From Deltaproteobacteria bacterium (GTDB lineage Bacteria > Myxococcota > JACRCW01), in assembly GCA_016218805.1 (NCBI GenBank), contig JACRCW010000064.1, forward strand, positions 1 to 64,000: a stretch of 64,000 bases of DNA. The letters are read 5' to 3'. Both the position numbers and the translations under genes were made by a program. Position 1 is the stretch's first letter. Each line of letters begins with the position of its first letter. The notes below the pieces were generated by a model. The model was not told the origin of the DNA and did not search any database. It saw nothing but the letters and a program-made list of their open reading frames with translations. This document shows, piece by piece, positions 1 through 64,000 of this stretch.

Positions 1-591
1 GACGAGCGCCGCTGCCCGGAGTACGGGCGTCGAGGCCGTCATCGCGCTGCCTATGTCAAGCCCGGTGGGTCTTGCCCGCCACAGCCAACGAAACGCTGGT
101 GAATTCAATGCAATCAGACCCACTCGGAGTGCAGGAGAGCCCCATTTCCTCGCCTGAGCGTTTGGTGCCACCAGGCGGAACAAGCGGGCCACGCCGGCTT
201 CCGTGGAGAGGAAGCCCAAACCCTTCTTGTCTCTTCCCCGCTCTGACACGGATGCATGCTCCCGCATGAGCACGCTGCCCAACCTCTGTGATGACAGTTG
301 TAGCTCGTACCTGAGCCAGTACTTGGGGTCATCAGCATCACCGGCCTCCAGGCACAACACCACCGGTTGGCCCTGAACCCGCGCCAGGCGCTGGACACCC
401 CCGTGGATCTGGTCCAACTCCGCCAGGAATGACCGGCTGGTAGTCCGCGAGAGAATCCGGAGAGCCTCCAGCACGGTGCTCTTGCCGCTGCCGTTGTCCC
501 CCACCAGGACCGTCAGGGGCCCAAATTCCAGGGTCACATCCTCAAAGACCCTCAGGTTCTTCAGGGTGAGTGCAAAGCGACTGAACGCCAT
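1..591 (-). CDS. ABC/AAA_15-AAA_21-like ATPase, N-terminal part (runs off the left edge)
   Basis: Absent from the ORF track because it has no stop in the window. Manual translation from ATG 591 gives MAFSRFALTLKNLRVFEDVTLEFGPLTVLVGDNGSGKSTVLEALRIL, with Walker A GDNGSGKS. The frame is open to base 1. Confidence 0.8.
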   Translation of the reverse strand, partial: MAFSRFALTLKNLRVFEDVTLEFGPLTVLVGDNGSGKSTVLEALRILSRTTSRSFLAELDQIHGGVQRLARVQGQPVVLCLEAGDADDPKYWLRYELQLSSQRLGSVLMREHASVSERGRDKKGLGFLSTEAGVARLFRLVAPNAQARKWGSPALRVGLIALNSPAFRWLWRARPTGLDIGSAMTASTPVLRAAALV

Positions 592-1064
592 GCCGCCCGG
601 TACCACGCGCTTGATCAGGGCCACAACCTGACGGGCAGGAGCCGCTGACCGCCCGGTCCCCTCGTCACCGCTGGGTAGTGCGAAGGATCGCGCAAGCAGA
701 GGTCGTCAGGCCGGGTGGGAGCGTATTCCGTTCAATGTCATGTCCCAGAGAACCTCGCGGTTCTCAATTGGCGCCTTTCCTTGAACGTGCTGCTTCCAAT
801 CCAGTCCCGGGCACTTCTTGGTACCGGAGCCGATTTGCAGCGGCGATGAGCGCCTTGGACACGCCGCGCAGTTCCTCATTGGGCGGGGGGGGCGGCAAGG
901 GTTCATTCCCAGGCATCCCGAGGACACGGCGCTGGTTCCCAGTGTCATGGCTCGGTTGGAGTGTGACGTCCCGCACACCCACCGGGATGCGTGCTGCCGC
1001 TGGGCCCATGTCGCACGGATTCTTCCGAAAAACCCACCGTTGCTGCGCGCCTCCGGCACCGGTT

Positions 1065-2282
1065 TCAGGTCGGCCAGGCGCCTCCGGCGGCCCACCGGGG
1101 TTGCGGCAGACGGGGCCACGTTGACGCCGCGCGGCGCCACGCCCAGGCAAGCGGACACGCGGCTCCGTACAGCGCGAGCACCAGGGCAAATGGGAACACC
1201 TGGTGGACCAGGCGCATCTCAACGCCCTGCGCGCCCGGCATTTGGTTGAGGTTGAGCACAAAGACAATGGGGCCCAGCGCCGCAAGGAACAGGGCCACCA
1301 CGTGCGCCCGGCCACGCACGGTTGCGAGCACGGCCCCGAGCGGGAAGAAGAGCGCGAGCCACGCGAGGTCGCCCAGGTAGTGCACGAAGTAGTGCGACAC
1401 GTACATCACCGTGTTGCGTGCGCACCGGGCGACGACGTCGGCCAGGGAGTGTTCGCCGAACATGTACTGGAAGATGCCAACCGCGGGCGTGTGCTCCCAG
1501 TCGCCCGGGCTGCCCGTGCGCTCAACGTTGCGCCAGAAGTTCACGTCGCTGCCCACCACCCGCGACGGGCCCGCCAGCACGCCCGGCAGCACCAGCACCG
1601 TCGTGACGGCGAGCGTGATGCCCGCGAAGCGCAAAGCGCCACCCCTGGTTTCAGCCCGCCACGCCGGACCCGAGGCCAGCAACACGGTCAGGCACAAGGC
1701 GATGGCCGCCCACCCGTACACGCGCGTGAGCACAAGCAGCGCCCCGCACGCGCCGGCGAGCACCGCGTGGGTGAGGGGCCGCAGGCGCCCGTGGGGCAGG
1801 AACAGGACGGTACCGAAAAGAAGCAGTACGGCGGTGTACAGCGGGTCGCGCAGGCCGCTCACGCTGTAGAACGCCACCATGCGGTTGCTGGCGACGATGG
1901 CGAGGCACGCCAGCGCAAACGCCGGCCCGAACCACACGCGCGCGAACCACCATGCGGCCACCGCCAGCAGCAGCGTGTGCACCACGGTGACCAACCGCGC
2001 GGCGCGGTAGCCGTCGTCAACAAAGGCCAGCGCAACCTTCAGGAAGAACACGTGCAGCGGCTCGCGGTACCCGGAGTCATAGAAGAAGCGCATGTGGCGC
2101 GCCCCGTCCAGGAAACCCGGCAGGTCCCCGCTCATGGGCTCCGACGCGAGGTCCTGAAACGCGGTGCCTGTTGACGAGAACAGCACGAGCAGCAGCGCCG
2201 CGACCGCCAGCGCCTCGGCCTGCCGCCACCTGCGTCTCACGTCGACGGGGTTGCTGGACACCGTGCGCTCCCGCGCCGGCAC
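1065..2282 (-). CDS. Multi-pass membrane glycosyltransferase, GT-C fold (ArnT/PMT-like)
   Basis: About 10 hydrophobic segments, early acidic GD and REPLH motifs, RDPLY motif. Exact start uncertain. Confidence 0.6.
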   Translation of the reverse strand: MPARERTVSSNPVDVRRRWRQAEALAVAALLLVLFSSTGTAFQDLASEPMSGDLPGFLDGARHMRFFYDSGYREPLHVFFLKVALAFVDDGYRAARLVTVVHTLLLAVAAWWFARVWFGPAFALACLAIVASNRMVAFYSVSGLRDPLYTAVLLLFGTVLFLPHGRLRPLTHAVLAGACGALLVLTRVYGWAAIALCLTVLLASGPAWRAETRGGALRFAGITLAVTTVLVLPGVLAGPSRVVGSDVNFWRNVERTGSPGDWEHTPAVGIFQYMFGEHSLADVVARCARNTVMYVSHYFVHYLGDLAWLALFFPLGAVLATVRGRAHVVALFLAALGPIVFVLNLNQMPGAQGVEMRLVHQVFPFALVLALYGAACPLAWAWRRAASTWPRLPQPRWAAGGAWPT

Positions 2283-2477
2283 GCGGCGTCATGACCCACG
2301 GTAGGGGAGCGCTCCCGGCCCAGCAAGGCGACGGGCGCGCGCCCGCACCGCCGCCCGCAGCCGGGTGCTCTCCGTCCGGCGGGCATGGGCGCGGGCGAAA
2401 CCACGGGATTCACCGTTCACGTTTCTTCAGAAACACAACGCGTCAAATGAACCTAATTTCCAAAGCGGAGGGGCGCC

Positions 2478-3362
2478 ATGTCAAAGATTCCGTCGCGTGC
2501 TTGGGTCGTTGGCGTGTTCGCATGGACCGCGTGCCAGGGAAGGGATTCATTGGATTATTTCGACCTGCCCCGGCGCGTGGAGGAGCAGCGGGCCTCGCCC
2601 GTGCGTTGGCCCCCGTCCGCATTGACGCTGCGTGGCGTCGTGGACGAGCGACTTGGCCTGCCTGCGCTGACGGCGGGGTTTGGTGGACGCCCGCTGGAAA
2701 TCGCGCTGGTGGCCTCGGTCCAGTTCCCGGGCTACGTGGAGGAGGACGTCCGCATGACGGATGCGCTGGTGGGCACCATGGAAGTCACGCGCCTGGTACC
2801 GCGGACGTCTCCGCGCGGGGCCGTGGTGGGGATCCATGGACACGACCGGGACCGCCAGGACTTTTCCGACAACCTGCTGGGGCGGGAACTGGCGGCCAGC
2901 GGCCTGCTTGTGATGATGCCGACCCTCCGCGCCATGGAGTGTGACGCCGAGGAAAGCGCGGTGGCCGCCCACCTGAGCGCCAACCATCTCTCCTTGATGG
3001 GCGTTCGCGTCTACGAGGTGCTGCTGGTGCTCAAGCACCTGGATGGGAGGCCGGACGTCCCGCGCGGGCACGTGGCGCTGATGGGGCATTCCGGTGGAAG
3101 CACCGTGGCGGCGCTGGTGGCGCGCGTCACCAGCGGCGTGTCCGTGCTGGTGACCGACTACGACGTGGACTTCCTCAACCGGTGCCCCCGTCCGGGCAAA
3201 CCGGACCTGCCGCATTGTGAGACGATCCCCGCCTTCCGGCCGCTGCGGTCACGCCTGCAGGACCCCGGCACGCTGGACCTGCACTGGCTCAAGGTTCCCT
3301 ACGCGTACGGCGACGCAGCCAAGCGCGCGGAGATCATCCGGTTCGTCGGGTCCTACATCTGA
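2478..3362 (+). CDS. Alpha/beta hydrolase, possible lipoprotein
   Basis: GIHGH motif, GHSGG nucleophile elbow, N-terminal hydrophobic stretch ending in WTAC. Confidence 0.65.
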   Translation: MSKIPSRAWVVGVFAWTACQGRDSLDYFDLPRRVEEQRASPVRWPPSALTLRGVVDERLGLPALTAGFGGRPLEIALVASVQFPGYVEEDVRMTDALVGTMEVTRLVPRTSPRGAVVGIHGHDRDRQDFSDNLLGRELAASGLLVMMPTLRAMECDAEESAVAAHLSANHLSLMGVRVYEVLLVLKHLDGRPDVPRGHVALMGHSGGSTVAALVARVTSGVSVLVTDYDVDFLNRCPRPGKPDLPHCETIPAFRPLRSRLQDPGTLDLHWLKVPYAYGDAAKRAEIIRFVGSYI

Positions 3363-3494
3363 TTCGCGGCCTGCGCGCGACGGTGTCGGTGCGGTGTCCG
3401 GCGCGTCGTGGTCGTGACGTTCTCGACGTTGCGCTTGGACCGCCAGCGGTCCGCGTTCTAGGGTTTCCCAGGTCGCCCCGGGGTCCCAGCGCTC

Positions 3495-5786
3495 ATGCCG
3501 CCAGTGATGAAACCGAGCGTGGAGGTGGCGCCCAGCGGCTCGTCGGTGCGCCTGTTGGATCATGCCAGCGGACGGTTCCTGGAGCTGACGGCCGCAGAGG
3601 GCAGCGTCCTGGCCGCGCATGACGGCGTCATGACCATGGAGCAGCTCACGCAGCGCCTGCAGGCGGCCGGGCAGGTGCTGGAGGTGGAGCAGGTGACCGC
3701 CATCCTGGAGCGGGTGGCCCGCGCCGGGTTCCTGGCCGAACGCGCCGCTCCCGCGCCCAACGCCGCCGCGCCGCTGCTCATCACCGACCAGGTCCCGTTG
3801 TTCCGTCCGGACCTGGAGGTGACCCGCCAGGAGGGTGCCAAGGGCCTGATGGAGGTGAAGGACCCGGTCCGCGGCCGGTCGTTCAGCCTGTATGACTTTG
3901 AGGTCTCCATTGCGCGCATGCTCAACGGGCGGCGCACGGCTGAGGACGTCATCCACGCCGCCGGGCGGCTGGGCATCACGGTCACGCTGGACAGCCTGCG
4001 GAAGTTCATCCGGCAGCTGGCCGCCTACCGGTTTCTGGAGGAGGGCGGGGCGGCCACCGAGGACACCGACCCGCAGCGCAAGACGTGGGCGCCGCGGCAG
4101 CCGTGGACCAGCGAGATACGGGAGTTCTTCCAGAGTGCGCTGCGGCTGTTCCGCCTGGGGCGCCTGGAGGAGGCGCGCGGCCACCTGGACGCGCTGCTGC
4201 AGCTGGACCCGGCCAACCCGGAGGCGGTGGACCTGCGCGCCCGCGTCATGGAACAGGTGGAGACCGGGACTGCGCTGGCGCTGCTGTTCGACGATCTGCA
4301 CGGGCCGTGGGACGACACCGCGCCGGCGTTGGCGGCGGCATCTGAACCGCCCGCCGGCCCGGAACTGCCCGCGTTCCAGGACGAGTTCCCCGTGCCGGCG
4401 GCGACGGAGCCCCCGCTCCCCGACGAGCCCGCGCCCCCGCAAGCGGCCGCGCCCGAGGCGCCGCCGGACGAGTGGCCGGAGAGCGCGCCGGATGCCCCAC
4501 CGCCCACGACGAGCGAGGTGGCGCTGATCTGGAACACCGGGAGCGACTGGGGGCAGGTGCCGACCACGTCGCCACCCACACCGGTTGCACCGGTACACGC
4601 GGACGCGCCCGAGGAAGCGGACGTGGCCCTGGACAACGCGGTCCCGCCCACGGCGCCGGCGCCGCGGCCGCAGGGGCGGCGCGGGCTGTGGTTGGGCGGG
4701 GCGGCGGTGGTGCTGCTGGGGCTGACGGCGCTGTTCCCGGTCACGGAGGTGCGCCGGTTCAAGTGCGAGCTGGCCTCCATGGTGCTGGCGGAGGTGACCT
4801 CGCCGCGGCCGGGCCGGCTGGTGCAGTGGCTGGTGAAGGACGGCAGCGCGGTGACGGCGGGACACGTCGTGGCGCGCTTGGAGCAGGAAGCGCTGGCGCA
4901 GCAGGTGCGCCAGCTGGGGCCCCGCAAGGTGGCATTGGAGGGCCAGCTGGGTGACCTCAAGGCGCGGGTGGCGGGGGCTTCCGCGCGCGCGGAGGCCTCC
5001 CTGGCGCAGGCGGAAGCGCAGCTGGCCCAGGGCGTGGCGCAGCAGGCGCAGCTTGCCCAGCTGGCGGCGCAGGCGGGGCGCGCGCAGACCGCGCGGGCGC
5101 GGGCCGCCGCCCAGCTCCGGGATACCCAGGCGTCCGTGGAGTCCGCGCGGAAAGCGGGCCGGGGCGAGCGGAGCGCGGCGCTGGAGGAGGCCACCGCGGC
5201 GAGCCGCAAGGCGGATGATTGGGCGGCCCGGACGGACCGCGCACGGCGGCAGCTCAAACGGGTCACGCGCGACGTCACGCGGCAGGCGCAGGCGGTGGAG
5301 CAGGCGCGGGCGGCGGTGGCGCGGGTGAGCCGCCGCGCTGAGGTGGACGCGCTGCGGGCGCAACTGGATGCGGTGTGCGAGCCGCTGGCGGCGGCGGAGG
5401 CCACCCTCCGCGCATCCGACGTGGTGGCGCCCCTGGCGGGCAGGGTCCGCATCCGTGAGCCGGTGGGAGCGGAGGTGGGCGCGGGGCAGGCCGTGGCCCA
5501 CGTGGTGGAGCCGCTGGAGCTGGCGGTCACCGTGCGCGGCGGCGTTCCAGATGGCGCGGACCTGGCCAGCGCGGTCCTGGTGCTGCAGGGCGGGCGGCGG
5601 CAGCCGGTGAAGGTGAAAGCAACGCGCTGGGCGGTGGCGCCCGGCGGAGCACGGCAGCTGGAGCTGGGCGTGGACAACCCGGAGGGCACGCTGGGAGGCG
5701 AAGGCCTGGCGGTCCTGGAGGTGCCCGTGGGACGCCGGCCGCTGGTCCTGGGCCTGTGGAGTCCGCCGGCACCCGACGGCACCTGA
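3495..5786 (+). CDS. HlyD-like membrane fusion protein with two N-terminal PqqD/RRE-like domains, a TPR and a Pro-rich linker
   Basis: Two similar winged-helix-like units, a TPR-like segment (EARGHLDALLQLDPANPEA), a TM helix, a lipoyl-like half-motif (VTSPRPGRLVQWLVKDGSAVTAGHVVARL), a long coiled coil and a second half-motif (VVAPLAGRV). Confidence 0.65.
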   Translation: MPPVMKPSVEVAPSGSSVRLLDHASGRFLELTAAEGSVLAAHDGVMTMEQLTQRLQAAGQVLEVEQVTAILERVARAGFLAERAAPAPNAAAPLLITDQVPLFRPDLEVTRQEGAKGLMEVKDPVRGRSFSLYDFEVSIARMLNGRRTAEDVIHAAGRLGITVTLDSLRKFIRQLAAYRFLEEGGAATEDTDPQRKTWAPRQPWTSEIREFFQSALRLFRLGRLEEARGHLDALLQLDPANPEAVDLRARVMEQVETGTALALLFDDLHGPWDDTAPALAAASEPPAGPELPAFQDEFPVPAATEPPLPDEPAPPQAAAPEAPPDEWPESAPDAPPPTTSEVALIWNTGSDWGQVPTTSPPTPVAPVHADAPEEADVALDNAVPPTAPAPRPQGRRGLWLGGAAVVLLGLTALFPVTEVRRFKCELASMVLAEVTSPRPGRLVQWLVKDGSAVTAGHVVARLEQEALAQQVRQLGPRKVALEGQLGDLKARVAGASARAEASLAQAEAQLAQGVAQQAQLAQLAAQAGRAQTARARAAAQLRDTQASVESARKAGRGERSAALEEATAASRKADDWAARTDRARRQLKRVTRDVTRQAQAVEQARAAVARVSRRAEVDALRAQLDAVCEPLAAAEATLRASDVVAPLAGRVRIREPVGAEVGAGQAVAHVVEPLELAVTVRGGVPDGADLASAVLVLQGGRRQPVKVKATRWAVAPGGARQLELGVDNPEGTLGGEGLAVLEVPVGRRPLVLGLWSPPAPDGT

Positions 5787-5869
5787 GCGGCGCGGACGGG
5801 CAGCGCCCGCTGTGGCCAGCCACGCGGGAGGGGGCTACGGTCCGTCGCGCCTGGGACGGAGGGCGGCAC

Positions 5870-7690
5870 ATGAGCGTCGGTGACGGTGGGCGCAGGGAAC
5901 CGGCGGTGCGGGTGCTGCTGGTGGAGGACGAACCGGACCTGCGCACCACGCTGCGGTACAACCTCCGCCGCGCCGGTTACGACGTCACGGAGGCCGGCCA
6001 CGGCGTGGAGGCGCTGGAGCTGGTGGCGCGCGGCCAGGCGATGGATCTCGTCATTTCCGACGTGATGATGCCGCAGATGGACGGCTTTGAGCTGGCGCGG
6101 CGGCTGCGGGCCATGCCGTCGTTTTCGGAGACGCCGGTCATCTTCCTGACGGCGCGCGGCGAGAGCGCGGACCGGGTGGAGGGGTTCCGTGCCGGCGCGG
6201 ATGACTACCTGACCAAGCCGTTTGACGTGGAAGCGCTGCTGGCGCGCGTGCAGGTGCAGGCACGGCGGGCGGTGGTGGCGCGCGGCCTGCGCGAGCAGGT
6301 GCAGCGTCCGTCACCGGAGGCGGCCGGCGCGTTTGACCTGTTTGCCAAGGTGGCCGAGTGGGAGCGCCGGTTCCCCGCGCTGGCGGTGATCCGGCGGGAC
6401 GCCATCGTCGGGCAGAGCCCGCGCACGCTGCACCTGCTGCGCGAGGTCCTGCTGCGCGCGCCCGGCAAGGACCCGGTGCTCATCGTCGGGGACACGGGCA
6501 CGGGCAAGACCGGCGTGGCGGAGGCGCTGTGGCGGCTGGGCCCGCGCGCGGACAAGCCGTTCCGGGTGGTGAACTGCGCGGAACTGGCGGCGGCGGACGC
6601 GGCCATCACGCTGGGCAAGCTGTTTGGCTACGGGAAGAACAGCGGGCTCAACAACGTCCCCCGGGAAGGGCAGCAGGGCCTGCTGGAGGACCTGGACGGC
6701 GGCACGCTGTTCCTGGATGAGATCCACCAACTCCCGCTCACCGCGCAGGCCATGTTGCTGCTGCCCGTGGAAGGCCGCCCGTTCAACCCGGCCGTTGGCA
6801 AGGGCATGGAGCGCCGCGTGGACGTGAAGTTCATCTTTGCCACCAACATGGACCTCAAGGGCGAGGCGGTGGCGGGGCGCTTCCCCTCGGACCTCTACCA
6901 GCGCCTGTCGGCCAGCCAGATCCGCGTGCCGGGGCTGGCGGAACGCCGCGAGGACATCTCCACGCTGGCCGAGCACTTTCTCGACGAGTGCAAGGAGGAG
7001 TTTGACCTGCCGGACGCGGGGTTTGCGCCGTCACTGATGCGGCACCTGGTGCAGCGTGACTGGCCCGGCAACGTGCGGGAGCTGCGCGGTGCCGTGCGCG
7101 AGATGGCGCGGCGCGCCGCGTTTGAGCAGGACGCGGTGCTGACGGTGGCCCACCTGCCTGAGGCGCCCGCGGCGGCGGCCGGGGAACCCGTCACCGGCCC
7201 CGAGGTGGTGGCGCCCGTGCCCGCGCCGGCCGGCGGTGCGCCCGCCGCCACCGCGCCGGACCACACGCATGATGACGGCGGGGGCACCTGGGATGAGATG
7301 GAGCTGGAGAAGCTGTCCGCGCTGCGGCGCCACCGCTTCAAGATCAGCGCCGCCGAACGCGAGCTGGGACTGTCCACGCGCTCGCGCACGCTCACCAACC
7401 AGCTGCGTGCGCTGTGCTTCAAGGCGCTGTCCACCCGGAAATGGAACGTGGAGGAGGCCGCGCGGCTGGTGGTGGGGCGCCCGCACCCCACGCTGGAATT
7501 CCGCATGGTGGAGCGCATGCAAAGCTACATGCGCATGGTGGACCAGCACGTGGCGGCCCACACCACGGAACTGGTGTTCAACAACATCCCGCGCGTCTAC
7601 CGGCGCTTCCTGGAGGAGGCCGTGGAGCGGTCCCGCGCGGGGCACAAGGCGCCCGCCGGCCCGGGGGCGCCCGTCGAGGAAGATGCATGA
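5870..7690 (+). CDS. NtrC-like response regulator (REC + AAA+ + HTH) lacking the GAFTGA motif
   Basis: REC motifs VEDE, DVMMP and KPF; Walker A GDTGTGKT; Walker B LFLDE; WPGNVREL. Start ATG 5870 follows a GGAGG. Confidence 0.85.
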   Translation: MSVGDGGRREPAVRVLLVEDEPDLRTTLRYNLRRAGYDVTEAGHGVEALELVARGQAMDLVISDVMMPQMDGFELARRLRAMPSFSETPVIFLTARGESADRVEGFRAGADDYLTKPFDVEALLARVQVQARRAVVARGLREQVQRPSPEAAGAFDLFAKVAEWERRFPALAVIRRDAIVGQSPRTLHLLREVLLRAPGKDPVLIVGDTGTGKTGVAEALWRLGPRADKPFRVVNCAELAAADAAITLGKLFGYGKNSGLNNVPREGQQGLLEDLDGGTLFLDEIHQLPLTAQAMLLLPVEGRPFNPAVGKGMERRVDVKFIFATNMDLKGEAVAGRFPSDLYQRLSASQIRVPGLAERREDISTLAEHFLDECKEEFDLPDAGFAPSLMRHLVQRDWPGNVRELRGAVREMARRAAFEQDAVLTVAHLPEAPAAAAGEPVTGPEVVAPVPAPAGGAPAATAPDHTHDDGGGTWDEMELEKLSALRRHRFKISAAERELGLSTRSRTLTNQLRALCFKALSTRKWNVEEAARLVVGRPHPTLEFRMVERMQSYMRMVDQHVAAHTTELVFNNIPRVYRRFLEEAVERSRAGHKAPAGPGAPVEEDA

Positions 7691-8919
7691 GGCGGTCCGT
7701 GCTCACCGCGGCGCTGGGCGCCTGGTGCGCGTGCAGCGCGTGGGGGGACAAGGCGCCCCCCAAGTTTGAGACGGTGGTGGTGGACAAGGGCCGGGTCAGC
7801 GCGCGCGTCACCGCATCCGGCACGCTGGCCGCGCTGGTGACCGTGCAGGTGGGGACGCAGGTGTCCGGCCGCCTCCATGAGATCAAGGTGGACTTCAATG
7901 ACGTGGTGAAGAAGGGCCAGGTCATTGCGCGGATTGACCCGCGGTTGTTTGAGGCGGCGCTGGAGCAGGCGCGCGCCAACCTGCAGGCCGCGGAAGGGAA
8001 CCTGCAGCGCGCGGAGGTGGAGGCGGCTGAGGCCCGCCGCAAGCGGGACCGCCTGCAGGAGATGGGCGCGGCCGGCGCGCGGTATGACGTGGAGGCGGCC
8101 ACCGCGGTGGCGGATGGCGCCCAGGCCAATGTGTCCGCGGTGAAGGGCCAGGTGGCGCAGTCCCGCGCCAACGTGAAACAGGCGGAACTCAACCTCAGCT
8201 ACACGGTGATCCACGCGCCCATTGACGGGATTGTCATCTCGCGCGCCGTGGACGTGGGCCAGACGGTGGCGGCCAGCTTCCAGTCCCCCACGCTGTTCAC
8301 CATCGCGGAAGACCTGCGCAAGATGCAGGTGGAGACCGCCGTGTCGGAGGCGGACATTGGGCGGCTGTCCGCCGGCATGGAGGCCACCTTCACCGTGGAC
8401 GCGTGGCCCGGCCGCCGCTTCCAGGGACGCGTGCGGCAGATACGCAACGCGCCCATCAACGTGCAGAACGTGGTCACCTACACCGTGGTGATGGACGTGG
8501 AGAACCCGGACCTGGCGCTCAAGCCCGGCATGACCGCCACGGCCAACTTCACCTACGCGGAGCGCGAAGGCGTCCTGCGCGTGCCCAACGCCGCGCTGCG
8601 CTTCCGCCCGTCACCGGAGGTGCTGGCGCGCCTCAACCCCGACGGGGGACGGCCGGAGGGCGCGCACCCGGAGACCTCCCGCCGGCCGGTGGCGGAGCGC
8701 AGCCCGGACAAGCGCACCGTGTGGGTCCTGCGCGACGGGACGCCGGTGGCGGTGCCCGTGAAGGTGGGCATCACCGACGGCACCACCACGGAGCTGGTGG
8801 AGGGTGAGGTGCACGAGGGCGACAAGCTGGTCACCGACATCATCTTCAAGGACCCCAAGAGCAACGCGCTCCCGGGCGGTTCTCCCGTCCCCGGCGGCCC
8901 GGGACGGCGCATGCTGTGA
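7687..8919 (+). CDS. MacA-like efflux periplasmic adaptor subunit
   Basis: VQVGTQVSG, APIDGIVI, GQTVAASFQSPTLF, LKPGMTA. ATGA overlap with the upstream stop. Confidence 0.9.
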   Translation: MRRSVLTAALGAWCACSAWGDKAPPKFETVVVDKGRVSARVTASGTLAALVTVQVGTQVSGRLHEIKVDFNDVVKKGQVIARIDPRLFEAALEQARANLQAAEGNLQRAEVEAAEARRKRDRLQEMGAAGARYDVEAATAVADGAQANVSAVKGQVAQSRANVKQAELNLSYTVIHAPIDGIVISRAVDVGQTVAASFQSPTLFTIAEDLRKMQVETAVSEADIGRLSAGMEATFTVDAWPGRRFQGRVRQIRNAPINVQNVVTYTVVMDVENPDLALKPGMTATANFTYAEREGVLRVPNAALRFRPSPEVLARLNPDGGRPEGAHPETSRRPVAERSPDKRTVWVLRDGTPVAVPVKVGITDGTTTELVEGEVHEGDKLVTDIIFKDPKSNALPGGSPVPGGPGRRML

Positions 8920-8923
8920 CGCC

Positions 8924-9643
8924 ATGGATGCACCGCCTCCCGTCGTCGAACTGCGCGATGTCGCCCGCGTCTACCAGATGGGCGACACGGCGGTGCACGC
9001 GCTGCGCGGGGTGACGCTGCAGGTCACCGCCGGCGAACTGGTGGCCGTCATGGGCACCTCCGGGTCCGGTAAGAGCACGCTGATGAACCTGGTGGGCTGC
9101 CTGGACCGGCCCAGCTCCGGCAGCTGCCTGGTGGACGGGCAGGACGTGGGGAAGCTGTCGCGGGGGGCGCGCGCCCAGCTGCGGGGGCGGACGGTGGGTT
9201 TTGTGTTCCAGAACTTCCACCTGCTGCCGCGCACCAGCGCGCTGGAGAACGTGGAGCTGCCGCTGGTGTACCAGGGCGTGGCCCGGCGCGAGCGCGTGCG
9301 CCGCAGCGCTGAGGCGCTCACGCGCGTGGGCCTGGGTGACCGCCTGCACCACCGTTCCAATGAGATGAGCGGCGGCCAGATGCAGCGCGTGGCCATTGCC
9401 CGGGCGCTGGTCACGCGCCCGCGGCTGCTGCTGGCGGACGAGCCCACCGGCAACCTGGACAGCCGCACGTCCACGGAGATCATGGCGCTGCTGCAGGAGG
9501 TGCACGCAGGCGGCATCACGGTGGTGCTGGTCACCCACAGCCCGGAGATTGCCGCGCACGCCCAGCGCGTGCTGCGCATGCATGACGGGTGCGTGGTGGA
9601 AGACCGGCGGCAGCAGATGGCTCCGGCGGGGGTGGCGGCGTGA
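8924..9643 (+). CDS. MacB/LolD-type ABC transporter ATP-binding protein
   Basis: [38 protein letters not shown]. Confidence 0.95.
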
Positions 9644-10866
9644 TCCTGCTGGAGACACTTCGCCTGGCGCTGCGCGCGCTGCTGCGCAATGGCACGCGCA
9701 GCTTCCTCACCATGCTCGGCGTGATCATCGGCGTCGCCGCGGTCATTGCCATGGTGGCCATTGGCGAGGGTGCGCGGCAGCGCGTGGCGGAGACGTTTGC
9801 CTCCATGGGGTCCAACCTGCTCGTCGTCATGCACGGTACCAGCCAGGTGTCCGGCAGCCGCGGCGGCAGCGGGACCCAGCCCACGCTCACCTGGGAGGAC
9901 CTGGCGGCCATCCGCACGGAACTGCCCAGCGTCAAACTGGCCAGCGTGCAGGCCCGGGCCGGTGCCACCGTGGCCAGTGACACGCAGAACTGGACCACCT
10001 CCGTGTTTGGCGTGGACCCGGGCTACTTTGAGATCCGCGCGTGGAGCATGCGCTACGGCCGCGTGTTCACGCCGTCCGAGGCGGACAGCGGCGCCAAGGT
10101 GGTGGTGCTGGGCCAGACCGTGGTGGACAAGCTGTTTGAAGGCAGTGACGTGGTGGGCTCCACGGTGCGCATCCGCAACATGCCCTTTGAGGTGGTGGGC
10201 GTGCTGGCCCGCAAGGGTCAGTCCCCCACCGGGCAGGATTACGACGACACGGCGATGATTCCCATCAACACCTACAACAGCCGCATGGCCGGCGGGCTGC
10301 GCCGCTACATCCCCGGGGTCATCTTTGTGTCCGCCACCAGCGAGGAGGCCACCGCGCGCGCGGAGCGTGACATCCGCAACCTGCTGCGCGACCGCCACCG
10401 CCTGGGACCGGGCGTGGAGGATGACTTCCACCTGCGCAACATGGCGGAAGTGGCGCAGGCGCAGCAGGAGGGCACGGAGACCATGACCGCGCTGCTGGCG
10501 GCCGTGGCGCTGGTGGCGCTGCTGGTGGGCGGCATTGGCATCATGAACATCATGCTGGTGTCCGTGACGGAGCGGACGCGCGAGATTGGCATCCGCATGG
10601 CGGTGGGCGCACGGCCCGGTCACATCCTGTGGCAGTTCCTCGTCGAGGCGCTCACGCTGTCATCCCTGGGCGGCGCGCTGGGCGTGGGGCTGGGCATCTA
10701 CGTGGCCAACCGGCTGAGCGCGCAGTTTGGCTGGCCGCTGATGCTGCGCGGAGACGTGATGGCCGTGGCGCTGGGGTTCAGCGGGCTGGTGGGCGTGGTG
10801 TTTGGCATGTATCCCGCGCGCAAAGCATCACGCATGGACCCCATTGAGGCGCTGCGCTGGGAGTGA
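9640..10866 (+). CDS. MacB/FtsX-family ABC transporter permease
   Basis: [60 protein letters not shown] overlap with the upstream stop. Confidence 0.95.
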
Positions 10867-10879
10867 ACCGCGCCGCGGG

Positions 10880-11995
10880 TCAGGCAATGGCGCCCGCGTC
10901 CTTCAGGCCAACCAGCGCAATGGCGGTGACCAGGTGCGGCAGCCCGCCCGCGTCCACCAGGTCCTCCAGCGTGGTGGCGCCGTCCAGTTGCGCGAACAGG
11001 TGCGCCGCGGCGGGGGACAGCTTCATTCCCTGCAACTGCGCGGCGGGCACAAGCGCGCGCGGTGCGTGGTGCCAGCCGCCCAGCCGGTGCGCGCAGTGCT
11101 GCGCCACCGCGTTGAAGTGCGGCGCCAGCGCGCGGTCCAGAACCGGTGGCGGCGCCCCCAACGCCAGGCACTCCACGGCAAGCTGCACGGCCAGCAGCAC
11201 GTTGCCGGCGCGTGCGGCCGTGTCAATCTGCTCAAGCAGCGCCTCGCCGACGGGGCGGGGTGGAGGTGGTGGAGGTGGAGGTGCCGGAGGCGGAGGCGCT
11301 GCGGGCGGCGGGGCCGGGGCCTCCGGGATGCGCGGGAGCGGCGCCGACACCGTGGCGGCGGGCGCCGAGTCAAACCAGTCAGACAGGTCCTGCGTCCTGG
11401 CGGGCGCCGGTTTGACTTCCAGCCAGCCCGGCGGTGCCGGACCGTCCATGAACGTGGCCACCGGCGGGGTGGTGAGTGGACGCGCCGCGGAGGCCATGGT
11501 CTCACTGAACGCGGTGTCCACCGGTGGCGCCGTCAGCGTGGGTGAACTCACCGGCGGGGAAGCAAACGCGCCGGTGTCAGCGCGGCGGGGCGACAACTGG
11601 GTCTCCTCCAGCCGCGCCGACATGGCCGGTGCGGGCGGGGATGACGGCGGCGGCGGGGGTGCCACCGGTGCGGCCGAGCGCCCGCTCATGGTCTCCTCCA
11701 GGCGGGCCTGGATGCGCGGCGGCAGTGGCTCCGCCGCGGGCGGCGGCGCGGCGGCGGCCGGGCGCGTGACCTTCGCCGGGCCGCGGAGCTTCACCTCGGT
11801 GTCCCACTCGTTTTCGTCTTCGCCGTCGTCCTGCTCGTTCCCGCCGGACTCCAGCGCGGCCAGCAGCGAGCGCGCCCGCGCGGACGCCGGGTCCAGCTTC
11901 AACGCGTCCCGCAGACATCCCTGCGCACCGGCGGAATCACCCGCCGCCAGCAGCTTCATGGCCTCCGTCAAAAGGACCTGTGCGCTCGCTGACAC
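10880..11995 (-). CDS. Hypothetical protein: N-terminal TPR, Pro-rich linker, C-terminal winged-helix-like domain
   Basis: ALKLDPASARARSLL TPR-like segment, long Pro/Ala linker, C-terminal QLDGATTLEDLV. Confidence 0.55.
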   Translation of the reverse strand: MSASAQVLLTEAMKLLAAGDSAGAQGCLRDALKLDPASARARSLLAALESGGNEQDDGEDENEWDTEVKLRGPAKVTRPAAAAPPPAAEPLPPRIQARLEETMSGRSAAPVAPPPPPSSPPAPAMSARLEETQLSPRRADTGAFASPPVSSPTLTAPPVDTAFSETMASAARPLTTPPVATFMDGPAPPGWLEVKPAPARTQDLSDWFDSAPAATVSAPLPRIPEAPAPPPAAPPPPAPPPPPPPPRPVGEALLEQIDTAARAGNVLLAVQLAVECLALGAPPPVLDRALAPHFNAVAQHCAHRLGGWHHAPRALVPAAQLQGMKLSPAAAHLFAQLDGATTLEDLVDAGGLPHLVTAIALVGLKDAGAIA

Positions 11996-12012
11996 GCTGC
12001 CTCTCCCGCGCG

Positions 12013-12894
12013 TCACCCGCCGGCAACGGCGGGGCGCCCTTCGCTGCACAACTGGCGGGTCTGGTTGTCCCAGTCCTCCATGTTGCCCAGCATGACTTCC
12101 AGCACAATCTGGTCGTCGTTGGTGAACGTACCCATCTTGGCCTGGCGCCAGTCTCCCCAGACGTGGAGCACCTTGCCGGGCTCCCGCTCGTAGTAGACCT
12201 CCACCTGGTAGTCTTGATCCATCCCGCGCGTAGAATCGTCAAACTCGCCGGGGGAACGCATCCAGCTGCGGTTCAGCAGGATCCCCCCAATGGCCGCGCT
12301 GCCCGCCTGCGGCGCCACCCACCGGTTCCCGCCCGCGTAGTGCATCCGGTAGGTGGACCCCAGCAGCGTCCCGGTGGATTCAATGCTCCAGTCCACCGCC
12401 AGCGTGGTGCGCGCCAGGTAGTCCGCCATGCTGGACAGGTAGGTCCGCGAGTACGTGTCATACACACCGGGATACAGGTCCATCTGGTTGGCGTACGTGG
12501 TGATCTTCTCCGCGTGATCCACCGTGCAGTCCATCGGGTCCAGCAGCAGCAGCCCGGTGGCACGTCCGGCGTCCCGGTCCGTCATGGAAACGGTCGCCAA
12601 CTCGTCGCTGCTCAGGTCCGCCATGGTGCCGGAGATGCTGCGCGTGAGCGTGTCGCCGCCCACCAGTCCGTGCAGCTTGGTAACGGCCTGGTGGATCTCG
12701 TCATCGGTGGCGGCGTCAAAGTTGGTCCACAGGAACCGCACCAGCGCGTCCTGGTCATCAGGAATGGGGCGGGTGACGCGGCAGTCCCGCTTCACCGGGC
12801 CGGCGCACCGCAACGCCGTCCACACCGGGGAATCACAGCCCGGCAGCCACGCCGTCACCACCACGCCGAGAGCGACACGCCGGAGCACGTGCAT
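12013..12894 (-). CDS. Hypothetical lipoprotein
   Basis: MHVLRRVALGVVVTAWLPGC lipobox-like signal followed by a globular-looking sequence. Confidence 0.65.
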   Translation of the reverse strand: MHVLRRVALGVVVTAWLPGCDSPVWTALRCAGPVKRDCRVTRPIPDDQDALVRFLWTNFDAATDDEIHQAVTKLHGLVGGDTLTRSISGTMADLSSDELATVSMTDRDAGRATGLLLLDPMDCTVDHAEKITTYANQMDLYPGVYDTYSRTYLSSMADYLARTTLAVDWSIESTGTLLGSTYRMHYAGGNRWVAPQAGSAAIGGILLNRSWMRSPGEFDDSTRGMDQDYQVEVYYEREPGKVLHVWGDWRQAKMGTFTNDDQIVLEVMLGNMEDWDNQTRQLCSEGRPAVAGG

Positions 12895-12938
12895 GGGTGG
12901 ATCATAGCGTTGGCCGCCCGTGCGTGTCCGCCGCATTC

Positions 12939-14207
12939 TCACCGGCCGTCCGGGAAATAGTGGTGCAGCGCCAGCATCACCGCGTGCATCTGGTGCTGCG
13001 TCGTGTCGATGCGCAGGCCGGGCTCCCACGCGTGGTTCTGCACGCCGCCCACCGCACGCGGGTCCGCCACGCTGCCCAGGCGCAGGTACAGCCCCGGGCG
13101 CGGCCCGCCCACCTGCCAGGCGGCGAGGCCCTGGAGGCCGCGCTCAATCACGCAGCCCAGGCGCGGCAGGGCCGCGGTGTCACCCGCCATCCGTGCCCAG
13201 GCAAACGCGTGGATGATGCCTTCGTACGCGTACCCGGTGTTGCGCTGGCGCGACAGCACGTCGTGCTCGTCAATCATCCACCGGGCCAGGTCCACGATCC
13301 ACGGGCCGTACTTCTCCGTGCCCTCCCAGCTGCTCGTCGCCAACTCCCAGTACGCCATGGAACTCCACTGGTAGTAGCCCTTGGTGACGTCGGAATCCGG
13401 GTTCTCCGCGCGCGCGCGCACCACGTTGGCGTCGTGACAGGCGTCGGCGGAGGCGCGCAGCGGCACCAGGAGATCGCGGCGGCCTAGGTAGCGGGCGGCC
13501 CGCGCCATGGCCAGCAGTGACTCCCCCTCCGAGTACGGCGACGGCGCACCCCCGGGGCTCCCGTCAGCCAGCGCGTAGCCGTTCTGGAAGCGGCCGTCCG
13601 GCCGCCGCGCGCGCATGACGTGGGCAAGGTACCCGTCCAGCAGCGCCCGGTGGTGCAGCCGCGTGGCGTCATCCAGCGGGCAGCGGGTGCCGGGCAGTTC
13701 CGCGGCACGCAGCAGTTCAATCTCGGCCAGCGCCACCAGCGCCACCGTCCCCAGCTGCCCCTCCGCATCCCCCGGGTACCTCACCCAGCGGGCCTCCCCG
13801 CCGGTGGCTGAGTGCCGCTCGAAGAACGCGAGCGCCCGCAGCAGGCCCGCGCGCAGCTCAGGGATGGGAACCGCGTCGCGTCCTTCGCACGCGTCCCGGT
13901 GGATGAGCGCAAGACCCCAGGCGGCGCCTGCCTGGCGCACGGCGTTGTCGTCGGGGTTGAGCTTCCCGGTGCGCCAGTCCAGCTCGTAGTTGAAGTTCCC
14001 CTCTGGTTTCTGCGCGGCCAGCATGAAGCGGGCCCCCAGGCCCAGGGACTGTTCCAACGTCGCCCGGTCAAGCGTGCTGCAGCCTTCGCCCGGCCGATCA
14101 TTGCGCCCACTGCCGGTGGACGGCGGGCGCAGCACCAGGAACAGCAGCACACCGGCGGCGGCGGCAGACACGGCAACGGCGGCAAGACGCGCGGGTTTCA
14201 TGTTCAC
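12939..14207 (-). CDS. Secreted or membrane-anchored (alpha/alpha)-barrel protein of unknown function
   Basis: N-terminal TM, QKPEGNFNY and RRPDGRF helical-barrel turns, NAVRQAG and RIDTTQH motifs. Start overlaps the thrC stop. Confidence 0.55.
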   Translation of the reverse strand: MNMKPARLAAVAVSAAAAGVLLFLVLRPPSTGSGRNDRPGEGCSTLDRATLEQSLGLGARFMLAAQKPEGNFNYELDWRTGKLNPDDNAVRQAGAAWGLALIHRDACEGRDAVPIPELRAGLLRALAFFERHSATGGEARWVRYPGDAEGQLGTVALVALAEIELLRAAELPGTRCPLDDATRLHHRALLDGYLAHVMRARRPDGRFQNGYALADGSPGGAPSPYSEGESLLAMARAARYLGRRDLLVPLRASADACHDANVVRARAENPDSDVTKGYYQWSSMAYWELATSSWEGTEKYGPWIVDLARWMIDEHDVLSRQRNTGYAYEGIIHAFAWARMAGDTAALPRLGCVIERGLQGLAAWQVGGPRPGLYLRLGSVADPRAVGGVQNHAWEPGLRIDTTQHQMHAVMLALHHYFPDGR

Positions 14208-15463
14208 GTGCGCTCAAACGCGGCCTTCACGCCGTCCAGGGTGGCGTCAACGTCGACAACCTGGGAGTCCCGCGTGGGTTCTCCGGGGACGGGCAGCGTC
14301 ACCGCGTCCGGGTCCTTCAGTACGTGCCCGGTGAGGATGCACGCCACGCGCTCATGCGGGCGGATGACGCCGTCGGCCACCAGGCGGCGGGTACCCGCCA
14401 GCGAGCACGCGCTCGCGGGCTCACAGCCGATACCCGCGCCGTCGAGCGCACGCTTGGCCCGGAGGATCTCCTCGTCGGGGACCTCCGTGACCACGCCGCG
14501 CAGCTCCTGGATCACCCGCCGCGCCTTGTCATGGCTCACCGGGTCACCAATGCGGATGGCGCTGGCCACCGTCTCCGCAACGACGCGGTGGCGGGTGGCA
14601 AAGCCCTCACGGAACGAGCGGTAAAACGGGTTGGCGCCCGCGGCCTGGACGGACGCCAGTCTGGGAACGCGGCGGATCCATCCCGCCCGGTGTGCCTCCA
14701 GCAGCGCCTGCCCTATGGCGGAGGTGTTCCCGAGATTGCCCGCGGGCAGCACCACCCAGTCCGGAGGATCCCACACCAGGTCCTGCAGCAGCTCCCACGC
14801 AATGGTCTTCTGCCCCTGGATGCGGAAGGGGTTGATGGAGTTGAGCAGGTACACACCGAGCGCTTCCGACGCCTGCCGCACCAGCGCCATGGCCGCGTCA
14901 AAGTCCCCCGCAACGCGCAGCACGCGTGCGCCGTACGCAAGCGTCTGGGCCAGCTTGGAGACGCTGATCTTCCCCGCGGGCACCAGCACAAACGCACGCA
15001 TTCCCGCCTGGGCGGCATACGCCGCCAGTGACGCGCTGGTGTTCCCCGTGGACGCGCACGCCACCGCGCGCGCGCCCACGCGCCGCGCCACGGAGGTGGC
15101 CACAGTCATCCCGCGGTCCTTGAAGGACGCGGTGGGGTTGTCACCTTCATGCTTGAAGACCACGTCATCCACGCCCGCGTATGCGTTCAGCCGCGGGTGC
15201 GCATACACGCGCGTGCCACCCTCCGGCAGTGAAACAACGTCGTGGGCGTCCAGGTCCACCACGGCTTCGCGGAAGCGCCACACGCCGCTGCGGTCCAGGC
15301 GCCGCCGGCTGGTGAGGCGCGCGTCAAAGTGGAACGGTCCGGTGGTGGCCAGCGTGGCGGGATCATGGACCACGTCCAGCAGGCCGCCGCACGTGCACGT
15401 GTAGCGCACCTCCCACAGCGGATGGGACGCGTTGCAGGTGACACAGCGGAGGATGGCGCTCAT
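14204..15463 (-). CDS. thrC: Threonine synthase
   Basis: KHEGDNPTASFKDRG PLP-lysine motif, CASTGNTSAS, PAGNLGN, N-terminal Cys motif CVTC..CTCGG. Start overlaps the thrB stop. Confidence 0.95.
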   Translation of the reverse strand: MSAILRCVTCNASHPLWEVRYTCTCGGLLDVVHDPATLATTGPFHFDARLTSRRRLDRSGVWRFREAVVDLDAHDVVSLPEGGTRVYAHPRLNAYAGVDDVVFKHEGDNPTASFKDRGMTVATSVARRVGARAVACASTGNTSASLAAYAAQAGMRAFVLVPAGKISVSKLAQTLAYGARVLRVAGDFDAAMALVRQASEALGVYLLNSINPFRIQGQKTIAWELLQDLVWDPPDWVVLPAGNLGNTSAIGQALLEAHRAGWIRRVPRLASVQAAGANPFYRSFREGFATRHRVVAETVASAIRIGDPVSHDKARRVIQELRGVVTEVPDEEILRAKRALDGAGIGCEPASACSLAGTRRLVADGVIRPHERVACILTGHVLKDPDAVTLPVPGEPTRDSQVVDVDATLDGVKAAFERT

Positions 15464-16374
15464 GCGGGACGGGCTCCCTCGCGGGAGACCGGGCCCACGT
15501 GGATGGTGCTCGGAACTGCGCCGAATGCGGCCTGCATCCCAGTGGCACAGCGACGCGCGGTGGCTTCGTCCGCGGCCAGGGCGAACACGGTGGGGCCCGC
15601 GCCGCTGATGGAACAGCCCAGCGCGCCCGCGGCCAGCGCAGCGGCCTTCACGTCGTGGAAGTGGGGGATCAGCGGGGCGCGCCGCGGCTCGGCAAACACG
15701 TCTGACAGGGCGCGTGACAGCAGCGCGTGGTCCCCCGTGGCAAACGCGAGCACCAGCGCGGCGGTGTTGGCCATCTGCAGCAGCCACTCCGCGCGGTCGG
15801 TCTGCGGCGGAAGGATGGCGCGCGCCGCGCGGGTCTCCACGCGCACCGCGGGGCTCACCAGCGCCACCCATGGCGGGCGGGGCACGGGCACGGGGATGAC
15901 GTCTGGCGGGGAGACGGGGCGGATGAGTACCAGGCCGCCCAGCACGCACGGCGCGATGTTGTCCAGGTGGCGCCCCGCCACGGCCGCTTCGCCTTCCAGC
16001 GCCCACGCCATCAGGTCCCGCGGTGACGCGGACAGGCCCAGTGCCCGCGCCGCGGCCAGCGCCCCGCCCACACTGCTGGCGGCGCTGCCACCCATGCCGC
16101 CGCTCACGGGCAGTCCCTTGTGAAGGTGGACGCGGACGTTCTTGGACGCGCCGGCGTGGCGGAGGACCGCCCGCGCGGCAATCACCGCGGCGTTGCGCGC
16201 GGGGTCCGTCGGGATCGCGGCCGCATCGCGTCCTTCCACCGTGACGTGGTCCGGGCCGTCCACCAGCTCCACCGTGACGGTGTCTCCGGCGCCGTCCACG
16301 CACAGGCCCAGCACGTCAAACCCGGGCCCCACATTGCCCACCGTTGCCGGTGCAAAGACGCGCGCGCCCGTCAT
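15460..16374 (-). CDS. thrB: Homoserine kinase
   Basis: APATVGNVGPGFDVLG, GHMP motif KGLPVSGGMGGSAAS, HLDNIAP, ISGAGPT. Confidence 0.95.
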   Translation of the reverse strand: MTGARVFAPATVGNVGPGFDVLGLCVDGAGDTVTVELVDGPDHVTVEGRDAAAIPTDPARNAAVIAARAVLRHAGASKNVRVHLHKGLPVSGGMGGSAASSVGGALAAARALGLSASPRDLMAWALEGEAAVAGRHLDNIAPCVLGGLVLIRPVSPPDVIPVPVPRPPWVALVSPAVRVETRAARAILPPQTDRAEWLLQMANTAALVLAFATGDHALLSRALSDVFAEPRRAPLIPHFHDVKAAALAAGALGCSISGAGPTVFALAADEATARRCATGMQAAFGAVPSTIHVGPVSREGARPA

Positions 16375-16378
16375 GGTG

Positions 16379-19003
<2,625 letters not shown>

Positions 19004-19009
19004 GCGGGG

Positions 19010-19420
19010 CTACTTCTTCTTGGGCTTGCCCTTGCCCGGCGGCGGGAGGGCGTCAGTCACAACCTTCTTGAACGCGGTGGGGTCCTCGCTGGCGGCGGCG
19101 CACACCGGCGCGGCCTCCTTGATCCCCACGTAGTTGACCAGGAAGCGCTCGCATACTTCGGCGGAGACCTTGGCCAGGCCCGCCGTGGCCACCATGACGG
19201 CCTCCACGCGCGCGTTGTCCTTGTCACCCTTGGATTCCAGCTCGCAGGCCACCTTGAAGTCGCCATCCTGCGGACCGCCCTGCTTGCCGGTCATGTAGGA
19301 GCGGGCGGCCTGGCCCCACGCCAGCTGGCAGTCCTCAATGGTTCTTGCGGCCCGCGCGTCCGTGGACAGGCACACAAGCGTGGCGAACACGGCAGCGGGC
19401 AGGAAGCGGTGCATCATCAT
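19010..19420 (-). CDS. Small secreted hypothetical protein
   Basis: Signal-like N-terminus MMMHRFLPAAVFATLVCLSTDARA, four further Cys, Lys-rich tail. Confidence 0.65.
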   Translation of the reverse strand: MMMHRFLPAAVFATLVCLSTDARAARTIEDCQLAWGQAARSYMTGKQGGPQDGDFKVACELESKGDKDNARVEAVMVATAGLAKVSAEVCERFLVNYVGIKEAAPVCAAASEDPTAFKKVVTDALPPPGKGKPKKK

Positions 19421-19545
19421 GGCGTCTCTCCGGGCAACCCACGGCATCCTAGGGCGGACCTTCCGCCGGCGGAAATTCCCGGCCGCGGCGGATCGGCGCT
19501 CGCGCTTGACGTGCCGTGCGGGGCAGCGGACCATCCACGCTCCAC

Positions 19546-21441
19546 ATGGCGGCGCGCGGCACCATCCTCGGTCGTTCCCTGGCGGCCAAGCTTGCCCTGG
19601 CCATTGCGCTGGTGGCGGCGGTCCTCTCCGGGGGCACGGCGCTGGTGCTGGACCGGACGGGCAGCCGGGCCGTGGACGAGAACAGCGTGGAGCACATGGA
19701 GGTGCTGGCGGGTGCGCTGGAAGGGTCGTTCCACGCGTTTGACGCGGACCGCAAGGCGCACCCGGTGGCGGACATTGTGGCGGAGATTGGGCGGCACCCG
19801 GCCGTGGACCAGTTGCAGGTCTTTGATGCGCAGCGGCGCGTGCGGCACAGCCTGCACCCTGAGCAGCGCGGCCAGGTCCTGTCCGAGGCGGACGTGCGGA
19901 CCGAGACGCCGTCCGCCGGCTCCGACGACATGGTGATGGTGCGCTACTTCCCGCTGCGCACCTCGTGCACCGGGTGTCACCAGGGTGAGGCCACCGCGGG
20001 GGGCGTGCGGCTGGTGGTGGACCGGGGGCGGCTGCAGTCCTCCCTGCTGCGGTTCCGCTTCCGCCTGGCCTACACCGGCGCGGCCATCCTGGCGGCGCTG
20101 GTGCTGGTGGCGGTGTACCTGATGCGCCGCATGGTGCTGGTCCCGGTGCGTGAACTGGCCTCCACCATGGCGCGCGCGGAAGAGGGAAATTTCCTGGTGC
20201 GCGCGCCGGTGTCGTCGGAAGATGAGGTGGGCCAGCTGGCGCGCGCGTTCAACACCATGCTGGCGGCCATCACGGACATGCGCGCGCGTGAAGTGGAGCG
20301 CCAGGCCGAGCAGGCCGGTGCGGAGGCGGAGCGCCGCCTGGCGCCGCAGATTGACGAGAAGAACCGGATCATTGCCACCAAGAACACGGAGCTGCAGGAG
20401 CGCGTGCGCGAGCTGGCACTGCTGCACGAGGTCACGCGCAGCCTGACGGCCACCCTCTCCGTGGACGAGCAGCTGGGGATCCTCACGCGCCTGCTGGCGG
20501 AGCGGCTGGGCTACCAGGAGTTCACGCTCATGCTGCTGGACCGCGCCGCGGCGCTGCTGCGCGTGGCGGCGCACCACGGCTTCCCGGACAGCATGAAGGT
20601 GGGCGAGATGACCTTTGCCGTGGGGGAGGGCATTGCCGGCCTGGTCGCGCAGACAGGGACCACGCTGGTGGTGACGGATACGTCCACGGACAGCAGGTTC
20701 CTGGCGGACCGCGTGCGGTTCACGCCGCGCGGGACGCTGGTCAGCGTGCCCATGATCAGCAACGGGATGGTGATGGGCGTGCTCAACGTGTTCCGCGGGC
20801 AGGTGGACGCGTTCCGCCGTGACGAGGTGGAGTTCATTGAGTCCATTGCGTCCCAGGCGTCCCTGGGCCTGGCCAACGCGCGGCTGTTCCAGGAACAGGT
20901 GGAACTGTCATTGACGGACGCGCTGACCAGCCTGCCCAACCGGCGGGCCCTGGACGCGCGCCTGGAGGTGGAGGTGGCGCGGGCGCAACGGTATGAAAGC
21001 GGCCTGTGCGTGCTGATGGTGGACGTGGACCACTTCAAGCTGTTCAATGACGCGCACGGCCACCTGGTGGGGGACGTGGTGTTGCGCGGGGTGGCGCAGA
21101 CGCTGTGCCAGACGGTGCGCAAGGCGGACACCGTGGCGCGGTTTGGCGGCGAGGAGTTCTGCGTGCTGCTGCCGCGCCAGGATGCGCGCGCCGCCCGGGA
21201 GGTGGCGGACAAGCTGCGCAAGGCGGTGCGGCAACGGGAGTTTGAGCACGCGGAGAGCCAGCCGGGTGGGCGGATCACCATCTCGCTGGGCGTGGCGTCC
21301 TTCCCGGAGCACGGGCAGGACGTGAAGGCCCTGCTGGACCGGGCAGATGCGGCCCTGTACGCGGCCAAGCGTGCGGGCCGGGACCGCGTCATGGTGGCGG
21401 GGGAAGAACCGGTGGCCTCCCAGCCCGGTGGAAATGCGTGA
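19546..21441 (+). CDS. Membrane diguanylate cyclase (periplasmic CxxCH sensor, HAMP, GAF, GGDEF)
   Basis: Two TMs flanking CTGCH, HAMP (DEVGQLARAFNTM), GAF (GEGIAGLVA), DVDHFK, RxxD I-site RKAD, GGEEF. Confidence 0.92.
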   Translation: MAARGTILGRSLAAKLALAIALVAAVLSGGTALVLDRTGSRAVDENSVEHMEVLAGALEGSFHAFDADRKAHPVADIVAEIGRHPAVDQLQVFDAQRRVRHSLHPEQRGQVLSEADVRTETPSAGSDDMVMVRYFPLRTSCTGCHQGEATAGGVRLVVDRGRLQSSLLRFRFRLAYTGAAILAALVLVAVYLMRRMVLVPVRELASTMARAEEGNFLVRAPVSSEDEVGQLARAFNTMLAAITDMRAREVERQAEQAGAEAERRLAPQIDEKNRIIATKNTELQERVRELALLHEVTRSLTATLSVDEQLGILTRLLAERLGYQEFTLMLLDRAAALLRVAAHHGFPDSMKVGEMTFAVGEGIAGLVAQTGTTLVVTDTSTDSRFLADRVRFTPRGTLVSVPMISNGMVMGVLNVFRGQVDAFRRDEVEFIESIASQASLGLANARLFQEQVELSLTDALTSLPNRRALDARLEVEVARAQRYESGLCVLMVDVDHFKLFNDAHGHLVGDVVLRGVAQTLCQTVRKADTVARFGGEEFCVLLPRQDARAAREVADKLRKAVRQREFEHAESQPGGRITISLGVASFPEHGQDVKALLDRADAALYAAKRAGRDRVMVAGEEPVASQPGGNA

Positions 21442-21489
21442 GCGGGGCGCTGGGCCCCGGTATGATGCAGTGAGGGATCGCCGAACAGC

Positions 21490-22347
21490 ATGGAGACGTT
21501 TCTCTCGGTATTCGTGGTTGTGGCGGCAGGGGCCGCGCTCATCTACGCGCCCCTGGGTGCGGGCACGTGGGCATGGCGGCGCGCGCGCATCAAGCGCGCC
21601 TACGCGGTGGACCCTTCAGAGTTGGACGCGGATACGCGCGCGGAACTGGCGCGCCTGCTCACCGCCGAGGCCGCCGCCGCGCATGACCGGGCCAGCCACG
21701 AGGAGACCATCCGCGCGTGCCGCCAGATCCTGCGCCTGGACCCGGATGACCCGCAGGCCAGCCGCATGCTGGTGGCCTCCCTGTTTGCCTGTGGCCGCTA
21801 TGACCAGGCGCGGGAAGCGCTGGAACGGCACCTGGCCGCCTTTCCCAAGGACGAGGCGGTCCGGCTGGTTCCCGCCGCCATTGCCTGCGAACAGGGTGAC
21901 CTGGTGCAGGCGCGCGAGCACCTGGACGCCATGGACCCCAACGCGCTGCCCGAGCACGACCGCGCGCTGTGGTTCAATAACTACGCCTACACGCTGGCGT
22001 CGCTGAAGGCGGACCTGGATCTGGCGCTGGAGTACGGGCAGCGCGCGCTGGCGTTGGCCGCGGACCCGGACCGGCAGTTCGCGCTGCGCACGCTGGGCAT
22101 TGTGCACCTGAGCCGGGGTGAGGCGCCGTTGGCCGAACAGCGGCTCAAGGAAGCGCTGCAGCAGCGCGAGCACCTGCGCCCCGGTGACATTGAGTTCACG
22201 CACTACCACCTGGCCCTGGCGCTCAAGGACCAGGACCGCCTCCCGGAAGCGCGCCGTCACCTGGAGAAGCTGGCCGACGGGATGACGCCGTTTGCCCAGA
22301 AGGCGCGCGCGCTGCTGCGGGGCCTCAGCCAGGGCAAGGCCGCCTGA
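21490..22347 (+). CDS. Membrane-anchored TPR protein
   Basis: N-terminal TM followed by several TPR-like repeats (NNYAYTLA, YHLALAL). Confidence 0.8.
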   Translation: METFLSVFVVVAAGAALIYAPLGAGTWAWRRARIKRAYAVDPSELDADTRAELARLLTAEAAAAHDRASHEETIRACRQILRLDPDDPQASRMLVASLFACGRYDQAREALERHLAAFPKDEAVRLVPAAIACEQGDLVQAREHLDAMDPNALPEHDRALWFNNYAYTLASLKADLDLALEYGQRALALAADPDRQFALRTLGIVHLSRGEAPLAEQRLKEALQQREHLRPGDIEFTHYHLALALKDQDRLPEARRHLEKLADGMTPFAQKARALLRGLSQGKAA

Positions 22348-22358
22348 CCCGCGCTCCC

Positions 22359-23618
22359 ATGCTCCCCCGGCCCATCCAGTCCGTACTGGCCACCCTGGTG
22401 GCGCTGCTGGCCCTGCCCATCCTGCTGTGGCGCCGCAAGACCCGCCGCGGCCTGGCGCAGCGGCTGGGGCACCTGCCGCCGCCACCCGCGCGAGACGGGC
22501 CGCGCCTGTGGATCCACGCCGCCAGCGCGGGGGATGTGAAGAACGCCTGGCCGGTGGTGCGCGCGCTCAAAGAAGCGCGCCCGTCGCTGACCGTGCTGCT
22601 CACGTACGTGACCAACAGCGCGGAGCAGATGGTGGGCACCCTCAGTCCGCCGCCGGACGTGCACGCCTACGCGCCGCTGGATGCGCCCCTGTTTGTGCGG
22701 CGTGCGCTGGATGCCTGGCGCCCCGCCGTGTTGCTGCTGGAGATGACGGAGTTGTGGCCGGCGCTGGTTGCACAGGCGCGCGCGCGCGGCGTGTCCGTAG
22801 CGCTGTGTAACGGGCGGATGAGCCCGCGCAGTGCGGCCCGTTACGCCATGCTGTTCGGCTGGCTGACCAACCCGGTCCCCGCCCTGGCGGTGCTGTGCCT
22901 GCAGACGGACGCGGACCGGACGCGGTACCTCGCGCTGGGCGCCTCCCCCGAACGCGCGTTCGTGACGGGCAACTGCAAGTTTGATGCGGCGGCCCGGACG
23001 CCGTCCCCGGAGAAGGTGGCGGCGCTGCGCGGCGTCGTCGGGGAGCGCGGGCCGCTGTTGTGCGCGGGCTCCACGCATGCCGGTGAGGAGGACGTGGTGG
23101 TTGGCGCGTTGGCGGCGGCGCGGGGGGTGGTGCCGGGCTGCCGGCTGTTGTGGGCGCCGCGTTACCTGGAGCACGTGGATGGGCTGATGGCGCTGTGCCT
23201 GTCCAGGGGCTGGCGCGTGGCCCGGCGCAGCGCAGGCGCGGTGACCTGCGCCGCCGCGGACGTTGTCATCCTGGACACCATGGGCGAACTGGCGGCGGCG
23301 TACGCGCTGGCACAGGTGGCGCTGGTGGGCGGTTCATGGGTGCCGCGCGGCGGGCAGAACATCCTGGAACCCGCGGCGCAGGGCGTGCCGGTGCTGCACG
23401 GCCCGCACATGTTCCTGGCGCCGGACCAGGTGGAGGTGCTGGACGGACACGGCGCCCGCCTGGTCAACCGCGGCGAACTGCCCGCGGCGGTGGTCCACTG
23501 GTTCACCCATGACAACGACGCCCGCCGCGAAGGCGAGGCCGGCCGGGCCGCGGTGTCTGCGGTGGCCGGCGCGGCCGCGCGTCACACGGAGCACCTGCTC
23601 CCCCTGCTGCCGTCCTGA
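22359..23618 (+). CDS. waaA: 3-deoxy-D-manno-octulosonic acid (Kdo) transferase
   Basis: WIHAASAGD, APLD, ELWP, NGRMS, TGNCKFD, GSTHAGEE, LDTMGEL, GGQNILEPA. Confidence 0.92.
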   Translation: MLPRPIQSVLATLVALLALPILLWRRKTRRGLAQRLGHLPPPPARDGPRLWIHAASAGDVKNAWPVVRALKEARPSLTVLLTYVTNSAEQMVGTLSPPPDVHAYAPLDAPLFVRRALDAWRPAVLLLEMTELWPALVAQARARGVSVALCNGRMSPRSAARYAMLFGWLTNPVPALAVLCLQTDADRTRYLALGASPERAFVTGNCKFDAAARTPSPEKVAALRGVVGERGPLLCAGSTHAGEEDVVVGALAAARGVVPGCRLLWAPRYLEHVDGLMALCLSRGWRVARRSAGAVTCAAADVVILDTMGELAAAYALAQVALVGGSWVPRGGQNILEPAAQGVPVLHGPHMFLAPDQVEVLDGHGARLVNRGELPAAVVHWFTHDNDARREGEAGRAAVSAVAGAAARHTEHLLPLLPS

Positions 23619-23658
23619 AACTTGCGTCCGCTGCGCGCGGCGTGGTGACCTGCCGCGC

Positions 23659-24066
23659 ATGCCCCGGACGCACATCCTCCCCGTCAGTGTCTACTACGAG
23701 GACACCGATTTCTCGGGCGTGGTCTACTACGCCAAGTACCTGCGTTACTTTGAAGCGGCGCGCGACGAGTTCTTTGGGATGGAAGAGCTGGTGCGCACGT
23801 ACAAGGAGACCGGCATTGGTTTTGCCGTCTACAAGGTGGAGGTCACCTACCGGGAGGGCGCCAGGTTTGGCGACCGCCTGGAGGTCCGCACGACGGTGAA
23901 CCCGGAGAGCGACTACCGGATCCTGTGCGACCAGCAGGTGTGGCGCGTGGGTGGGACGCAACCGCTGGTGAAGGGGCTGGTGCACATGGTCTGCCTGGAC
24001 GCCAACCAGAAACTGGTGGCGCTGCCCCCGTGGGTGCTGCAACACGTGCAACTGCGCAATGCCTGA
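23659..24066 (+). CDS. YbgC/FadM-family acyl-CoA thioesterase
   Basis: VYYEDTDFSGVVYYAKYLRYFEAAR hotdog-fold motif. Confidence 0.9.
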   Translation: MPRTHILPVSVYYEDTDFSGVVYYAKYLRYFEAARDEFFGMEELVRTYKETGIGFAVYKVEVTYREGARFGDRLEVRTTVNPESDYRILCDQQVWRVGGTQPLVKGLVHMVCLDANQKLVALPPWVLQHVQLRNA

Positions 24067-24139
24067 ACGGGGGGGCTGGGCGCGGCGCGTCATAGCCGCG
24101 GCGGGCGCGCCCGGGACGCTCTGCTAGCATGCCAGCCGC

Positions 24140-25207
24140 ATGAAAGCGGTGACGGTGGCGCTGGACGCAATGGGTGGGGACAACGCTCCCCACGAGACGG
24201 TGGCGGGGGCCGCGGCGGCGACGCTGGACCCCCACGAGACGCGCGTGATTCTCGTCGGAGACACGCCGCGCCTGCAGGCGGAGCTGGCCAAGCACGCGCA
24301 CAATTCCGCGCGCATCCTGTTTGAGCACGCGCCGCGTTTCATCCCCATGGACGCCAAGCCGCGCGAAGCGCTGGACGCCGTCCCGGACGCGTCGGTGGCG
24401 GTCGCCGCGCGCCTGGTGCGCGAAGGCAAGGCGCAGGCGCTGGTGAGCGCGGGGAACACGGGCGGGGTGATCCTGGCGTGTTCGCGGCACTGGGCCCGGC
24501 TGGAGGGCGTGCGCCGCTGCGCGCTGGCGGCGGTGGTTCCCACGGAGCGGCGCCGTGGTGAGAAGCAGGACCCGTTCTCGTTGATGCTGGACGTGGGGGC
24601 GACGCTGGATGCCTCGGCGCAGGACCTGCTGGCGTTTGCGGTGATGGGCGCGGCTTATGCGGCGCGCATTTCACGCAATCCGGCGCCGCTGGTGGCGCTG
24701 CTGTCCAACGGTGGCGAGCCCACCAAGGGGCGCGCGGAGATTGTCAGCGCGCACCAGATGCTGAAGATGCACCCGGCGCTCAAGTTCATTGGCAACGTGG
24801 AGGGGGTGGACCTGCCGCGCGGGACGGCGGACGTGGTGGTCACCGACGGGTTCACGGGCAACGTGGTGTTGAAGATGCTGGAAGGGGTGAGCGAGACCGT
24901 GATGGAAGTGGCCCGGTACGCGTACCGCAAGAACGTGTTCTGGCGCCTGGGGCTGCTGCTGCTGGGCAGCGGCATCAAACAGCTGCGGCAGCTCACGGAC
25001 TGGCAGGAGTACGGGGGCGCGCCCATCCTGGGTTTTGACGGCGTGTGCATCAAGGCGCACGGCCGCTCCGGCCAGCGGGCCATTGCCAACGCCATCCGCG
25101 TGGCCGCCAAGGCGGTGAGCACCGACCTGGTGGCGTCCATGAAAGAGGGCCTGGCCAAGGCGCGTGATCTCGACATTGCGCAGAACGTGCCCGCGGGCGA
25201 GGCCTGA
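24140..25207 (+). CDS. plsX: Phosphate acyltransferase PlsX
   Basis: ALDAMGGD, VSAGNTG, FIGNVEG, DVVVTDGFTGNVVLK, YGGAPILG, KAHGRS. Confidence 0.95.
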   Translation: MKAVTVALDAMGGDNAPHETVAGAAAATLDPHETRVILVGDTPRLQAELAKHAHNSARILFEHAPRFIPMDAKPREALDAVPDASVAVAARLVREGKAQALVSAGNTGGVILACSRHWARLEGVRRCALAAVVPTERRRGEKQDPFSLMLDVGATLDASAQDLLAFAVMGAAYAARISRNPAPLVALLSNGGEPTKGRAEIVSAHQMLKMHPALKFIGNVEGVDLPRGTADVVVTDGFTGNVVLKMLEGVSETVMEVARYAYRKNVFWRLGLLLLGSGIKQLRQLTDWQEYGGAPILGFDGVCIKAHGRSGQRAIANAIRVAAKAVSTDLVASMKEGLAKARDLDIAQNVPAGEA

Positions 25208-25759
25208 TCAGCCACCGGGGAACCGCAGGAACCGCGCCGGCACCTCCTCCACCAGCCACACGCCGTTGGTGGCACGGAAGAACACCCGGCCTTCCGTGCA
25301 CATGGCGGCCGCGTCCACCACGACGACGATGGCGGCGCCCCGGCGCGCACCGACGCGGCGCGCGGTGGCTTCGTCCGCGGACAGGTGCACGTGGTGCCGC
25401 GCCATCCGGCGCAGCCCCTCCGCGCGGATCGCGTCCAGGACGCGCGCCGTGGTGCCGTGGAACAGCGCGTCCGGAGGAATGGCGGCCTCCAACTGGAGGT
25501 CCACCGGCACGGAGTGACCCTGGTTGGCGCGGATGCGGCGCGTGGCGTCGTCCAGGGAGAAACGCTGTTTGTCGCTTGTACGCACCACCTCGCGCACGTC
25601 CTCCTCAGTGAGAGGGAATCCGCGCGCCGCCGCGCCCTCCATGAGGGCGTCCAGGTCCACCCAGCCACCGTCCTCCAGCGCAAGCCCCAGATCCTGCGGC
25701 GCATGGCGCAGGTGCAGGCTCAGGAACTTGGACACGGTCACGCGGCGGGCGGCATCCAT
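25208..25759 (-). CDS. kptA: RNA 2'-phosphotransferase (Tpt1/KptA)
   Basis: SKFLSLHLRH, DKQRF, IRANQGHS, HGT, RHHVHLS, NGVWL. Confidence 0.93.
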   Translation of the reverse strand: MDAARRVTVSKFLSLHLRHAPQDLGLALEDGGWVDLDALMEGAAARGFPLTEEDVREVVRTSDKQRFSLDDATRRIRANQGHSVPVDLQLEAAIPPDALFHGTTARVLDAIRAEGLRRMARHHVHLSADEATARRVGARRGAAIVVVVDAAAMCTEGRVFFRATNGVWLVEEVPARFLRFPGG

Positions 25760-26673
25760 CAGCGGCGTGACCGTTTCTGCCGCACGCCCGGCGGCGCCGC
25801 CGGGCCGGGGGTGGAAGGTGCCTTGCGCCAGTCCACTATCGACGAGCGCCGTGTCTCCGGCTGACACTGCGGGCAGAAGAACGTGTCATGTCCGTGCACG
25901 CCGGCGCACCGCAGCGTGGTGCCACAGCGGGGGCAGGGCTCGCCGTGGCGGTTGCGGACCTTGAGGAAGTCGCGGACCTTCTCGTCCAGCGGGGCCTGGC
26001 GCCGGGCCACCTCGTCACGCGCGTCGGACAGCACGTGGACAATGGAACCGTGCAGCGCGTCCAGTTCGTCGTCGGACAGGGCGCGGGCCATGGTCTTGGG
26101 GTGGATGCGGGCGTGCCAGAGCACCTCGTCCGCGTAAGCATTCCCAAGCGAATCCAGCGCGGACTTGTCCATGATGAACACGCGCACCTGGTCGCGCCGC
26201 GTGCGCGCCAGGGTCCGGAACGCCTCCCGCGTGAAACGCTGCGCGTCCAGGACGTCCACCCCCACGTGCTGCAGCCCCGGGACCTGGTCCCACCGGCCGC
26301 GGGGCAGCAGGTAGACCTTGCCCATCTGTTCGCTGTCCCGGTAGCGCAGCTCGCGCCCGTCAGAGAGCGTCCACGCCACCGCCAAGTCCCCCGGCGAACG
26401 CTCCCCGGCATCATCCACGGTGAAGCGGCCCGCCAGCATGGGCGCCACCACCATCTCCACGTCCGGTGCCCCGCCCGCCAGCGCAAACAGGACGAAATGC
26501 GCCCGCCGGGAAACTGCGCCAAAACGCCGCCCGGTCCACAATTCCTCGGGTTTGCCCTCCACGGCCAGGCGCAGCACCACCGGCTTGCGCACGCGCGTGG
26601 CCGTGATCACGGCGCCGGCAAGCGCGTCGGCCAGGCGCGGCACCACGTATTCCAGGTCCGGACGCTCCGGCAT
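25759..26673 (-). CDS. Fpg/Nei-family DNA glycosylase/AP lyase
   Basis: N-terminal MPE, H2TH motif LGNAYADEVL, zinc finger CPRC...CPQCQ. Confidence 0.9.
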   Translation of the reverse strand: MPERPDLEYVVPRLADALAGAVITATRVRKPVVLRLAVEGKPEELWTGRRFGAVSRRAHFVLFALAGGAPDVEMVVAPMLAGRFTVDDAGERSPGDLAVAWTLSDGRELRYRDSEQMGKVYLLPRGRWDQVPGLQHVGVDVLDAQRFTREAFRTLARTRRDQVRVFIMDKSALDSLGNAYADEVLWHARIHPKTMARALSDDELDALHGSIVHVLSDARDEVARRQAPLDEKVRDFLKVRNRHGEPCPRCGTTLRCAGVHGHDTFFCPQCQPETRRSSIVDWRKAPSTPGPAAPPGVRQKRSRR

Positions 26674-26676
26674 GGC

Positions 26677-27144
26677 TCAACCTCCCGCGGGGCGCAGCAA
26701 CGCCTCCACGCGCAAGGACGGGCGCAGGCAGCCGCCCGCCCGCGTGGCGGAAGTGACCCGCGCGGAGCGCGCCGCCGCCAGGACCGCCGTCGCCTCGTCA
26801 TCCGCACCGTCTGCCGGCACGCGCACGCGTTCCCCCGCGCGCGCCGCGGTCACGCACGCCACCACCGCACGGTCTGAGGCCAGCGCGCGCCCCGCCGCGT
26901 CCAGCAGCACCAGCCCCAGGTGGACTCCCTCCGGCGCGTCAACCGGGGAGGTCAACCACAAGCCCGCCACCGCGCCCGCGTCCGTCAGGTCCAGCTCCAC
27001 CTCCGGTGCATACCCGCCATCACGCGTGGTCACCGCGGCCTGCTCCAGCAGCGCCGCCGGAGGCCGCTCCTTCTCCTTGCGCGCGCACGCGAGCGACCAC
27101 GCAACAACCACCGCCAGGAGCACCGTGCAGACCCGCATGCTCAT
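26677..27144 (-). CDS. Hypothetical lipoprotein
   Basis: SLAC lipobox. Tightly packed between its neighbours in the same orientation. Confidence 0.55.
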   Translation of the reverse strand: MSMRVCTVLLAVVVAWSLACARKEKERPPAALLEQAAVTTRDGGYAPEVELDLTDAGAVAGLWLTSPVDAPEGVHLGLVLLDAAGRALASDRAVVACVTAARAGERVRVPADGADDEATAVLAAARSARVTSATRAGGCLRPSLRVEALLRPAGG

Positions 27145-27923
27145 TCTCCCCGGTAGACGGGCGGGCGCTTCTCATTGAAGGCGCGCAATCCCTCAACGCG
27201 GTCCTTGGTGTGCAGGACCTGTTCATAACACTTCCATTCCACCGCCAGCCCCGCGTCAATGGGCATGCCGTACCCCATGTCCATGGCGTACTTGGCCTGC
27301 TGCACCGCAATGGGGCCGTTCTTCGCAATCGCCGCGGCCATCTGGTGCGCCGCGTCCATCAACTGCTCGCGCGGCACCACGCGGTTGACAATGCCCCAGG
27401 CCAGCGCTTCATCCGCCGTGAGGTGGCGCGCCGTGTAGATGAGCTCCTTGGCGCGGGCCAGGCCCACCACGCGCGGCAGCCGCTGGGTGCCACCGGCGCC
27501 GGGGATGATGGCCAGGCTGGTCTCCGTCAGGCCCATGACCGCCCCCTGCGCCGCAATGCGGATGTCACACGCCAGCGCCATCTCCATGCCGCCACCAAAC
27601 GCCACGCCGTTCAGCGCCGCAATCACCGGGCAACCCACGCGCTCCACGTCCGTGATGGTGCCGCGGATGAGCGGCACAAACGCGCGCACATCCGCGTCCG
27701 TCATGTTGAGCCGCTCGCGGAGGTCTGCGCCCGCGCAGAACGCCTTGTCCCCGGCGCCCGTCAGGATGACCGCCCGCAGGTCACGGCGGGGAGCCAGCGT
27801 CACCAGGATCCGGTGCAACTCCTCCAGCAGCGGGCGGTTGAGCGCGTTGCGCGCCTCCGCGCGGTTCAGCGTGAGCGTGACGATGTTGTCCTTCTCCACC
27901 TGCAACACCAGTGCTTCGGCCAT
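27141..27923 (-). CDS. Enoyl-CoA hydratase/crotonase-family protein
   Basis: LNRAEARNAL, AFCAGADL, AFGGGMEMALACD, PGAGGTQRLPR. Confidence 0.95.
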   Translation of the reverse strand: MAEALVLQVEKDNIVTLTLNRAEARNALNRPLLEELHRILVTLAPRRDLRAVILTGAGDKAFCAGADLRERLNMTDADVRAFVPLIRGTITDVERVGCPVIAALNGVAFGGGMEMALACDIRIAAQGAVMGLTETSLAIIPGAGGTQRLPRVVGLARAKELIYTARHLTADEALAWGIVNRVVPREQLMDAAHQMAAAIAKNGPIAVQQAKYAMDMGYGMPIDAGLAVEWKCYEQVLHTKDRVEGLRAFNEKRPPVYRGE

Positions 27924-28003
27924 GGGCGCCTCCGGACGACGGACGGCGCCTCATCCCGCCGCACGGTCCGCCGCGCAAGTCCACTTCCCGCCGCAACACA
28001 CGC

Positions 28004-28906
28004 GTGCCACGCTGCGTGGCTGTGCGTTGCGCCGCCTTGTGGCTCCCCCTGTTGCTGGCCGGCGGCCCGGCCACCGCGTGGGAGCGCCTGGCCCATGAAG
28101 CGGTGACCCGTACCGCGCTGCGCGCTCTGCCGCCGTCCTCGCGCGCGGTGCTGGGGCCGTGGGAGGAGGAGCTGGCGCGGCGGTGCATGGAGCCGGATGA
28201 TGAGGCCGGCACCATCCCCGGCGAGCGCGAGCGGCACTTCCTGGACCTGGAGGCGTTTGGCTTCCCCGAGCCCGACCTCACCAAGGTGCCCGGCCCGTTG
28301 ACCCTGACGCCCGACGCGGCCCGTGCGCTGTTGCAGCAGGCGCTGGATCCCGGTTTTCCGCGGGACCGCGCGCGCACCGGCGTCCTGCCGGAGGCGGCGC
28401 GCTCCCAGCAGCGCGCGCTGTCCGCCGCCCTGCGCGCGGGTGACGACGCTGCGGCGCGCCGCCACGCGGTGTTCCTCATCCATTACGTGGCGGACGCGCA
28501 CCAGCCGCTGCACGCCACCACCCGCTACAACGGCATTGACGCGTTCCAGCGCGGGGTCCACGGCGCGTTTGAAGGGGACCTGGTGGCCCGCTGCCCGGGC
28601 GCGCGCCCGCGGTACGCCGCCGCGGTGCCCGCCGCGGAGGCTGAGGGTGCCGCTGTGGTCCTGACCGCGTTGCTGGAGGGGCACCCGCTGGCCACCACCG
28701 TGCTGGCGGCGGACCTGGGCTGCCCGTGGACGGGGAAGCCGCCGCGGCCGCGCTGCCGCGCCGTGCCGCGCGCGCGCGCCAACGCGGGCGTGCTGGCGTG
28801 CACGCACCTGGAGGTGATCGCTCGGGAGCGGCTGGAACGGGCGGCGGGGCGCGCGGCGCGCCTCCTCCACGCGGCCTGGGAGGAGGCGCGGGCGCCCGCG
28901 CGGTGA
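28004..28906 (+). CDS. Secreted S1/P1 nuclease or Zn-dependent phospholipase C-like protein
   Basis: Signal peptide then mature N-terminus WxxxxH (AWERLAH), PD, HFLD, HYVADAHQPLH, HGAFE. Confidence 0.8.
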   Translation: MPRCVAVRCAALWLPLLLAGGPATAWERLAHEAVTRTALRALPPSSRAVLGPWEEELARRCMEPDDEAGTIPGERERHFLDLEAFGFPEPDLTKVPGPLTLTPDAARALLQQALDPGFPRDRARTGVLPEAARSQQRALSAALRAGDDAAARRHAVFLIHYVADAHQPLHATTRYNGIDAFQRGVHGAFEGDLVARCPGARPRYAAAVPAAEAEGAAVVLTALLEGHPLATTVLAADLGCPWTGKPPRPRCRAVPRARANAGVLACTHLEVIARERLERAAGRAARLLHAAWEEARAPAR

Positions 28907-28913
28907 TGGCCCG

Positions 28914-31900
28914 TCAGGGCGTGTTGGTGGCGCCCGGCGTGGGGGCGCAGTCCTGCCAGTCCGTCGTCTGGTCATCCGTGTCCAGCCCGTTGGGGAAGCG
29001 GCAGATGCTGCCGGAACCTGAGCCGGTGTCCGCCAGGGCGGCGTACGCGCCTTCCAGCACGGGGAACGCGGCCCCGGACACCGTCACCGCGGCCACGGAA
29101 CCCTCATACGAGACAGAATCCACGCGCCGCGCGTCCCCGGTGGCCGCGGGGTTGAACAGCATCACGCCGTCCGGTGCGCCGTTCTGGACAAACCCCGTGG
29201 CCGCCACCACGCACTGGAAGGTGACCAGCGGATCCACCGGGATGGTCACGCCCGGCGTGGTGCCCGTGCACTGCGCCACCAGGTGGTACCCGCCCGGCGG
29301 CACCGTCAGCGCCGTGAGGTTGATGGTCTGCGCCACGCTGGCGTTGGACCCGTTGATGATGAGCAACTGCATCCCCGTGGTGTCCACGCCCACGGTGCCC
29401 GGGTTGTACAACTCCACAAACTCCGCGGTGTCCGTGCTGGCCTGGTCATAGTCCAGCTCATTGATGATGAGCTTGGGGGGCTCCACCACCACCGTGATGT
29501 CCGTGGTCACCGTGGCCCCCAGCGTGGCGGAAACGGTGGCCGTCTCCGCGGTGGCACCCGCGGTGAAGGTGGCGGTGGCTGACAGCGTTCCCTCCGCCAC
29601 CACCACGTTGGCTGGCACCGTGGACGCGCCGGTGGTGGACAGCGCCACGGTGGCGCCACCGGTCAGCGCGGGGAAGTCCAGCGTGACGGTGAGTTGCGTG
29701 GTCCCGCCGGCGGGGACGCGGGGCACGGGGGCCGTGATGGCGGCCACCACCGGGGTCTCGGTGGTGCCCAGCACGCGGACGGGGGAGGAGAGGGTGGCCC
29801 CGTCATACGTGGCGCTCACGTGGACCAGCGCCGCCTGGGACACGCCCGTCACGTCAAACGTGGCGCTGGTGGCCGGCGGGCTGATGGTCACATTGGCGGG
29901 AACGGTGGCGGCCGCGTCGTCACTGGCCAGGCCAATGACCGCGTCCGCGGCCGGGGCACCGTTGAGGGACACGGTCAGCGTCAGCGTGCCGCCCACGGCC
30001 ACAAACGCCGGGGCGGGCGTGATGGATGCCAGCCCAATGCGCGGAATGACGTCCGTGGCGTCGCGCGGCTCCAGCTTGGAGTTTTCGTTGGCGTAGTGCA
30101 GCACGCCGCGCAGGACCTGGAATTGGTCCGCCGGCGTCAACGTCGCGGGGAACGGCGTCACGCGGTACATGAAGTCGTTGATGCGCAGCCCGCCGGTCAC
30201 CGCAAATTCGTACGTCGGCGCCGTGTCGCGCGGGCCCGCTGCCGGTGCCAGGTCCGTCACCGTCACGTTCTGCACCTCCACCAGCACGCCCTCCAGCTCC
30301 GCGGCGCGTGACCCGCCCGTGGCCACCAGGTCCGGCGTCACCACCACCGGGGAAGGCAGCGTGGCGCCGGACGACGTGACGGTGAAGGTCGGGTAGGAGA
30401 GCTGGCGTTCGCCGGCGCCGGTTCCGTAGACCTGTGCGCTGGCGGTGGAGACGTTGATGCGGTCCCCCACCACCGGCCTGACGCCGGTGGCCGTGGTGAA
30501 CACAAAGATGCCGGAGAACTTCTCCTGCAGCACGGCGTCATACAGCGCATCCCCCGGCACGTGCTGCGCAAAGAAACCCGTGGGCGCCACCGCCGTCACC
30601 AGCATGTCACTGATGGACACCGGCACGCCCACCACGCCCTGCTTCACCGCATAGATGGAGGTGACGCACACCGTGTTGCCCGGGTTGGAAGAAGGGCAGA
30701 TGTCGCAGGCGTCGCCCTTGTCATCGCCGTCGGCGTTCTCCTGCTGCGGGTTGTAGACGGTGGGGCAGTTGTCCTCCGCCGTGACCCTGCCGTCGGCGTC
30801 CGGGTCATCCGGGGAAGGCAGCGAACACCCGCTGACGCCGGTGGTGAGCGGGCAGGCGTCACACGCGTCACCCACCAGGTCACCGTCAAAGTCCGCCTGG
30901 GCGGTGCCGTCCACCGGGCGGATGGGGTTGAAGACGTCGGGGCAGTTGTCCTCAGGCGGGGTGCCGGTGTCCAGCTTGCCGTCACCATCCGCGTCGTTGG
31001 AGGCCTGCGCGGTGAAGGTGAACACGTTGCCGTCCGCCGCCGGGCGGGACGGGATGCACGTGGGCTCGTTGGTGGGCGTGCCGCAGAAGAACGCCGCGTA
31101 GCCGCCCCCCGCCGACACGATGGCCGAGTACGCGGTGCCCGTCTCGCGTGCCGCGCACACGCGCTTGCTCACGGTGCACACGTCCACCGTCTCGCAGCTC
31201 CCGCCGTCAGGCAGCGCGGCCACGGTGGTGGCGTCGCCGTACAGGACCTTGCCCGCACGCAGCACCAGCGCCACATCCGCCGGCTCCGCGGTGACCACCG
31301 CGTGCCAGTTCTGGCGGACGCCCGTGCCCGTGACGTCATCACCGCGGAACACCGCAATGTCCCCCAGCCAGCCGGCAGCCAGGGCGCCCACCTGGCGGTC
31401 AATGCCCAACACGCGCGCGGCACGGATGGTCACCATGTCCACCAGCTGCTTGTCATTGAAGTAGCCGCCCAGGTTGCTGCCGTTGAACTGTGCTGCGCAT
31501 GCCAGTTCGCGCAGCGTGTTGAGGCTGCCTGACCGCGTCCAGTCCGTCCCCAGCGCAATCTCCACGCCCAGCGCGTGCGCCAGGGAGACCTGCGCGGTGT
31601 GGCCGTACAGCGAGATGTTGCTGCGCGGTGACCAGATGAGCCCCACGCCCTTGGCGCCCATCACCCCCAGGTCCGCGGCGTTGAGGCCAATGGCGTGGAT
31701 GAACGCGCTCTTGGGCAACGCCAGGTCGCGCCCGCCGGTGCCGCCCGTCGTGCACACAAACTCATTGCGCGCCTCCGCGTTGATCCCTTCCGCAACGTGG
31801 GGCGTGTAGCCCACGGCGCCCGTCACGTTGGTGGAGGTGGGGCTGTCCCGGAACGCGTAGCCGCAGCCGGAGGTGAACTGCGTGCCGCCGCCGTCACCCA

Positions 31901-32846
31901 GCGGGAAGGTCTGGTAGTACACGCTGCCGCGCAGGCCCTCGTTGTTGGCCGCCTCGTCCACGTTGCGCAGCAGGCCGGCCACCGCCGCGCTGCCGTTGAT
32001 GGAGGTGGCGCCGGACATCAGGTGCCGCAGCTCGCCCATGCGCGTGGCGGGGTCCTGGCCGGCCGGCGCGGGGACCTTGGTGTGGCCGTTGATGATGGGC
32101 GGGGAGGTGCGCCACTCGTGGCGGTGCTCGTAACGCTCAGAGGGACGCGCGGTGGCCACCCACGGCGGGTTCTGGTCAAAGCTGAGGTGGTCATGCGCGT
32201 TGATGAGCCCCGGAGCAATGACGCCGTCCGCGCAGCGGATGCGGGTGGCCGCCGCCGCGCCCGGCTCCGCGGAACAATCACACGCGGCGCAGCGGATGAG
32301 GCCGGCGTTGTCCACCAGCACCTGACCGCCCTTGAGCGCGCCCTGCGTCTGCAGGACGTTGCCCTCCAGCAGCAGCCAGCTGTTGGTGCCTGCGGTGGTG
32401 GTGCACGTGGTGCCCGTGGACGGGGGGATGGTGCGGCCGCAGTCCACCACCGTCTCCGTTTCCGCAATGACCACGTCCACCGGGGCCGGCGGCGGTGCGC
32501 TGCTGCTGGCGGTGGTGGATGAGCTGGTCACCACGCTGCCAGAGGACCCCGCCGCGGACGAACCTGACTGCGCGGCCGACGAGCCTGACGCGCCCGAGGT
32601 GCCCGACGACGAGCCCGCGGCGCTGGAGCCGGTCCCAGACGTGGCAAGGGAGGACCCGCTGTCCGCCTGGCTGCTGGCCTGGGACCCGGAGGTCACCGTG
32701 CCGGAGCTGCCGCCGGACACCGCGCCGGAGCTGCTGGACGTGGCGCCGGACGACGAACCGTTGTCGTCATCATCACCACCGGGAGGGGGGCACGCACTGA
32801 GGGAGAGGACCAGGCCGGCCAGCAAGGCCGCACGCGCAAGCTGCAT
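28914..32846 (-). CDS. Large lipoprotein: amidohydrolase + thrombospondin type-3 repeats + OB-like region + lamin-tail domain
   Basis: LSAC lipobox, Ser-rich linker, PGLINAHDH, HVAEG, FIHAIG, ALGTDW, DNCP/DGDxxGDACD repeats, IINELDYD...EFVELYN. Confidence 0.85.
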   Translation of the reverse strand: MQLARAALLAGLVLSLSACPPPGGDDDDNGSSSGATSSSSGAVSGGSSGTVTSGSQASSQADSGSSLATSGTGSSAAGSSSGTSGASGSSAAQSGSSAAGSSGSVVTSSSTTASSSAPPPAPVDVVIAETETVVDCGRTIPPSTGTTCTTTAGTNSWLLLEGNVLQTQGALKGGQVLVDNAGLIRCAACDCSAEPGAAAATRIRCADGVIAPGLINAHDHLSFDQNPPWVATARPSERYEHRHEWRTSPPIINGHTKVPAPAGQDPATRMGELRHLMSGATSINGSAAVAGLLRNVDEAANNEGLRGSVYYQTFPLGDGGGTQFTSGCGYAFRDSPTSTNVTGAVGYTPHVAEGINAEARNEFVCTTGGTGGRDLALPKSAFIHAIGLNAADLGVMGAKGVGLIWSPRSNISLYGHTAQVSLAHALGVEIALGTDWTRSGSLNTLRELACAAQFNGSNLGGYFNDKQLVDMVTIRAARVLGIDRQVGALAAGWLGDIAVFRGDDVTGTGVRQNWHAVVTAEPADVALVLRAGKVLYGDATTVAALPDGGSCETVDVCTVSKRVCAARETGTAYSAIVSAGGGYAAFFCGTPTNEPTCIPSRPAADGNVFTFTAQASNDADGDGKLDTGTPPEDNCPDVFNPIRPVDGTAQADFDGDLVGDACDACPLTTGVSGCSLPSPDDPDADGRVTAEDNCPTVYNPQQENADGDDKGDACDICPSSNPGNTVCVTSIYAVKQGVVGVPVSISDMLVTAVAPTGFFAQHVPGDALYDAVLQEKFSGIFVFTTATGVRPVVGDRINVSTASAQVYGTGAGERQLSYPTFTVTSSGATLPSPVVVTPDLVATGGSRAAELEGVLVEVQNVTVTDLAPAAGPRDTAPTYEFAVTGGLRINDFMYRVTPFPATLTPADQFQVLRGVLHYANENSKLEPRDATDVIPRIGLASITPAPAFVAVGGTLTLTVSLNGAPAADAVIGLASDDAAATVPANVTISPPATSATFDVTGVSQAALVHVSATYDGATLSSPVRVLGTTETPVVAAITAPVPRVPAGGTTQLTVTLDFPALTGGATVALSTTGASTVPANVVVAEGTLSATATFTAGATAETATVSATLGATVTTDITVVVEPPKLIINELDYDQASTDTAEFVELYNPGTVGVDTTGMQLLIINGSNASVAQTINLTALTVPPGGYHLVAQCTGTTPGVTIPVDPLVTFQCVVAATGFVQNGAPDGVMLFNPAATGDARRVDSVSYEGSVAAVTVSGAAFPVLEGAYAALADTGSGSGSICRFPNGLDTDDQTTDWQDCAPTPGATNTP

Positions 32847-32881
32847 GAAAGGCTCCGGCGCGGCTCTAGGTGCCGCGCGAT

Positions 32882-33952
32882 TCAACGACGGGCGGACCCT
32901 ACCAGAAGCGGGTGGTAGGCGCCCTTGGGTTCTTCCACCGTGGTGCCGTCGGCAACGCGTGCGCGGTTCACGCGCATGGCCACCTCCTTCATCAGCGCCT
33001 CCACGCCCTCACGCGTGGCGCCGGAGATGACCCACAACTTCCTGCGGCGCTTGGCCAGGTGCTTCTCCAGCTTCTTGCGGTGCCCGGCCGTCTCCGGGAG
33101 GTCTGACTTGGTCAGCACCACAATCTCCGGGAGCTTGGCCAGGCGCGTGCCGTAGCTCTTGAGCTCGTCGCGGATGATCTCGTAGTCGGCCACCGGGTCG
33201 CGTCCGTCGCGGTAACCGCCCTCCACCAGGTGGACCAGCAAGCGCACGCGCTCCAGGTGCCGCAGAAAGCGGTGGCCCAGCCCCGCGCCGTCACTGGCAC
33301 CCTCAATGAGCCCCGGCATATCCGCCATCACAAACGTGCCGCGCTCCGTGCGCACCACGCCCAGGTTGGGTGACAGCGTGGTGAACGGGTAGTCCGCCAC
33401 CTTGGGGTGCGCCGCGGAGACCACGGACAGCAGCGTGGACTTGCCCGCGTTGGGGAAGCCCACCAGCCCCACGTCAGCCAGCACCTTGAGGGACAGGCGC
33501 AGGCGGCGCGCTTCGCCCGGGCGGCCCGGCTTGGCAAAGTCCGGCGCCTGCCGCGTAGGCGTGGCAAAGTTGCAGTTCCCCAAGCCGCCCCGCCCGCCCT
33601 TGAGCCGGTACTCCTGTCCGGGGTCCACCAGGTCGGCCAGCAGCTCGCCGGTGTCGGCGTCGTACACTTCGGTGCCGCGGGGGACGCGGACGGTGAGGTC
33701 CTGCCCGTCACAGCCGTTCTTCATGCGGCCGTGGCCGTGTTCGCCGTGTTCCGCACGCTGGTGCGGCGCGTAATACAGGTCCTGCAGCGTCCCCAGCTGC
33801 TTGTCCGCGCGCAGGATGAGATCCCCGCCGCGCCCGCCGTCCGCGCCGTCCGGCCCGCCGCGCGGCACGTACTTCTCGCGCCAGAAGCTGACCTTGCCGT
33901 CGCCGCCGTTGCCGGCGCTGGCTTCAATGGTGACCTCGTCAATGAAGCGCAT
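32882..33952 (-). CDS. obgE: GTPase ObgE
   Basis: MRFIDE, GGPDGADGGRGG, GFPNAGKSTLL, DYPFTT, DMPGLIEGA, TKSD. Confidence 0.97.
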   Translation of the reverse strand: MRFIDEVTIEASAGNGGDGKVSFWREKYVPRGGPDGADGGRGGDLILRADKQLGTLQDLYYAPHQRAEHGEHGHGRMKNGCDGQDLTVRVPRGTEVYDADTGELLADLVDPGQEYRLKGGRGGLGNCNFATPTRQAPDFAKPGRPGEARRLRLSLKVLADVGLVGFPNAGKSTLLSVVSAAHPKVADYPFTTLSPNLGVVRTERGTFVMADMPGLIEGASDGAGLGHRFLRHLERVRLLVHLVEGGYRDGRDPVADYEIIRDELKSYGTRLAKLPEIVVLTKSDLPETAGHRKKLEKHLAKRRRKLWVISGATREGVEALMKEVAMRVNRARVADGTTVEEPKGAYHPLLVGSARR

Positions 33953-34046
33953 GGGGACCCGGGAGAAGGGGGGCGCCGCTGATAGCACGCGCGCCGGGAA
34001 ATGCCTTCTCCCGTTGGGCCCCACCGCGCCGCGGGCCGGTCCGCCC

Positions 34047-34562
34047 TCAGCGTCGGCGCCGGAACACCACCAGTCTGTCGGCCGCGTTCACCACGTGATC
34101 GCCCTGCACGGTCATCGTCTCAATCGTCACGGTGAGCTGGAAGGTGAGCTGATCGATCGCCGCGTCGCCTGTGGAATCAAGCTCGTAGCGCACCGTGCAC
34201 TCCTTGGCCCCGGGCGGCGGCACGCACCCCCACGTCTGTGACGCCCACGTGCCGTTGCAGGTGTGTGTGGCCTGCCAGAAGTCAATGCGGTTGTTGACGG
34301 TGACGTACGGGAAAGGCCCCAGCTGCCCCACGTGCAGGCGCTCCCAGGTGTACATGCCATGGCGCTTCCACAGCATCCCCAGGCTGCGGGCATCATCGCC
34401 GGTCCCGTCGTCTTCAATGACCAGCTGACTGGGGTCCAGTCCATCGGGCGGGTCCAATTCGTTCCAATCCCCGTCAATGCGTGGCGGGCTGCACGGTTCC
34501 CCACACGCCCCCGCCACCAGGGCGGCGGCCACCCCCAGCGCGGCCACGGCGGCGCCTCTCAT
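34047..34562 (-). CDS. Hypothetical lipoprotein
   Basis: MRGAAVAALGVAAALVAGAC lipobox. ATGA overlap with the upstream gene. Confidence 0.65.
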   Translation of the reverse strand: MRGAAVAALGVAAALVAGACGEPCSPPRIDGDWNELDPPDGLDPSQLVIEDDGTGDDARSLGMLWKRHGMYTWERLHVGQLGPFPYVTVNNRIDFWQATHTCNGTWASQTWGCVPPPGAKECTVRYELDSTGDAAIDQLTFQLTVTIETMTVQGDHVVNAADRLVVFRRRR

Positions 34563-35455
34563 GGAATCACCACGTCCTGCGAGGATGCCGCGTCCATCCG
34601 GGTGCGGAACAGCCACCAGGCCAGCGGGCGGACCACCAGGGCGGTGCCCGCGGCCGAAGCCAGGCTGGCCAGGACCAGCGCCAGTCCGCCTGCCCACAAC
34701 AGCCAGACCCCTGACCCGTCCTCGCCCAGGATGCGGAAGCTGCTGGCATCCATGCTCCACGCACAGCAGCCCACCGGGCCGGCCAGGCACCCCAGGCACG
34801 CCAGGCTCCCCCACAGCAGGCTGAACGGACAGCCCAACAGCCCAGGGGCGAGCAGGCCGCGCAGGCGTCGCCACGTCGTGGGGGGGCGCGGGATGAACGG
34901 TCTGCCCACCCCCGGCGCGGTCCGCGCCTGGTCCCCCGCCCACTGCGCGCCGGCCGCTGCCACCGGCCACACCAACGCGTCCGCCACCAACGGCACCGGC
35001 AGCAGGGCCAGCGGCAGGGCCGGCACGCCCCAACACACCAGCAACGCCCCCAGGCACGAATCGCCCGGCCGCAGCGGGAATGCGTACATGGCGGCGCCGG
35101 TGCTGCACGGCAATGCCACGGCAGCCACGTTGACCCCGCACGCGAGCAGCACCGTGGCGGCGACGGTTGCGGCGGTGGCCGCGGCTGCTTCAACCGCCTC
35201 CCGGTGGGGCAGCAGGACCTGGAGCAGGAAGCTGTGCGTCAGCCGGACCGCCTGGTTCACCTGCGGCGGGGGAGCAGCGGGCTCGTCCAGGGCGAGCAAC
35301 TCCTCTTCCGCGACCGCCCCTGCGGCCGGCGGGAGAGGTGGAGGAAGCGGGGCGCCCTCAGAGGGCGCCGGCGGGGATCCGTAGGGCGGTAGGGGCGCGC
35401 CCTCGGGAGCGGCGGCCAGAACCAGCAGGGCCATCCCCAGTGACGCCGTCACCAT
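34559..35455 (-). CDS. Hypothetical Cys/Gly-rich membrane protein
   Basis: Signal-like N-terminus, Pro-rich stretch, several hydrophobic Cys-containing segments. Confidence 0.5.
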   Translation of the reverse strand: MVTASLGMALLVLAAAPEGAPLPPYGSPPAPSEGAPLPPPLPPAAGAVAEEELLALDEPAAPPPQVNQAVRLTHSFLLQVLLPHREAVEAAAATAATVAATVLLACGVNVAAVALPCSTGAAMYAFPLRPGDSCLGALLVCWGVPALPLALLPVPLVADALVWPVAAAGAQWAGDQARTAPGVGRPFIPRPPTTWRRLRGLLAPGLLGCPFSLLWGSLACLGCLAGPVGCCAWSMDASSFRILGEDGSGVWLLWAGGLALVLASLASAAGTALVVRPLAWWLFRTRMDAASSQDVVIP

Positions 35456-35541
35456 CCGCGCCCCCTGACCTGTATGCCGCCGAGGCTAGGGCGCGCCCCC
35501 GGCGGGCGCCACGGGGGGCGTGGCGCGCAGTCACCGCGGCG

Positions 35542-35574
35542 AAAACAAAAAGCCCGCCGGTGACGGCGGGCTTT
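35542..35574 (-). terminator. Rho-independent terminator downstream of rpmA
   Basis: Perfect 11-bp stem AAAGCCCGCCG (35549-35559) / CGGCGGGCTTT (35564-35574) with a 4-nt loop, ending in a T-rich run on the minus strand. Confidence 0.85.
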
Positions 35575-35601
35575 GCGTACATTTGCAGGACTTCTCCCTG
35601 C

Positions 35602-35895
35602 TCAGGCCTGCTTGCGAGCCGCCATCTTCTTGGCCAGCTCTTCGGCGCTGTACACGCTGACGCGGGAGCGCGTCTTCTCGCCGCCCTCGTAGGTGACCTT
35701 GCCGGGGATCAGCGCAAACAGCGTGAAATCCCGCCCCATGCCCACGTTGTGGCCCGGGTGGATGCGCGTGCCCTTCTGCCGCACCAGGATCTCGCCCGCG
35801 TTGACTTCGCACCCGTCATGCCGCTTGACGCCGCGGTACTTGGGGTTGCTGTCGCGACCGTTCCGGCTGGTTCCTTGTCCCTTTTTGTGTGCCAT
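35602..35895 (-). CDS. rpmA: 50S ribosomal protein L27
   Basis: [38 protein letters not shown]. Confidence 0.98.
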
Positions 35896-35939
35896 GGCTG
35901 CAATCTCCGCAAAAGAAAGAACGTGTTCGCCCGCCGGGA

Positions 35940-36272
35940 TCAACCGCTGATGCCGGTGATCTCCAGCTCCGAGAACCACTGCCGGTGACCAATGGTCTTG
36001 TGGAAGCCCTTGCGGCGCTTCCGCTTGAACGCCCACAGCTTGGGCCCCTTGGCGTGGCGCACCACCGTGGCGGTCACGCTGGCGCCGGCCACCTGGGGCT
36101 GGCCCACCTTGGCGGTACCTTCGCCACCCAGCAGCAGGACGTCCTGGAACGTCACGCTGGCACCGGGGGCCACCTGCTTGTCCTTTTCCGGGTTGCCCAG
36201 CAGTTCCACGCGGATCTTGTCACCCTTCTCCACGCGGTGCTGTTTCCCGCTGATGATCACGACGGCGTACAT
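35940..36272 (-). CDS. rplU: 50S ribosomal protein L21
   Basis: [28 protein letters not shown]. Confidence 0.97.
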
Positions 36273-36559
36273 GCGTCTTCCCCTGCGCCTCTCCCGGCTT
36301 GTTCGGCCCCCCGGGACATCCGGGTGGGCGCGGGAAAGGGGACGGGCTCCGTAGCGGGCCCAATGTGGCGAGTCAAGAGCGACGCGCGGATCCGCGGCGG
36401 CGCGGCGCGCGGCGATGCACGGACGGGCCCTGGAGCTTCGGCAACCGGCCGGACGGTTCAAGGGCGGCTCGCGATGTGCCGGGCGCCACCGCCAGCGGGC
36501 CCATGGTTCTACCGGCTCCCGTCCGTGGGCCGCCAAGCTGGGACGCCGTCAACGCTTGC

Positions 36560-36584
36560 CGTGTACGGCAAAATGCCGTACACG
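36560..36584. promoter_or_regulatory. Palindromic operator of the toxin-antitoxin operon
   Basis: Perfect inverted repeat CGTGTACGGCA-AAA-TGCCGTACACG, 27 bp upstream of the antitoxin ATG. Confidence 0.8.
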
Positions 36585-36611
36585 TGTCACTGCTGTGAGA
36601 TGGAGGACCTC

Positions 36612-36875
36612 ATGACCACCAGCAGGATTGATATGCGAATCTCAGAGGAAACCAAGACGCTGGTGGAGAGGGCTGCTGCCGCCATGGGTCAGACCGTCAC
36701 TGCCTTTGCACAAACCGCGTTGATGAACCGGGCTCAACAGGTCCTGTCTGAGCGAGAGACAACGCTCCTGACTGCACGTGACCGGGAGTTGTTCCTGCAA
36801 GTGCTCGATGACAAGCCCAACGCAGTCCTGCGCAAGGCAGCCGCCAAGCACAAGGCGGGCCATGGCAGGCGCTGA
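36612..36875 (+). CDS. DUF1778 (TacA/AtaR-like) RHH antitoxin
   Basis: RIDMRISEETKTLVERAAA...TVTAF...F..LD.KPNAVL. GGAGG RBS upstream. Confidence 0.9.
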   Translation: MTTSRIDMRISEETKTLVERAAAAMGQTVTAFAQTALMNRAQQVLSERETTLLTARDRELFLQVLDDKPNAVLRKAAAKHKAGHGRR

Positions 36876-37383
36876 GCCCCTGTGGGTTGTTGGGCAGCTC
36901 ACCAAGAAACACGTTCGCGACGCGTTCCACAGTGGAGAACCGGCCCTCGACGAGTTTCTCAAGAAGCACGCCCGCCAAAACGCCGAACGTGGAATCAGTC
37001 GCACTTTTGTTGCCGTGCGCCGTGGTGCACTGGCCGTTGACGGGTATTACACGCTGCGCAGCGGTGCCGTGACGTTTGAATCTCTGCCAGACGAAGTGCG
37101 GAAGACGCTTCCCCGCTATCCGGTTCCGGTGGTGCATCTCGCCCGATTGGCCGTGTCCAAGGAGGCTCGCGGCATGGGGCTCGGAGAAACCCTGCTGCTG
37201 CACGCGTTTGAGAAGGCGATTGCCGTGGAGAATGAAATCGGTGTGTATGCGGTGGAAGTGATGGCCAAGACGGACGGGGCAAAGTCCTTCTATGAGCGGT
37301 ACGGCTTCCGCTCCCTCAGGGATGACCGGTTTCACATGTACATCTCAATGCGGACGATTCGGGCAGCGCTCAGCGGAGCGTGA
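36862..37383 (+). CDS. GNAT acetyltransferase toxin (TacT/AtaT-like)
   Basis: FHSGEPALDEFLK, GYYTL, PVVHLARLAV, acetyl-CoA motif RGMGLG, AKSFYERYGF. Overlaps the antitoxin stop. Confidence 0.92.
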   Translation: MAGAEPLWVVGQLTKKHVRDAFHSGEPALDEFLKKHARQNAERGISRTFVAVRRGALAVDGYYTLRSGAVTFESLPDEVRKTLPRYPVPVVHLARLAVSKEARGMGLGETLLLHAFEKAIAVENEIGVYAVEVMAKTDGAKSFYERYGFRSLRDDRFHMYISMRTIRAALSGA

Positions 37384-37452
37384 AGTCACCGTTTTGACCG
37401 TGCCCAAAACCGCCTGACGAGAATGCACCAGGGGCCCCTTTTTGGCCTGCGT

Positions 37453-40419
37453 TCACCCCGGCAGCGCCCGTTGCCATCCGCGGCGACGCAGCAACAACGC
37501 CAGCGCGGCCAGCCCCGTCCAGGACAGCGGGGCGTCCGCACAATTGCCGCAGCCGCCGCCCGGCAGCAGTCCGCCGGGGCCGTCACCCCCGCTGCCCCCG
37601 GATGAAGACGACGACGAGGATGACGACGACGACGACGTCCCGGCGTCCGGTTCCACGCCGGCATCCGGTGCGGGGGGCGCGGCCACGCACGTCCCGTTCT
37701 CGCAGACCTTGCCGCTCTCACATGGCACGTCGTCACGGCAGGCCACCGTGCAGTTCCACGCGGATTCGCACACCGTGGCGGCCACGTTGGAGGGTGACGC
37801 GCACAGGTGGATCTCACCGGAGCGGCGGGTGAACGTGCGGCACACGGCGTCACCGGGACAGGTTTCATCCGTCACGCAGGCCCGCGTGCACACGCGCGCG
37901 CTGTTGCGGCTGAACAGGCAGAAGCTGCCCACCGCGCAGTCCTCGTCCGAATCACACCCGGTACAGATGTCACAGCCCTGGCGGTCATCCGCGCGGCAGG
38001 TGCCGTCCGCGGCGCAGTAGTCACCGGGGGCGCAGTCCAGGTCGGACGTGCAGAATTGGTCGTAGGTGACGTCGGGGATGCACAGGTCGGTCGGCCAGTT
38101 GGGGGCGGTCAGGCTCGCGCGCGTGCAGTCGTACTTGAAGCAGGGGTCCTGGCCGGGGACCAGGCACTCGCAGCGCGCGGGGTAGCAGTGGAACCCGTGG
38201 GGGCACGCGCCGGGTACGTCACCAAAGCAGGCGTCCGTGCAGAACAACTGGCCCTGGCGGTTGTGGACCACCAGCGGCACGCCAAACAGGTTGCCGTAGC
38301 AGTTGAACAGCCCGTCCTTCTCACCGGTGGCCTTGTTGCCCACCGCGCACAGGCCCGGCTCGCCCACGGCCGTGAACCGGCAGTCAAATCCGGTGGGGCA
38401 GTCCTCGTCGGACGTGCAGGTCACCGTGCAGATGCTTTGCTCCTGGAACTCGGTGTCCACCGTCGTGGTGCAATGGGGGCAGGCCGCGGTGCACGGTTCG
38501 CCAATCTCGCCCGGCAGGCGGCGCGGGAGCTCGCAGTGGCTGTCCGTGCACACCGTGCCGTCCTCACAGTCCGCCTGCGTGGTGCAGTCCGGCGTGCACC
38601 GGCCGGTGGTGGAGCACGTGGCGCACCCGGCCACCGGGCACGGACCGCCGGCCAGCCCCGGGGACGCGGCCCGCGCCACCGCCGCGCTGGCGTTCACGCG
38701 CCCGTAGCCAAACCCAATGCTGTGCCCGTTGGCGTCGTACGCAAACAGCGCGTTGATGTCCTGGTTGAAGATCTGCGCCCAATCGATCTTGTCCGCGCGG
38801 ATCTTGTCCGCGGTGTCCGTGAGGACGAGGCGGACCTGCTCCGCGGTCAGCGCGCTGTTGGCGGCCAGCACCAACCCGGCCACCCCAGCCACCACGGGGG
38901 ATGCGCCGGAGGTGCCGGAGAACCCGTCGTAGTAGCCGTTGGCGGCATAGCCGTGGTCCCCGGTCACGTCGGTGGTCCACAGGCCGTGGTTGTCCTCGTT
39001 GACCGTGCCGCCCAGGCTGGGCGCCGCCACGTCAATGTCGTGCCCGTAGTTGCTGTACGGCGCCCAGTCATCCAGGTTGGACGAGGCCGCCACGGCAATG
39101 GAGAACGGGTGGCTGGCGTACGGGTCCGCCGCCACGTCGGAGGTGTCATTGCCCGCGGCAAACACAATGACCGTGCCCTTGCCCCCGCGGCCGGTGGTGC
39201 GCGCGTGGTCAAACGCGTCGCGTTCGGCCTGGGACATGGGGAAGTAGCGGGACCGGCCCGGGCCCCAGCTGTTGTTGATGACCCACGCCCCGTCATCCAC
39301 CGCGCGCACAAACGCGTCGGCGGTGGACAGGCTGGTGCCCACCTGGTCGCCCAGCAGGCGCACCGGCATGATGCTGCACAGCGGGCACACGCCGGACAGG
39401 CCAAGTTGGTTGTCACCGCGCGCGGCAATCACTCCGGACACCGCGGTGCCGTGGCTCTCAAAGTACGGCAGGTCCGCGGGGCACCCGGAGGCCACGTCGC
39501 GGCCGTCCTGTGACGCGGAGCACTGCGGGCGGGGGTCGTCATCGTTGGCGGAGGGGTCAAACCCCGCAATCATGTTCGCCGCCAGGTCCTCGTGATCCAC
39601 GTCAATACCGCTGTCAAACACGGCGACGACCACCGACGGGTCACCCTTGGTGGTGTCCCAGGCCTCATGCGCAAAGATCTGGCCCACGCCGGGAACCGGC
39701 GCGTTGGGCGCGGGGCGGCCCAGGTGCCACTGATTGGGGTGCAGGGGGTCATCCACCGTCGCAGTGAGGGCGAGTTCCCGGTACAGGTCCGGTTCCGCGG
39801 ACACCAGCCCGTCCACCTTGCCCAGCCCGCGGGAGGCCTCCACCGCGTCCCGCGCAAACGCGTCCCCCACGGCAATGAGCGCGGTGTCCCGCACGCGGGA
39901 GGTCCGCAGCAGCGTGCCGCCCGTGGCGCGCAGCACCGCGCGCAACACCTGGGGCAACCGGCCGGGGGCCGCCGTGATGACAAGCCGCTCATCCGCAAAC
40001 GCGCGTCCGGTCCCGCGCGCCAGCACCGCGTACGCACCGGACCATCCGCGCTCCGCCCCCGCGGCGCGGGCCAGCGCCACCAGCGTGCGCGGTTGCAGCG
40101 GCGCCGCGAACTCGACGACGAACAGCCCATGGTCCCGCAGGCGGCGCGCGCCGGAGACGGCCACCACGTCCGGTTCCTTCTCCGTGATGCGGGCGGCCAG
40201 GGCTTCCACGCGGCGGGCCAGTTGCGCGGCGGGCAGGCGCGGGTCCGCGCGCAGGGCAATGGCCCGGGTGGAGGTCTCCACGTCCACGCGGCTTCCGCCG
40301 GTGAGGTACCAGCGTGAACCGAAGCGCGTCTCCAGCGGCACGGCGGGTGCCGCCGACGACAACGCCGGTGCCAGCAGGCACAGGGAGACCACACAGGCGA
40401 CACCATTGCGGCGGAACAT
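37453..40419 (-). CDS. Secreted S8 (subtilisin-like) serine peptidase with Cys-rich C-terminus and MYXO-CTERM-like sorting signal
   Basis: Signal peptide from ATG 40419; catalytic VFDSG, HGTAV, AAGN, GTSGAS; Cys-rich region; poly-Ser; GGCGNC...LAALALLLRRR tail. Confidence 0.9.
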   Translation of the reverse strand: MFRRNGVACVVSLCLLAPALSSAAPAVPLETRFGSRWYLTGGSRVDVETSTRAIALRADPRLPAAQLARRVEALAARITEKEPDVVAVSGARRLRDHGLFVVEFAAPLQPRTLVALARAAGAERGWSGAYAVLARGTGRAFADERLVITAAPGRLPQVLRAVLRATGGTLLRTSRVRDTALIAVGDAFARDAVEASRGLGKVDGLVSAEPDLYRELALTATVDDPLHPNQWHLGRPAPNAPVPGVGQIFAHEAWDTTKGDPSVVVAVFDSGIDVDHEDLAANMIAGFDPSANDDDPRPQCSASQDGRDVASGCPADLPYFESHGTAVSGVIAARGDNQLGLSGVCPLCSIMPVRLLGDQVGTSLSTADAFVRAVDDGAWVINNSWGPGRSRYFPMSQAERDAFDHARTTGRGGKGTVIVFAAGNDTSDVAADPYASHPFSIAVAASSNLDDWAPYSNYGHDIDVAAPSLGGTVNEDNHGLWTTDVTGDHGYAANGYYDGFSGTSGASPVVAGVAGLVLAANSALTAEQVRLVLTDTADKIRADKIDWAQIFNQDINALFAYDANGHSIGFGYGRVNASAAVARAASPGLAGGPCPVAGCATCSTTGRCTPDCTTQADCEDGTVCTDSHCELPRRLPGEIGEPCTAACPHCTTTVDTEFQEQSICTVTCTSDEDCPTGFDCRFTAVGEPGLCAVGNKATGEKDGLFNCYGNLFGVPLVVHNRQGQLFCTDACFGDVPGACPHGFHCYPARCECLVPGQDPCFKYDCTRASLTAPNWPTDLCIPDVTYDQFCTSDLDCAPGDYCAADGTCRADDRQGCDICTGCDSDEDCAVGSFCLFSRNSARVCTRACVTDETCPGDAVCRTFTRRSGEIHLCASPSNVAATVCESAWNCTVACRDDVPCESGKVCENGTCVAAPPAPDAGVEPDAGTSSSSSSSSSSSSGGSGGDGPGGLLPGGGCGNCADAPLSWTGLAALALLLRRRGWQRALPG

Positions 40420-40549
40420 CACGACCTCCAACCAGGCCGCGGGGGGGGCGCCGCGGGGGCCGCCCCTGTTCCACAAGCCGCGCCCGCCGTCCAGCCCCGG
40501 TTTCCCGCGGACCCCGGGCATGGGATGCTCGCGCCCCGGAGGAACGGAC

Positions 40550-41662
40550 ATGGGGCGGTCCAGGACGGCGTGGGCGTGGGTGTGTTGGGGACTGGTGCTG
40601 GTGCTGGCCGGGTGTCCCGCGCGCACGGGCGGCAACGGCGACGACGGCTCCAGCGGGGGCGGCGGGGCGTCCTCGGCCGCGGGCACTGCCAACACGTCGC
40701 ACGGAGTGGTCAGCGGCTCCGGCTTCACCCCTGCCTCCACGTCGTTGTCCGCTACTTCCATTCCCACCGCCGCATCCAGCGGCAGCGCCAACCCCCAGAG
40801 TTCCTCCGCGGTGTCCCAGGTCGCCGGGGTGTCGTCGTCAACGGGCGCCGCCACGTCAGCGGCGTCCGCGTCCGTTGGCGCGTCTGGGTCCTCCTCCGCG
40901 GCGGGGCTGGACGGCGGGGTCCCGGACGCCGCGCCCATCGTCTGCGGCGGGGGACCGCTCAACTGCGGCGCGGGTGAGGTCCCGCATTGCTCGGCGGAAG
41001 GGCAGGGCAGCTGCTGCGGCGGCACCTGGTCGCAGTACTGCGAGCGCCCCGGTGTGGCCGGCTGCTTCCGCGCCACCGACGACTGCACGACGCTGACGCG
41101 GTGCGCGGGCGACGGGGGCGGCGTGTTTGCGTGCACGGCGGGTGAAAGCCCCCACTGCATGCCCAACGGGCAGGGCGTGTGCTGCGGCGGCGGCAACCCG
41201 GTGTTCTGTGCGGGCACCGGTTGCTGGTCCGTGGGAACCGACTGCACCACCATCCAATCCTGCGGTGACGCTGGACTGTCCGCCTGTCCCACGGGCAGCA
41301 CCACGTACTGCGAACCCTCCGGGCAGCTGTCCTGCTGCACCAGCCAGTTTCCCGTGCATTGCGCGGGCACCGGTTGCTGGCAGACCGGTACGGACTGCGC
41401 CACCATCACCACGTGCGGCGCGGACGGCGGCGTGCACGCGTGTGGCAGCGGCAGCGTGGCGCACTGCACCGGCACGGCCGACCTGGTGTGCTGCCCGTCG
41501 GGGAGCCTGTTCTGCGACGTGCCCGCCGGCGCATCATGCTGGTCCGGAAATACGGATTGTTCCACCGTGCGGTGGTGCCCGTACCCTGACGGCGGCGGCC
41601 ACCTTGCCGGTTGCACGGCGGGGTTCACGGTGGACTGCACCAACAACCAGTGCCGGCAGTGA
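40550..41662 (+). CDS. Cys-rich repeat lipoprotein
   Basis: LAGC lipobox, Ser-rich linker, four ~52-aa repeats with 8 Cys each. GGAGG RBS. Confidence 0.8.
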   Translation: MGRSRTAWAWVCWGLVLVLAGCPARTGGNGDDGSSGGGGASSAAGTANTSHGVVSGSGFTPASTSLSATSIPTAASSGSANPQSSSAVSQVAGVSSSTGAATSAASASVGASGSSSAAGLDGGVPDAAPIVCGGGPLNCGAGEVPHCSAEGQGSCCGGTWSQYCERPGVAGCFRATDDCTTLTRCAGDGGGVFACTAGESPHCMPNGQGVCCGGGNPVFCAGTGCWSVGTDCTTIQSCGDAGLSACPTGSTTYCEPSGQLSCCTSQFPVHCAGTGCWQTGTDCATITTCGADGGVHACGSGSVAHCTGTADLVCCPSGSLFCDVPAGASCWSGNTDCSTVRWCPYPDGGGHLAGCTAGFTVDCTNNQCRQ

Positions 41663-41690
41663 GACTGTCTCTTCACGTGGAGGTGTGTCC

Positions 41691-42251
41691 GTGGCGTTGA
41701 CGTTCAAGGAACTGGTGGCTTCAGACCGGGCCAAGCTGGAAGCGCTGATGACGGAGGGCCGCGGCCCCACGCTGGAGTCCATTGCCGGCTGGGAGTTCCG
41801 CGGCCACAACGTGCTGGCCCCGCACGAAAAGCTGGTCATGACCGTCATGTCCAACGTGCGCTTCATCAAGTGCTTCTTCCCGGAAGACCGGCAGGCCACG
41901 CCGGGCCGCACCTATGAGATGCTCCACGGCTACAACCTCAAGGTGCGCAACGGCGGCGTGGATGACCCGTGGACCACGATTCCCGACGAGAAAACGCCCA
42001 ACCGGCTGGGGCATTACCGGGTCTACCGCGCGCGCAACCGTCCCGGGACCAACGTGTATCCCAACGCGATCTTCCTGGACTACAAGCAGCCGCAGAACAA
42101 CCTGTTTTCCGGCAGCACCATTGATGACTACGTGGTCCAACCGGATCCCGGAAACCCGGACCTGCTCATGGGCAAGGCGTACACCAACCTGGCGGTGATG
42201 ACGCCCGCCACCTTCTTCATCCTGGAACGCTACCAGCGGCATGACCGCTGA
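41691..42251 (+). CDS. Hypothetical protein
   Basis: GGAGG RBS before a GTG start. Globular composition (IFLDY, DYVVQ, LMGKAY, FFILER). Confidence 0.75.
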   Translation: MALTFKELVASDRAKLEALMTEGRGPTLESIAGWEFRGHNVLAPHEKLVMTVMSNVRFIKCFFPEDRQATPGRTYEMLHGYNLKVRNGGVDDPWTTIPDEKTPNRLGHYRVYRARNRPGTNVYPNAIFLDYKQPQNNLFSGSTIDDYVVQPDPGNPDLLMGKAYTNLAVMTPATFFILERYQRHDR

Positions 42252-42356
42252 GGCACCGCGTAAGAGCTTCAACCCCGCAGCGTCGACGGCAAGGACCCGC
42301 GGTGCGGTGGAGAAAAGTCCGGCGCCGTCGTATCAAGCGCGCCACGAGGTGCTTGC

Positions 42357-43565
42357 GTGACCGAGATCCTGGCGGTGACCCTGATATTCGGCACACCCAT
42401 CTTCTGGTACGTGGCCCGCCGGTATTTCAATGCGCTGGAGAAGGGCCTGGTGCCGCCGCCCAGCGCGCTGCTGGGCCAGCCCGACGAGAAACTCAAGGCG
42501 CAGGTGGCGGCCCTGTCCGCGCAGCGGGACACGCTCACCGACCGGGTGAAGAACCTGGAATCCATTGTGTGCAGCCTGGATGGTGACCTGAACCTGCGGT
42601 TGGGTCGGCTGGCGCGCCAGCAGAACCTGTTGTCACAGCAGCACCGCGCGCTTCCCGCCCCCACGGGCCCCGGCGCCGCCGCGCTCACCCCGCCTGGGCC
42701 GCCTGACGCCGGGGCCACCATGGCGGGCCCGGGTGAACTCGCCGCGGGGAGCGTGCTGGCCAAGCGCTTCCGCATTGAGGGGCTGGTGGGCCGCGGCGGC
42801 ATGGGCGCGGTGTACCGGGCGTTTGATGAATCCATGAAGGAGACCGTGGCACTCAAGGTCATCTCCAGCCTGCACTACGACAACATGAACGAGGTGGCGG
42901 AGCGCTTCCGGCGCGAGGCCTCCGCGTCACGGAAGATCAACCACCCGCATGTCATCCGCATCCATGACCTCGGCGTGGACGAGCGCGGGATGATGTACAT
43001 CTGCATGGAGTACTTTGCGGGCCGCACGCTGTTGGACGTCATCACGCGCACGCCGAGCCAGCCGGTGGCCCGCATCCTGGACGTGCTGTCCCGGACCTGC
43101 GCCGGCCTGCAGGCCGCGCACGACGCCGGCGTCATCCACCGCGATTTGAAACCCGCCAACGTGCTCACCAACGAAGCGGGCGACCTGCGCATCATCGACT
43201 TTGGCCTGGCGCGCCTGGAGTTCCGCGAGGGCATGACCTCCACGGGGATGGTGCTGGGCACGCCGCACTACATGTCCCCCGAGCAGATACGCGGGGAACG
43301 CGTGGGCCCCGCCACGGACGTCTACTCGCTGGGCGCGCTGGCCTACCACCTGGCCACCGGCGTGCCGCCCTTTGACGGGGACACGCCCATTGCGGTGGGT
43401 TTTGCGCATTGCACCGAGCGCGTGCGGCCGCCGCGGGACATCCGCCCGGACCTTCCCGGGGCGCTCAGTGACGTCATTGTGCAAGCGCTGGAAAAGGACC
43501 CGGCACGCCGGCCGGCCTCCGCGGCCCAATTCGCGGCATTGATGAATTCACCGGCAAAGGCGTGA
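42357..43565 (+). CDS. Ser/Thr protein kinase with N-terminal TM and coiled coil
   Basis: GRGGMGAVY, VALK, HRDLKPAN, DFG, GTPHYMSPE, DVYSLG. Confidence 0.95.
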   Translation: MTEILAVTLIFGTPIFWYVARRYFNALEKGLVPPPSALLGQPDEKLKAQVAALSAQRDTLTDRVKNLESIVCSLDGDLNLRLGRLARQQNLLSQQHRALPAPTGPGAAALTPPGPPDAGATMAGPGELAAGSVLAKRFRIEGLVGRGGMGAVYRAFDESMKETVALKVISSLHYDNMNEVAERFRREASASRKINHPHVIRIHDLGVDERGMMYICMEYFAGRTLLDVITRTPSQPVARILDVLSRTCAGLQAAHDAGVIHRDLKPANVLTNEAGDLRIIDFGLARLEFREGMTSTGMVLGTPHYMSPEQIRGERVGPATDVYSLGALAYHLATGVPPFDGDTPIAVGFAHCTERVRPPRDIRPDLPGALSDVIVQALEKDPARRPASAAQFAALMNSPAKA

Positions 43566-43580
43566 CCCGGTGACGGGGCC

Positions 43581-44858
43581 TCAGGGCGCAAGTTCCAGCG
43601 CCCTGAACAGCGAGGGTTGCTTGCCCGTGCCCATGCCCGGCGTGAGTTCCAGCCATTGATCGCGCCCGGCGCCGTCGTCGTCGTTCACCATGGCGCAGAA
43701 GCCAAACACCGTCCCGGCGGTAAATGCCGGCTGCCCCAACTCCGCCGCCGTGTAACAGACCTCGTAGTACCAGGTGTTGTCCGCGTTCTGGACGCTGCAC
43801 GTGCCTGACCCGGTGGCGCCCGCCGGCGTCGGCGCCCAGCGGTACGTGCGCAGCTGAGAATCCGGGCTGAGCACGGCGCAACCCAGCTCGCGGTCCTCCG
43901 TGAAGTACGCCGCATCGTCGCCGTCGTGGTCTACGTCAAACGCGAACTGGATGCTGTCCCCCCGCCACAGGTAGGTGCTGTCCGCGGACTCCACGTTGCG
44001 GTGGACGTCGTCCGTCACCATCACCGCCAGGCACAGCGCGTCCGTGTTCCATTGCACCGCCACGTACGCGGACAGGTCCACCACCGGGGGCTGCGGGGCG
44101 CCGGCCACCGCGGGCAACGGGGTCCAGGTGGCGGTGTCCCATTCGGCCAGGGCGCCGTCCGGGACCACCGCCAGCCCGGACGGGGCGACAATCCGGGGCA
44201 GCGCCGACGACGAGCTGGCCGCACCGCTGGATGACGAGGTGCCCGGCGCGGACGCGCCCGACGAGGACATAGGCCCCGACGAGCCGCGGGAATCCGGCGT
44301 GGAGGTTGCCGACGACGAGGACGCGGCAGCACTGGACGAGGAAGGCGGTGGGCGGCTGGTGCCAAATCCCGACGACGACACGGCGGACGAAGCGGCGCCG
44401 CTGGAGGGCGGCGCGAGTGAGGATGGCGCCGCGGAGGAGGAGGAGGAGGAGGAGGAGCGCGAACTGCCCGCGCCCGACGAGGGGATTCCGGCGGAACTGG
44501 CGGCGGAGGACCCCCCGGACGGCGTTGACGACGACGCCCCGCGGGAACTGGAGGGGACACCGCTGGATGCCATGAACGCGCTGGAGGCCGCATTTGACGA
44601 TCCGGCCGAGGCCGATGACGACGACGGAGACGGTGAGGCGCTGGAAGCGGTGCCGCCCGCGCAGTGCCCAGCCACGCAGGGGCCATTGCGACCGCAATCC
44701 AGGTCATCGCGACACGTGCGCCGGCAAATGCGTTCGCGGACGTCACACACATAGCCGCCCGCGCAGTCCGCATCTGCGGCGCAACGGTACCCGGCGGGGG
44801 CGTTGCAACCGAGCGCCACGGCGAGCAGCGCACAGGCGGCGACGGCAGCGGGTTGCAT
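43581..44858 (-). CDS. Lipoprotein with Cys-rich N-terminus, Ser-rich linker and C-terminal CBM9-like domain
   Basis: ALGC lipobox, CxxDxDC motifs, DGALAEW, WNTDALCLAVMVTDD, WRGDSIQFAFD, MVNDDD. Confidence 0.75.
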   Translation of the reverse strand: MQPAAVAACALLAVALGCNAPAGYRCAADADCAGGYVCDVRERICRRTCRDDLDCGRNGPCVAGHCAGGTASSASPSPSSSSASAGSSNAASSAFMASSGVPSSSRGASSSTPSGGSSAASSAGIPSSGAGSSRSSSSSSSSAAPSSLAPPSSGAASSAVSSSGFGTSRPPPSSSSAAASSSSATSTPDSRGSSGPMSSSGASAPGTSSSSGAASSSSALPRIVAPSGLAVVPDGALAEWDTATWTPLPAVAGAPQPPVVDLSAYVAVQWNTDALCLAVMVTDDVHRNVESADSTYLWRGDSIQFAFDVDHDGDDAAYFTEDRELGCAVLSPDSQLRTYRWAPTPAGATGSGTCSVQNADNTWYYEVCYTAAELGQPAFTAGTVFGFCAMVNDDDGAGRDQWLELTPGMGTGKQPSLFRALELAP

Positions 44859-45011
44859 GCGGTTGGGGCGCACGGGGACAGCGGACCACCCTGCGCGCGG
44901 AGCGTCAACCCGTCCCGACGAGCGCTGCCGGGCGCGGCGGATCCAAGTCTGAGCCGGCATCTGTTCCACGAATGCCACGTCCGAACTGCATGCACGCTCT
45001 GCGTGCATGCG

Positions 45012-45190
45012 TACCCGCCCCCTTTTGGGGGGCGGCCGGCGACGTCAGTCGCCGGGGGTGGGGGGCCCGCCAGCGGGTTGGTCCCACCCGGGGAAGACGG
45101 TGGTAGCGGACCCCCCACCCCCCCCCCACCCCCCTCGCAGACGTCGCTGCGCTCCGTCGTCGAGGGCCGCCCCCCAAGGGGGGCGGCGTA
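45012..45190. repeat. REP/MITE-like structured intergenic element with imperfect terminal inverted repeats
   Basis: 45012-45037 is approximately the reverse complement of 45165-45190, and each end is itself a G/C hairpin. Internal hairpin CCGGCGAC-GTCA-GTCGCCGG and complementary G- and C-tracts. Confidence 0.6.
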
Positions 45191-45335
45191 GATGGGCTTG
45201 CCTGCGGCAAGCCCGCGACGCGTCGTGGAGCGGGCCTCCGCTGCTCCGCGCCTCTCAGGATCGAGTCCGCCTCGCAGCCGGGAGCGCGCTCCGGCCATCG
45301 TTGCGACGTGAGGCCGCGGTCGATACCGTCGGGAA

Positions 45336-46217
45336 ATGAGCCCGCAATCCAGCGCAGCACCGTCCACCAGCACGGCCACGGTGGCGACCGGAACCGACCG
45401 CGCACCCACGGTGGCGGGAGTGGTCCGCTTTGACATGGCCGCGACGGCGCTGGCCGTCAGCGGCTGGGTGTTCCTCGGCATCACCGGCCTGCCCATTCCG
45501 TGGCGGATCGAGCCGCTCGCGTTGATCGGCGGCCTGCTTGTTTCAATTCCGCTTGCGCTGCTTACAAGCGCGTTGTCGTCCGTGTTGTCCGGTCGGCGGC
45601 CGCGCTTGTGGGTGGATGACGCGTCGCTGGTGCACCATGCAGTGATGCCCATGGATGTCCAGGCCAGCGTGGGGGCCATCACGGAGCGTGCGGCGCGCGC
45701 GCACCTGGTGGCCACGCGCGCGGACGCTCCGCAGGGTTGTGCCGTGCTGGAACTGCAGCATGACGCGGGCCCCGGTTACGGGTTTGTGGACACCGTCGCG
45801 TCCCTGCCGGTGTCCGTGCGGGCGGAACTGACCCCGTCACCGCAGGGCACGGCGGTGCAGGTCACCGCAACATTGCGCACCACCATGGTGCTCACCACCA
45901 ACCGGCCGGAGGTCCTGGAGGGAATCGTGCGCTACCTGGCGCTTCAGGCGGCGGACCCTGTCGTGCGCACGCCGCCCATCCTGCTCCGCAGCGGCCTGGC
46001 GCTGTTTGAACTGTCGCCGTGGCTCGCGCTGGCCGGCGCGTGGTCCGGCGTTGGGGCGGACGGCGCCATTGCGTGGTGCGGTTCCTCGGCCGTCCTGACG
46101 ACGCTGGGATTGGCCATTGTTGCGGTGCAGCGCCATGCGGTGGGCGGGTGGGCGGGTGCGCTGGCATGGGTGGGATGCGCGCTGCCCGTGCTGCTGGGTT
46201 TCATCGGCACGTTGTAG
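45336..46217 (+). CDS. Hypothetical membrane protein
   Basis: Two N-terminal and about three C-terminal hydrophobic helices. Confidence 0.6.
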   Translation: MSPQSSAAPSTSTATVATGTDRAPTVAGVVRFDMAATALAVSGWVFLGITGLPIPWRIEPLALIGGLLVSIPLALLTSALSSVLSGRRPRLWVDDASLVHHAVMPMDVQASVGAITERAARAHLVATRADAPQGCAVLELQHDAGPGYGFVDTVASLPVSVRAELTPSPQGTAVQVTATLRTTMVLTTNRPEVLEGIVRYLALQAADPVVRTPPILLRSGLALFELSPWLALAGAWSGVGADGAIAWCGSSAVLTTLGLAIVAVQRHAVGGWAGALAWVGCALPVLLGFIGTL

Positions 46218-46238
46218 CAGCGGGCGCATTGCGGGGGC

Positions 46239-46889
46239 TCAACGCTGCTTCTTCACAATACGCAGATGGGACACCGCCTTGGACGGCGTGAATTCCACGC
46301 ATTCATACAGGTCCTCAACGCCACCCAGACCTTCAAAGATGCGCTCGCCCTGACCCAACAGCAGTGGCACCTGCACCAGGTGCAGCTCATCCACCAGCCC
46401 CGCCTTCATGTACTGGCGCACCGTTCCCGGCCCTCCCGCCAGGCGGACGTCTGCACCCTTGGCAGCCTCCTGGGCGCGCCTCAGTGCGGACTCAATGCCG
46501 TCATTCACAAAGGTGAACGTGGTGCCGCCCTGCATCTCAATGGGGTCCCGCTTCTGGTGGCACAGGACAAAGACAGGGTGGTGATACGGGGGATTGTCTC
46601 CCCACCAGCCCTTCCAGTTGAGGTCCCAGGGCCCGCGGTCCGGGCCAAACATGTGGCGGCCCATGATGGAAGCGCCAATGTTGTCGTCGGAATGGACCAC
46701 AAAGTCGTTGTCGATTCCCTCCGCGCCGTCACCGGGCCGCCCGAACCTGGCGCTGAAGAACCTGGTGGCAAACGCCCAGTCCATGAGCCTGAGTCCGCCC
46801 CTGCCAAACGGCGCATCCAGGGACTGGTTGGGGGCGGCGCTGAAGCCGTCCAGAGACACGGCGAAACTGCGAACCACAAGTCTGCCCAC
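46239..46889 (-). CDS. Dihydrofolate reductase family (RibD C-terminal-like) protein
   Basis: SLDGF, GASIMGRHMF, WWGDNPPYHHPVFVL, LVDELHL...PLLLGQG. GGAGG upstream of GTG 46889. Confidence 0.9.
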   Translation of the reverse strand: MGRLVVRSFAVSLDGFSAAPNQSLDAPFGRGGLRLMDWAFATRFFSARFGRPGDGAEGIDNDFVVHSDDNIGASIMGRHMFGPDRGPWDLNWKGWWGDNPPYHHPVFVLCHQKRDPIEMQGGTTFTFVNDGIESALRRAQEAAKGADVRLAGGPGTVRQYMKAGLVDELHLVQVPLLLGQGERIFEGLGGVEDLYECVEFTPSKAVSHLRIVKKQR

Positions 46890-47106
46890 GGTGCCACCTC
46901 CGACCTGGAAACCATCTCGGCACGGACCGCCCGCGCCTGCCTGCCCGGCCGCCGAAGTCCGGTCGCCGGCTTGTAGTCTTGCGCTGCATACTCTGCGCGA
47001 GATCTGCACCCTGCGCCTCATTCCGCTTGCTTTTGGTTGTGCGGCAAAGCTAACGTCGCGCGAGCAAACAATAGACATCCGCGAAAAAAGGGCGAGGTCC
47101 TCGACC

Positions 47107-50100
47107 ATGCGACGACTCCTTCACCCGGTTTCTCTGATTCCGGTCCTGGCAGCGCTTCAGTTCGCCCCGTTGACGGCCAACGCGGATGCGTGCGCGCCCG
47201 GTCTCGCGGCGTACCCCGAAGGCTGCTGCAACGGGCGGGTGTGGGCCTCGTGCATCACCAACGTCGAGTACGCGCTGGATTGCTCGTCCACGACGGACCC
47301 GAACCAGGGTTGCATCTGGGACACCGGGTTGAGCGCCTACGGGTGCGGCGACACGACGGTGAACCCGTCGGTGGACCCGTCCCTGACGTATGCGCGCGCG
47401 TGCTCGTGCACCATTGATTGCGCGGGCCGCACCTGCGGCAGCGACGGATGTGGTGGGCAGTGCGGCGTGTGCACCGGCAGCAGCTACTGCGACGGTACGC
47501 AATGCGTCTGCTCCCCGGATTGCACCAACCGGTGGTGCGGTGACGACGGGTGCGGCGGTACCTGCGGTGACTGTACCGGGGGCCAGGTCTGCTACGACCC
47601 CGCCATTGGCTGCGAGAACTGCCAGCCCGATTGCACCGGCAAGCAGTGTGGCTCCGACGGTTGCGGCGGACAGTGCGGGCTGGGCTGCGGCGGCGGCATG
47701 GTGTGCAACGCGCAGGGCCAGTGCGACGTGTGCGTGCCGGATTGCGCCGGGAAGATCTGCGGCAGCGACGGGTGCAGCACCATGTGCGGCAACTGCCCGT
47801 CCCAGTACGACACCTGCAGCGCCGACCAGACAACGTGCATTGCATGCGTCCCGGCGTGTTCGGGCAAGCAGTGCGGCGACAACGGCTGCGGCGGCACGTG
47901 CGGGACCTGTGGGTCAACGGAGATCTGCACCGCGGCGCAGCAGTGCGTGGTGTGCACGCCTGATTGCACGGGCAAGCAGTGCGGTGACGACGGGTGTGGC
48001 GGCTCGTGCGGGACCTGCACGTCGGGCACCTGCTCGGTCAGCGGCGTGTGCGATTCCCGCTATTGCCGCGATATCCCCGCGCTGGGCTGCTGTGACGGCA
48101 CCGAGCGCCTGTCCTGCAGCTACCAGTTGATCGACGTGGAGGACTGCGCGGCCACCGGCGGCATGTGCGGACTGAGCGCCAACTCGTTTGGCGTGGCGGG
48201 GTGTTTCTCTGCCGCGGAGGTGACCAGCAGCGCGCCGTGTCCCGCCCCGTGCACTCCCAACTGCACCAACAAGAACTGCGGTGACGATGGGTGCAACAAC
48301 GTCTGCGGGGTGTGCGGCGCCGGTCAGTTGTGCAACGCCGCCCAGCAGTGCGAGGCGTGCGTGCCCGCGTGTTCGGGACGCGTGTGCGGGTATGACTTCT
48401 GCGGTGGCTCCTGCGGCACGTGCACGGGCGCAGGCGAGGTGTGCACCCCGGATGGCCAGTGCGTGGTGGAGGAGCGGACCTGCGCCAACGTGCCGGTGGG
48501 CGGCTGTTGCGAGGGCGGCATCTACAAGCAGTGCGACGACGGCCCGATGGCCCAGCTGCGCTGCTCGGACTTCGGCGACGTGTGCGGCAGCAATTGGTTC
48601 GGCGGCTTTGCGGGGTGCTGGCCGCAGTCACAATACGAAGGCCCCAAGCCGTGCGCCTGCATTCCCAAGTGCACCGGCAAGGAGTGCGGACCCGACGGGT
48701 GCGGCGGCGTGTGCGGCACCTGCCACGCCGGCCAGGACTGCGATGAGAACGCGCAGTGCGTCTACCCTGCGTGTCCCGATCTCCCGGATGAGCGCTGCTG
48801 CACCGGCGAGGTGCTCTCCGGCTGCAGCCAGCGCGGTGCGCTGCCCGTCGACTGCAAGTCGCGCAACCAGTACTGCGGCTGGGATTCGGACCAGGGCGTC
48901 TACGGCTGCGTGGACTCCCCCAACCTCACCGACCCGGCCGGCGCGCTGCGGAATTGCCCCGGCGCCCCCACGTGCACCCCGAGTTGCACCGGCCGCACCT
49001 GCGGCAGCGACGGATGCGGCGGAAGCTGTGGAACGTGCCCCACCGACCGGACCTGCGATTTCACCACCGGCACGTGCGTGGGCGAAACCATGTGTTCGTC
49101 ACTGCCGCCGGGCGGCTGCTGCTACGTCAACACGGAGTACTACAACATCGTCCAGCACCTCTCCTGCTCGTCGACGGACGACTACCCCTCGCGGCAGCAC
49201 TGCGGCCTGATGCCCAACCCCAGCGGGTGGGGCTCGGTCCAGGGCATGTGCGGCTGGGCTGATGGCCGCGTGGCCTGCGTGCCCAAGACCAGCACCGCCC
49301 AGCCGCCGTCCGGCACCAACATCTACTGCCCCACGGGCACCTGCATCCCCAAGTGCGACGGCACCGACCAATGCGGTGCCGACGGCTGCGGGGGGGTGTG
49401 TGGCATCTGCCCCGCCACACACAGCTGCGTGGCCGCTGCGGACGGGACGGGCGGCCATTGCGTCGCACCGTGTTCGCCTTCATGCGCGGGACGCACATGC
49501 GGCTCTGACGGCTGCGGGGGCAGCTGCGGTGACTGCAACTACAACGAGGAGTGCAAGGAGCTTGAACTCGGCAAGAGCGCGTGCGTCTTTGTCAACCGCT
49601 GCAACGGCCTGCCTGACGAGGGCTGCTGTGACGGGCGGGACCGGGTCAGACGTTGCCACAACGGCTACCCGGTGAGTGAGGAGTGCGGCTCCCTGGTGTC
49701 ATGCGGTTGGTACGAAGGCGGCGGGAGCTACGTGTGCGGGCGCACCAACGGCGCGGCCGACCCGAGCGGAGTCCATCCCAAGACGTGCCCGGGTGGCAGT
49801 TCGGCGTGCGTGCCTCGCTGCGGGGGCAAGGAGTGTGGTGTTGACGGGTGCGGCGGCTCGTGCGGCACGTGCACGGGAGGCATGGAGTGTGACCGCGCGG
49901 GGAAGTGCCGCACACCCACGTTCACGGGCGGCAAATACGACCAGTACACTTACACGTTTTCTCCCTCGGCAGGCTGTTGTTACGACGACGGAACAATGCA
50001 GTACGAACGCTACAACGCGGATGTCTACCTGGGGAAACAGCGCGTAGGGCAATTGCCCTGTTATTACGGCTGCGGGTTCAACGAGCAGTACCAGATGTAC

Positions 50101-53100
50101 ATGTGCAACGAATACGGGAGGCCCGCGCTCCCGTCGGTGGACCCCGCCGGCAACTACCCGCGCGTGTGCCAGGCCCCAACGTGCACGCCCTCCTGCGCTG
50201 GCAAGCAGTGTGGTGACGACGGGTGCGGCGGCAGCTGCGGAAGCTGCGCCGACGGGTCACGCTGCTACGAGAACCAGTGTTACAACCTCTGCACCGAGCC
50301 CGACCCGCGCAGTCACGAGTATTACACGGAAGAGGGGCGCTGCAGTTACGCCACGCTGTACTTCTGCGACAACGGGTTGCCGGCGGAGCTGAACTGCAAC
50401 CAGGTGGGCAGCCTGTGCGGATGGAACGAGTTGCTGGGCGCTTACTCGTGCGGCACCAGCGGTGAGGCGGGACCCGCCGGTACCGAGCCGATCCAGAACC
50501 CCGACTGCGCGTTCGCGTCCGGCACCTGCGGCTTCAAGCGCGGGTGCGGCATCAACGACGGCGCCTGCCCGTCGGGGCAGAGCTGCTCGGTCCAGGGTTA
50601 CGTGGAGGACTACGGGCTCGGGCATTGCGTGAACAACTCGGAGACCCAGTACACAAGCTGCAAGGCCCGTTGCTTCGGCACCCGCGTCATTGAACGTTTC
50701 AATTACCAGTGCTCCTGCAATGAGGGCTGCGAGGTCCTCGGCGACCCTGCCTTCTCGGTCAACAACGCGGTTGAGCACGGCATCTGCTGCACGGACTACG
50801 CCTACGAATGCCAGGGTGCGCCATCCGTTCCCGCGTGCGGGGACGGGTTCTGTTTCCGCGACGCGGGCGAGTCCTGCGCCAGCTGCCCCGGCGACTGCGG
50901 CGCATGTCCCGCCGGGTCCGACACGCCGCCGTGGAACGCTCCCTACGACCGCGCCCCCCGTGCGGCGGCCGGTGGCGGCGTCAACGACCTCGCCCTGAGC
51001 CCGCTGGATGACGTGCTCCCGGTGAGCCCGCCGGTCCCCACCGACGCGCTCATGATGTACGTGCCCGCCCCCGGCATTGACCTTGGACCGCCGGGCTCCC
51101 GTACCAACTTCCAGCCCGGCACCGACGTCATTGCCTCCACCACGGGCCGGCTGGGCCAGGCCCTGCGCTTCTTCACCCAGACGGGCCAGACCGTCACGCA
51201 CGCCGGTGACCTCACCTGGCTGCCTGACGGAGCGCTCCCCCGCGTGGTCAACACGAAGACCCGCGAGAACGGCGGCATGTCCGTGGCCATGTGGATCAAC
51301 GTCCCCGACGACATCGATCCTGCCGCGCTCAACCCGTTGTGGACCGGCCTCCCCGCACCGGATGCCGCCGACAACACCGAGCGGCTGTGCCTGTGGCCCC
51401 GCAAGTACAGCAGCCCCCGCCTCAAGGTGGCCTGTCCCAGGATCAATGGGCAAGAATCCAAGATCACTGACATCCGCATGTACGCCGGCGGCATCGTCGG
51501 CCTGCCCGCAGCCCCCGACGGGAACTGCCTGCGGATGAGCGACTACAAGCAGGACGCCACCTGCCAATGGAGTGGCGCGGAGGACTACGCACGAACCACC
51601 TGCCTCGGCCAGGGGAGCTGCACGCTGAAGTTCCCGGACAACGTCCCGGGCTGCGTCGCCGACTCGCCGTCGACGACCATGTACGTGGAGGCCGTCTGCA
51701 GCGCCAATCCCACGCCGCCCGAGCTGGGCGTGTCCATGCTCATCACGCCGTCGAGCATGGGTCACCAGCTCGCGCTCTCCGCGCCTGGCGCCAGCTTCGC
51801 GTCCACCAAGGAAGTCACCACGGGCGAGTGGCACCACGTGGGCTTCACGTTTCAGCCGTTTGCATCCGAGAAGAAGCGCGCCGGCGGCATTGCCACGCTC
51901 TACCTTGACGGTGAAGCGGTCGCCTCCAACGCATCGGTCCGCTTCCCGCGCCTCCGGTCGTCCACCACCAGCGGCGTCACCACCACAGCGCTGAACCTCT
52001 TCCCGCTCGGGATGAACCCATCCCGCACGGCCACCTCGTCGCTCATTGCGGACGTGGATGAGCTGTTTGTGTACGGACGCGCCATCACCGACGGCGAGAT
52101 GTCCAGCCTGGCGCGCAAGGGCACCCGCGGCCTGCGCATGGTGTGGCCTGAGAATGGTTCTGCGCACCGTTTCCGGAATGACGCCACCAGCCTCTCCCTG
52201 GTCACTGTCGACGCGCCGCACCTGCTGGACGTGGGCGCGCCGGGTGGCTCCCGGACGGTGCGGCGCGAGCAACCCGCCCTCCACGTCGGAAACGACCGTT
52301 CCCTTGAGTTTGGCAAGTCGGGCACGCATGACCTTGCGGGTCTGTCCTCCTACACGTTGATGGCGTGGGTACGGCAACCCGCCTCCGGGACCCTCCGCAC
52401 GCTCATGTCCGCTGGCGAGGCCGGTACCGACGAGCGTCTGAAATTGGAGCGGGTGGATTCCACCGGCGCCTGCGGAGGGCGCGCGCTCGTTGCCACGTTC
52501 AGCGATGGCACCGTCACGCAGACCGACTGTTCCTACGGCTTTGATCCGGACCGCTGGGTCATGCTCGCCGTCACCCAGGGAGGCGGAAAGCGGAGCATCT
52601 ACGTGGACGCGGTGCTGGTTGCCGAGAGCAGCGTGTCCAATCCGGCGGCGCTGTTCGTGGGCACTGGCGGATCGCCCCGGGTGGCGTTCCGCGACGTGGA
52701 CGTCTTCTGGGCGGGGCTGTTCCAGCGGGCGCTCAGCCAGCCGGACCTGGCCATCTGGCGCGGCCAGGGTCCCCTCATGTGGACGGACGGCGCGAAGTAC
52801 ACCGCCGGCGGCGCCGGCAAGGTGCGTGACTACGCGCTCTACCAGGAGCGGGGCGTCACCACCCAGCGACCGACGCTGTGGCAGGGGAACACGCCGCTGG
52901 CGTCCGCCAGTGGCGCCGGCCCGCTCGCGCTCGACCGCGCGACGACGCAGGAACTGACCATTCCGGCGAGCGTACACTTTGCCCGGCCCGAGGGCAGCAC
53001 CACCGACGACGCCCCGCGCATCTTCTCCTACGCCGCGCGCGTGGTGATGAACGGCGACGGCACCTACCCACTGGTTGACCGCCAGGTGGCATCCGGGGGG

Positions 53101-55974
53101 CAGCACGTCACGCTGTTCCGCGCCGACCTCGAGTGCAGCACCGGCAAGTGCCAGGTCACCGGCAAGGCGCGGGTGGCCGGCCCGGGCGTGACGTCGTCCA
53201 AGGACGAAAGCAGGTTCTCGAGCGAGTTCTTCACGTTGGGCGCCGCCACCGAAGCCGACGTCGCGCTCTCGTTCGACGGCCGCAACGTGCTCGTCGCGAT
53301 GGGCGTGCTTGGCGCCTCAGGCGGGGCAAGCCTGGAGTCCGCACACGCCCTCGCGGTGGACGAGGTGCTCCAGGCGCGCAGCCTGCCCAGCACCACCGCC
53401 GCGCCCACGGCGCTGACGGGCTCCTTCTTCCGCATCAGCGCTGCGCGCGCCACGGCCACCACGCTGTCCTTCAAGGAACTCCGCTTCTACCCGCGCGCCA
53501 TCTCTCCGGTGGAGCTTGCGGGTCTGGCGCGCCGCGACTGCAACAACGCCGGGTGTTCCGCGCGCGGGATGACCTGCCATGCGGGCAGCGGGATGGCCTT
53601 GCCGTCGTGCTCGGGCTGCGAAGCGGGTGCAATCCCGGCTTCTGACGGAGCCGGGTCGTCGTGCATTTCGCGGACGCCGTTCATGGCCGCGTGCACGTCA
53701 GACGAACAGTGTCAGACCGGGCTGTGCGTGGGGCGCCGCTGCGTGGAAGGCAGCAGGACTGAGTTCTGCACGAGCGCCTGCGCCGCGCTTGGCCGCAACT
53801 GCGAAGAGAAGAGCCACAACGCCTACGGGTGCAGCGACGACTGCAAGGAGTTCTACCGCCAGGACTTTGCCACGCCGCCCAACGAGGCGTGCTTCTGGTC
53901 GCCGGAGACCGAGAACCACGCGCTGTGCGAGACCAGCGACCAGTGCCTCTCCGGCGCGTGCATCACCGCCAGGGAGAAGACCTACTCCGTGGTGGAGACC
54001 ACCACCTGCCCGGTCCAACAGAGTGGCACCAGGGACTTCTACTGCCGCAAACCCGACGACAACTTTGACCGCTGGAAGGTGTGGGCCAGCATCAACGGCG
54101 GTGCGTTCCAGGATTGGCCGGCGTTCTGCCTGAACCTCAACAACACCAGCGACGACTTTGTGGTGCGCAACGTCTATGCGGGCCGCGAATGCCCGCCGGT
54201 CTTCACCTCCGTGAGCGGCGGTGCCAACGACGTCAAGCGCTGCGCGGAGCAGGAGGACCTCGGTTGTACGGCGCGGAACCGCAAGTCGACCGCATCCCGC
54301 ATCACGCGCCCGGGAGAGCCGGAGGAGCGGACCGTCTACACGTGCAGCGGGTGCCTCGACACCACGTTCAACGGCGTGCCGCTCTATGTGGAAGGCTTCA
54401 AGATGATGAAGCCGGAGCTGTGCAAGACGGTGCGCGAGAAGATCGTCGACAGCTGGATTGACTACCGCGGCGGAAACAAGCGTTCCTACAGCTACCCGTC
54501 AGGCGTGGGCGCGGACGTGCTCAAGCAGCTGTTGTTGACGGGCACCGGATCGCTGACACCGGCGGAGTATTCGCAGCTGGAAAAGATGGGGTTTGGCCCC
54601 ACGGTGCTCAACTTTGACGTCTGGCCCGCGCATGACCAGTTGGACTGGTACTGGAAGTGGGGCGGCTTCCTTGACTTTGAGGAGTGCGGCGTGGAGTTGC
54701 CGCCGGCGAACCTGTCGTCCGCGGCGCGGCTCGAGAGGTTCAAGCAGAGCAAGGCGGCCTCCCCGTTCCACGACCTCGACGACAACGCGGCCATCTGCAG
54801 GCCCAACAAGTTCCCCAACGGCACGCCGTGTCCACCGCCTGGCGCCAACCTCACCAGCGGTGATTCGCCGCATTCTTTCTGTGACAGCGGCTTCTGCGCG
54901 CGTGACACCGGCGTGTGTGAGGAGGGCTACGGCCGGGTGGAGGACACCAACGGCGAGAGCCGCGCTGATGACAAGAAGGACGACGACAGCGAGTTCCCGG
55001 TCAGCTTCTCCCAGACCAACCGCACCAGCATGGAGGTGCGCACCGTGGGGACGCTGGCCAACGGGCAGACCAAGAAGCGCGAGTACACGCTGCAATCCGT
55101 CAACGACAACACGCTCACGTTCTTCGGCTCCAGCCGGTCCATCATGCGCATTGAGGAAACCGCGGTCACCGACCCCGACGACGAAGCCAGCGAATTCGAA
55201 GGCAGAACCTTCTTCCTTGGCCTGCAGGTTCCTTCTGACGATCCCGCCGTTGCCTGTGAGGGCGCCAGCTGGAACAACGGCGAGTACCAGCCGCCGCCGC
55301 CGGGCTCTCCCCGCTGCGCACCGGCGGAGGACGGCATCACGCCCGCCATCCCCGTCGTGAAGTTGTGCCTCCCGTCGCCCGCCGGTTGCGAAGACGTGGA
55401 CCCGTTCACTGACTTCGCTTCGAACACCACCGGCAAGGGGCCCATGTGCGTGAAGAAGACGTTCCTGGCCGGCCCCGTCCCCATCACGATGCAGGCGGAA
55501 GTGACCCTGGACGCGTGCATCGGCGTGGGCTTCCACATTGACGACCAGACCCAGGAGCCCGCGTTCCGCGTGGTTCCGGAACTGGGCGTCGGCGTCGACC
55601 TGCGCGGCGGCGTGGGTGGCAGCATTGGGCCGGTGGAGGTGTTTGCCGGCGCGCGCGCGGTCATCACCATCCTGGGTCTCGAGTTCCCCATCGCCTGGGG
55701 CCTGGTGATCGAGAAGAAGGACAAGGACCCGCAGCAGGAGCAGATCGAGAACCTCTACGTCGTGAAGTTCCAGAGGACCATCGGCCTGGACATCACCGTC
55801 CTGAAGCTGGCCTTGTCGCTCTTTGCCGAGGTGGGCGTCGGAATCTTCATGATCGAGTGGGACCAGATCATCTTTGAGTTCGGTGGCCTGCAATTCCACT
55901 TCGATCTCGCGTCGACCGACATCCAGAGCAAGAAGGTCGACTTCGAACATCCAACCGCCGCGTACGGCAACTGA
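47107..55974 (+). CDS. Giant (~2955 aa) secreted Cys-rich protein with somatomedin B-like, LamG-like and SUEL-lectin-like domains and a beta-rich C-terminus
   Basis: Signal peptide from ATG 47107; 14 CxxxxCGxDGCGGxCGxC-type repeats; 8 GCC...CGW..YxC-type modules; GEWHHVGFTF/LYLDG/DELFVYGRA LamG motifs; amphipathic beta-strand tail. Confidence 0.85.
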   Translation: MRRLLHPVSLIPVLAALQFAPLTANADACAPGLAAYPEGCCNGRVWASCITNVEYALDCSSTTDPNQGCIWDTGLSAYGCGDTTVNPSVDPSLTYARACSCTIDCAGRTCGSDGCGGQCGVCTGSSYCDGTQCVCSPDCTNRWCGDDGCGGTCGDCTGGQVCYDPAIGCENCQPDCTGKQCGSDGCGGQCGLGCGGGMVCNAQGQCDVCVPDCAGKICGSDGCSTMCGNCPSQYDTCSADQTTCIACVPACSGKQCGDNGCGGTCGTCGSTEICTAAQQCVVCTPDCTGKQCGDDGCGGSCGTCTSGTCSVSGVCDSRYCRDIPALGCCDGTERLSCSYQLIDVEDCAATGGMCGLSANSFGVAGCFSAAEVTSSAPCPAPCTPNCTNKNCGDDGCNNVCGVCGAGQLCNAAQQCEACVPACSGRVCGYDFCGGSCGTCTGAGEVCTPDGQCVVEERTCANVPVGGCCEGGIYKQCDDGPMAQLRCSDFGDVCGSNWFGGFAGCWPQSQYEGPKPCACIPKCTGKECGPDGCGGVCGTCHAGQDCDENAQCVYPACPDLPDERCCTGEVLSGCSQRGALPVDCKSRNQYCGWDSDQGVYGCVDSPNLTDPAGALRNCPGAPTCTPSCTGRTCGSDGCGGSCGTCPTDRTCDFTTGTCVGETMCSSLPPGGCCYVNTEYYNIVQHLSCSSTDDYPSRQHCGLMPNPSGWGSVQGMCGWADGRVACVPKTSTAQPPSGTNIYCPTGTCIPKCDGTDQCGADGCGGVCGICPATHSCVAAADGTGGHCVAPCSPSCAGRTCGSDGCGGSCGDCNYNEECKELELGKSACVFVNRCNGLPDEGCCDGRDRVRRCHNGYPVSEECGSLVSCGWYEGGGSYVCGRTNGAADPSGVHPKTCPGGSSACVPRCGGKECGVDGCGGSCGTCTGGMECDRAGKCRTPTFTGGKYDQYTYTFSPSAGCCYDDGTMQYERYNADVYLGKQRVGQLPCYYGCGFNEQYQMYMCNEYGRPALPSVDPAGNYPRVCQAPTCTPSCAGKQCGDDGCGGSCGSCADGSRCYENQCYNLCTEPDPRSHEYYTEEGRCSYATLYFCDNGLPAELNCNQVGSLCGWNELLGAYSCGTSGEAGPAGTEPIQNPDCAFASGTCGFKRGCGINDGACPSGQSCSVQGYVEDYGLGHCVNNSETQYTSCKARCFGTRVIERFNYQCSCNEGCEVLGDPAFSVNNAVEHGICCTDYAYECQGAPSVPACGDGFCFRDAGESCASCPGDCGACPAGSDTPPWNAPYDRAPRAAAGGGVNDLALSPLDDVLPVSPPVPTDALMMYVPAPGIDLGPPGSRTNFQPGTDVIASTTGRLGQALRFFTQTGQTVTHAGDLTWLPDGALPRVVNTKTRENGGMSVAMWINVPDDIDPAALNPLWTGLPAPDAADNTERLCLWPRKYSSPRLKVACPRINGQESKITDIRMYAGGIVGLPAAPDGNCLRMSDYKQDATCQWSGAEDYARTTCLGQGSCTLKFPDNVPGCVADSPSTTMYVEAVCSANPTPPELGVSMLITPSSMGHQLALSAPGASFASTKEVTTGEWHHVGFTFQPFASEKKRAGGIATLYLDGEAVASNASVRFPRLRSSTTSGVTTTALNLFPLGMNPSRTATSSLIADVDELFVYGRAITDGEMSSLARKGTRGLRMVWPENGSAHRFRNDATSLSLVTVDAPHLLDVGAPGGSRTVRREQPALHVGNDRSLEFGKSGTHDLAGLSSYTLMAWVRQPASGTLRTLMSAGEAGTDERLKLERVDSTGACGGRALVATFSDGTVTQTDCSYGFDPDRWVMLAVTQGGGKRSIYVDAVLVAESSVSNPAALFVGTGGSPRVAFRDVDVFWAGLFQRALSQPDLAIWRGQGPLMWTDGAKYTAGGAGKVRDYALYQERGVTTQRPTLWQGNTPLASASGAGPLALDRATTQELTIPASVHFARPEGSTTDDAPRIFSYAARVVMNGDGTYPLVDRQVASGGQHVTLFRADLECSTGKCQVTGKARVAGPGVTSSKDESRFSSEFFTLGAATEADVALSFDGRNVLVAMGVLGASGGASLESAHALAVDEVLQARSLPSTTAAPTALTGSFFRISAARATATTLSFKELRFYPRAISPVELAGLARRDCNNAGCSARGMTCHAGSGMALPSCSGCEAGAIPASDGAGSSCISRTPFMAACTSDEQCQTGLCVGRRCVEGSRTEFCTSACAALGRNCEEKSHNAYGCSDDCKEFYRQDFATPPNEACFWSPETENHALCETSDQCLSGACITAREKTYSVVETTTCPVQQSGTRDFYCRKPDDNFDRWKVWASINGGAFQDWPAFCLNLNNTSDDFVVRNVYAGRECPPVFTSVSGGANDVKRCAEQEDLGCTARNRKSTASRITRPGEPEERTVYTCSGCLDTTFNGVPLYVEGFKMMKPELCKTVREKIVDSWIDYRGGNKRSYSYPSGVGADVLKQLLLTGTGSLTPAEYSQLEKMGFGPTVLNFDVWPAHDQLDWYWKWGGFLDFEECGVELPPANLSSAARLERFKQSKAASPFHDLDDNAAICRPNKFPNGTPCPPPGANLTSGDSPHSFCDSGFCARDTGVCEEGYGRVEDTNGESRADDKKDDDSEFPVSFSQTNRTSMEVRTVGTLANGQTKKREYTLQSVNDNTLTFFGSSRSIMRIEETAVTDPDDEASEFEGRTFFLGLQVPSDDPAVACEGASWNNGEYQPPPPGSPRCAPAEDGITPAIPVVKLCLPSPAGCEDVDPFTDFASNTTGKGPMCVKKTFLAGPVPITMQAEVTLDACIGVGFHIDDQTQEPAFRVVPELGVGVDLRGGVGGSIGPVEVFAGARAVITILGLEFPIAWGLVIEKKDKDPQQEQIENLYVVKFQRTIGLDITVLKLALSLFAEVGVGIFMIEWDQIIFEFGGLQFHFDLASTDIQSKKVDFEHPTAAYGN

Positions 55975-55983
55975 CGCAGGAGC

Positions 55984-57966
55984 ATGACCATGCGATCCCG
56001 TTCGATCCTGACGTTGTTCGCCGCCGTTGCCGCCGTGGGCGGGCTGCTGTGGTGGACTTCCCGCACCGAGCCGGCCCCGTCCACCCGCGTTGATGCCGCG
56101 CCGCCACGTGCCGCCGCACCGGTGGATGTTGCGCTGCACGCGCCGCCCGCCGACGTGCTGCAACCCGCGGAACCCTCCAAGCCCGTGGAGCCTCCCCCCA
56201 CGCTCGATGGTCGTTACGCGCTCCGCTACGCGATGACCATGTCGGGCGCCGACGCCGTGGGGAACGTGCCGCAGGCGCTCATGGTGCTCACCGGCACGCT
56301 CGTCGTCGAGCCGGCGCAGGAGGGGGAGCGGCGGTGGCTGAAAGCGTCGCTTGAGGGCGCGTCGCTGCAGCTTGATGAGGCGCTCAGGAAGGTCACCGAT
56401 TTCCCAGCCGCGCCCGACGGGGAATTCAAGCAGCCCTTTGCGGTCCCGCTTGAGCGCGACGGCCGTGTCGTCGACATCCGCTTTGCACGGGACCTGAGTC
56501 TGGCCACCCGCGGCACGCTGGCGGCGGTGATGCAGGCGGCGCAGTTCGTCCGCGTGGACCCCGCCGCCGCGGAGTACGACCTGCCGGAATGGTCGGTGAA
56601 TGGCACGCTGTCTTCCCACTGGCTGCGCAAGAGCGCCTCCGAGTACGTGCGCGCCTGGCGCGGCGCCGAATACGTCGACACGGCGGGGGGCCTGGACCCG
56701 GCGCCCGCGCAGTCATCGTTCGGTGAAGGGACGATCACGCTCGCCAACGGGCGCATTGAGAAGGTGGAGGCCAACGAGCGCGGGACTGCGCGCACCGGCG
56801 CCCAGGTGCAGCGACGTCCGTCCTACACAACGAGCGTTGAGCTCACGCGCATGGAGGGCAAGGCGTCGGTGGCTGCAGCGCGTCCGGACGCGCTCACGCC
56901 GCTTGTCACCAGCCAGCTCCACATCCCGCTCCCCAGGGAGCCCGCCGTTCCGTTTGAGGAGGCAATGGCCCAGGTGGAAGCGGCGGGCGACAAGCGCGCG
57001 GAACGCGCAGTGGCCCGCAAGACCCTCATGTACACGCTCATGGCGTCACCCGCCTCCGCAACGCAGGCCGAAGCGGTGTTCCGCCGGCCGGGCACTCCCG
57101 ACGCGGTCAAGCGCACCACCGTTGAGGCGCTGGCGGGCGCCGCCACGCCGGAAGCGCAGAGCGTGCTCGCGTCGGTGATGCTGGATGACAAGGTGCTCGT
57201 CACCGACCGCCTGTTCGTTGTCCAGGCCACCGTGGGCGTGAAGAAACCCCGCGAGCAGCTCCTGGACGACATGGCGCGCCTTGCCTACGAGCACCCCGAC
57301 AAGATCTACGCAAGCCAGGTGGCCATGGCGCTGGGCGCGGAGATCGCCTGGGCCGCCGAGCACAACGTGAAGACGGCCACCGGGTACCTGGCGGGCTACC
57401 TGCAGCACGCGGCCGCGGTGTTGCAGCCGCCGAATGCGGGAGAACCCAAGCGCCTCCGTGAGCGGTCCAACTGGCTCGGCGGGCTGGGCAACCTCGCCTC
57501 GCCCAACGCGCTCCCGTTCATTGAGGCGGCGCTGTCCGACCCGGAGCAGGGCATTCGCGCGAGCGCCGCGCACGCACTGCGGTTCCAGGACCCGCGGCCG
57601 GTCCGCGAGCGCATGCAGCAGATCATGCACCAGGACCAGTCGATGACGGTGCGCCTCGGCATCCTGCATGCCGCGCGTTATATGGGCCCCGAGTCGCAGA
57701 AGACGCTGGTGGAGCGCGCGCTCACCTACGATCCCAGCGAGAACGTCCGCACCGAAGCCGCCTACGTCATCTCGGCGTGGCTGCCGCAGGCGCCGGGACT
57801 CCGCCAGGTTCTCGCGCAAGCCCTGGAGCAGGAACGGTCGGAAAAGGTCCGCCATGTGCTGCGCAACTTCCTGGAGCCCGGCCGCATTGCGCCGCCGGGG
57901 CAGCTCATTCCAACGGTGAACGAGCTCATCCCGCCCGAATACCGCTCGACGACGGAGAACCCGTGA
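55984..57966 (+). CDS. Membrane-anchored HEAT-repeat protein with vitellogenin/MTP N-terminal-like domain
   Basis: N-terminal TM, beta-rich domain with KQPFAVPLERDGRVVDIRF and YDLPEWSVNG, helical repeats LGGLGNLASPNALPFI and IRASAAHALR. Confidence 0.7.
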   Translation: MTMRSRSILTLFAAVAAVGGLLWWTSRTEPAPSTRVDAAPPRAAAPVDVALHAPPADVLQPAEPSKPVEPPPTLDGRYALRYAMTMSGADAVGNVPQALMVLTGTLVVEPAQEGERRWLKASLEGASLQLDEALRKVTDFPAAPDGEFKQPFAVPLERDGRVVDIRFARDLSLATRGTLAAVMQAAQFVRVDPAAAEYDLPEWSVNGTLSSHWLRKSASEYVRAWRGAEYVDTAGGLDPAPAQSSFGEGTITLANGRIEKVEANERGTARTGAQVQRRPSYTTSVELTRMEGKASVAAARPDALTPLVTSQLHIPLPREPAVPFEEAMAQVEAAGDKRAERAVARKTLMYTLMASPASATQAEAVFRRPGTPDAVKRTTVEALAGAATPEAQSVLASVMLDDKVLVTDRLFVVQATVGVKKPREQLLDDMARLAYEHPDKIYASQVAMALGAEIAWAAEHNVKTATGYLAGYLQHAAAVLQPPNAGEPKRLRERSNWLGGLGNLASPNALPFIEAALSDPEQGIRASAAHALRFQDPRPVRERMQQIMHQDQSMTVRLGILHAARYMGPESQKTLVERALTYDPSENVRTEAAYVISAWLPQAPGLRQVLAQALEQERSEKVRHVLRNFLEPGRIAPPGQLIPTVNELIPPEYRSTTENP

Positions 57967-60206
57967 TGCGGCACCTGGTTCTTTGCGTTGCCGTTGGCGC
58001 GCTCTCCCTGGCCGGCTGCCAGAAGAACGGTTCCTGCGGTGAGGGCACGGTGGAGAAGGATGGGGCGTGCGTGCCCGTGGAGGCCGCGGGAATGACCTGC
58101 GGCGCGGGCACGGCGCTGTCCGACGGTGGCTGTGTGCGCACGGGGCCGGTGACACCGTCACTGACCTGTGGCGCGGGAACCACGCTGGTCAATGGGCAGT
58201 GCGTGGCGCTTGACGCGGGCGGTTCAAGCGGACCGGCGTGCGGGCCGGGGACCGTGCTTGTTGGGACCACGTGCGTGCTCAGCGACGGCGGGAGCACCGA
58301 CGCCGCCGTCTGCGTGCCCCAATGCCTGGGCCGGGAGTGCGGTGACAACGGCTGCGGCGGCACGTGCGGTTCATGCACGGATTCGGCGAAGCCGAGCTGT
58401 GACCAGCAGACCGGCCGGTGCGGCGCCGTGTGCGTGCCGCAGTGCGCCGGTCGCAGCTGCGGTGACAACGGGTGCGGCGGAACCTGCGGCACCTGTGGTT
58501 CGGAGACGACCTGCTCGGCCACGCTTGCGCGCTGCATCCCTGACGCCTGGACGTGCAGCCCCAGCTACTTCGGCGGTGGCGACGTCTGCGATTGCGATTG
58601 CGGGGCCCGCGACACCGATTGCGACCTGGGCCGGCCGCTCGCGGGGTGCGAAGAGGGAGAAATCTGCAACAGCCTGGGCGCCTGCGTGCCGGCCGCGCCG
58701 TCGTCGTGGACGTGCTCCACGCTGGCGTACAACGCCCATGACGCGTGCGACTGCGGATGCGGCGCGTATGACCCGGACTGCGACTTCATCAGCGTCTTTG
58801 GCATCAACGGCTGCGGTGAGGGCGTGACCACGTGCAACAGTGATGGGACCTGCGGGACCTGCACGCCGGACTGCGCGAACAAGGTATGCGGCAACAACGG
58901 GTGCGGCGGGTCGTGCGGCCAGTGTGACGTCGGGAACGACCAGGTCTGCCACGCGGGAGCCTGCGTGGGACGGTGCACGCCCACGCCCGCGGCATGCCTG
59001 GATGCCGCGTGCGGTGACGACGGTTGCGGTGGCGTGTGCGGCACCTGCTCAACCGGCACCAGCTGCAACGCCGGCGCGTGCCGGACCGATCCCGTGGCGC
59101 AGACGCCGTTCTCATGCGCGGGACGCTGCGGGAGCCAGGCGCCATCCGGCTGTTACTGCGACGCCACCTGCGCGGCGCACAACAACTGCTGCGCCGACTA
59201 CGCCACGACGTGCCAGTGCACGCCGGACTGCACAGGCAAGACGTGCGGCAGCGACGGATGCGGCGGCGACTGCGGGACGTGCACGGGGACCACGCCCTAT
59301 TGCACCGACGCCGGCCAGTGCACGAGCCAATGCACCCGGAGATGCGACGGCCGCCAGTGCGGCAGCGACGGATGCGGGGGAACGTGCGGCACCTGCGCGA
59401 CGGATGAGAGCTGCTACTGGACCTACCAGTGCGTTCCGTCCAACTGGACGTGCGACGGCGTGCTGTTCGGCGACCAGCAGGGGTGTGACTGCGGCTGCGG
59501 CGCCATCGACCCTGACTGCTCGGTGTCAGACGCGTACGTGTACGGCTGTCCCCTGGAGCACCGCGTCTGCGGCGGCGCCGGGATGTGCAGCATCTCCTTC
59601 TGCCACCGCAACGGCGAGTGCGGTTCGCAGTGGTGCACCGGCGCCTACGCGGAGGGGAACCAGCGCTTTGGCGGCTACTGCGCAGATCCCATCATCACGG
59701 GACATCCACCCGGAACCGCGTGCACGCTGGACGAGCAATGCGCGTCCCTGTTGTGCGCGGGTGGCCAGTGCCGCACGCACTGCCAGGCCGATTCGGACTG
59801 CGACGGTGCAACCCGGTGCGTGGCGCTGCCGGTGCGCGACGTCGGAACGCGGCTCATCCAGGGCTACGTGGGCGCGTGCGACCTCGTCGCCGGGTCCGGG
59901 GCGGCCTGCACCAGCCAGGCGGCGTGCGGCAGCATCGAGCGGTGCATCGTCGTGATGGACCCATCGACCACGCAGCCGCGGTATCTGTGCGCATCGCTGT
60001 TGGAACTGGACGCCGTGGGCCGCGCCTGCGACCTGGACGCATGTCCGGCGGGGTATCGCTGCGAGGACGGCGGCGCCGGTCGCATCTGCACGCGGCCGTG
60101 CCCCGCCGGAGTGGGCGATTGTCCGTCGGGCTACCAGTGCGTTGACCGTCCGCTCGCTCCCCTCCTTCCAACCAGCGCCATGGTGCCGCTGTGCCTGCCG
60201 GGGTGA
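57966..60206 (+). CDS. Cys-rich lipoprotein (CGxGT, CGDxGCGG, WTC..CDCxCG..DPDC and somatomedin B-like repeats)
   Basis: LAGC lipobox; TGATG overlap with the upstream gene; repeats read directly from the translation. Confidence 0.85.
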   Translation: MRHLVLCVAVGALSLAGCQKNGSCGEGTVEKDGACVPVEAAGMTCGAGTALSDGGCVRTGPVTPSLTCGAGTTLVNGQCVALDAGGSSGPACGPGTVLVGTTCVLSDGGSTDAAVCVPQCLGRECGDNGCGGTCGSCTDSAKPSCDQQTGRCGAVCVPQCAGRSCGDNGCGGTCGTCGSETTCSATLARCIPDAWTCSPSYFGGGDVCDCDCGARDTDCDLGRPLAGCEEGEICNSLGACVPAAPSSWTCSTLAYNAHDACDCGCGAYDPDCDFISVFGINGCGEGVTTCNSDGTCGTCTPDCANKVCGNNGCGGSCGQCDVGNDQVCHAGACVGRCTPTPAACLDAACGDDGCGGVCGTCSTGTSCNAGACRTDPVAQTPFSCAGRCGSQAPSGCYCDATCAAHNNCCADYATTCQCTPDCTGKTCGSDGCGGDCGTCTGTTPYCTDAGQCTSQCTRRCDGRQCGSDGCGGTCGTCATDESCYWTYQCVPSNWTCDGVLFGDQQGCDCGCGAIDPDCSVSDAYVYGCPLEHRVCGGAGMCSISFCHRNGECGSQWCTGAYAEGNQRFGGYCADPIITGHPPGTACTLDEQCASLLCAGGQCRTHCQADSDCDGATRCVALPVRDVGTRLIQGYVGACDLVAGSGAACTSQAACGSIERCIVVMDPSTTQPRYLCASLLELDAVGRACDLDACPAGYRCEDGGAGRICTRPCPAGVGDCPSGYQCVDRPLAPLLPTSAMVPLCLPG

Positions 60207-60211
60207 CCACC

Positions 60212-61564
60212 ATGACCAAGATGCAAAGCCGAGGTGTCCGCGCTGGTTTCATCGTCGCCATGTTGGTGGCGGCGGGCTGCCCCAGGAAGGGACCCACCTG
60301 CGGCGCCGGCACCACTGCCAACGACGAGGGTGTGTGCACCGCTCCGGCTCCCGCAGCCGGCCCGGTGTGCGGACAAGGCACCGTGGAATTCAGCGGGACA
60401 TGTGTTCCCGTGGACGCGGGCCCCCCGACGACGTGCGGGACCGGGACCCACGAATCCGACGGTGGCTGCGTTCCCGACGACGGCGGCGCCACGCGGACGT
60501 GCGGGACCGGCACCCTGGAGGTGAACGGCGCGTGCGTTCCCGCGTCCGTAGACGGAGGACCGCGGCCCGATGGCGGCGGCGACGCGGGTGCCAGCGCGGA
60601 TGCGGGCGTCCCGGTGTGCACGCCGGCGTGCGGGCCGGGGTTCTACTGCAGCGCGGACCAGGCGTGCCTCCCGACGCCAAGGCCCGCGTCGTGGTCGTGC
60701 TTCTTCGAACAGTATCGCGATGGCGATTCGTGCGACTGCAACTGCGGCGCGTTTGACCCCGACTGCGCCAACACGCTGCTCCCCGTCCACGGCTGCGCGT
60801 CCGGTCAGTGCCAGGGCGACGGGACCTGCGTGGCGTGCGCGCGCCAGTGCACCAACCGGCAGTGTGGCGACGACGGCTGCGGCGGTTCATGCGGGATCTG
60901 CAGCGCGCCGGGCCTCAACCGCTGCGCCAACGGCCTGTGCGTGGCATGCGTGGCCGATTGCGCGAACAAGCAATGCGGCGACGACGGGTGCGGCGGCACG
61001 TGCGGCGAATGCGCGCAGGGCCTGATGTGCAACGCCGGGCTGTGCGAGCCGCCTTCACCGGGCTCGTCGTGCCTGTTCGCCTGCGGTGGGCTCGCGCCCG
61101 ACGGGTGCTCGTGCAAGGGGGGCTGCCAGGAGACGGGCACCTGTTGCGTTGACGTGAACGTCTGTGGGTGCCTCCCCGCGTGCGAGGACAAGCGGTGCGG
61201 TGCGGACGGTTGCGGCGGTACCTGCGGCAGCTGCCTGGACGAGGAGGTCTGCACGGTGGAGCAGCTGTGCGTCGACAACCCGTGCGAACCCAATCCCTGC
61301 ACCGCCTACGGGGCGTGCAACGTCGTCGACGGCACCTGTACCTGCGGCACCGCCTACAAGGGGGCGACGTGCGATGCCTGCGCCGACGGCTACACGGGCT
61401 ATCCGAATTGCGTGGAGGACCTCTGCGCGGCGACGTCGCAGACCTGCTTTGGCCACGGGACGTGCGTGCCCTCCACGGGCTTGTGCGCCTGCGACACGGG
61501 CTTCACCGGTTCGCAATGCACGGAGTGCACCGCCGACGGCGGCGTGTACCCGAGCTGTCCGTAG
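60212..61564 (+). CDS. Cys-rich lipoprotein, paralog of the upstream gene, with EGF-like C-terminus
   Basis: AAGC lipobox, same repeat vocabulary, CFGHGTC...CACDTGFTGSQC EGF-like motif. Confidence 0.85.
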   Translation: MTKMQSRGVRAGFIVAMLVAAGCPRKGPTCGAGTTANDEGVCTAPAPAAGPVCGQGTVEFSGTCVPVDAGPPTTCGTGTHESDGGCVPDDGGATRTCGTGTLEVNGACVPASVDGGPRPDGGGDAGASADAGVPVCTPACGPGFYCSADQACLPTPRPASWSCFFEQYRDGDSCDCNCGAFDPDCANTLLPVHGCASGQCQGDGTCVACARQCTNRQCGDDGCGGSCGICSAPGLNRCANGLCVACVADCANKQCGDDGCGGTCGECAQGLMCNAGLCEPPSPGSSCLFACGGLAPDGCSCKGGCQETGTCCVDVNVCGCLPACEDKRCGADGCGGTCGSCLDEEVCTVEQLCVDNPCEPNPCTAYGACNVVDGTCTCGTAYKGATCDACADGYTGYPNCVEDLCAATSQTCFGHGTCVPSTGLCACDTGFTGSQCTECTADGGVYPSCP

Positions 61565-61606
61565 GACGCGCCACAACCCGGCGAAGTGCACCTGCCGCGT
61601 CGCGCG

Positions 61607-62029
61607 TCACGGAGCCGACGTGATGGTCAGTGACCACGCCCCTGCGGCAGAGTCGTATCTCTGGAAGGTGCACCGTTCTGCTCCTTCGCAGCGGGTGACC
61701 TGCAGGGGCTGCGTGGGGATGTGGATGTGGAGCGTGCCGGTCCCCGGCGGCATGCCCTCCGCCAGGCGGATTGTGACCCTGTTCCCTTCAATGGACACAC
61801 GGCTCACCCAACAGCCGAGAAGAAGACCGACCTCGCCCGCGTCGGCAGACGGGACGTCCGCATCGCGGGGGCAATCCTGGAACACGGGGTATTCGAACCA
61901 CACCCGGCCACTTTGCAGCAGCACGTCCGTCGGCGGCTCGCGTGCAAACACCGGCTGCGCGCCGGACGCCACCACCGGCGGGAAGTCCGACGGCACGACC
62001 TCCGGATCCACCATGTTCCACTGCCGCAC
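61607..62029 (-). CDS. Hypothetical protein, possibly a 5'-truncated remnant
   Basis: Protein-like composition and fills the gap between neighbours, but has no convincing start or RBS. Confidence 0.35.
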   Translation of the reverse strand: MRQWNMVDPEVVPSDFPPVVASGAQPVFAREPPTDVLLQSGRVWFEYPVFQDCPRDADVPSADAGEVGLLLGCWVSRVSIEGNRVTIRLAEGMPPGTGTLHIHIPTQPLQVTRCEGAERCTFQRYDSAAGAWSLTITSAP

Positions 62030-62108
62030 GGCCAGCGCGCCCGGATGCGGCTCCTCAAGCAGAGCGTCGGACCTCGAGCGGCGGTGGGTGGCTCTCGCCG
62101 GGACCCAG

Positions 62109-63440
62109 TCAGGTGCGCTGCAGAAAGTCGATCATGGCTGGCACGATCAGCTCGTGCGCGTCCTCCTGCAGGTAGTGCCCAGCGTCGGGCAGCCGCAGCA
62201 CCTCGGCGCCCGGGAAGTCGCCAAGCCAGAGTTCCTCAAGCAGGTCCGGCGTGAATCCGATGTCCTTCATCGCCCAGGCGATGAAGACCGGCTTCGCCCG
62301 GAAGGCCGCCAGGCCGACGTGGACGTCTTCGAGAAAGTCGGAGACCGGACCCACTGGACCGTTCGGGATGGACCGCGGGAAGGCCAGGACCGCGGTCCGC
62401 GATGCCCAGGTTGGATGTGGCGCGAGGTAGGCGGCCCGCACCGGAGCCGTGAGGCGGTCAGGGTGCACAACCCCAGCGCGAAAGACCAGCAGGTGCACAA
62501 AGGCGTGAAGCCCCTTGACGAGCAGCTCACCGAGACCCGGAGTCCTGAAGAGCCGGAGCGGCAGGGGAAGCGAGACCGGCTTCGGCGGCCGGTGTGCGAA
62601 GCTGTTCATGATCACGAGGCTCCGCACCCGTTCGCTGTGGCGTGTGGCCCAGGACAGCCCGGTTGGACCGCCCCAGTCCTGCACGCCCAGCGTCGCATCG
62701 CGCAGGTCGAGCGACTCGAGCAGGGCTTCGAGCCGGCGCGCGTGGAGTTCGATGGTGTACCGGGCGATGGCATCGGGCTTGTCCGAACGCCCGAAGCCAA
62801 GGTGGTCGGCGACGATGACCCGGAAACCGGCAGCCACCAATGGTGGGATGAAGTTCCGGTAGAGGTAGCCCCAGGTCGGATTTCCGTGCACCAGCACGAC
62901 GGGCCGCCCCGACCTGGGTCCCTCGTCGACATAGTGCATGTGGCCGTCCATCGTTTCGAACCACCTGGGCGAGTAGGGCCAGGTCCCGCTGAACGACCAG
63001 TCGACCTGATGGGTCATCGAGCCGCTCCGACCCCGGTCCGCCGCCGCGGCCAGCCGTCCCTCTTCAGCCCAGAAGCCGGCACGGCGGAGCCCGGCCAGCT
63101 GGAGCAACGCCACCGCCAGGACGGCCAGCGCCGTGACCCCGACCAACTCGGCGCGGGGCACCGGATGGAAGGCCAGCAAAGCCGCGCTGCCGATCACCCA
63201 CCCAAGGTCCATGGCGGTAGCCGTCACCGCCCAACGGGAGGCGACGTGCCGGCTGACAGAGAGCAGGCCGAGCGCGAGGCCGTACCCGACCAGCAGGCTC
63301 CCGACCGCCTGCAGGAGCGGCGCCGGGAGGTCCAGCTGGTGGGGCAGGGTGTCCACCGAAGCCACCATGGCGACGCCGGTGGCGGCGGAGAAGAGCGCGT
63401 TGGCGCGGAGGGCATACCTGAGCAGTCGTGTTGAGTTCAT
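62109..63440 (-). CDS. Haloalkane dehalogenase-like alpha/beta hydrolase, in frame with an upstream 4-TM membrane domain
   Basis: MHYVDEG, HGNPTW, GFGRSDKP, QDWGG nucleophile Asp, GHYLQED. Internal ATG at 63017 is preceded by GGAG. Confidence 0.85.
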   Translation of the reverse strand: MNSTRLLRYALRANALFSAATGVAMVASVDTLPHQLDLPAPLLQAVGSLLVGYGLALGLLSVSRHVASRWAVTATAMDLGWVIGSAALLAFHPVPRAELVGVTALAVLAVALLQLAGLRRAGFWAEEGRLAAAADRGRSGSMTHQVDWSFSGTWPYSPRWFETMDGHMHYVDEGPRSGRPVVLVHGNPTWGYLYRNFIPPLVAAGFRVIVADHLGFGRSDKPDAIARYTIELHARRLEALLESLDLRDATLGVQDWGGPTGLSWATRHSERVRSLVIMNSFAHRPPKPVSLPLPLRLFRTPGLGELLVKGLHAFVHLLVFRAGVVHPDRLTAPVRAAYLAPHPTWASRTAVLAFPRSIPNGPVGPVSDFLEDVHVGLAAFRAKPVFIAWAMKDIGFTPDLLEELWLGDFPGAEVLRLPDAGHYLQEDAHELIVPAMIDFLQRT

Positions 63441-63475
63441 GGCCGGACGGTAAGGATCCCGCGGCGGCGGAGCAC

Positions 63476-63490
63476 TTCCCCCGGAGGTAA
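63476..63490. promoter_or_regulatory. Candidate operator (imperfect palindrome TTCCCCCGGAGGTAA)
   Basis: Imperfect inverted repeat in the short gap between the regulator and the downstream gene. Confidence 0.35.
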
Positions 63491-63501
63491 AGGCCCGCGC
63501 C

Positions 63502-64000
63502 TCAGAACTTGCAGGAGGCGCCCAGGGCGCGGACCCGCTCCGCGGTTGAGTGGTCCGCGGGGAAGAACGACTCGATGGCCAGTTCCTCGACCGTCACGTC
63601 GCACGGCGTTCCGAAGGTGGTGATGGTGGTGAAGAAGGCGAGCTCGCCGGTCTCGTGCCGGAGCCGGATCGGAAGCACCACGTTCCCCCGCTGCGGCGCC
63701 ACCTCCGCGAACGCGCCAAGGCCGGGATAGGCCTCGACCTCGCCCAGGAGATCGAGAAGCTCCACGTCTCCGGAAACCTCCACGTCGTGCCGGATCCGGC
63801 CCAGCAGGTGGCGCGCATACTCGTCGAAGTTGAGCACCCGGCGTCTCAGGCCGTCCCGGTGCAGGCTGAGCCGGTAGACGTTGACCGGCGGGGCAAGCAG
63901 CTCGGGCGCGACCCCTTCGGCGATGAGCGGGACGGCGCTGTTGCTCATCACCACGTTCCACCGCCGATCGACCGCGATGGCCGGGAACGGTTCGTGGTTC
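63502..64000 (-). CDS. MmyB-like XRE transcriptional regulator, C-terminal ligand-binding domain (runs off the right edge)
   Basis: HEPFPAIAVDRRWNVVMSN, NVYRLSLH, FFTTITTFGTPCDVTVEELAIESFFPAD. Confidence 0.9.
   Translation of the reverse strand, partial: NHEPFPAIAVDRRWNVVMSNSAVPLIAEGVAPELLAPPVNVYRLSLHRDGLRRRVLNFDEYARHLLGRIRHDVEVSGDVELLDLLGEVEAYPGLGAFAEVAPQRGNVVLPIRLRHETGELAFFTTITTFGTPCDVTVEELAIESFFPADHSTAERVRALGASCKF

Follow-up and report, generated by a model that had tools for sequence, protein, structure and literature searches.

What do four adjacent genes of a groundwater myxobacterium, headed by one for a giant Cys-rich protein, encode? They lie on the + strand of the window, the whole 64,000-nucleotide stretch of DNA analyzed here, and a first-pass annotation had read them as an operon that may specify a large lipid transfer protein (LLTP) split between two chains. 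PMC12214520 describes LLTPs as lipid carriers of the animal circulation and ties their emergence to multicellularity. The gene layout is as that annotation gave it, with four co-oriented genes, a gap of 9 bp between A and B, a 1-bp overlap (TGATG) between B and C, and a gap of 5 bp between C and D. The features are as follows.

47107..55974, + strand: ORF A, a 2955-aa exported protein with a signal peptide, a Cys-rich stalk, a LamG/SUEL lectin-like region, Cys knots, and a C-terminal two-sheet domain
47107..47184, + strand: probable Sec signal peptide of A with an A-N-A cleavage site, aa 24-26 (sequence inspection and hydropathy peak)
47191..50916, + strand: disulfide-rich stalk of A (within aa 1-1050, each 150 aa contain ~20-30 Cys; 11 repeats of a kind common to C and D)
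50659-50811, + strand: somatomedin-B-like module in the A stalk (PF01033, E 0.0094, under the cut-off)
51433..51699, + strand: insert within the first LamG region that resembles a SUEL (galactose/rhamnose) lectin (PF02140, E 0.13, truncated stretch tested)
51772..52668, + strand: two LamG/ConA-like stretches of A, aa ~1556-1612 and 1741-1854 (PF13385, 65.4 bits)
54805..54921, + strand: small conserved Cys knot directly N-terminal to the sheet domain (invariant alignment columns in the giant subtype)
55000..55971, + strand: sheet domain of A, aa 2632-2955 (AF2 pLDDT 75, pTM 0.57; Foldseek; VIA-align ranges)
55984..57966, + strand: ORF B, 660 aa, an LLTP N-terminal module with a membrane signal-anchor and a Pro-rich linker (PF01347, 27.8 bits against a cut-off of 24)
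56002..56058, + strand: N-terminal hydrophobic helix of B (aa ~7-25), a signal-anchor that is probably uncleaved (hydropathy and model)
56197..56937, + strand: LLT beta-barrel (N-sheet) of B around a central helix, aa 72-318 (beta domain aa 76-290; AF2 model, profile searches)
56953..57885, + strand: helical domain of B, 18 helices, aa 324-630 (AF2 model)
57487-57492, + strand: G502-N503 motif of B, predicted with the lowest error to contact the sheet domain of A
57966..60206, + strand: ORF C, a 746-aa Cys-rich lipoprotein (lipobox Cys18; 6 shared repeats)
59112-59216, + strand: somatomedin-B domain of C (PF01033, 34.3 bits, above the cut-off)
60212..61564, + strand: ORF D, a 450-aa Cys-rich lipoprotein (lipobox Cys23; 3 shared repeats; C-terminal EGF-like domains, PF07974)

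The annotation had also described the products well. A is a giant secreted Cys-rich/LamG protein (244 Cys in total, two PF13385 stretches, the last ~324 aa all-beta), B a protein with one N-terminal hydrophobic segment (a putative membrane anchor), a beta domain, and 18 helices, and C and D are Cys-rich (15% Cys) with lipoboxes. A CGx[DN]GCGGxCGxC-type repeat is common to A (11 copies), C (6), and D (3); genome-wide, only 4 ORFs of at least 100 aa bear it in six-frame translation. A and B are adjacent genes for separate exported chains. In 3 sequencing runs of one study, one of them perhaps the origin of the window, contigs run through the A stop and the B start with zero differences or indels, so the A/B split is not an assembly error. 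Among the sequencing runs listed for the A/B sequence there was no RNA run, and a promoter and terminator scan of 46800-47150 returned 0 sites.

The descent of B from LLTPs is supported over both barrel and helices by profile searches and a structural model. Against PDB sequences, the B profile matched lipovitellin (1.8e-17), MTP (4e-14), and apoB (3.6e-7), covering MTP 33-550 as a single continuous alignment. The barrel alone retrieved lipovitellin as its sole match among 177,635 PDB sequences (E 1.7e-8), and barrel plus helices matched lipovitellin over residues 1-505 with an E of 5.2e-21. PF01347 scored above its cut-off on aa 337-553, and the best 11 Foldseek rows were all LLTPs, led by MTP (E 2.3e-15). 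The AF2 model (pLDDT 88) has an incomplete N-terminal barrel around a central helix, followed by a two-layer domain of 18 helices where LLTPs have ~17. B contains 0 Cys, and so lacks the barrel disulfide reported as conserved in MTP (Cys174-Cys194), lipovitellin, and apoB in PMC6717300. In the ESM Atlas, B belongs with Myxococcota and Pseudomonadota proteins labelled "HEAT repeat / Vitellogenin_N" in the database (feature score 0.97); in the top three clusters, 39-80% of members carry PF01347, and the labels are automatic. An NCBIfam scan gave weak HEAT-type matches only, and a B homologue had no match in a plasmid collection. The N terminus is hydrophobic in 102 of 109 family members. B looks, by sequence, like an inner-membrane signal-anchor protein, and the module would then be periplasmic unless exported further.

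The partner of B would be the C-terminal domain of A, in which a C-sheet-like short sheet comes first, then an insert that contains Cys, then a six-strand meander of mostly long strands (A-sheet-like) with a GPVP hairpin at aa 2789-2792. Its strands are amphipathic, and a large free hydrophobic face is conserved over 58 diverse sheet domains. The strand layout agrees with that of MTP in PMC6717300. MTP occupied Foldseek ranks 1-2 (E 1.8e-3, TM 0.17) and was aligned by VIA-align over residues 624-882 and 722-868, where porins scored above it. Two profiles (46 and 58 sequences) gave 0 matches to PDB sequences at E<=10, and no Pfam, NCBIfam, or Atlas family was found for the domain; the top ESM Atlas score for the region was 0.82, with no family. 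In 5 genomes, PF19444 had 0 matches and PF09172 none above its cut-off, the top PF09172 hit in one of them, G011 (E 0.31), being the sheet gene beside B. PF09172 matched 3 of 58 sheet domains below threshold, and weak matches to it cover the start of the long sheet. The beta-rich sequence that the first-pass annotation had placed at the end of A is confirmed as an all-beta amphipathic two-sheet domain, and its homology to the lipid-binding sheets of LLTPs is weakly supported: MTP leads in Foldseek and porins are ahead in VIA-align. Descent from the C- and A-sheets of LLTPs is suggested mainly by architecture and by a natural fusion, with no significant sequence or fold score.

The predicted B:A complex scored 0.82 against 0.00 for the best control, giving the confident interface that the annotation had called for. 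The mark for this score was reached by 116 of 157 solved pairs and 2 of 215 mismatched pairs, and the pass may stem from resemblance to solved LLTPs. Runs shared at least 72% of contacts, with a partner pLDDT of at least 51. The predicted complex repeats the arrangement of MTP as given in PMC6717300: the helical domain grips the C-sheet, the hairpin that opens the A-sheet occupies the pit of the barrel, and the hydrophobic faces are left free to line a cavity. Strand positions that touch B have a mean hydropathy of -1.3 (24 columns), versus +1.7 for those that do not (23 columns). In paired B sequences G502 is kept in 56/62 and N503 in 60/62, whereas partnerless B sequences keep them in 0/12 and 5/12; judged from sequence, the partnerless dnaA-linked clade has lost this key contact motif. 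From the alignment end-points, N503 would correspond to MTP Asn479, provided that the last 15 match columns are ungapped. Asn479 is among the conserved residues that contact the C-sheet tip in PMC6717300. Distances among B sequences mirror those among sheet domains (r 0.87 over 47 pairs, where the highest value from 1000 permutations was 0.21), a correlation that we discounted as binding evidence because neighboring genes are co-inherited.

Across Myxococcota, the two halves usually travel together. Of the 124 distinct B sequences examined, 96 have the sheet domain next to them, 2 others are fused to it, 23 are dnaA-linked, and 3 lie at contig or locus ends. Among the B matches listed, 113 of 150 have a listed sheet match no more than 2 kb away, and the pair occurs in three gene orders. 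Both halves occur in ~30% of 301 sampled Myxococcota genomes, often in multiple copies. One related-loci search used a 10-sequence B alignment and therefore reaches close relatives only. Two genomes (loci L119 and L131) encode 79% identical single-chain fusions in MTP order, so that all subdomains, divided here between two genes, stand on one polypeptide. The 829-aa fusion matches PF01347 at 80.4 bits, and its sheet domain, aa 566-825, scores 50.4 bits (E 1e-14) against a fusion-free profile, with a maximum of 11.0 in 1000 shuffles; as a single sequence the fusion had no significant match among PDB sequences. A sheet-profile search for longer fused forms gave 7 proteins, none with a B domain, which is weak evidence; the fusion was later found from genome loci. 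The annotation's other expectations were thus borne out: B has an LLT barrel rather than generic HEAT repeats alone (barrel-only profile and Foldseek), A-sheet/B adjacency is conserved and even fused, and the complex score, adjacency, and fusion agree with a predicted assembly of A with B.

We conclude that A to D encode a split, membrane-tethered bacterial LLTP-like module with variable cargo, and we infer its lipid binding, location, and target. Very probably A and B form a heterodimer of LLTP architecture, and its cavity probably binds lipid. Taken whole, the best explanation is that A and B are two halves of one MTP-like large-lipid-transfer module on separate exported chains, a reading in which we have somewhat more confidence than doubt. 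B would be held in the membrane by its N-terminal helix, a putative anchor, and would present the LLT barrel and 18-helix clamp indicated by profile and model. The C-terminal domain of A is predicted to dock into B like the C- and A-sheets of MTP, with the helices lying over the short sheet on its polar side and the barrel plugged by the GPVP hairpin; linkage of the genes, the natural fusion, and loss of the contact motif where B has no partner back this docking. The two sheets would oppose each other by their hydrophobic faces and enclose a small amount of lipid, as in MTP, and at the cell envelope the module may accept lipid or pass it on. N-terminal to the sheet, ~2,600 residues would be an exchangeable arm, here the Cys-rich stalk with LamG and SUEL lectin-like domains, placing the module on a glycan-bearing surface. 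C and D, lipoproteins with the same repeat, may be accessory envelope subunits of the giant subtype.

The same heterodimer could instead be a device for holding cargo, with no lipid shuttle. B would then be a membrane-anchored socket for any sheet-ended protein, by which cells would display variable cargo, and the hydrophobic pocket would be filled by a structural lipid that stays in place or by acyl chains belonging to partner lipoproteins, C and D for example. Consistent with this, the region N-terminal to the sheet ranges in length between ~130 aa and >3,500 aa and differs in content (LamG, RCC1, Dicty_CTDC, C-type lectin, DUF11/SBBP, lactonase/Ig) while B stays at ~600-700 aa, and no recurrent lipid-pathway gene was seen among the neighbors, where kinases, PAS-type sensors, and a HINT-like gene recur outside the giant subtype. 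However, cargo-free single-chain fusions and the partners of ~384 aa that also exist offer little or nothing to display, the free hydrophobic face is kept across all those diverse sheet domains, and C and D are conserved in the giant subtype only. We regard this alternative as doubtful.

Two further explanations deny an LLTP-like assembly. If B were a stand-alone HEAT or LLT-like protein, linked to its neighbor by shared regulation only, the dnaA-linked copies that lack an adjacent partner, and two sheet genes in genome G179 with no B within ~6 kb, would be expected, and artificial HEAT proteins are indeed the highest-scoring PDB sequence matches of the whole-B profile. Such independence is barely credible beside the fusion in MTP order, linkage in three gene orders, the predicted complex, and the G502-N503 motif gone from the partnerless clade. 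Alternatively, the sheet domain could insert into a membrane to export or anchor the giant passenger, acting as a translocator of the autotransporter kind or as a pore-forming half-barrel, with B as its periplasmic chaperone. Like type V autotransporters, A has a signal peptide, a variable passenger, and a C-terminal amphipathic beta domain, with middling fold scores. Autotransporter beta domains form a closed 12-stranded transmembrane barrel and carry a C-terminal aromatic beta-signal. A is modeled with two open sheets, ends in Asn (a terminal F or W occurs in 3 of 86 complete sheet proteins), and has a near-obligate LLT partner; we consider the translocator highly improbable. The hydrophobic hairpin tips FFG, FLG, and AGPVP had been candidates for membrane insertion and were dropped because the complex model seats them on B.

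The known protein that the favored MTP-like module most resembles is human MTP-alpha (PDB 6I7S, 8EOJ; PMC6717300), in which barrel, ~17-18-helix clamp, short sheet, and six-stranded long sheet follow in the order of B plus A. MTP is the top Foldseek match of both components, and in the modeled complex the first long-sheet hairpin docks in the barrel and the helices lie on the short sheet. The bacterial fusion has the same order and nearly the same size (829 versus 894 aa), and both systems would work in an oxidizing exported compartment. In contrast to MTP, the bacterial system is divided between two genes, and that for the sheet chain usually precedes that for B. B is cysteine-free and has a putative membrane anchor, while the 2,600-aa arm and a Cys insert between the sheets set the sheet domain apart. 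MTP is an obligate heterodimer with PDI; a Pfam scan of the four operon ORFs detected no thioredoxin-fold (PDI-like) partner gene. Identity to MTP is 8-14% in structure alignments, and the likeness is known from sequences and models. Lipovitellin/vitellogenin (PDB 1LSH, 9ENR, 9ENS; PMC12214520) is the best LLTP sequence match of B, whereas the bacterial sheet domain (~260-320 aa) is MTP-sized and too small for a large funnel. Unlike vitellogenin, the system is split and anchored, A ends after its ~324-aa sheet domain, and A to D lack the vWD family (Pfam scan, E<=1). There is no long amphipathic beta-belt like that of the apoB-100 beta-alpha1 region (PDB 9BD1, 9BD8), so a large lipoprotein particle is unsupported. 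The annotation knew of no named system with this layout, and in titles and abstract beginnings of the mostly open-access literature searched we likewise found no description of a bacterial LLTP or of the A/B pair.

A barrel and helical clamp that in bacteria have a sheet partner of their own, and that also occur naturally with it on one chain, would place this architecture outside animals. The origin of MTP, apoB, and vitellogenin thereby becomes testable with small, bacterially expressible proteins, either the 829-aa fusion or the ~384-aa plus ~660-aa pair of cultured genera. The system may also reveal an undescribed way in which the myxobacterial envelope handles lipid or displays cargo. A bolder reading is that Myxococcota have a complete modular LLTP system (split pairs, MTP-like fusions, giant lectin-armed forms), with the sheet chain swapped onto targeting arms that pull lipid from prey or substrate surfaces, and that animal MTP, vitellogenin, and apoB derive from this bacterial family or are its sister group. 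We think it unlikely; if true, those proteins would be older than animal multicellularity.

The operon studied here is the most elaborate form, a conserved four-gene unit with a 2,955-aa lectin-armed chain. The 18 full-length A homologues (1677-3846 aa) have the C-terminal 426 aa in common at 34-60% identity and all carry PF13385; whole ORF A had no significant match among PDB sequences. A repeat-bearing Cys-rich ORF lies directly 3' of B in 13/13 giant-subtype loci, and a D-like C terminus is present in 9 of them, the remaining 4 loci stopping within or just after C. The annotation had rightly taken C and D for lipoproteins with repeats in common with A; its "cell-surface" location and prey targeting are speculation, and we think it rather unlikely that the arm of A targets foreign cells. 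Additional to that annotation are the SUEL-lectin-like insert and the somatomedin-B-like modules. The SUEL motif is present in 7 of 12 giant ORFs tested, and all 7 stretches picked by motif from homologues match PF02140 (E 6e-6 to 0.022, each under the curated cut-off).

Four co-oriented open reading frames, A to D, are arranged as the first-pass annotation described, with a 9-bp gap between A and B, a 1-bp overlap between B and C, and a 5-bp gap between C and D.

47107-55974, + strand: ORF A, 2955 aa; its C-terminal beta-sheet domain follows a Cys-rich stalk, a somatomedin-B-like module and a SUEL-lectin-like insert (both matches under cut-off), and two LamG stretches
55984-57966, + strand: ORF B, 660 aa
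57966-60206, + strand: ORF C, 746 aa
60212-61564, + strand: ORF D, 450 aa

The A/B split is not an assembly error: three runs from one groundwater study, one of which may be the window's source, have contigs that cross the junction and match the window there. There are 244 cysteines in A and none in B, and C and D combine lipoboxes with 15% cysteine. A Cys repeat common to A, C, and D (11, 6, and 3 copies) has only one other carrier ORF in the whole genome. In public collections B begins at residue 3 and is 658 aa long; either ATG may be the start (55984-55992). One run also has a low-depth contig, at 56370-56637, from a near relative of B that is about 90% similar. Just past D (61608-61651), contigs of three runs differ from the window at several clustered positions, which reflects strain variation or an assembly difference. 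The genome is 6.4 Mb and 92% complete, and its class has four genomes in the comparison set. Its phylum would be Myxococcota; the phylum sampled includes a family whose proteins carry the source labels Corallococcus and Archangium.

We conclude that B is of large lipid transfer protein (LLTP) ancestry. It has both the barrel and the helical domain of this superfamily (MTP, vitellogenin, and apoB), and the subdomain arrangement is matched only in the predicted complex with A; the structural core of the split-LLTP interpretation offered in the first-pass annotation held up. The sheet domain of A may be homologous to the lipid-binding sheets of the LLTPs: MTP heads its Foldseek list (E 1.8e-3), but VIA-align gives porins a better score. 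The single-chain layout and the barrel disulfide are absent in the window. The pair is neither MTP proper nor vitellogenin proper; it is in part a member of the superfamily and would resemble it in function, any lipid-transfer activity being putative. The available text of PMC12214520 describes LLTPs as animal carriers tied to multicellularity, the string "bacteri" does not occur in the available text of PMC6717300, and we found no description of bacterial LLTPs in the titles and abstract openings covered. B alone is not unseen, as bacterial PF01347 labels exist in databases.

The last 426 aa of A have 18 full-length homologues (34 to 60% identity; 1677 to 3846 aa), all with LamG and some with RCC1 or Dicty_CTDC repeats. 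A profile of the last 345 aa of these homologues weakly matched secreted proteins of about 400 aa that adjoin B homologues in Myxococcaceae; in the source genome (34,077 ORFs), it had no other significant match. The structure model of A residues 2609 to 2955 (pLDDT 75, pTM 0.57) is all-beta and runs from a short sheet through a Cys insert and a meander of six mostly long strands to a terminal helix. In the MTP C-terminal domain as PMC6717300 describes it, the C-sheet is short, the A-sheet has six strands and is twice as long, and the chain ends in a helix.

For B (66-640) modeled together with A (2609-2955), the predicted complex reached a score of 0.82 (0.83, 0.81, and 0.82) versus 0.00 for the best control, with at least 72% contact agreement between runs and partner pLDDT of at least 51. 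Of 157 solved complexes, 116 pass the mark, as do 2 of 215 mismatched pairs. Split-gene halves can pass through likeness to solved structures, and therefore the score shows likeness as much as binding. In the model, alternate residues of the short sheet are in contact with B helices, and a barrel helix of B (174-181) grips the GPVP hairpin joining the first two long-sheet strands; at the corresponding place in MTP, a tight turn at Gly746 makes the barrel contact (PMC6717300). The lowest-error contacts on B are G502 and N503, the latter of which would be equivalent to MTP Asn479 provided that the end of the B-MTP match is ungapped; Asn479 is described as a conserved C-sheet contact in the same paper.

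B and the sheet domain are tightly linked across the phylum. Among 301 sampled genomes, at least 95 matched the sheet profile and at least 90 the B profile (E<=1e-35; a first look used a stricter threshold). Within 2 kb of any of 150 listed sheet matches lay 113 of 150 listed B matches, in 68 genomes (21 and 16 further matches exist beyond the two lists); among the matches listed, the sheet gene comes first in 85 linked pairs, B in 20, and 8 are divergent. When 25 of 37 seemingly lone sheet genes were refetched, 21 had a B neighbor and 2 lay at contig ends. The other two, both in one genome (G179), had no B within about 6 kb. These are open frames of 541 and 485 aa (L096:5556-7178 and L104:5625-7079); the same genome has other complete pairs, and the lone genes may use a B in trans. 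Fifteen further lone B loci comprised 9 paired, 1 fused, and 5 behind dnaA. Across all loci fetched, which were chosen rather than drawn at random, there are 124 distinct B sequences: 96 have a sheet partner and 2 are fused to the sheet domain, another 23 come right after dnaA, and the last 3 sit where a contig or locus ends. Kin are not independent, and therefore these counts describe conservation and are no statistical test.

Two natural fusions join the halves in one ORF:

L119:5870-8470 (G211:C162), - strand: fusion P0183, 829 aa from its start
L131:1249-4071 (G354:C86), + strand: second fusion, 79% identity to the L119 copy

In the L119 copy, the order is a signal-peptide-like start (by eye), PF01347 including the barrel (80.4 bits), HEAT-like helices, and the sheet domain, with no cargo region; domain order and size are like those of MTP. 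Residues 566 to 825 match positions 6 to 278 of 292 in a fusion-free sheet profile (50.4 bits, E 1e-14); the reversed sequence scores 3.1 bits, and none of 1000 block shuffles exceeds 11.0 bits. An hhalign comparison gave a probability of 86.9. These were the only two full-length copies found with the same query among 151 genomes of the family; clustering at 90% groups five proteins, of which two carry the source name Archangium sp. (e.g., WP_309896271.1). The single-chain, MTP-like 829-aa protein is the best candidate for biochemistry.

One clade of B copies is partnerless:

L071-L075, L077-L087, L111, L121-L124 (family f11), same strand as dnaA: B paralogues directly downstream of dnaA, without a sheet gene

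G502 is kept in 56 of 62 paired B sequences and the fusion, and in 0 of 12 partnerless copies; N503 is kept in 60 of 62 and the fusion, and in 5 of 12. As the partnerless copies form one clade, this loss counts as one event. The clade may have a different partner. In L064, L083, L086, and L087, dnaA separates the B paralogue from a complete pair.

A and B very probably form the predicted MTP-like heterodimer. Mean family hydropathy is -1.3 at strand positions touching B (24 columns) versus +1.7 at those not touching it (23 columns), and therefore B covers polar faces and leaves hydrophobic ones free, which fits the cavity of an LLTP and does not fit a chaperone. This argues against B being the chaperone of a type V-like beta domain formed by the sheet, as does the C-terminal aromatic residue in only 3 of 86 sheet proteins, and we regard that explanation as very improbable. 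The sheet strands alternate hydrophobic and polar residues family-wide and are thus amphipathic. A small cavity would lie between the two sheets, and it is probable that it binds lipid. The main rival, to which we give a distinctly lower probability, is a clasp that shows variable cargo and whose pocket is occupied by a fixed lipid or by the acyl chains of lipoproteins.

B would also be a membrane tether, the N-terminus being hydrophobic in 102 of 109 family members. An uncleaved N-terminal anchor would place the module at the inner membrane, on its periplasmic side. This site would give the 2,600-aa lectin arm of A no obvious outside target, so the complex would be exported further or the arm would act within the envelope. 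The arm would serve to position the module, with C and D as putative accessory lipoproteins. The split-LLTP reading as a whole (heterodimer, lipid cavity, tether, arm, and accessory lipoproteins) is the one that we favor, with moderate confidence.

B proteins with giant, A-like partners form one clade. A C-like, Cys-rich, repeat-bearing ORF directly follows B in 13 of 13 such loci and a D-like gene comes next in 9, the other 4 ending too early to tell; no C or D homologues were found outside this clade in the fetched loci. In other clades, the region before the sheet domain ranges from about 130 aa up to C-type lectin, DUF11/SBBP, or lactonase/Ig domains. Sheet domains on other large proteins (L099, L100, L108, L112, L113, L120, and L061) show a polymorphic cargo pattern: DUF11/DUF7948/SBBP (2337 aa), lactonase propeller plus Ig (2200 aa), C-type lectin, and CARDB-like. 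Two giant-subtype operons (L033 and L038) come from a record titled "uncultured Enterobacteriaceae bacterium" and group with Myxococcota sequences; the record is probably a mislabeled bin.

Short Myxococcaceae pairs have a recurrent neighbor (L058:10964-12049; relatives in L054, L056, L060, and L066) with a weak PT-HINT match (E 2e-4, under cut-off). Other genes in the window include:

28914-32885, - strand: amidohydrolase fused to a lamin-tail domain
37453-41676, - strand: subtilase (PF00082); its C-terminal region is Cys-rich, and arginines come after a terminal hydrophobic helix
43581-45008, - strand: Ser-rich exported protein with a CBM9-like domain

The true start of the subtilase lies well inside the listed ORF, and its C-terminus resembles a myxobacterial sorting signal.
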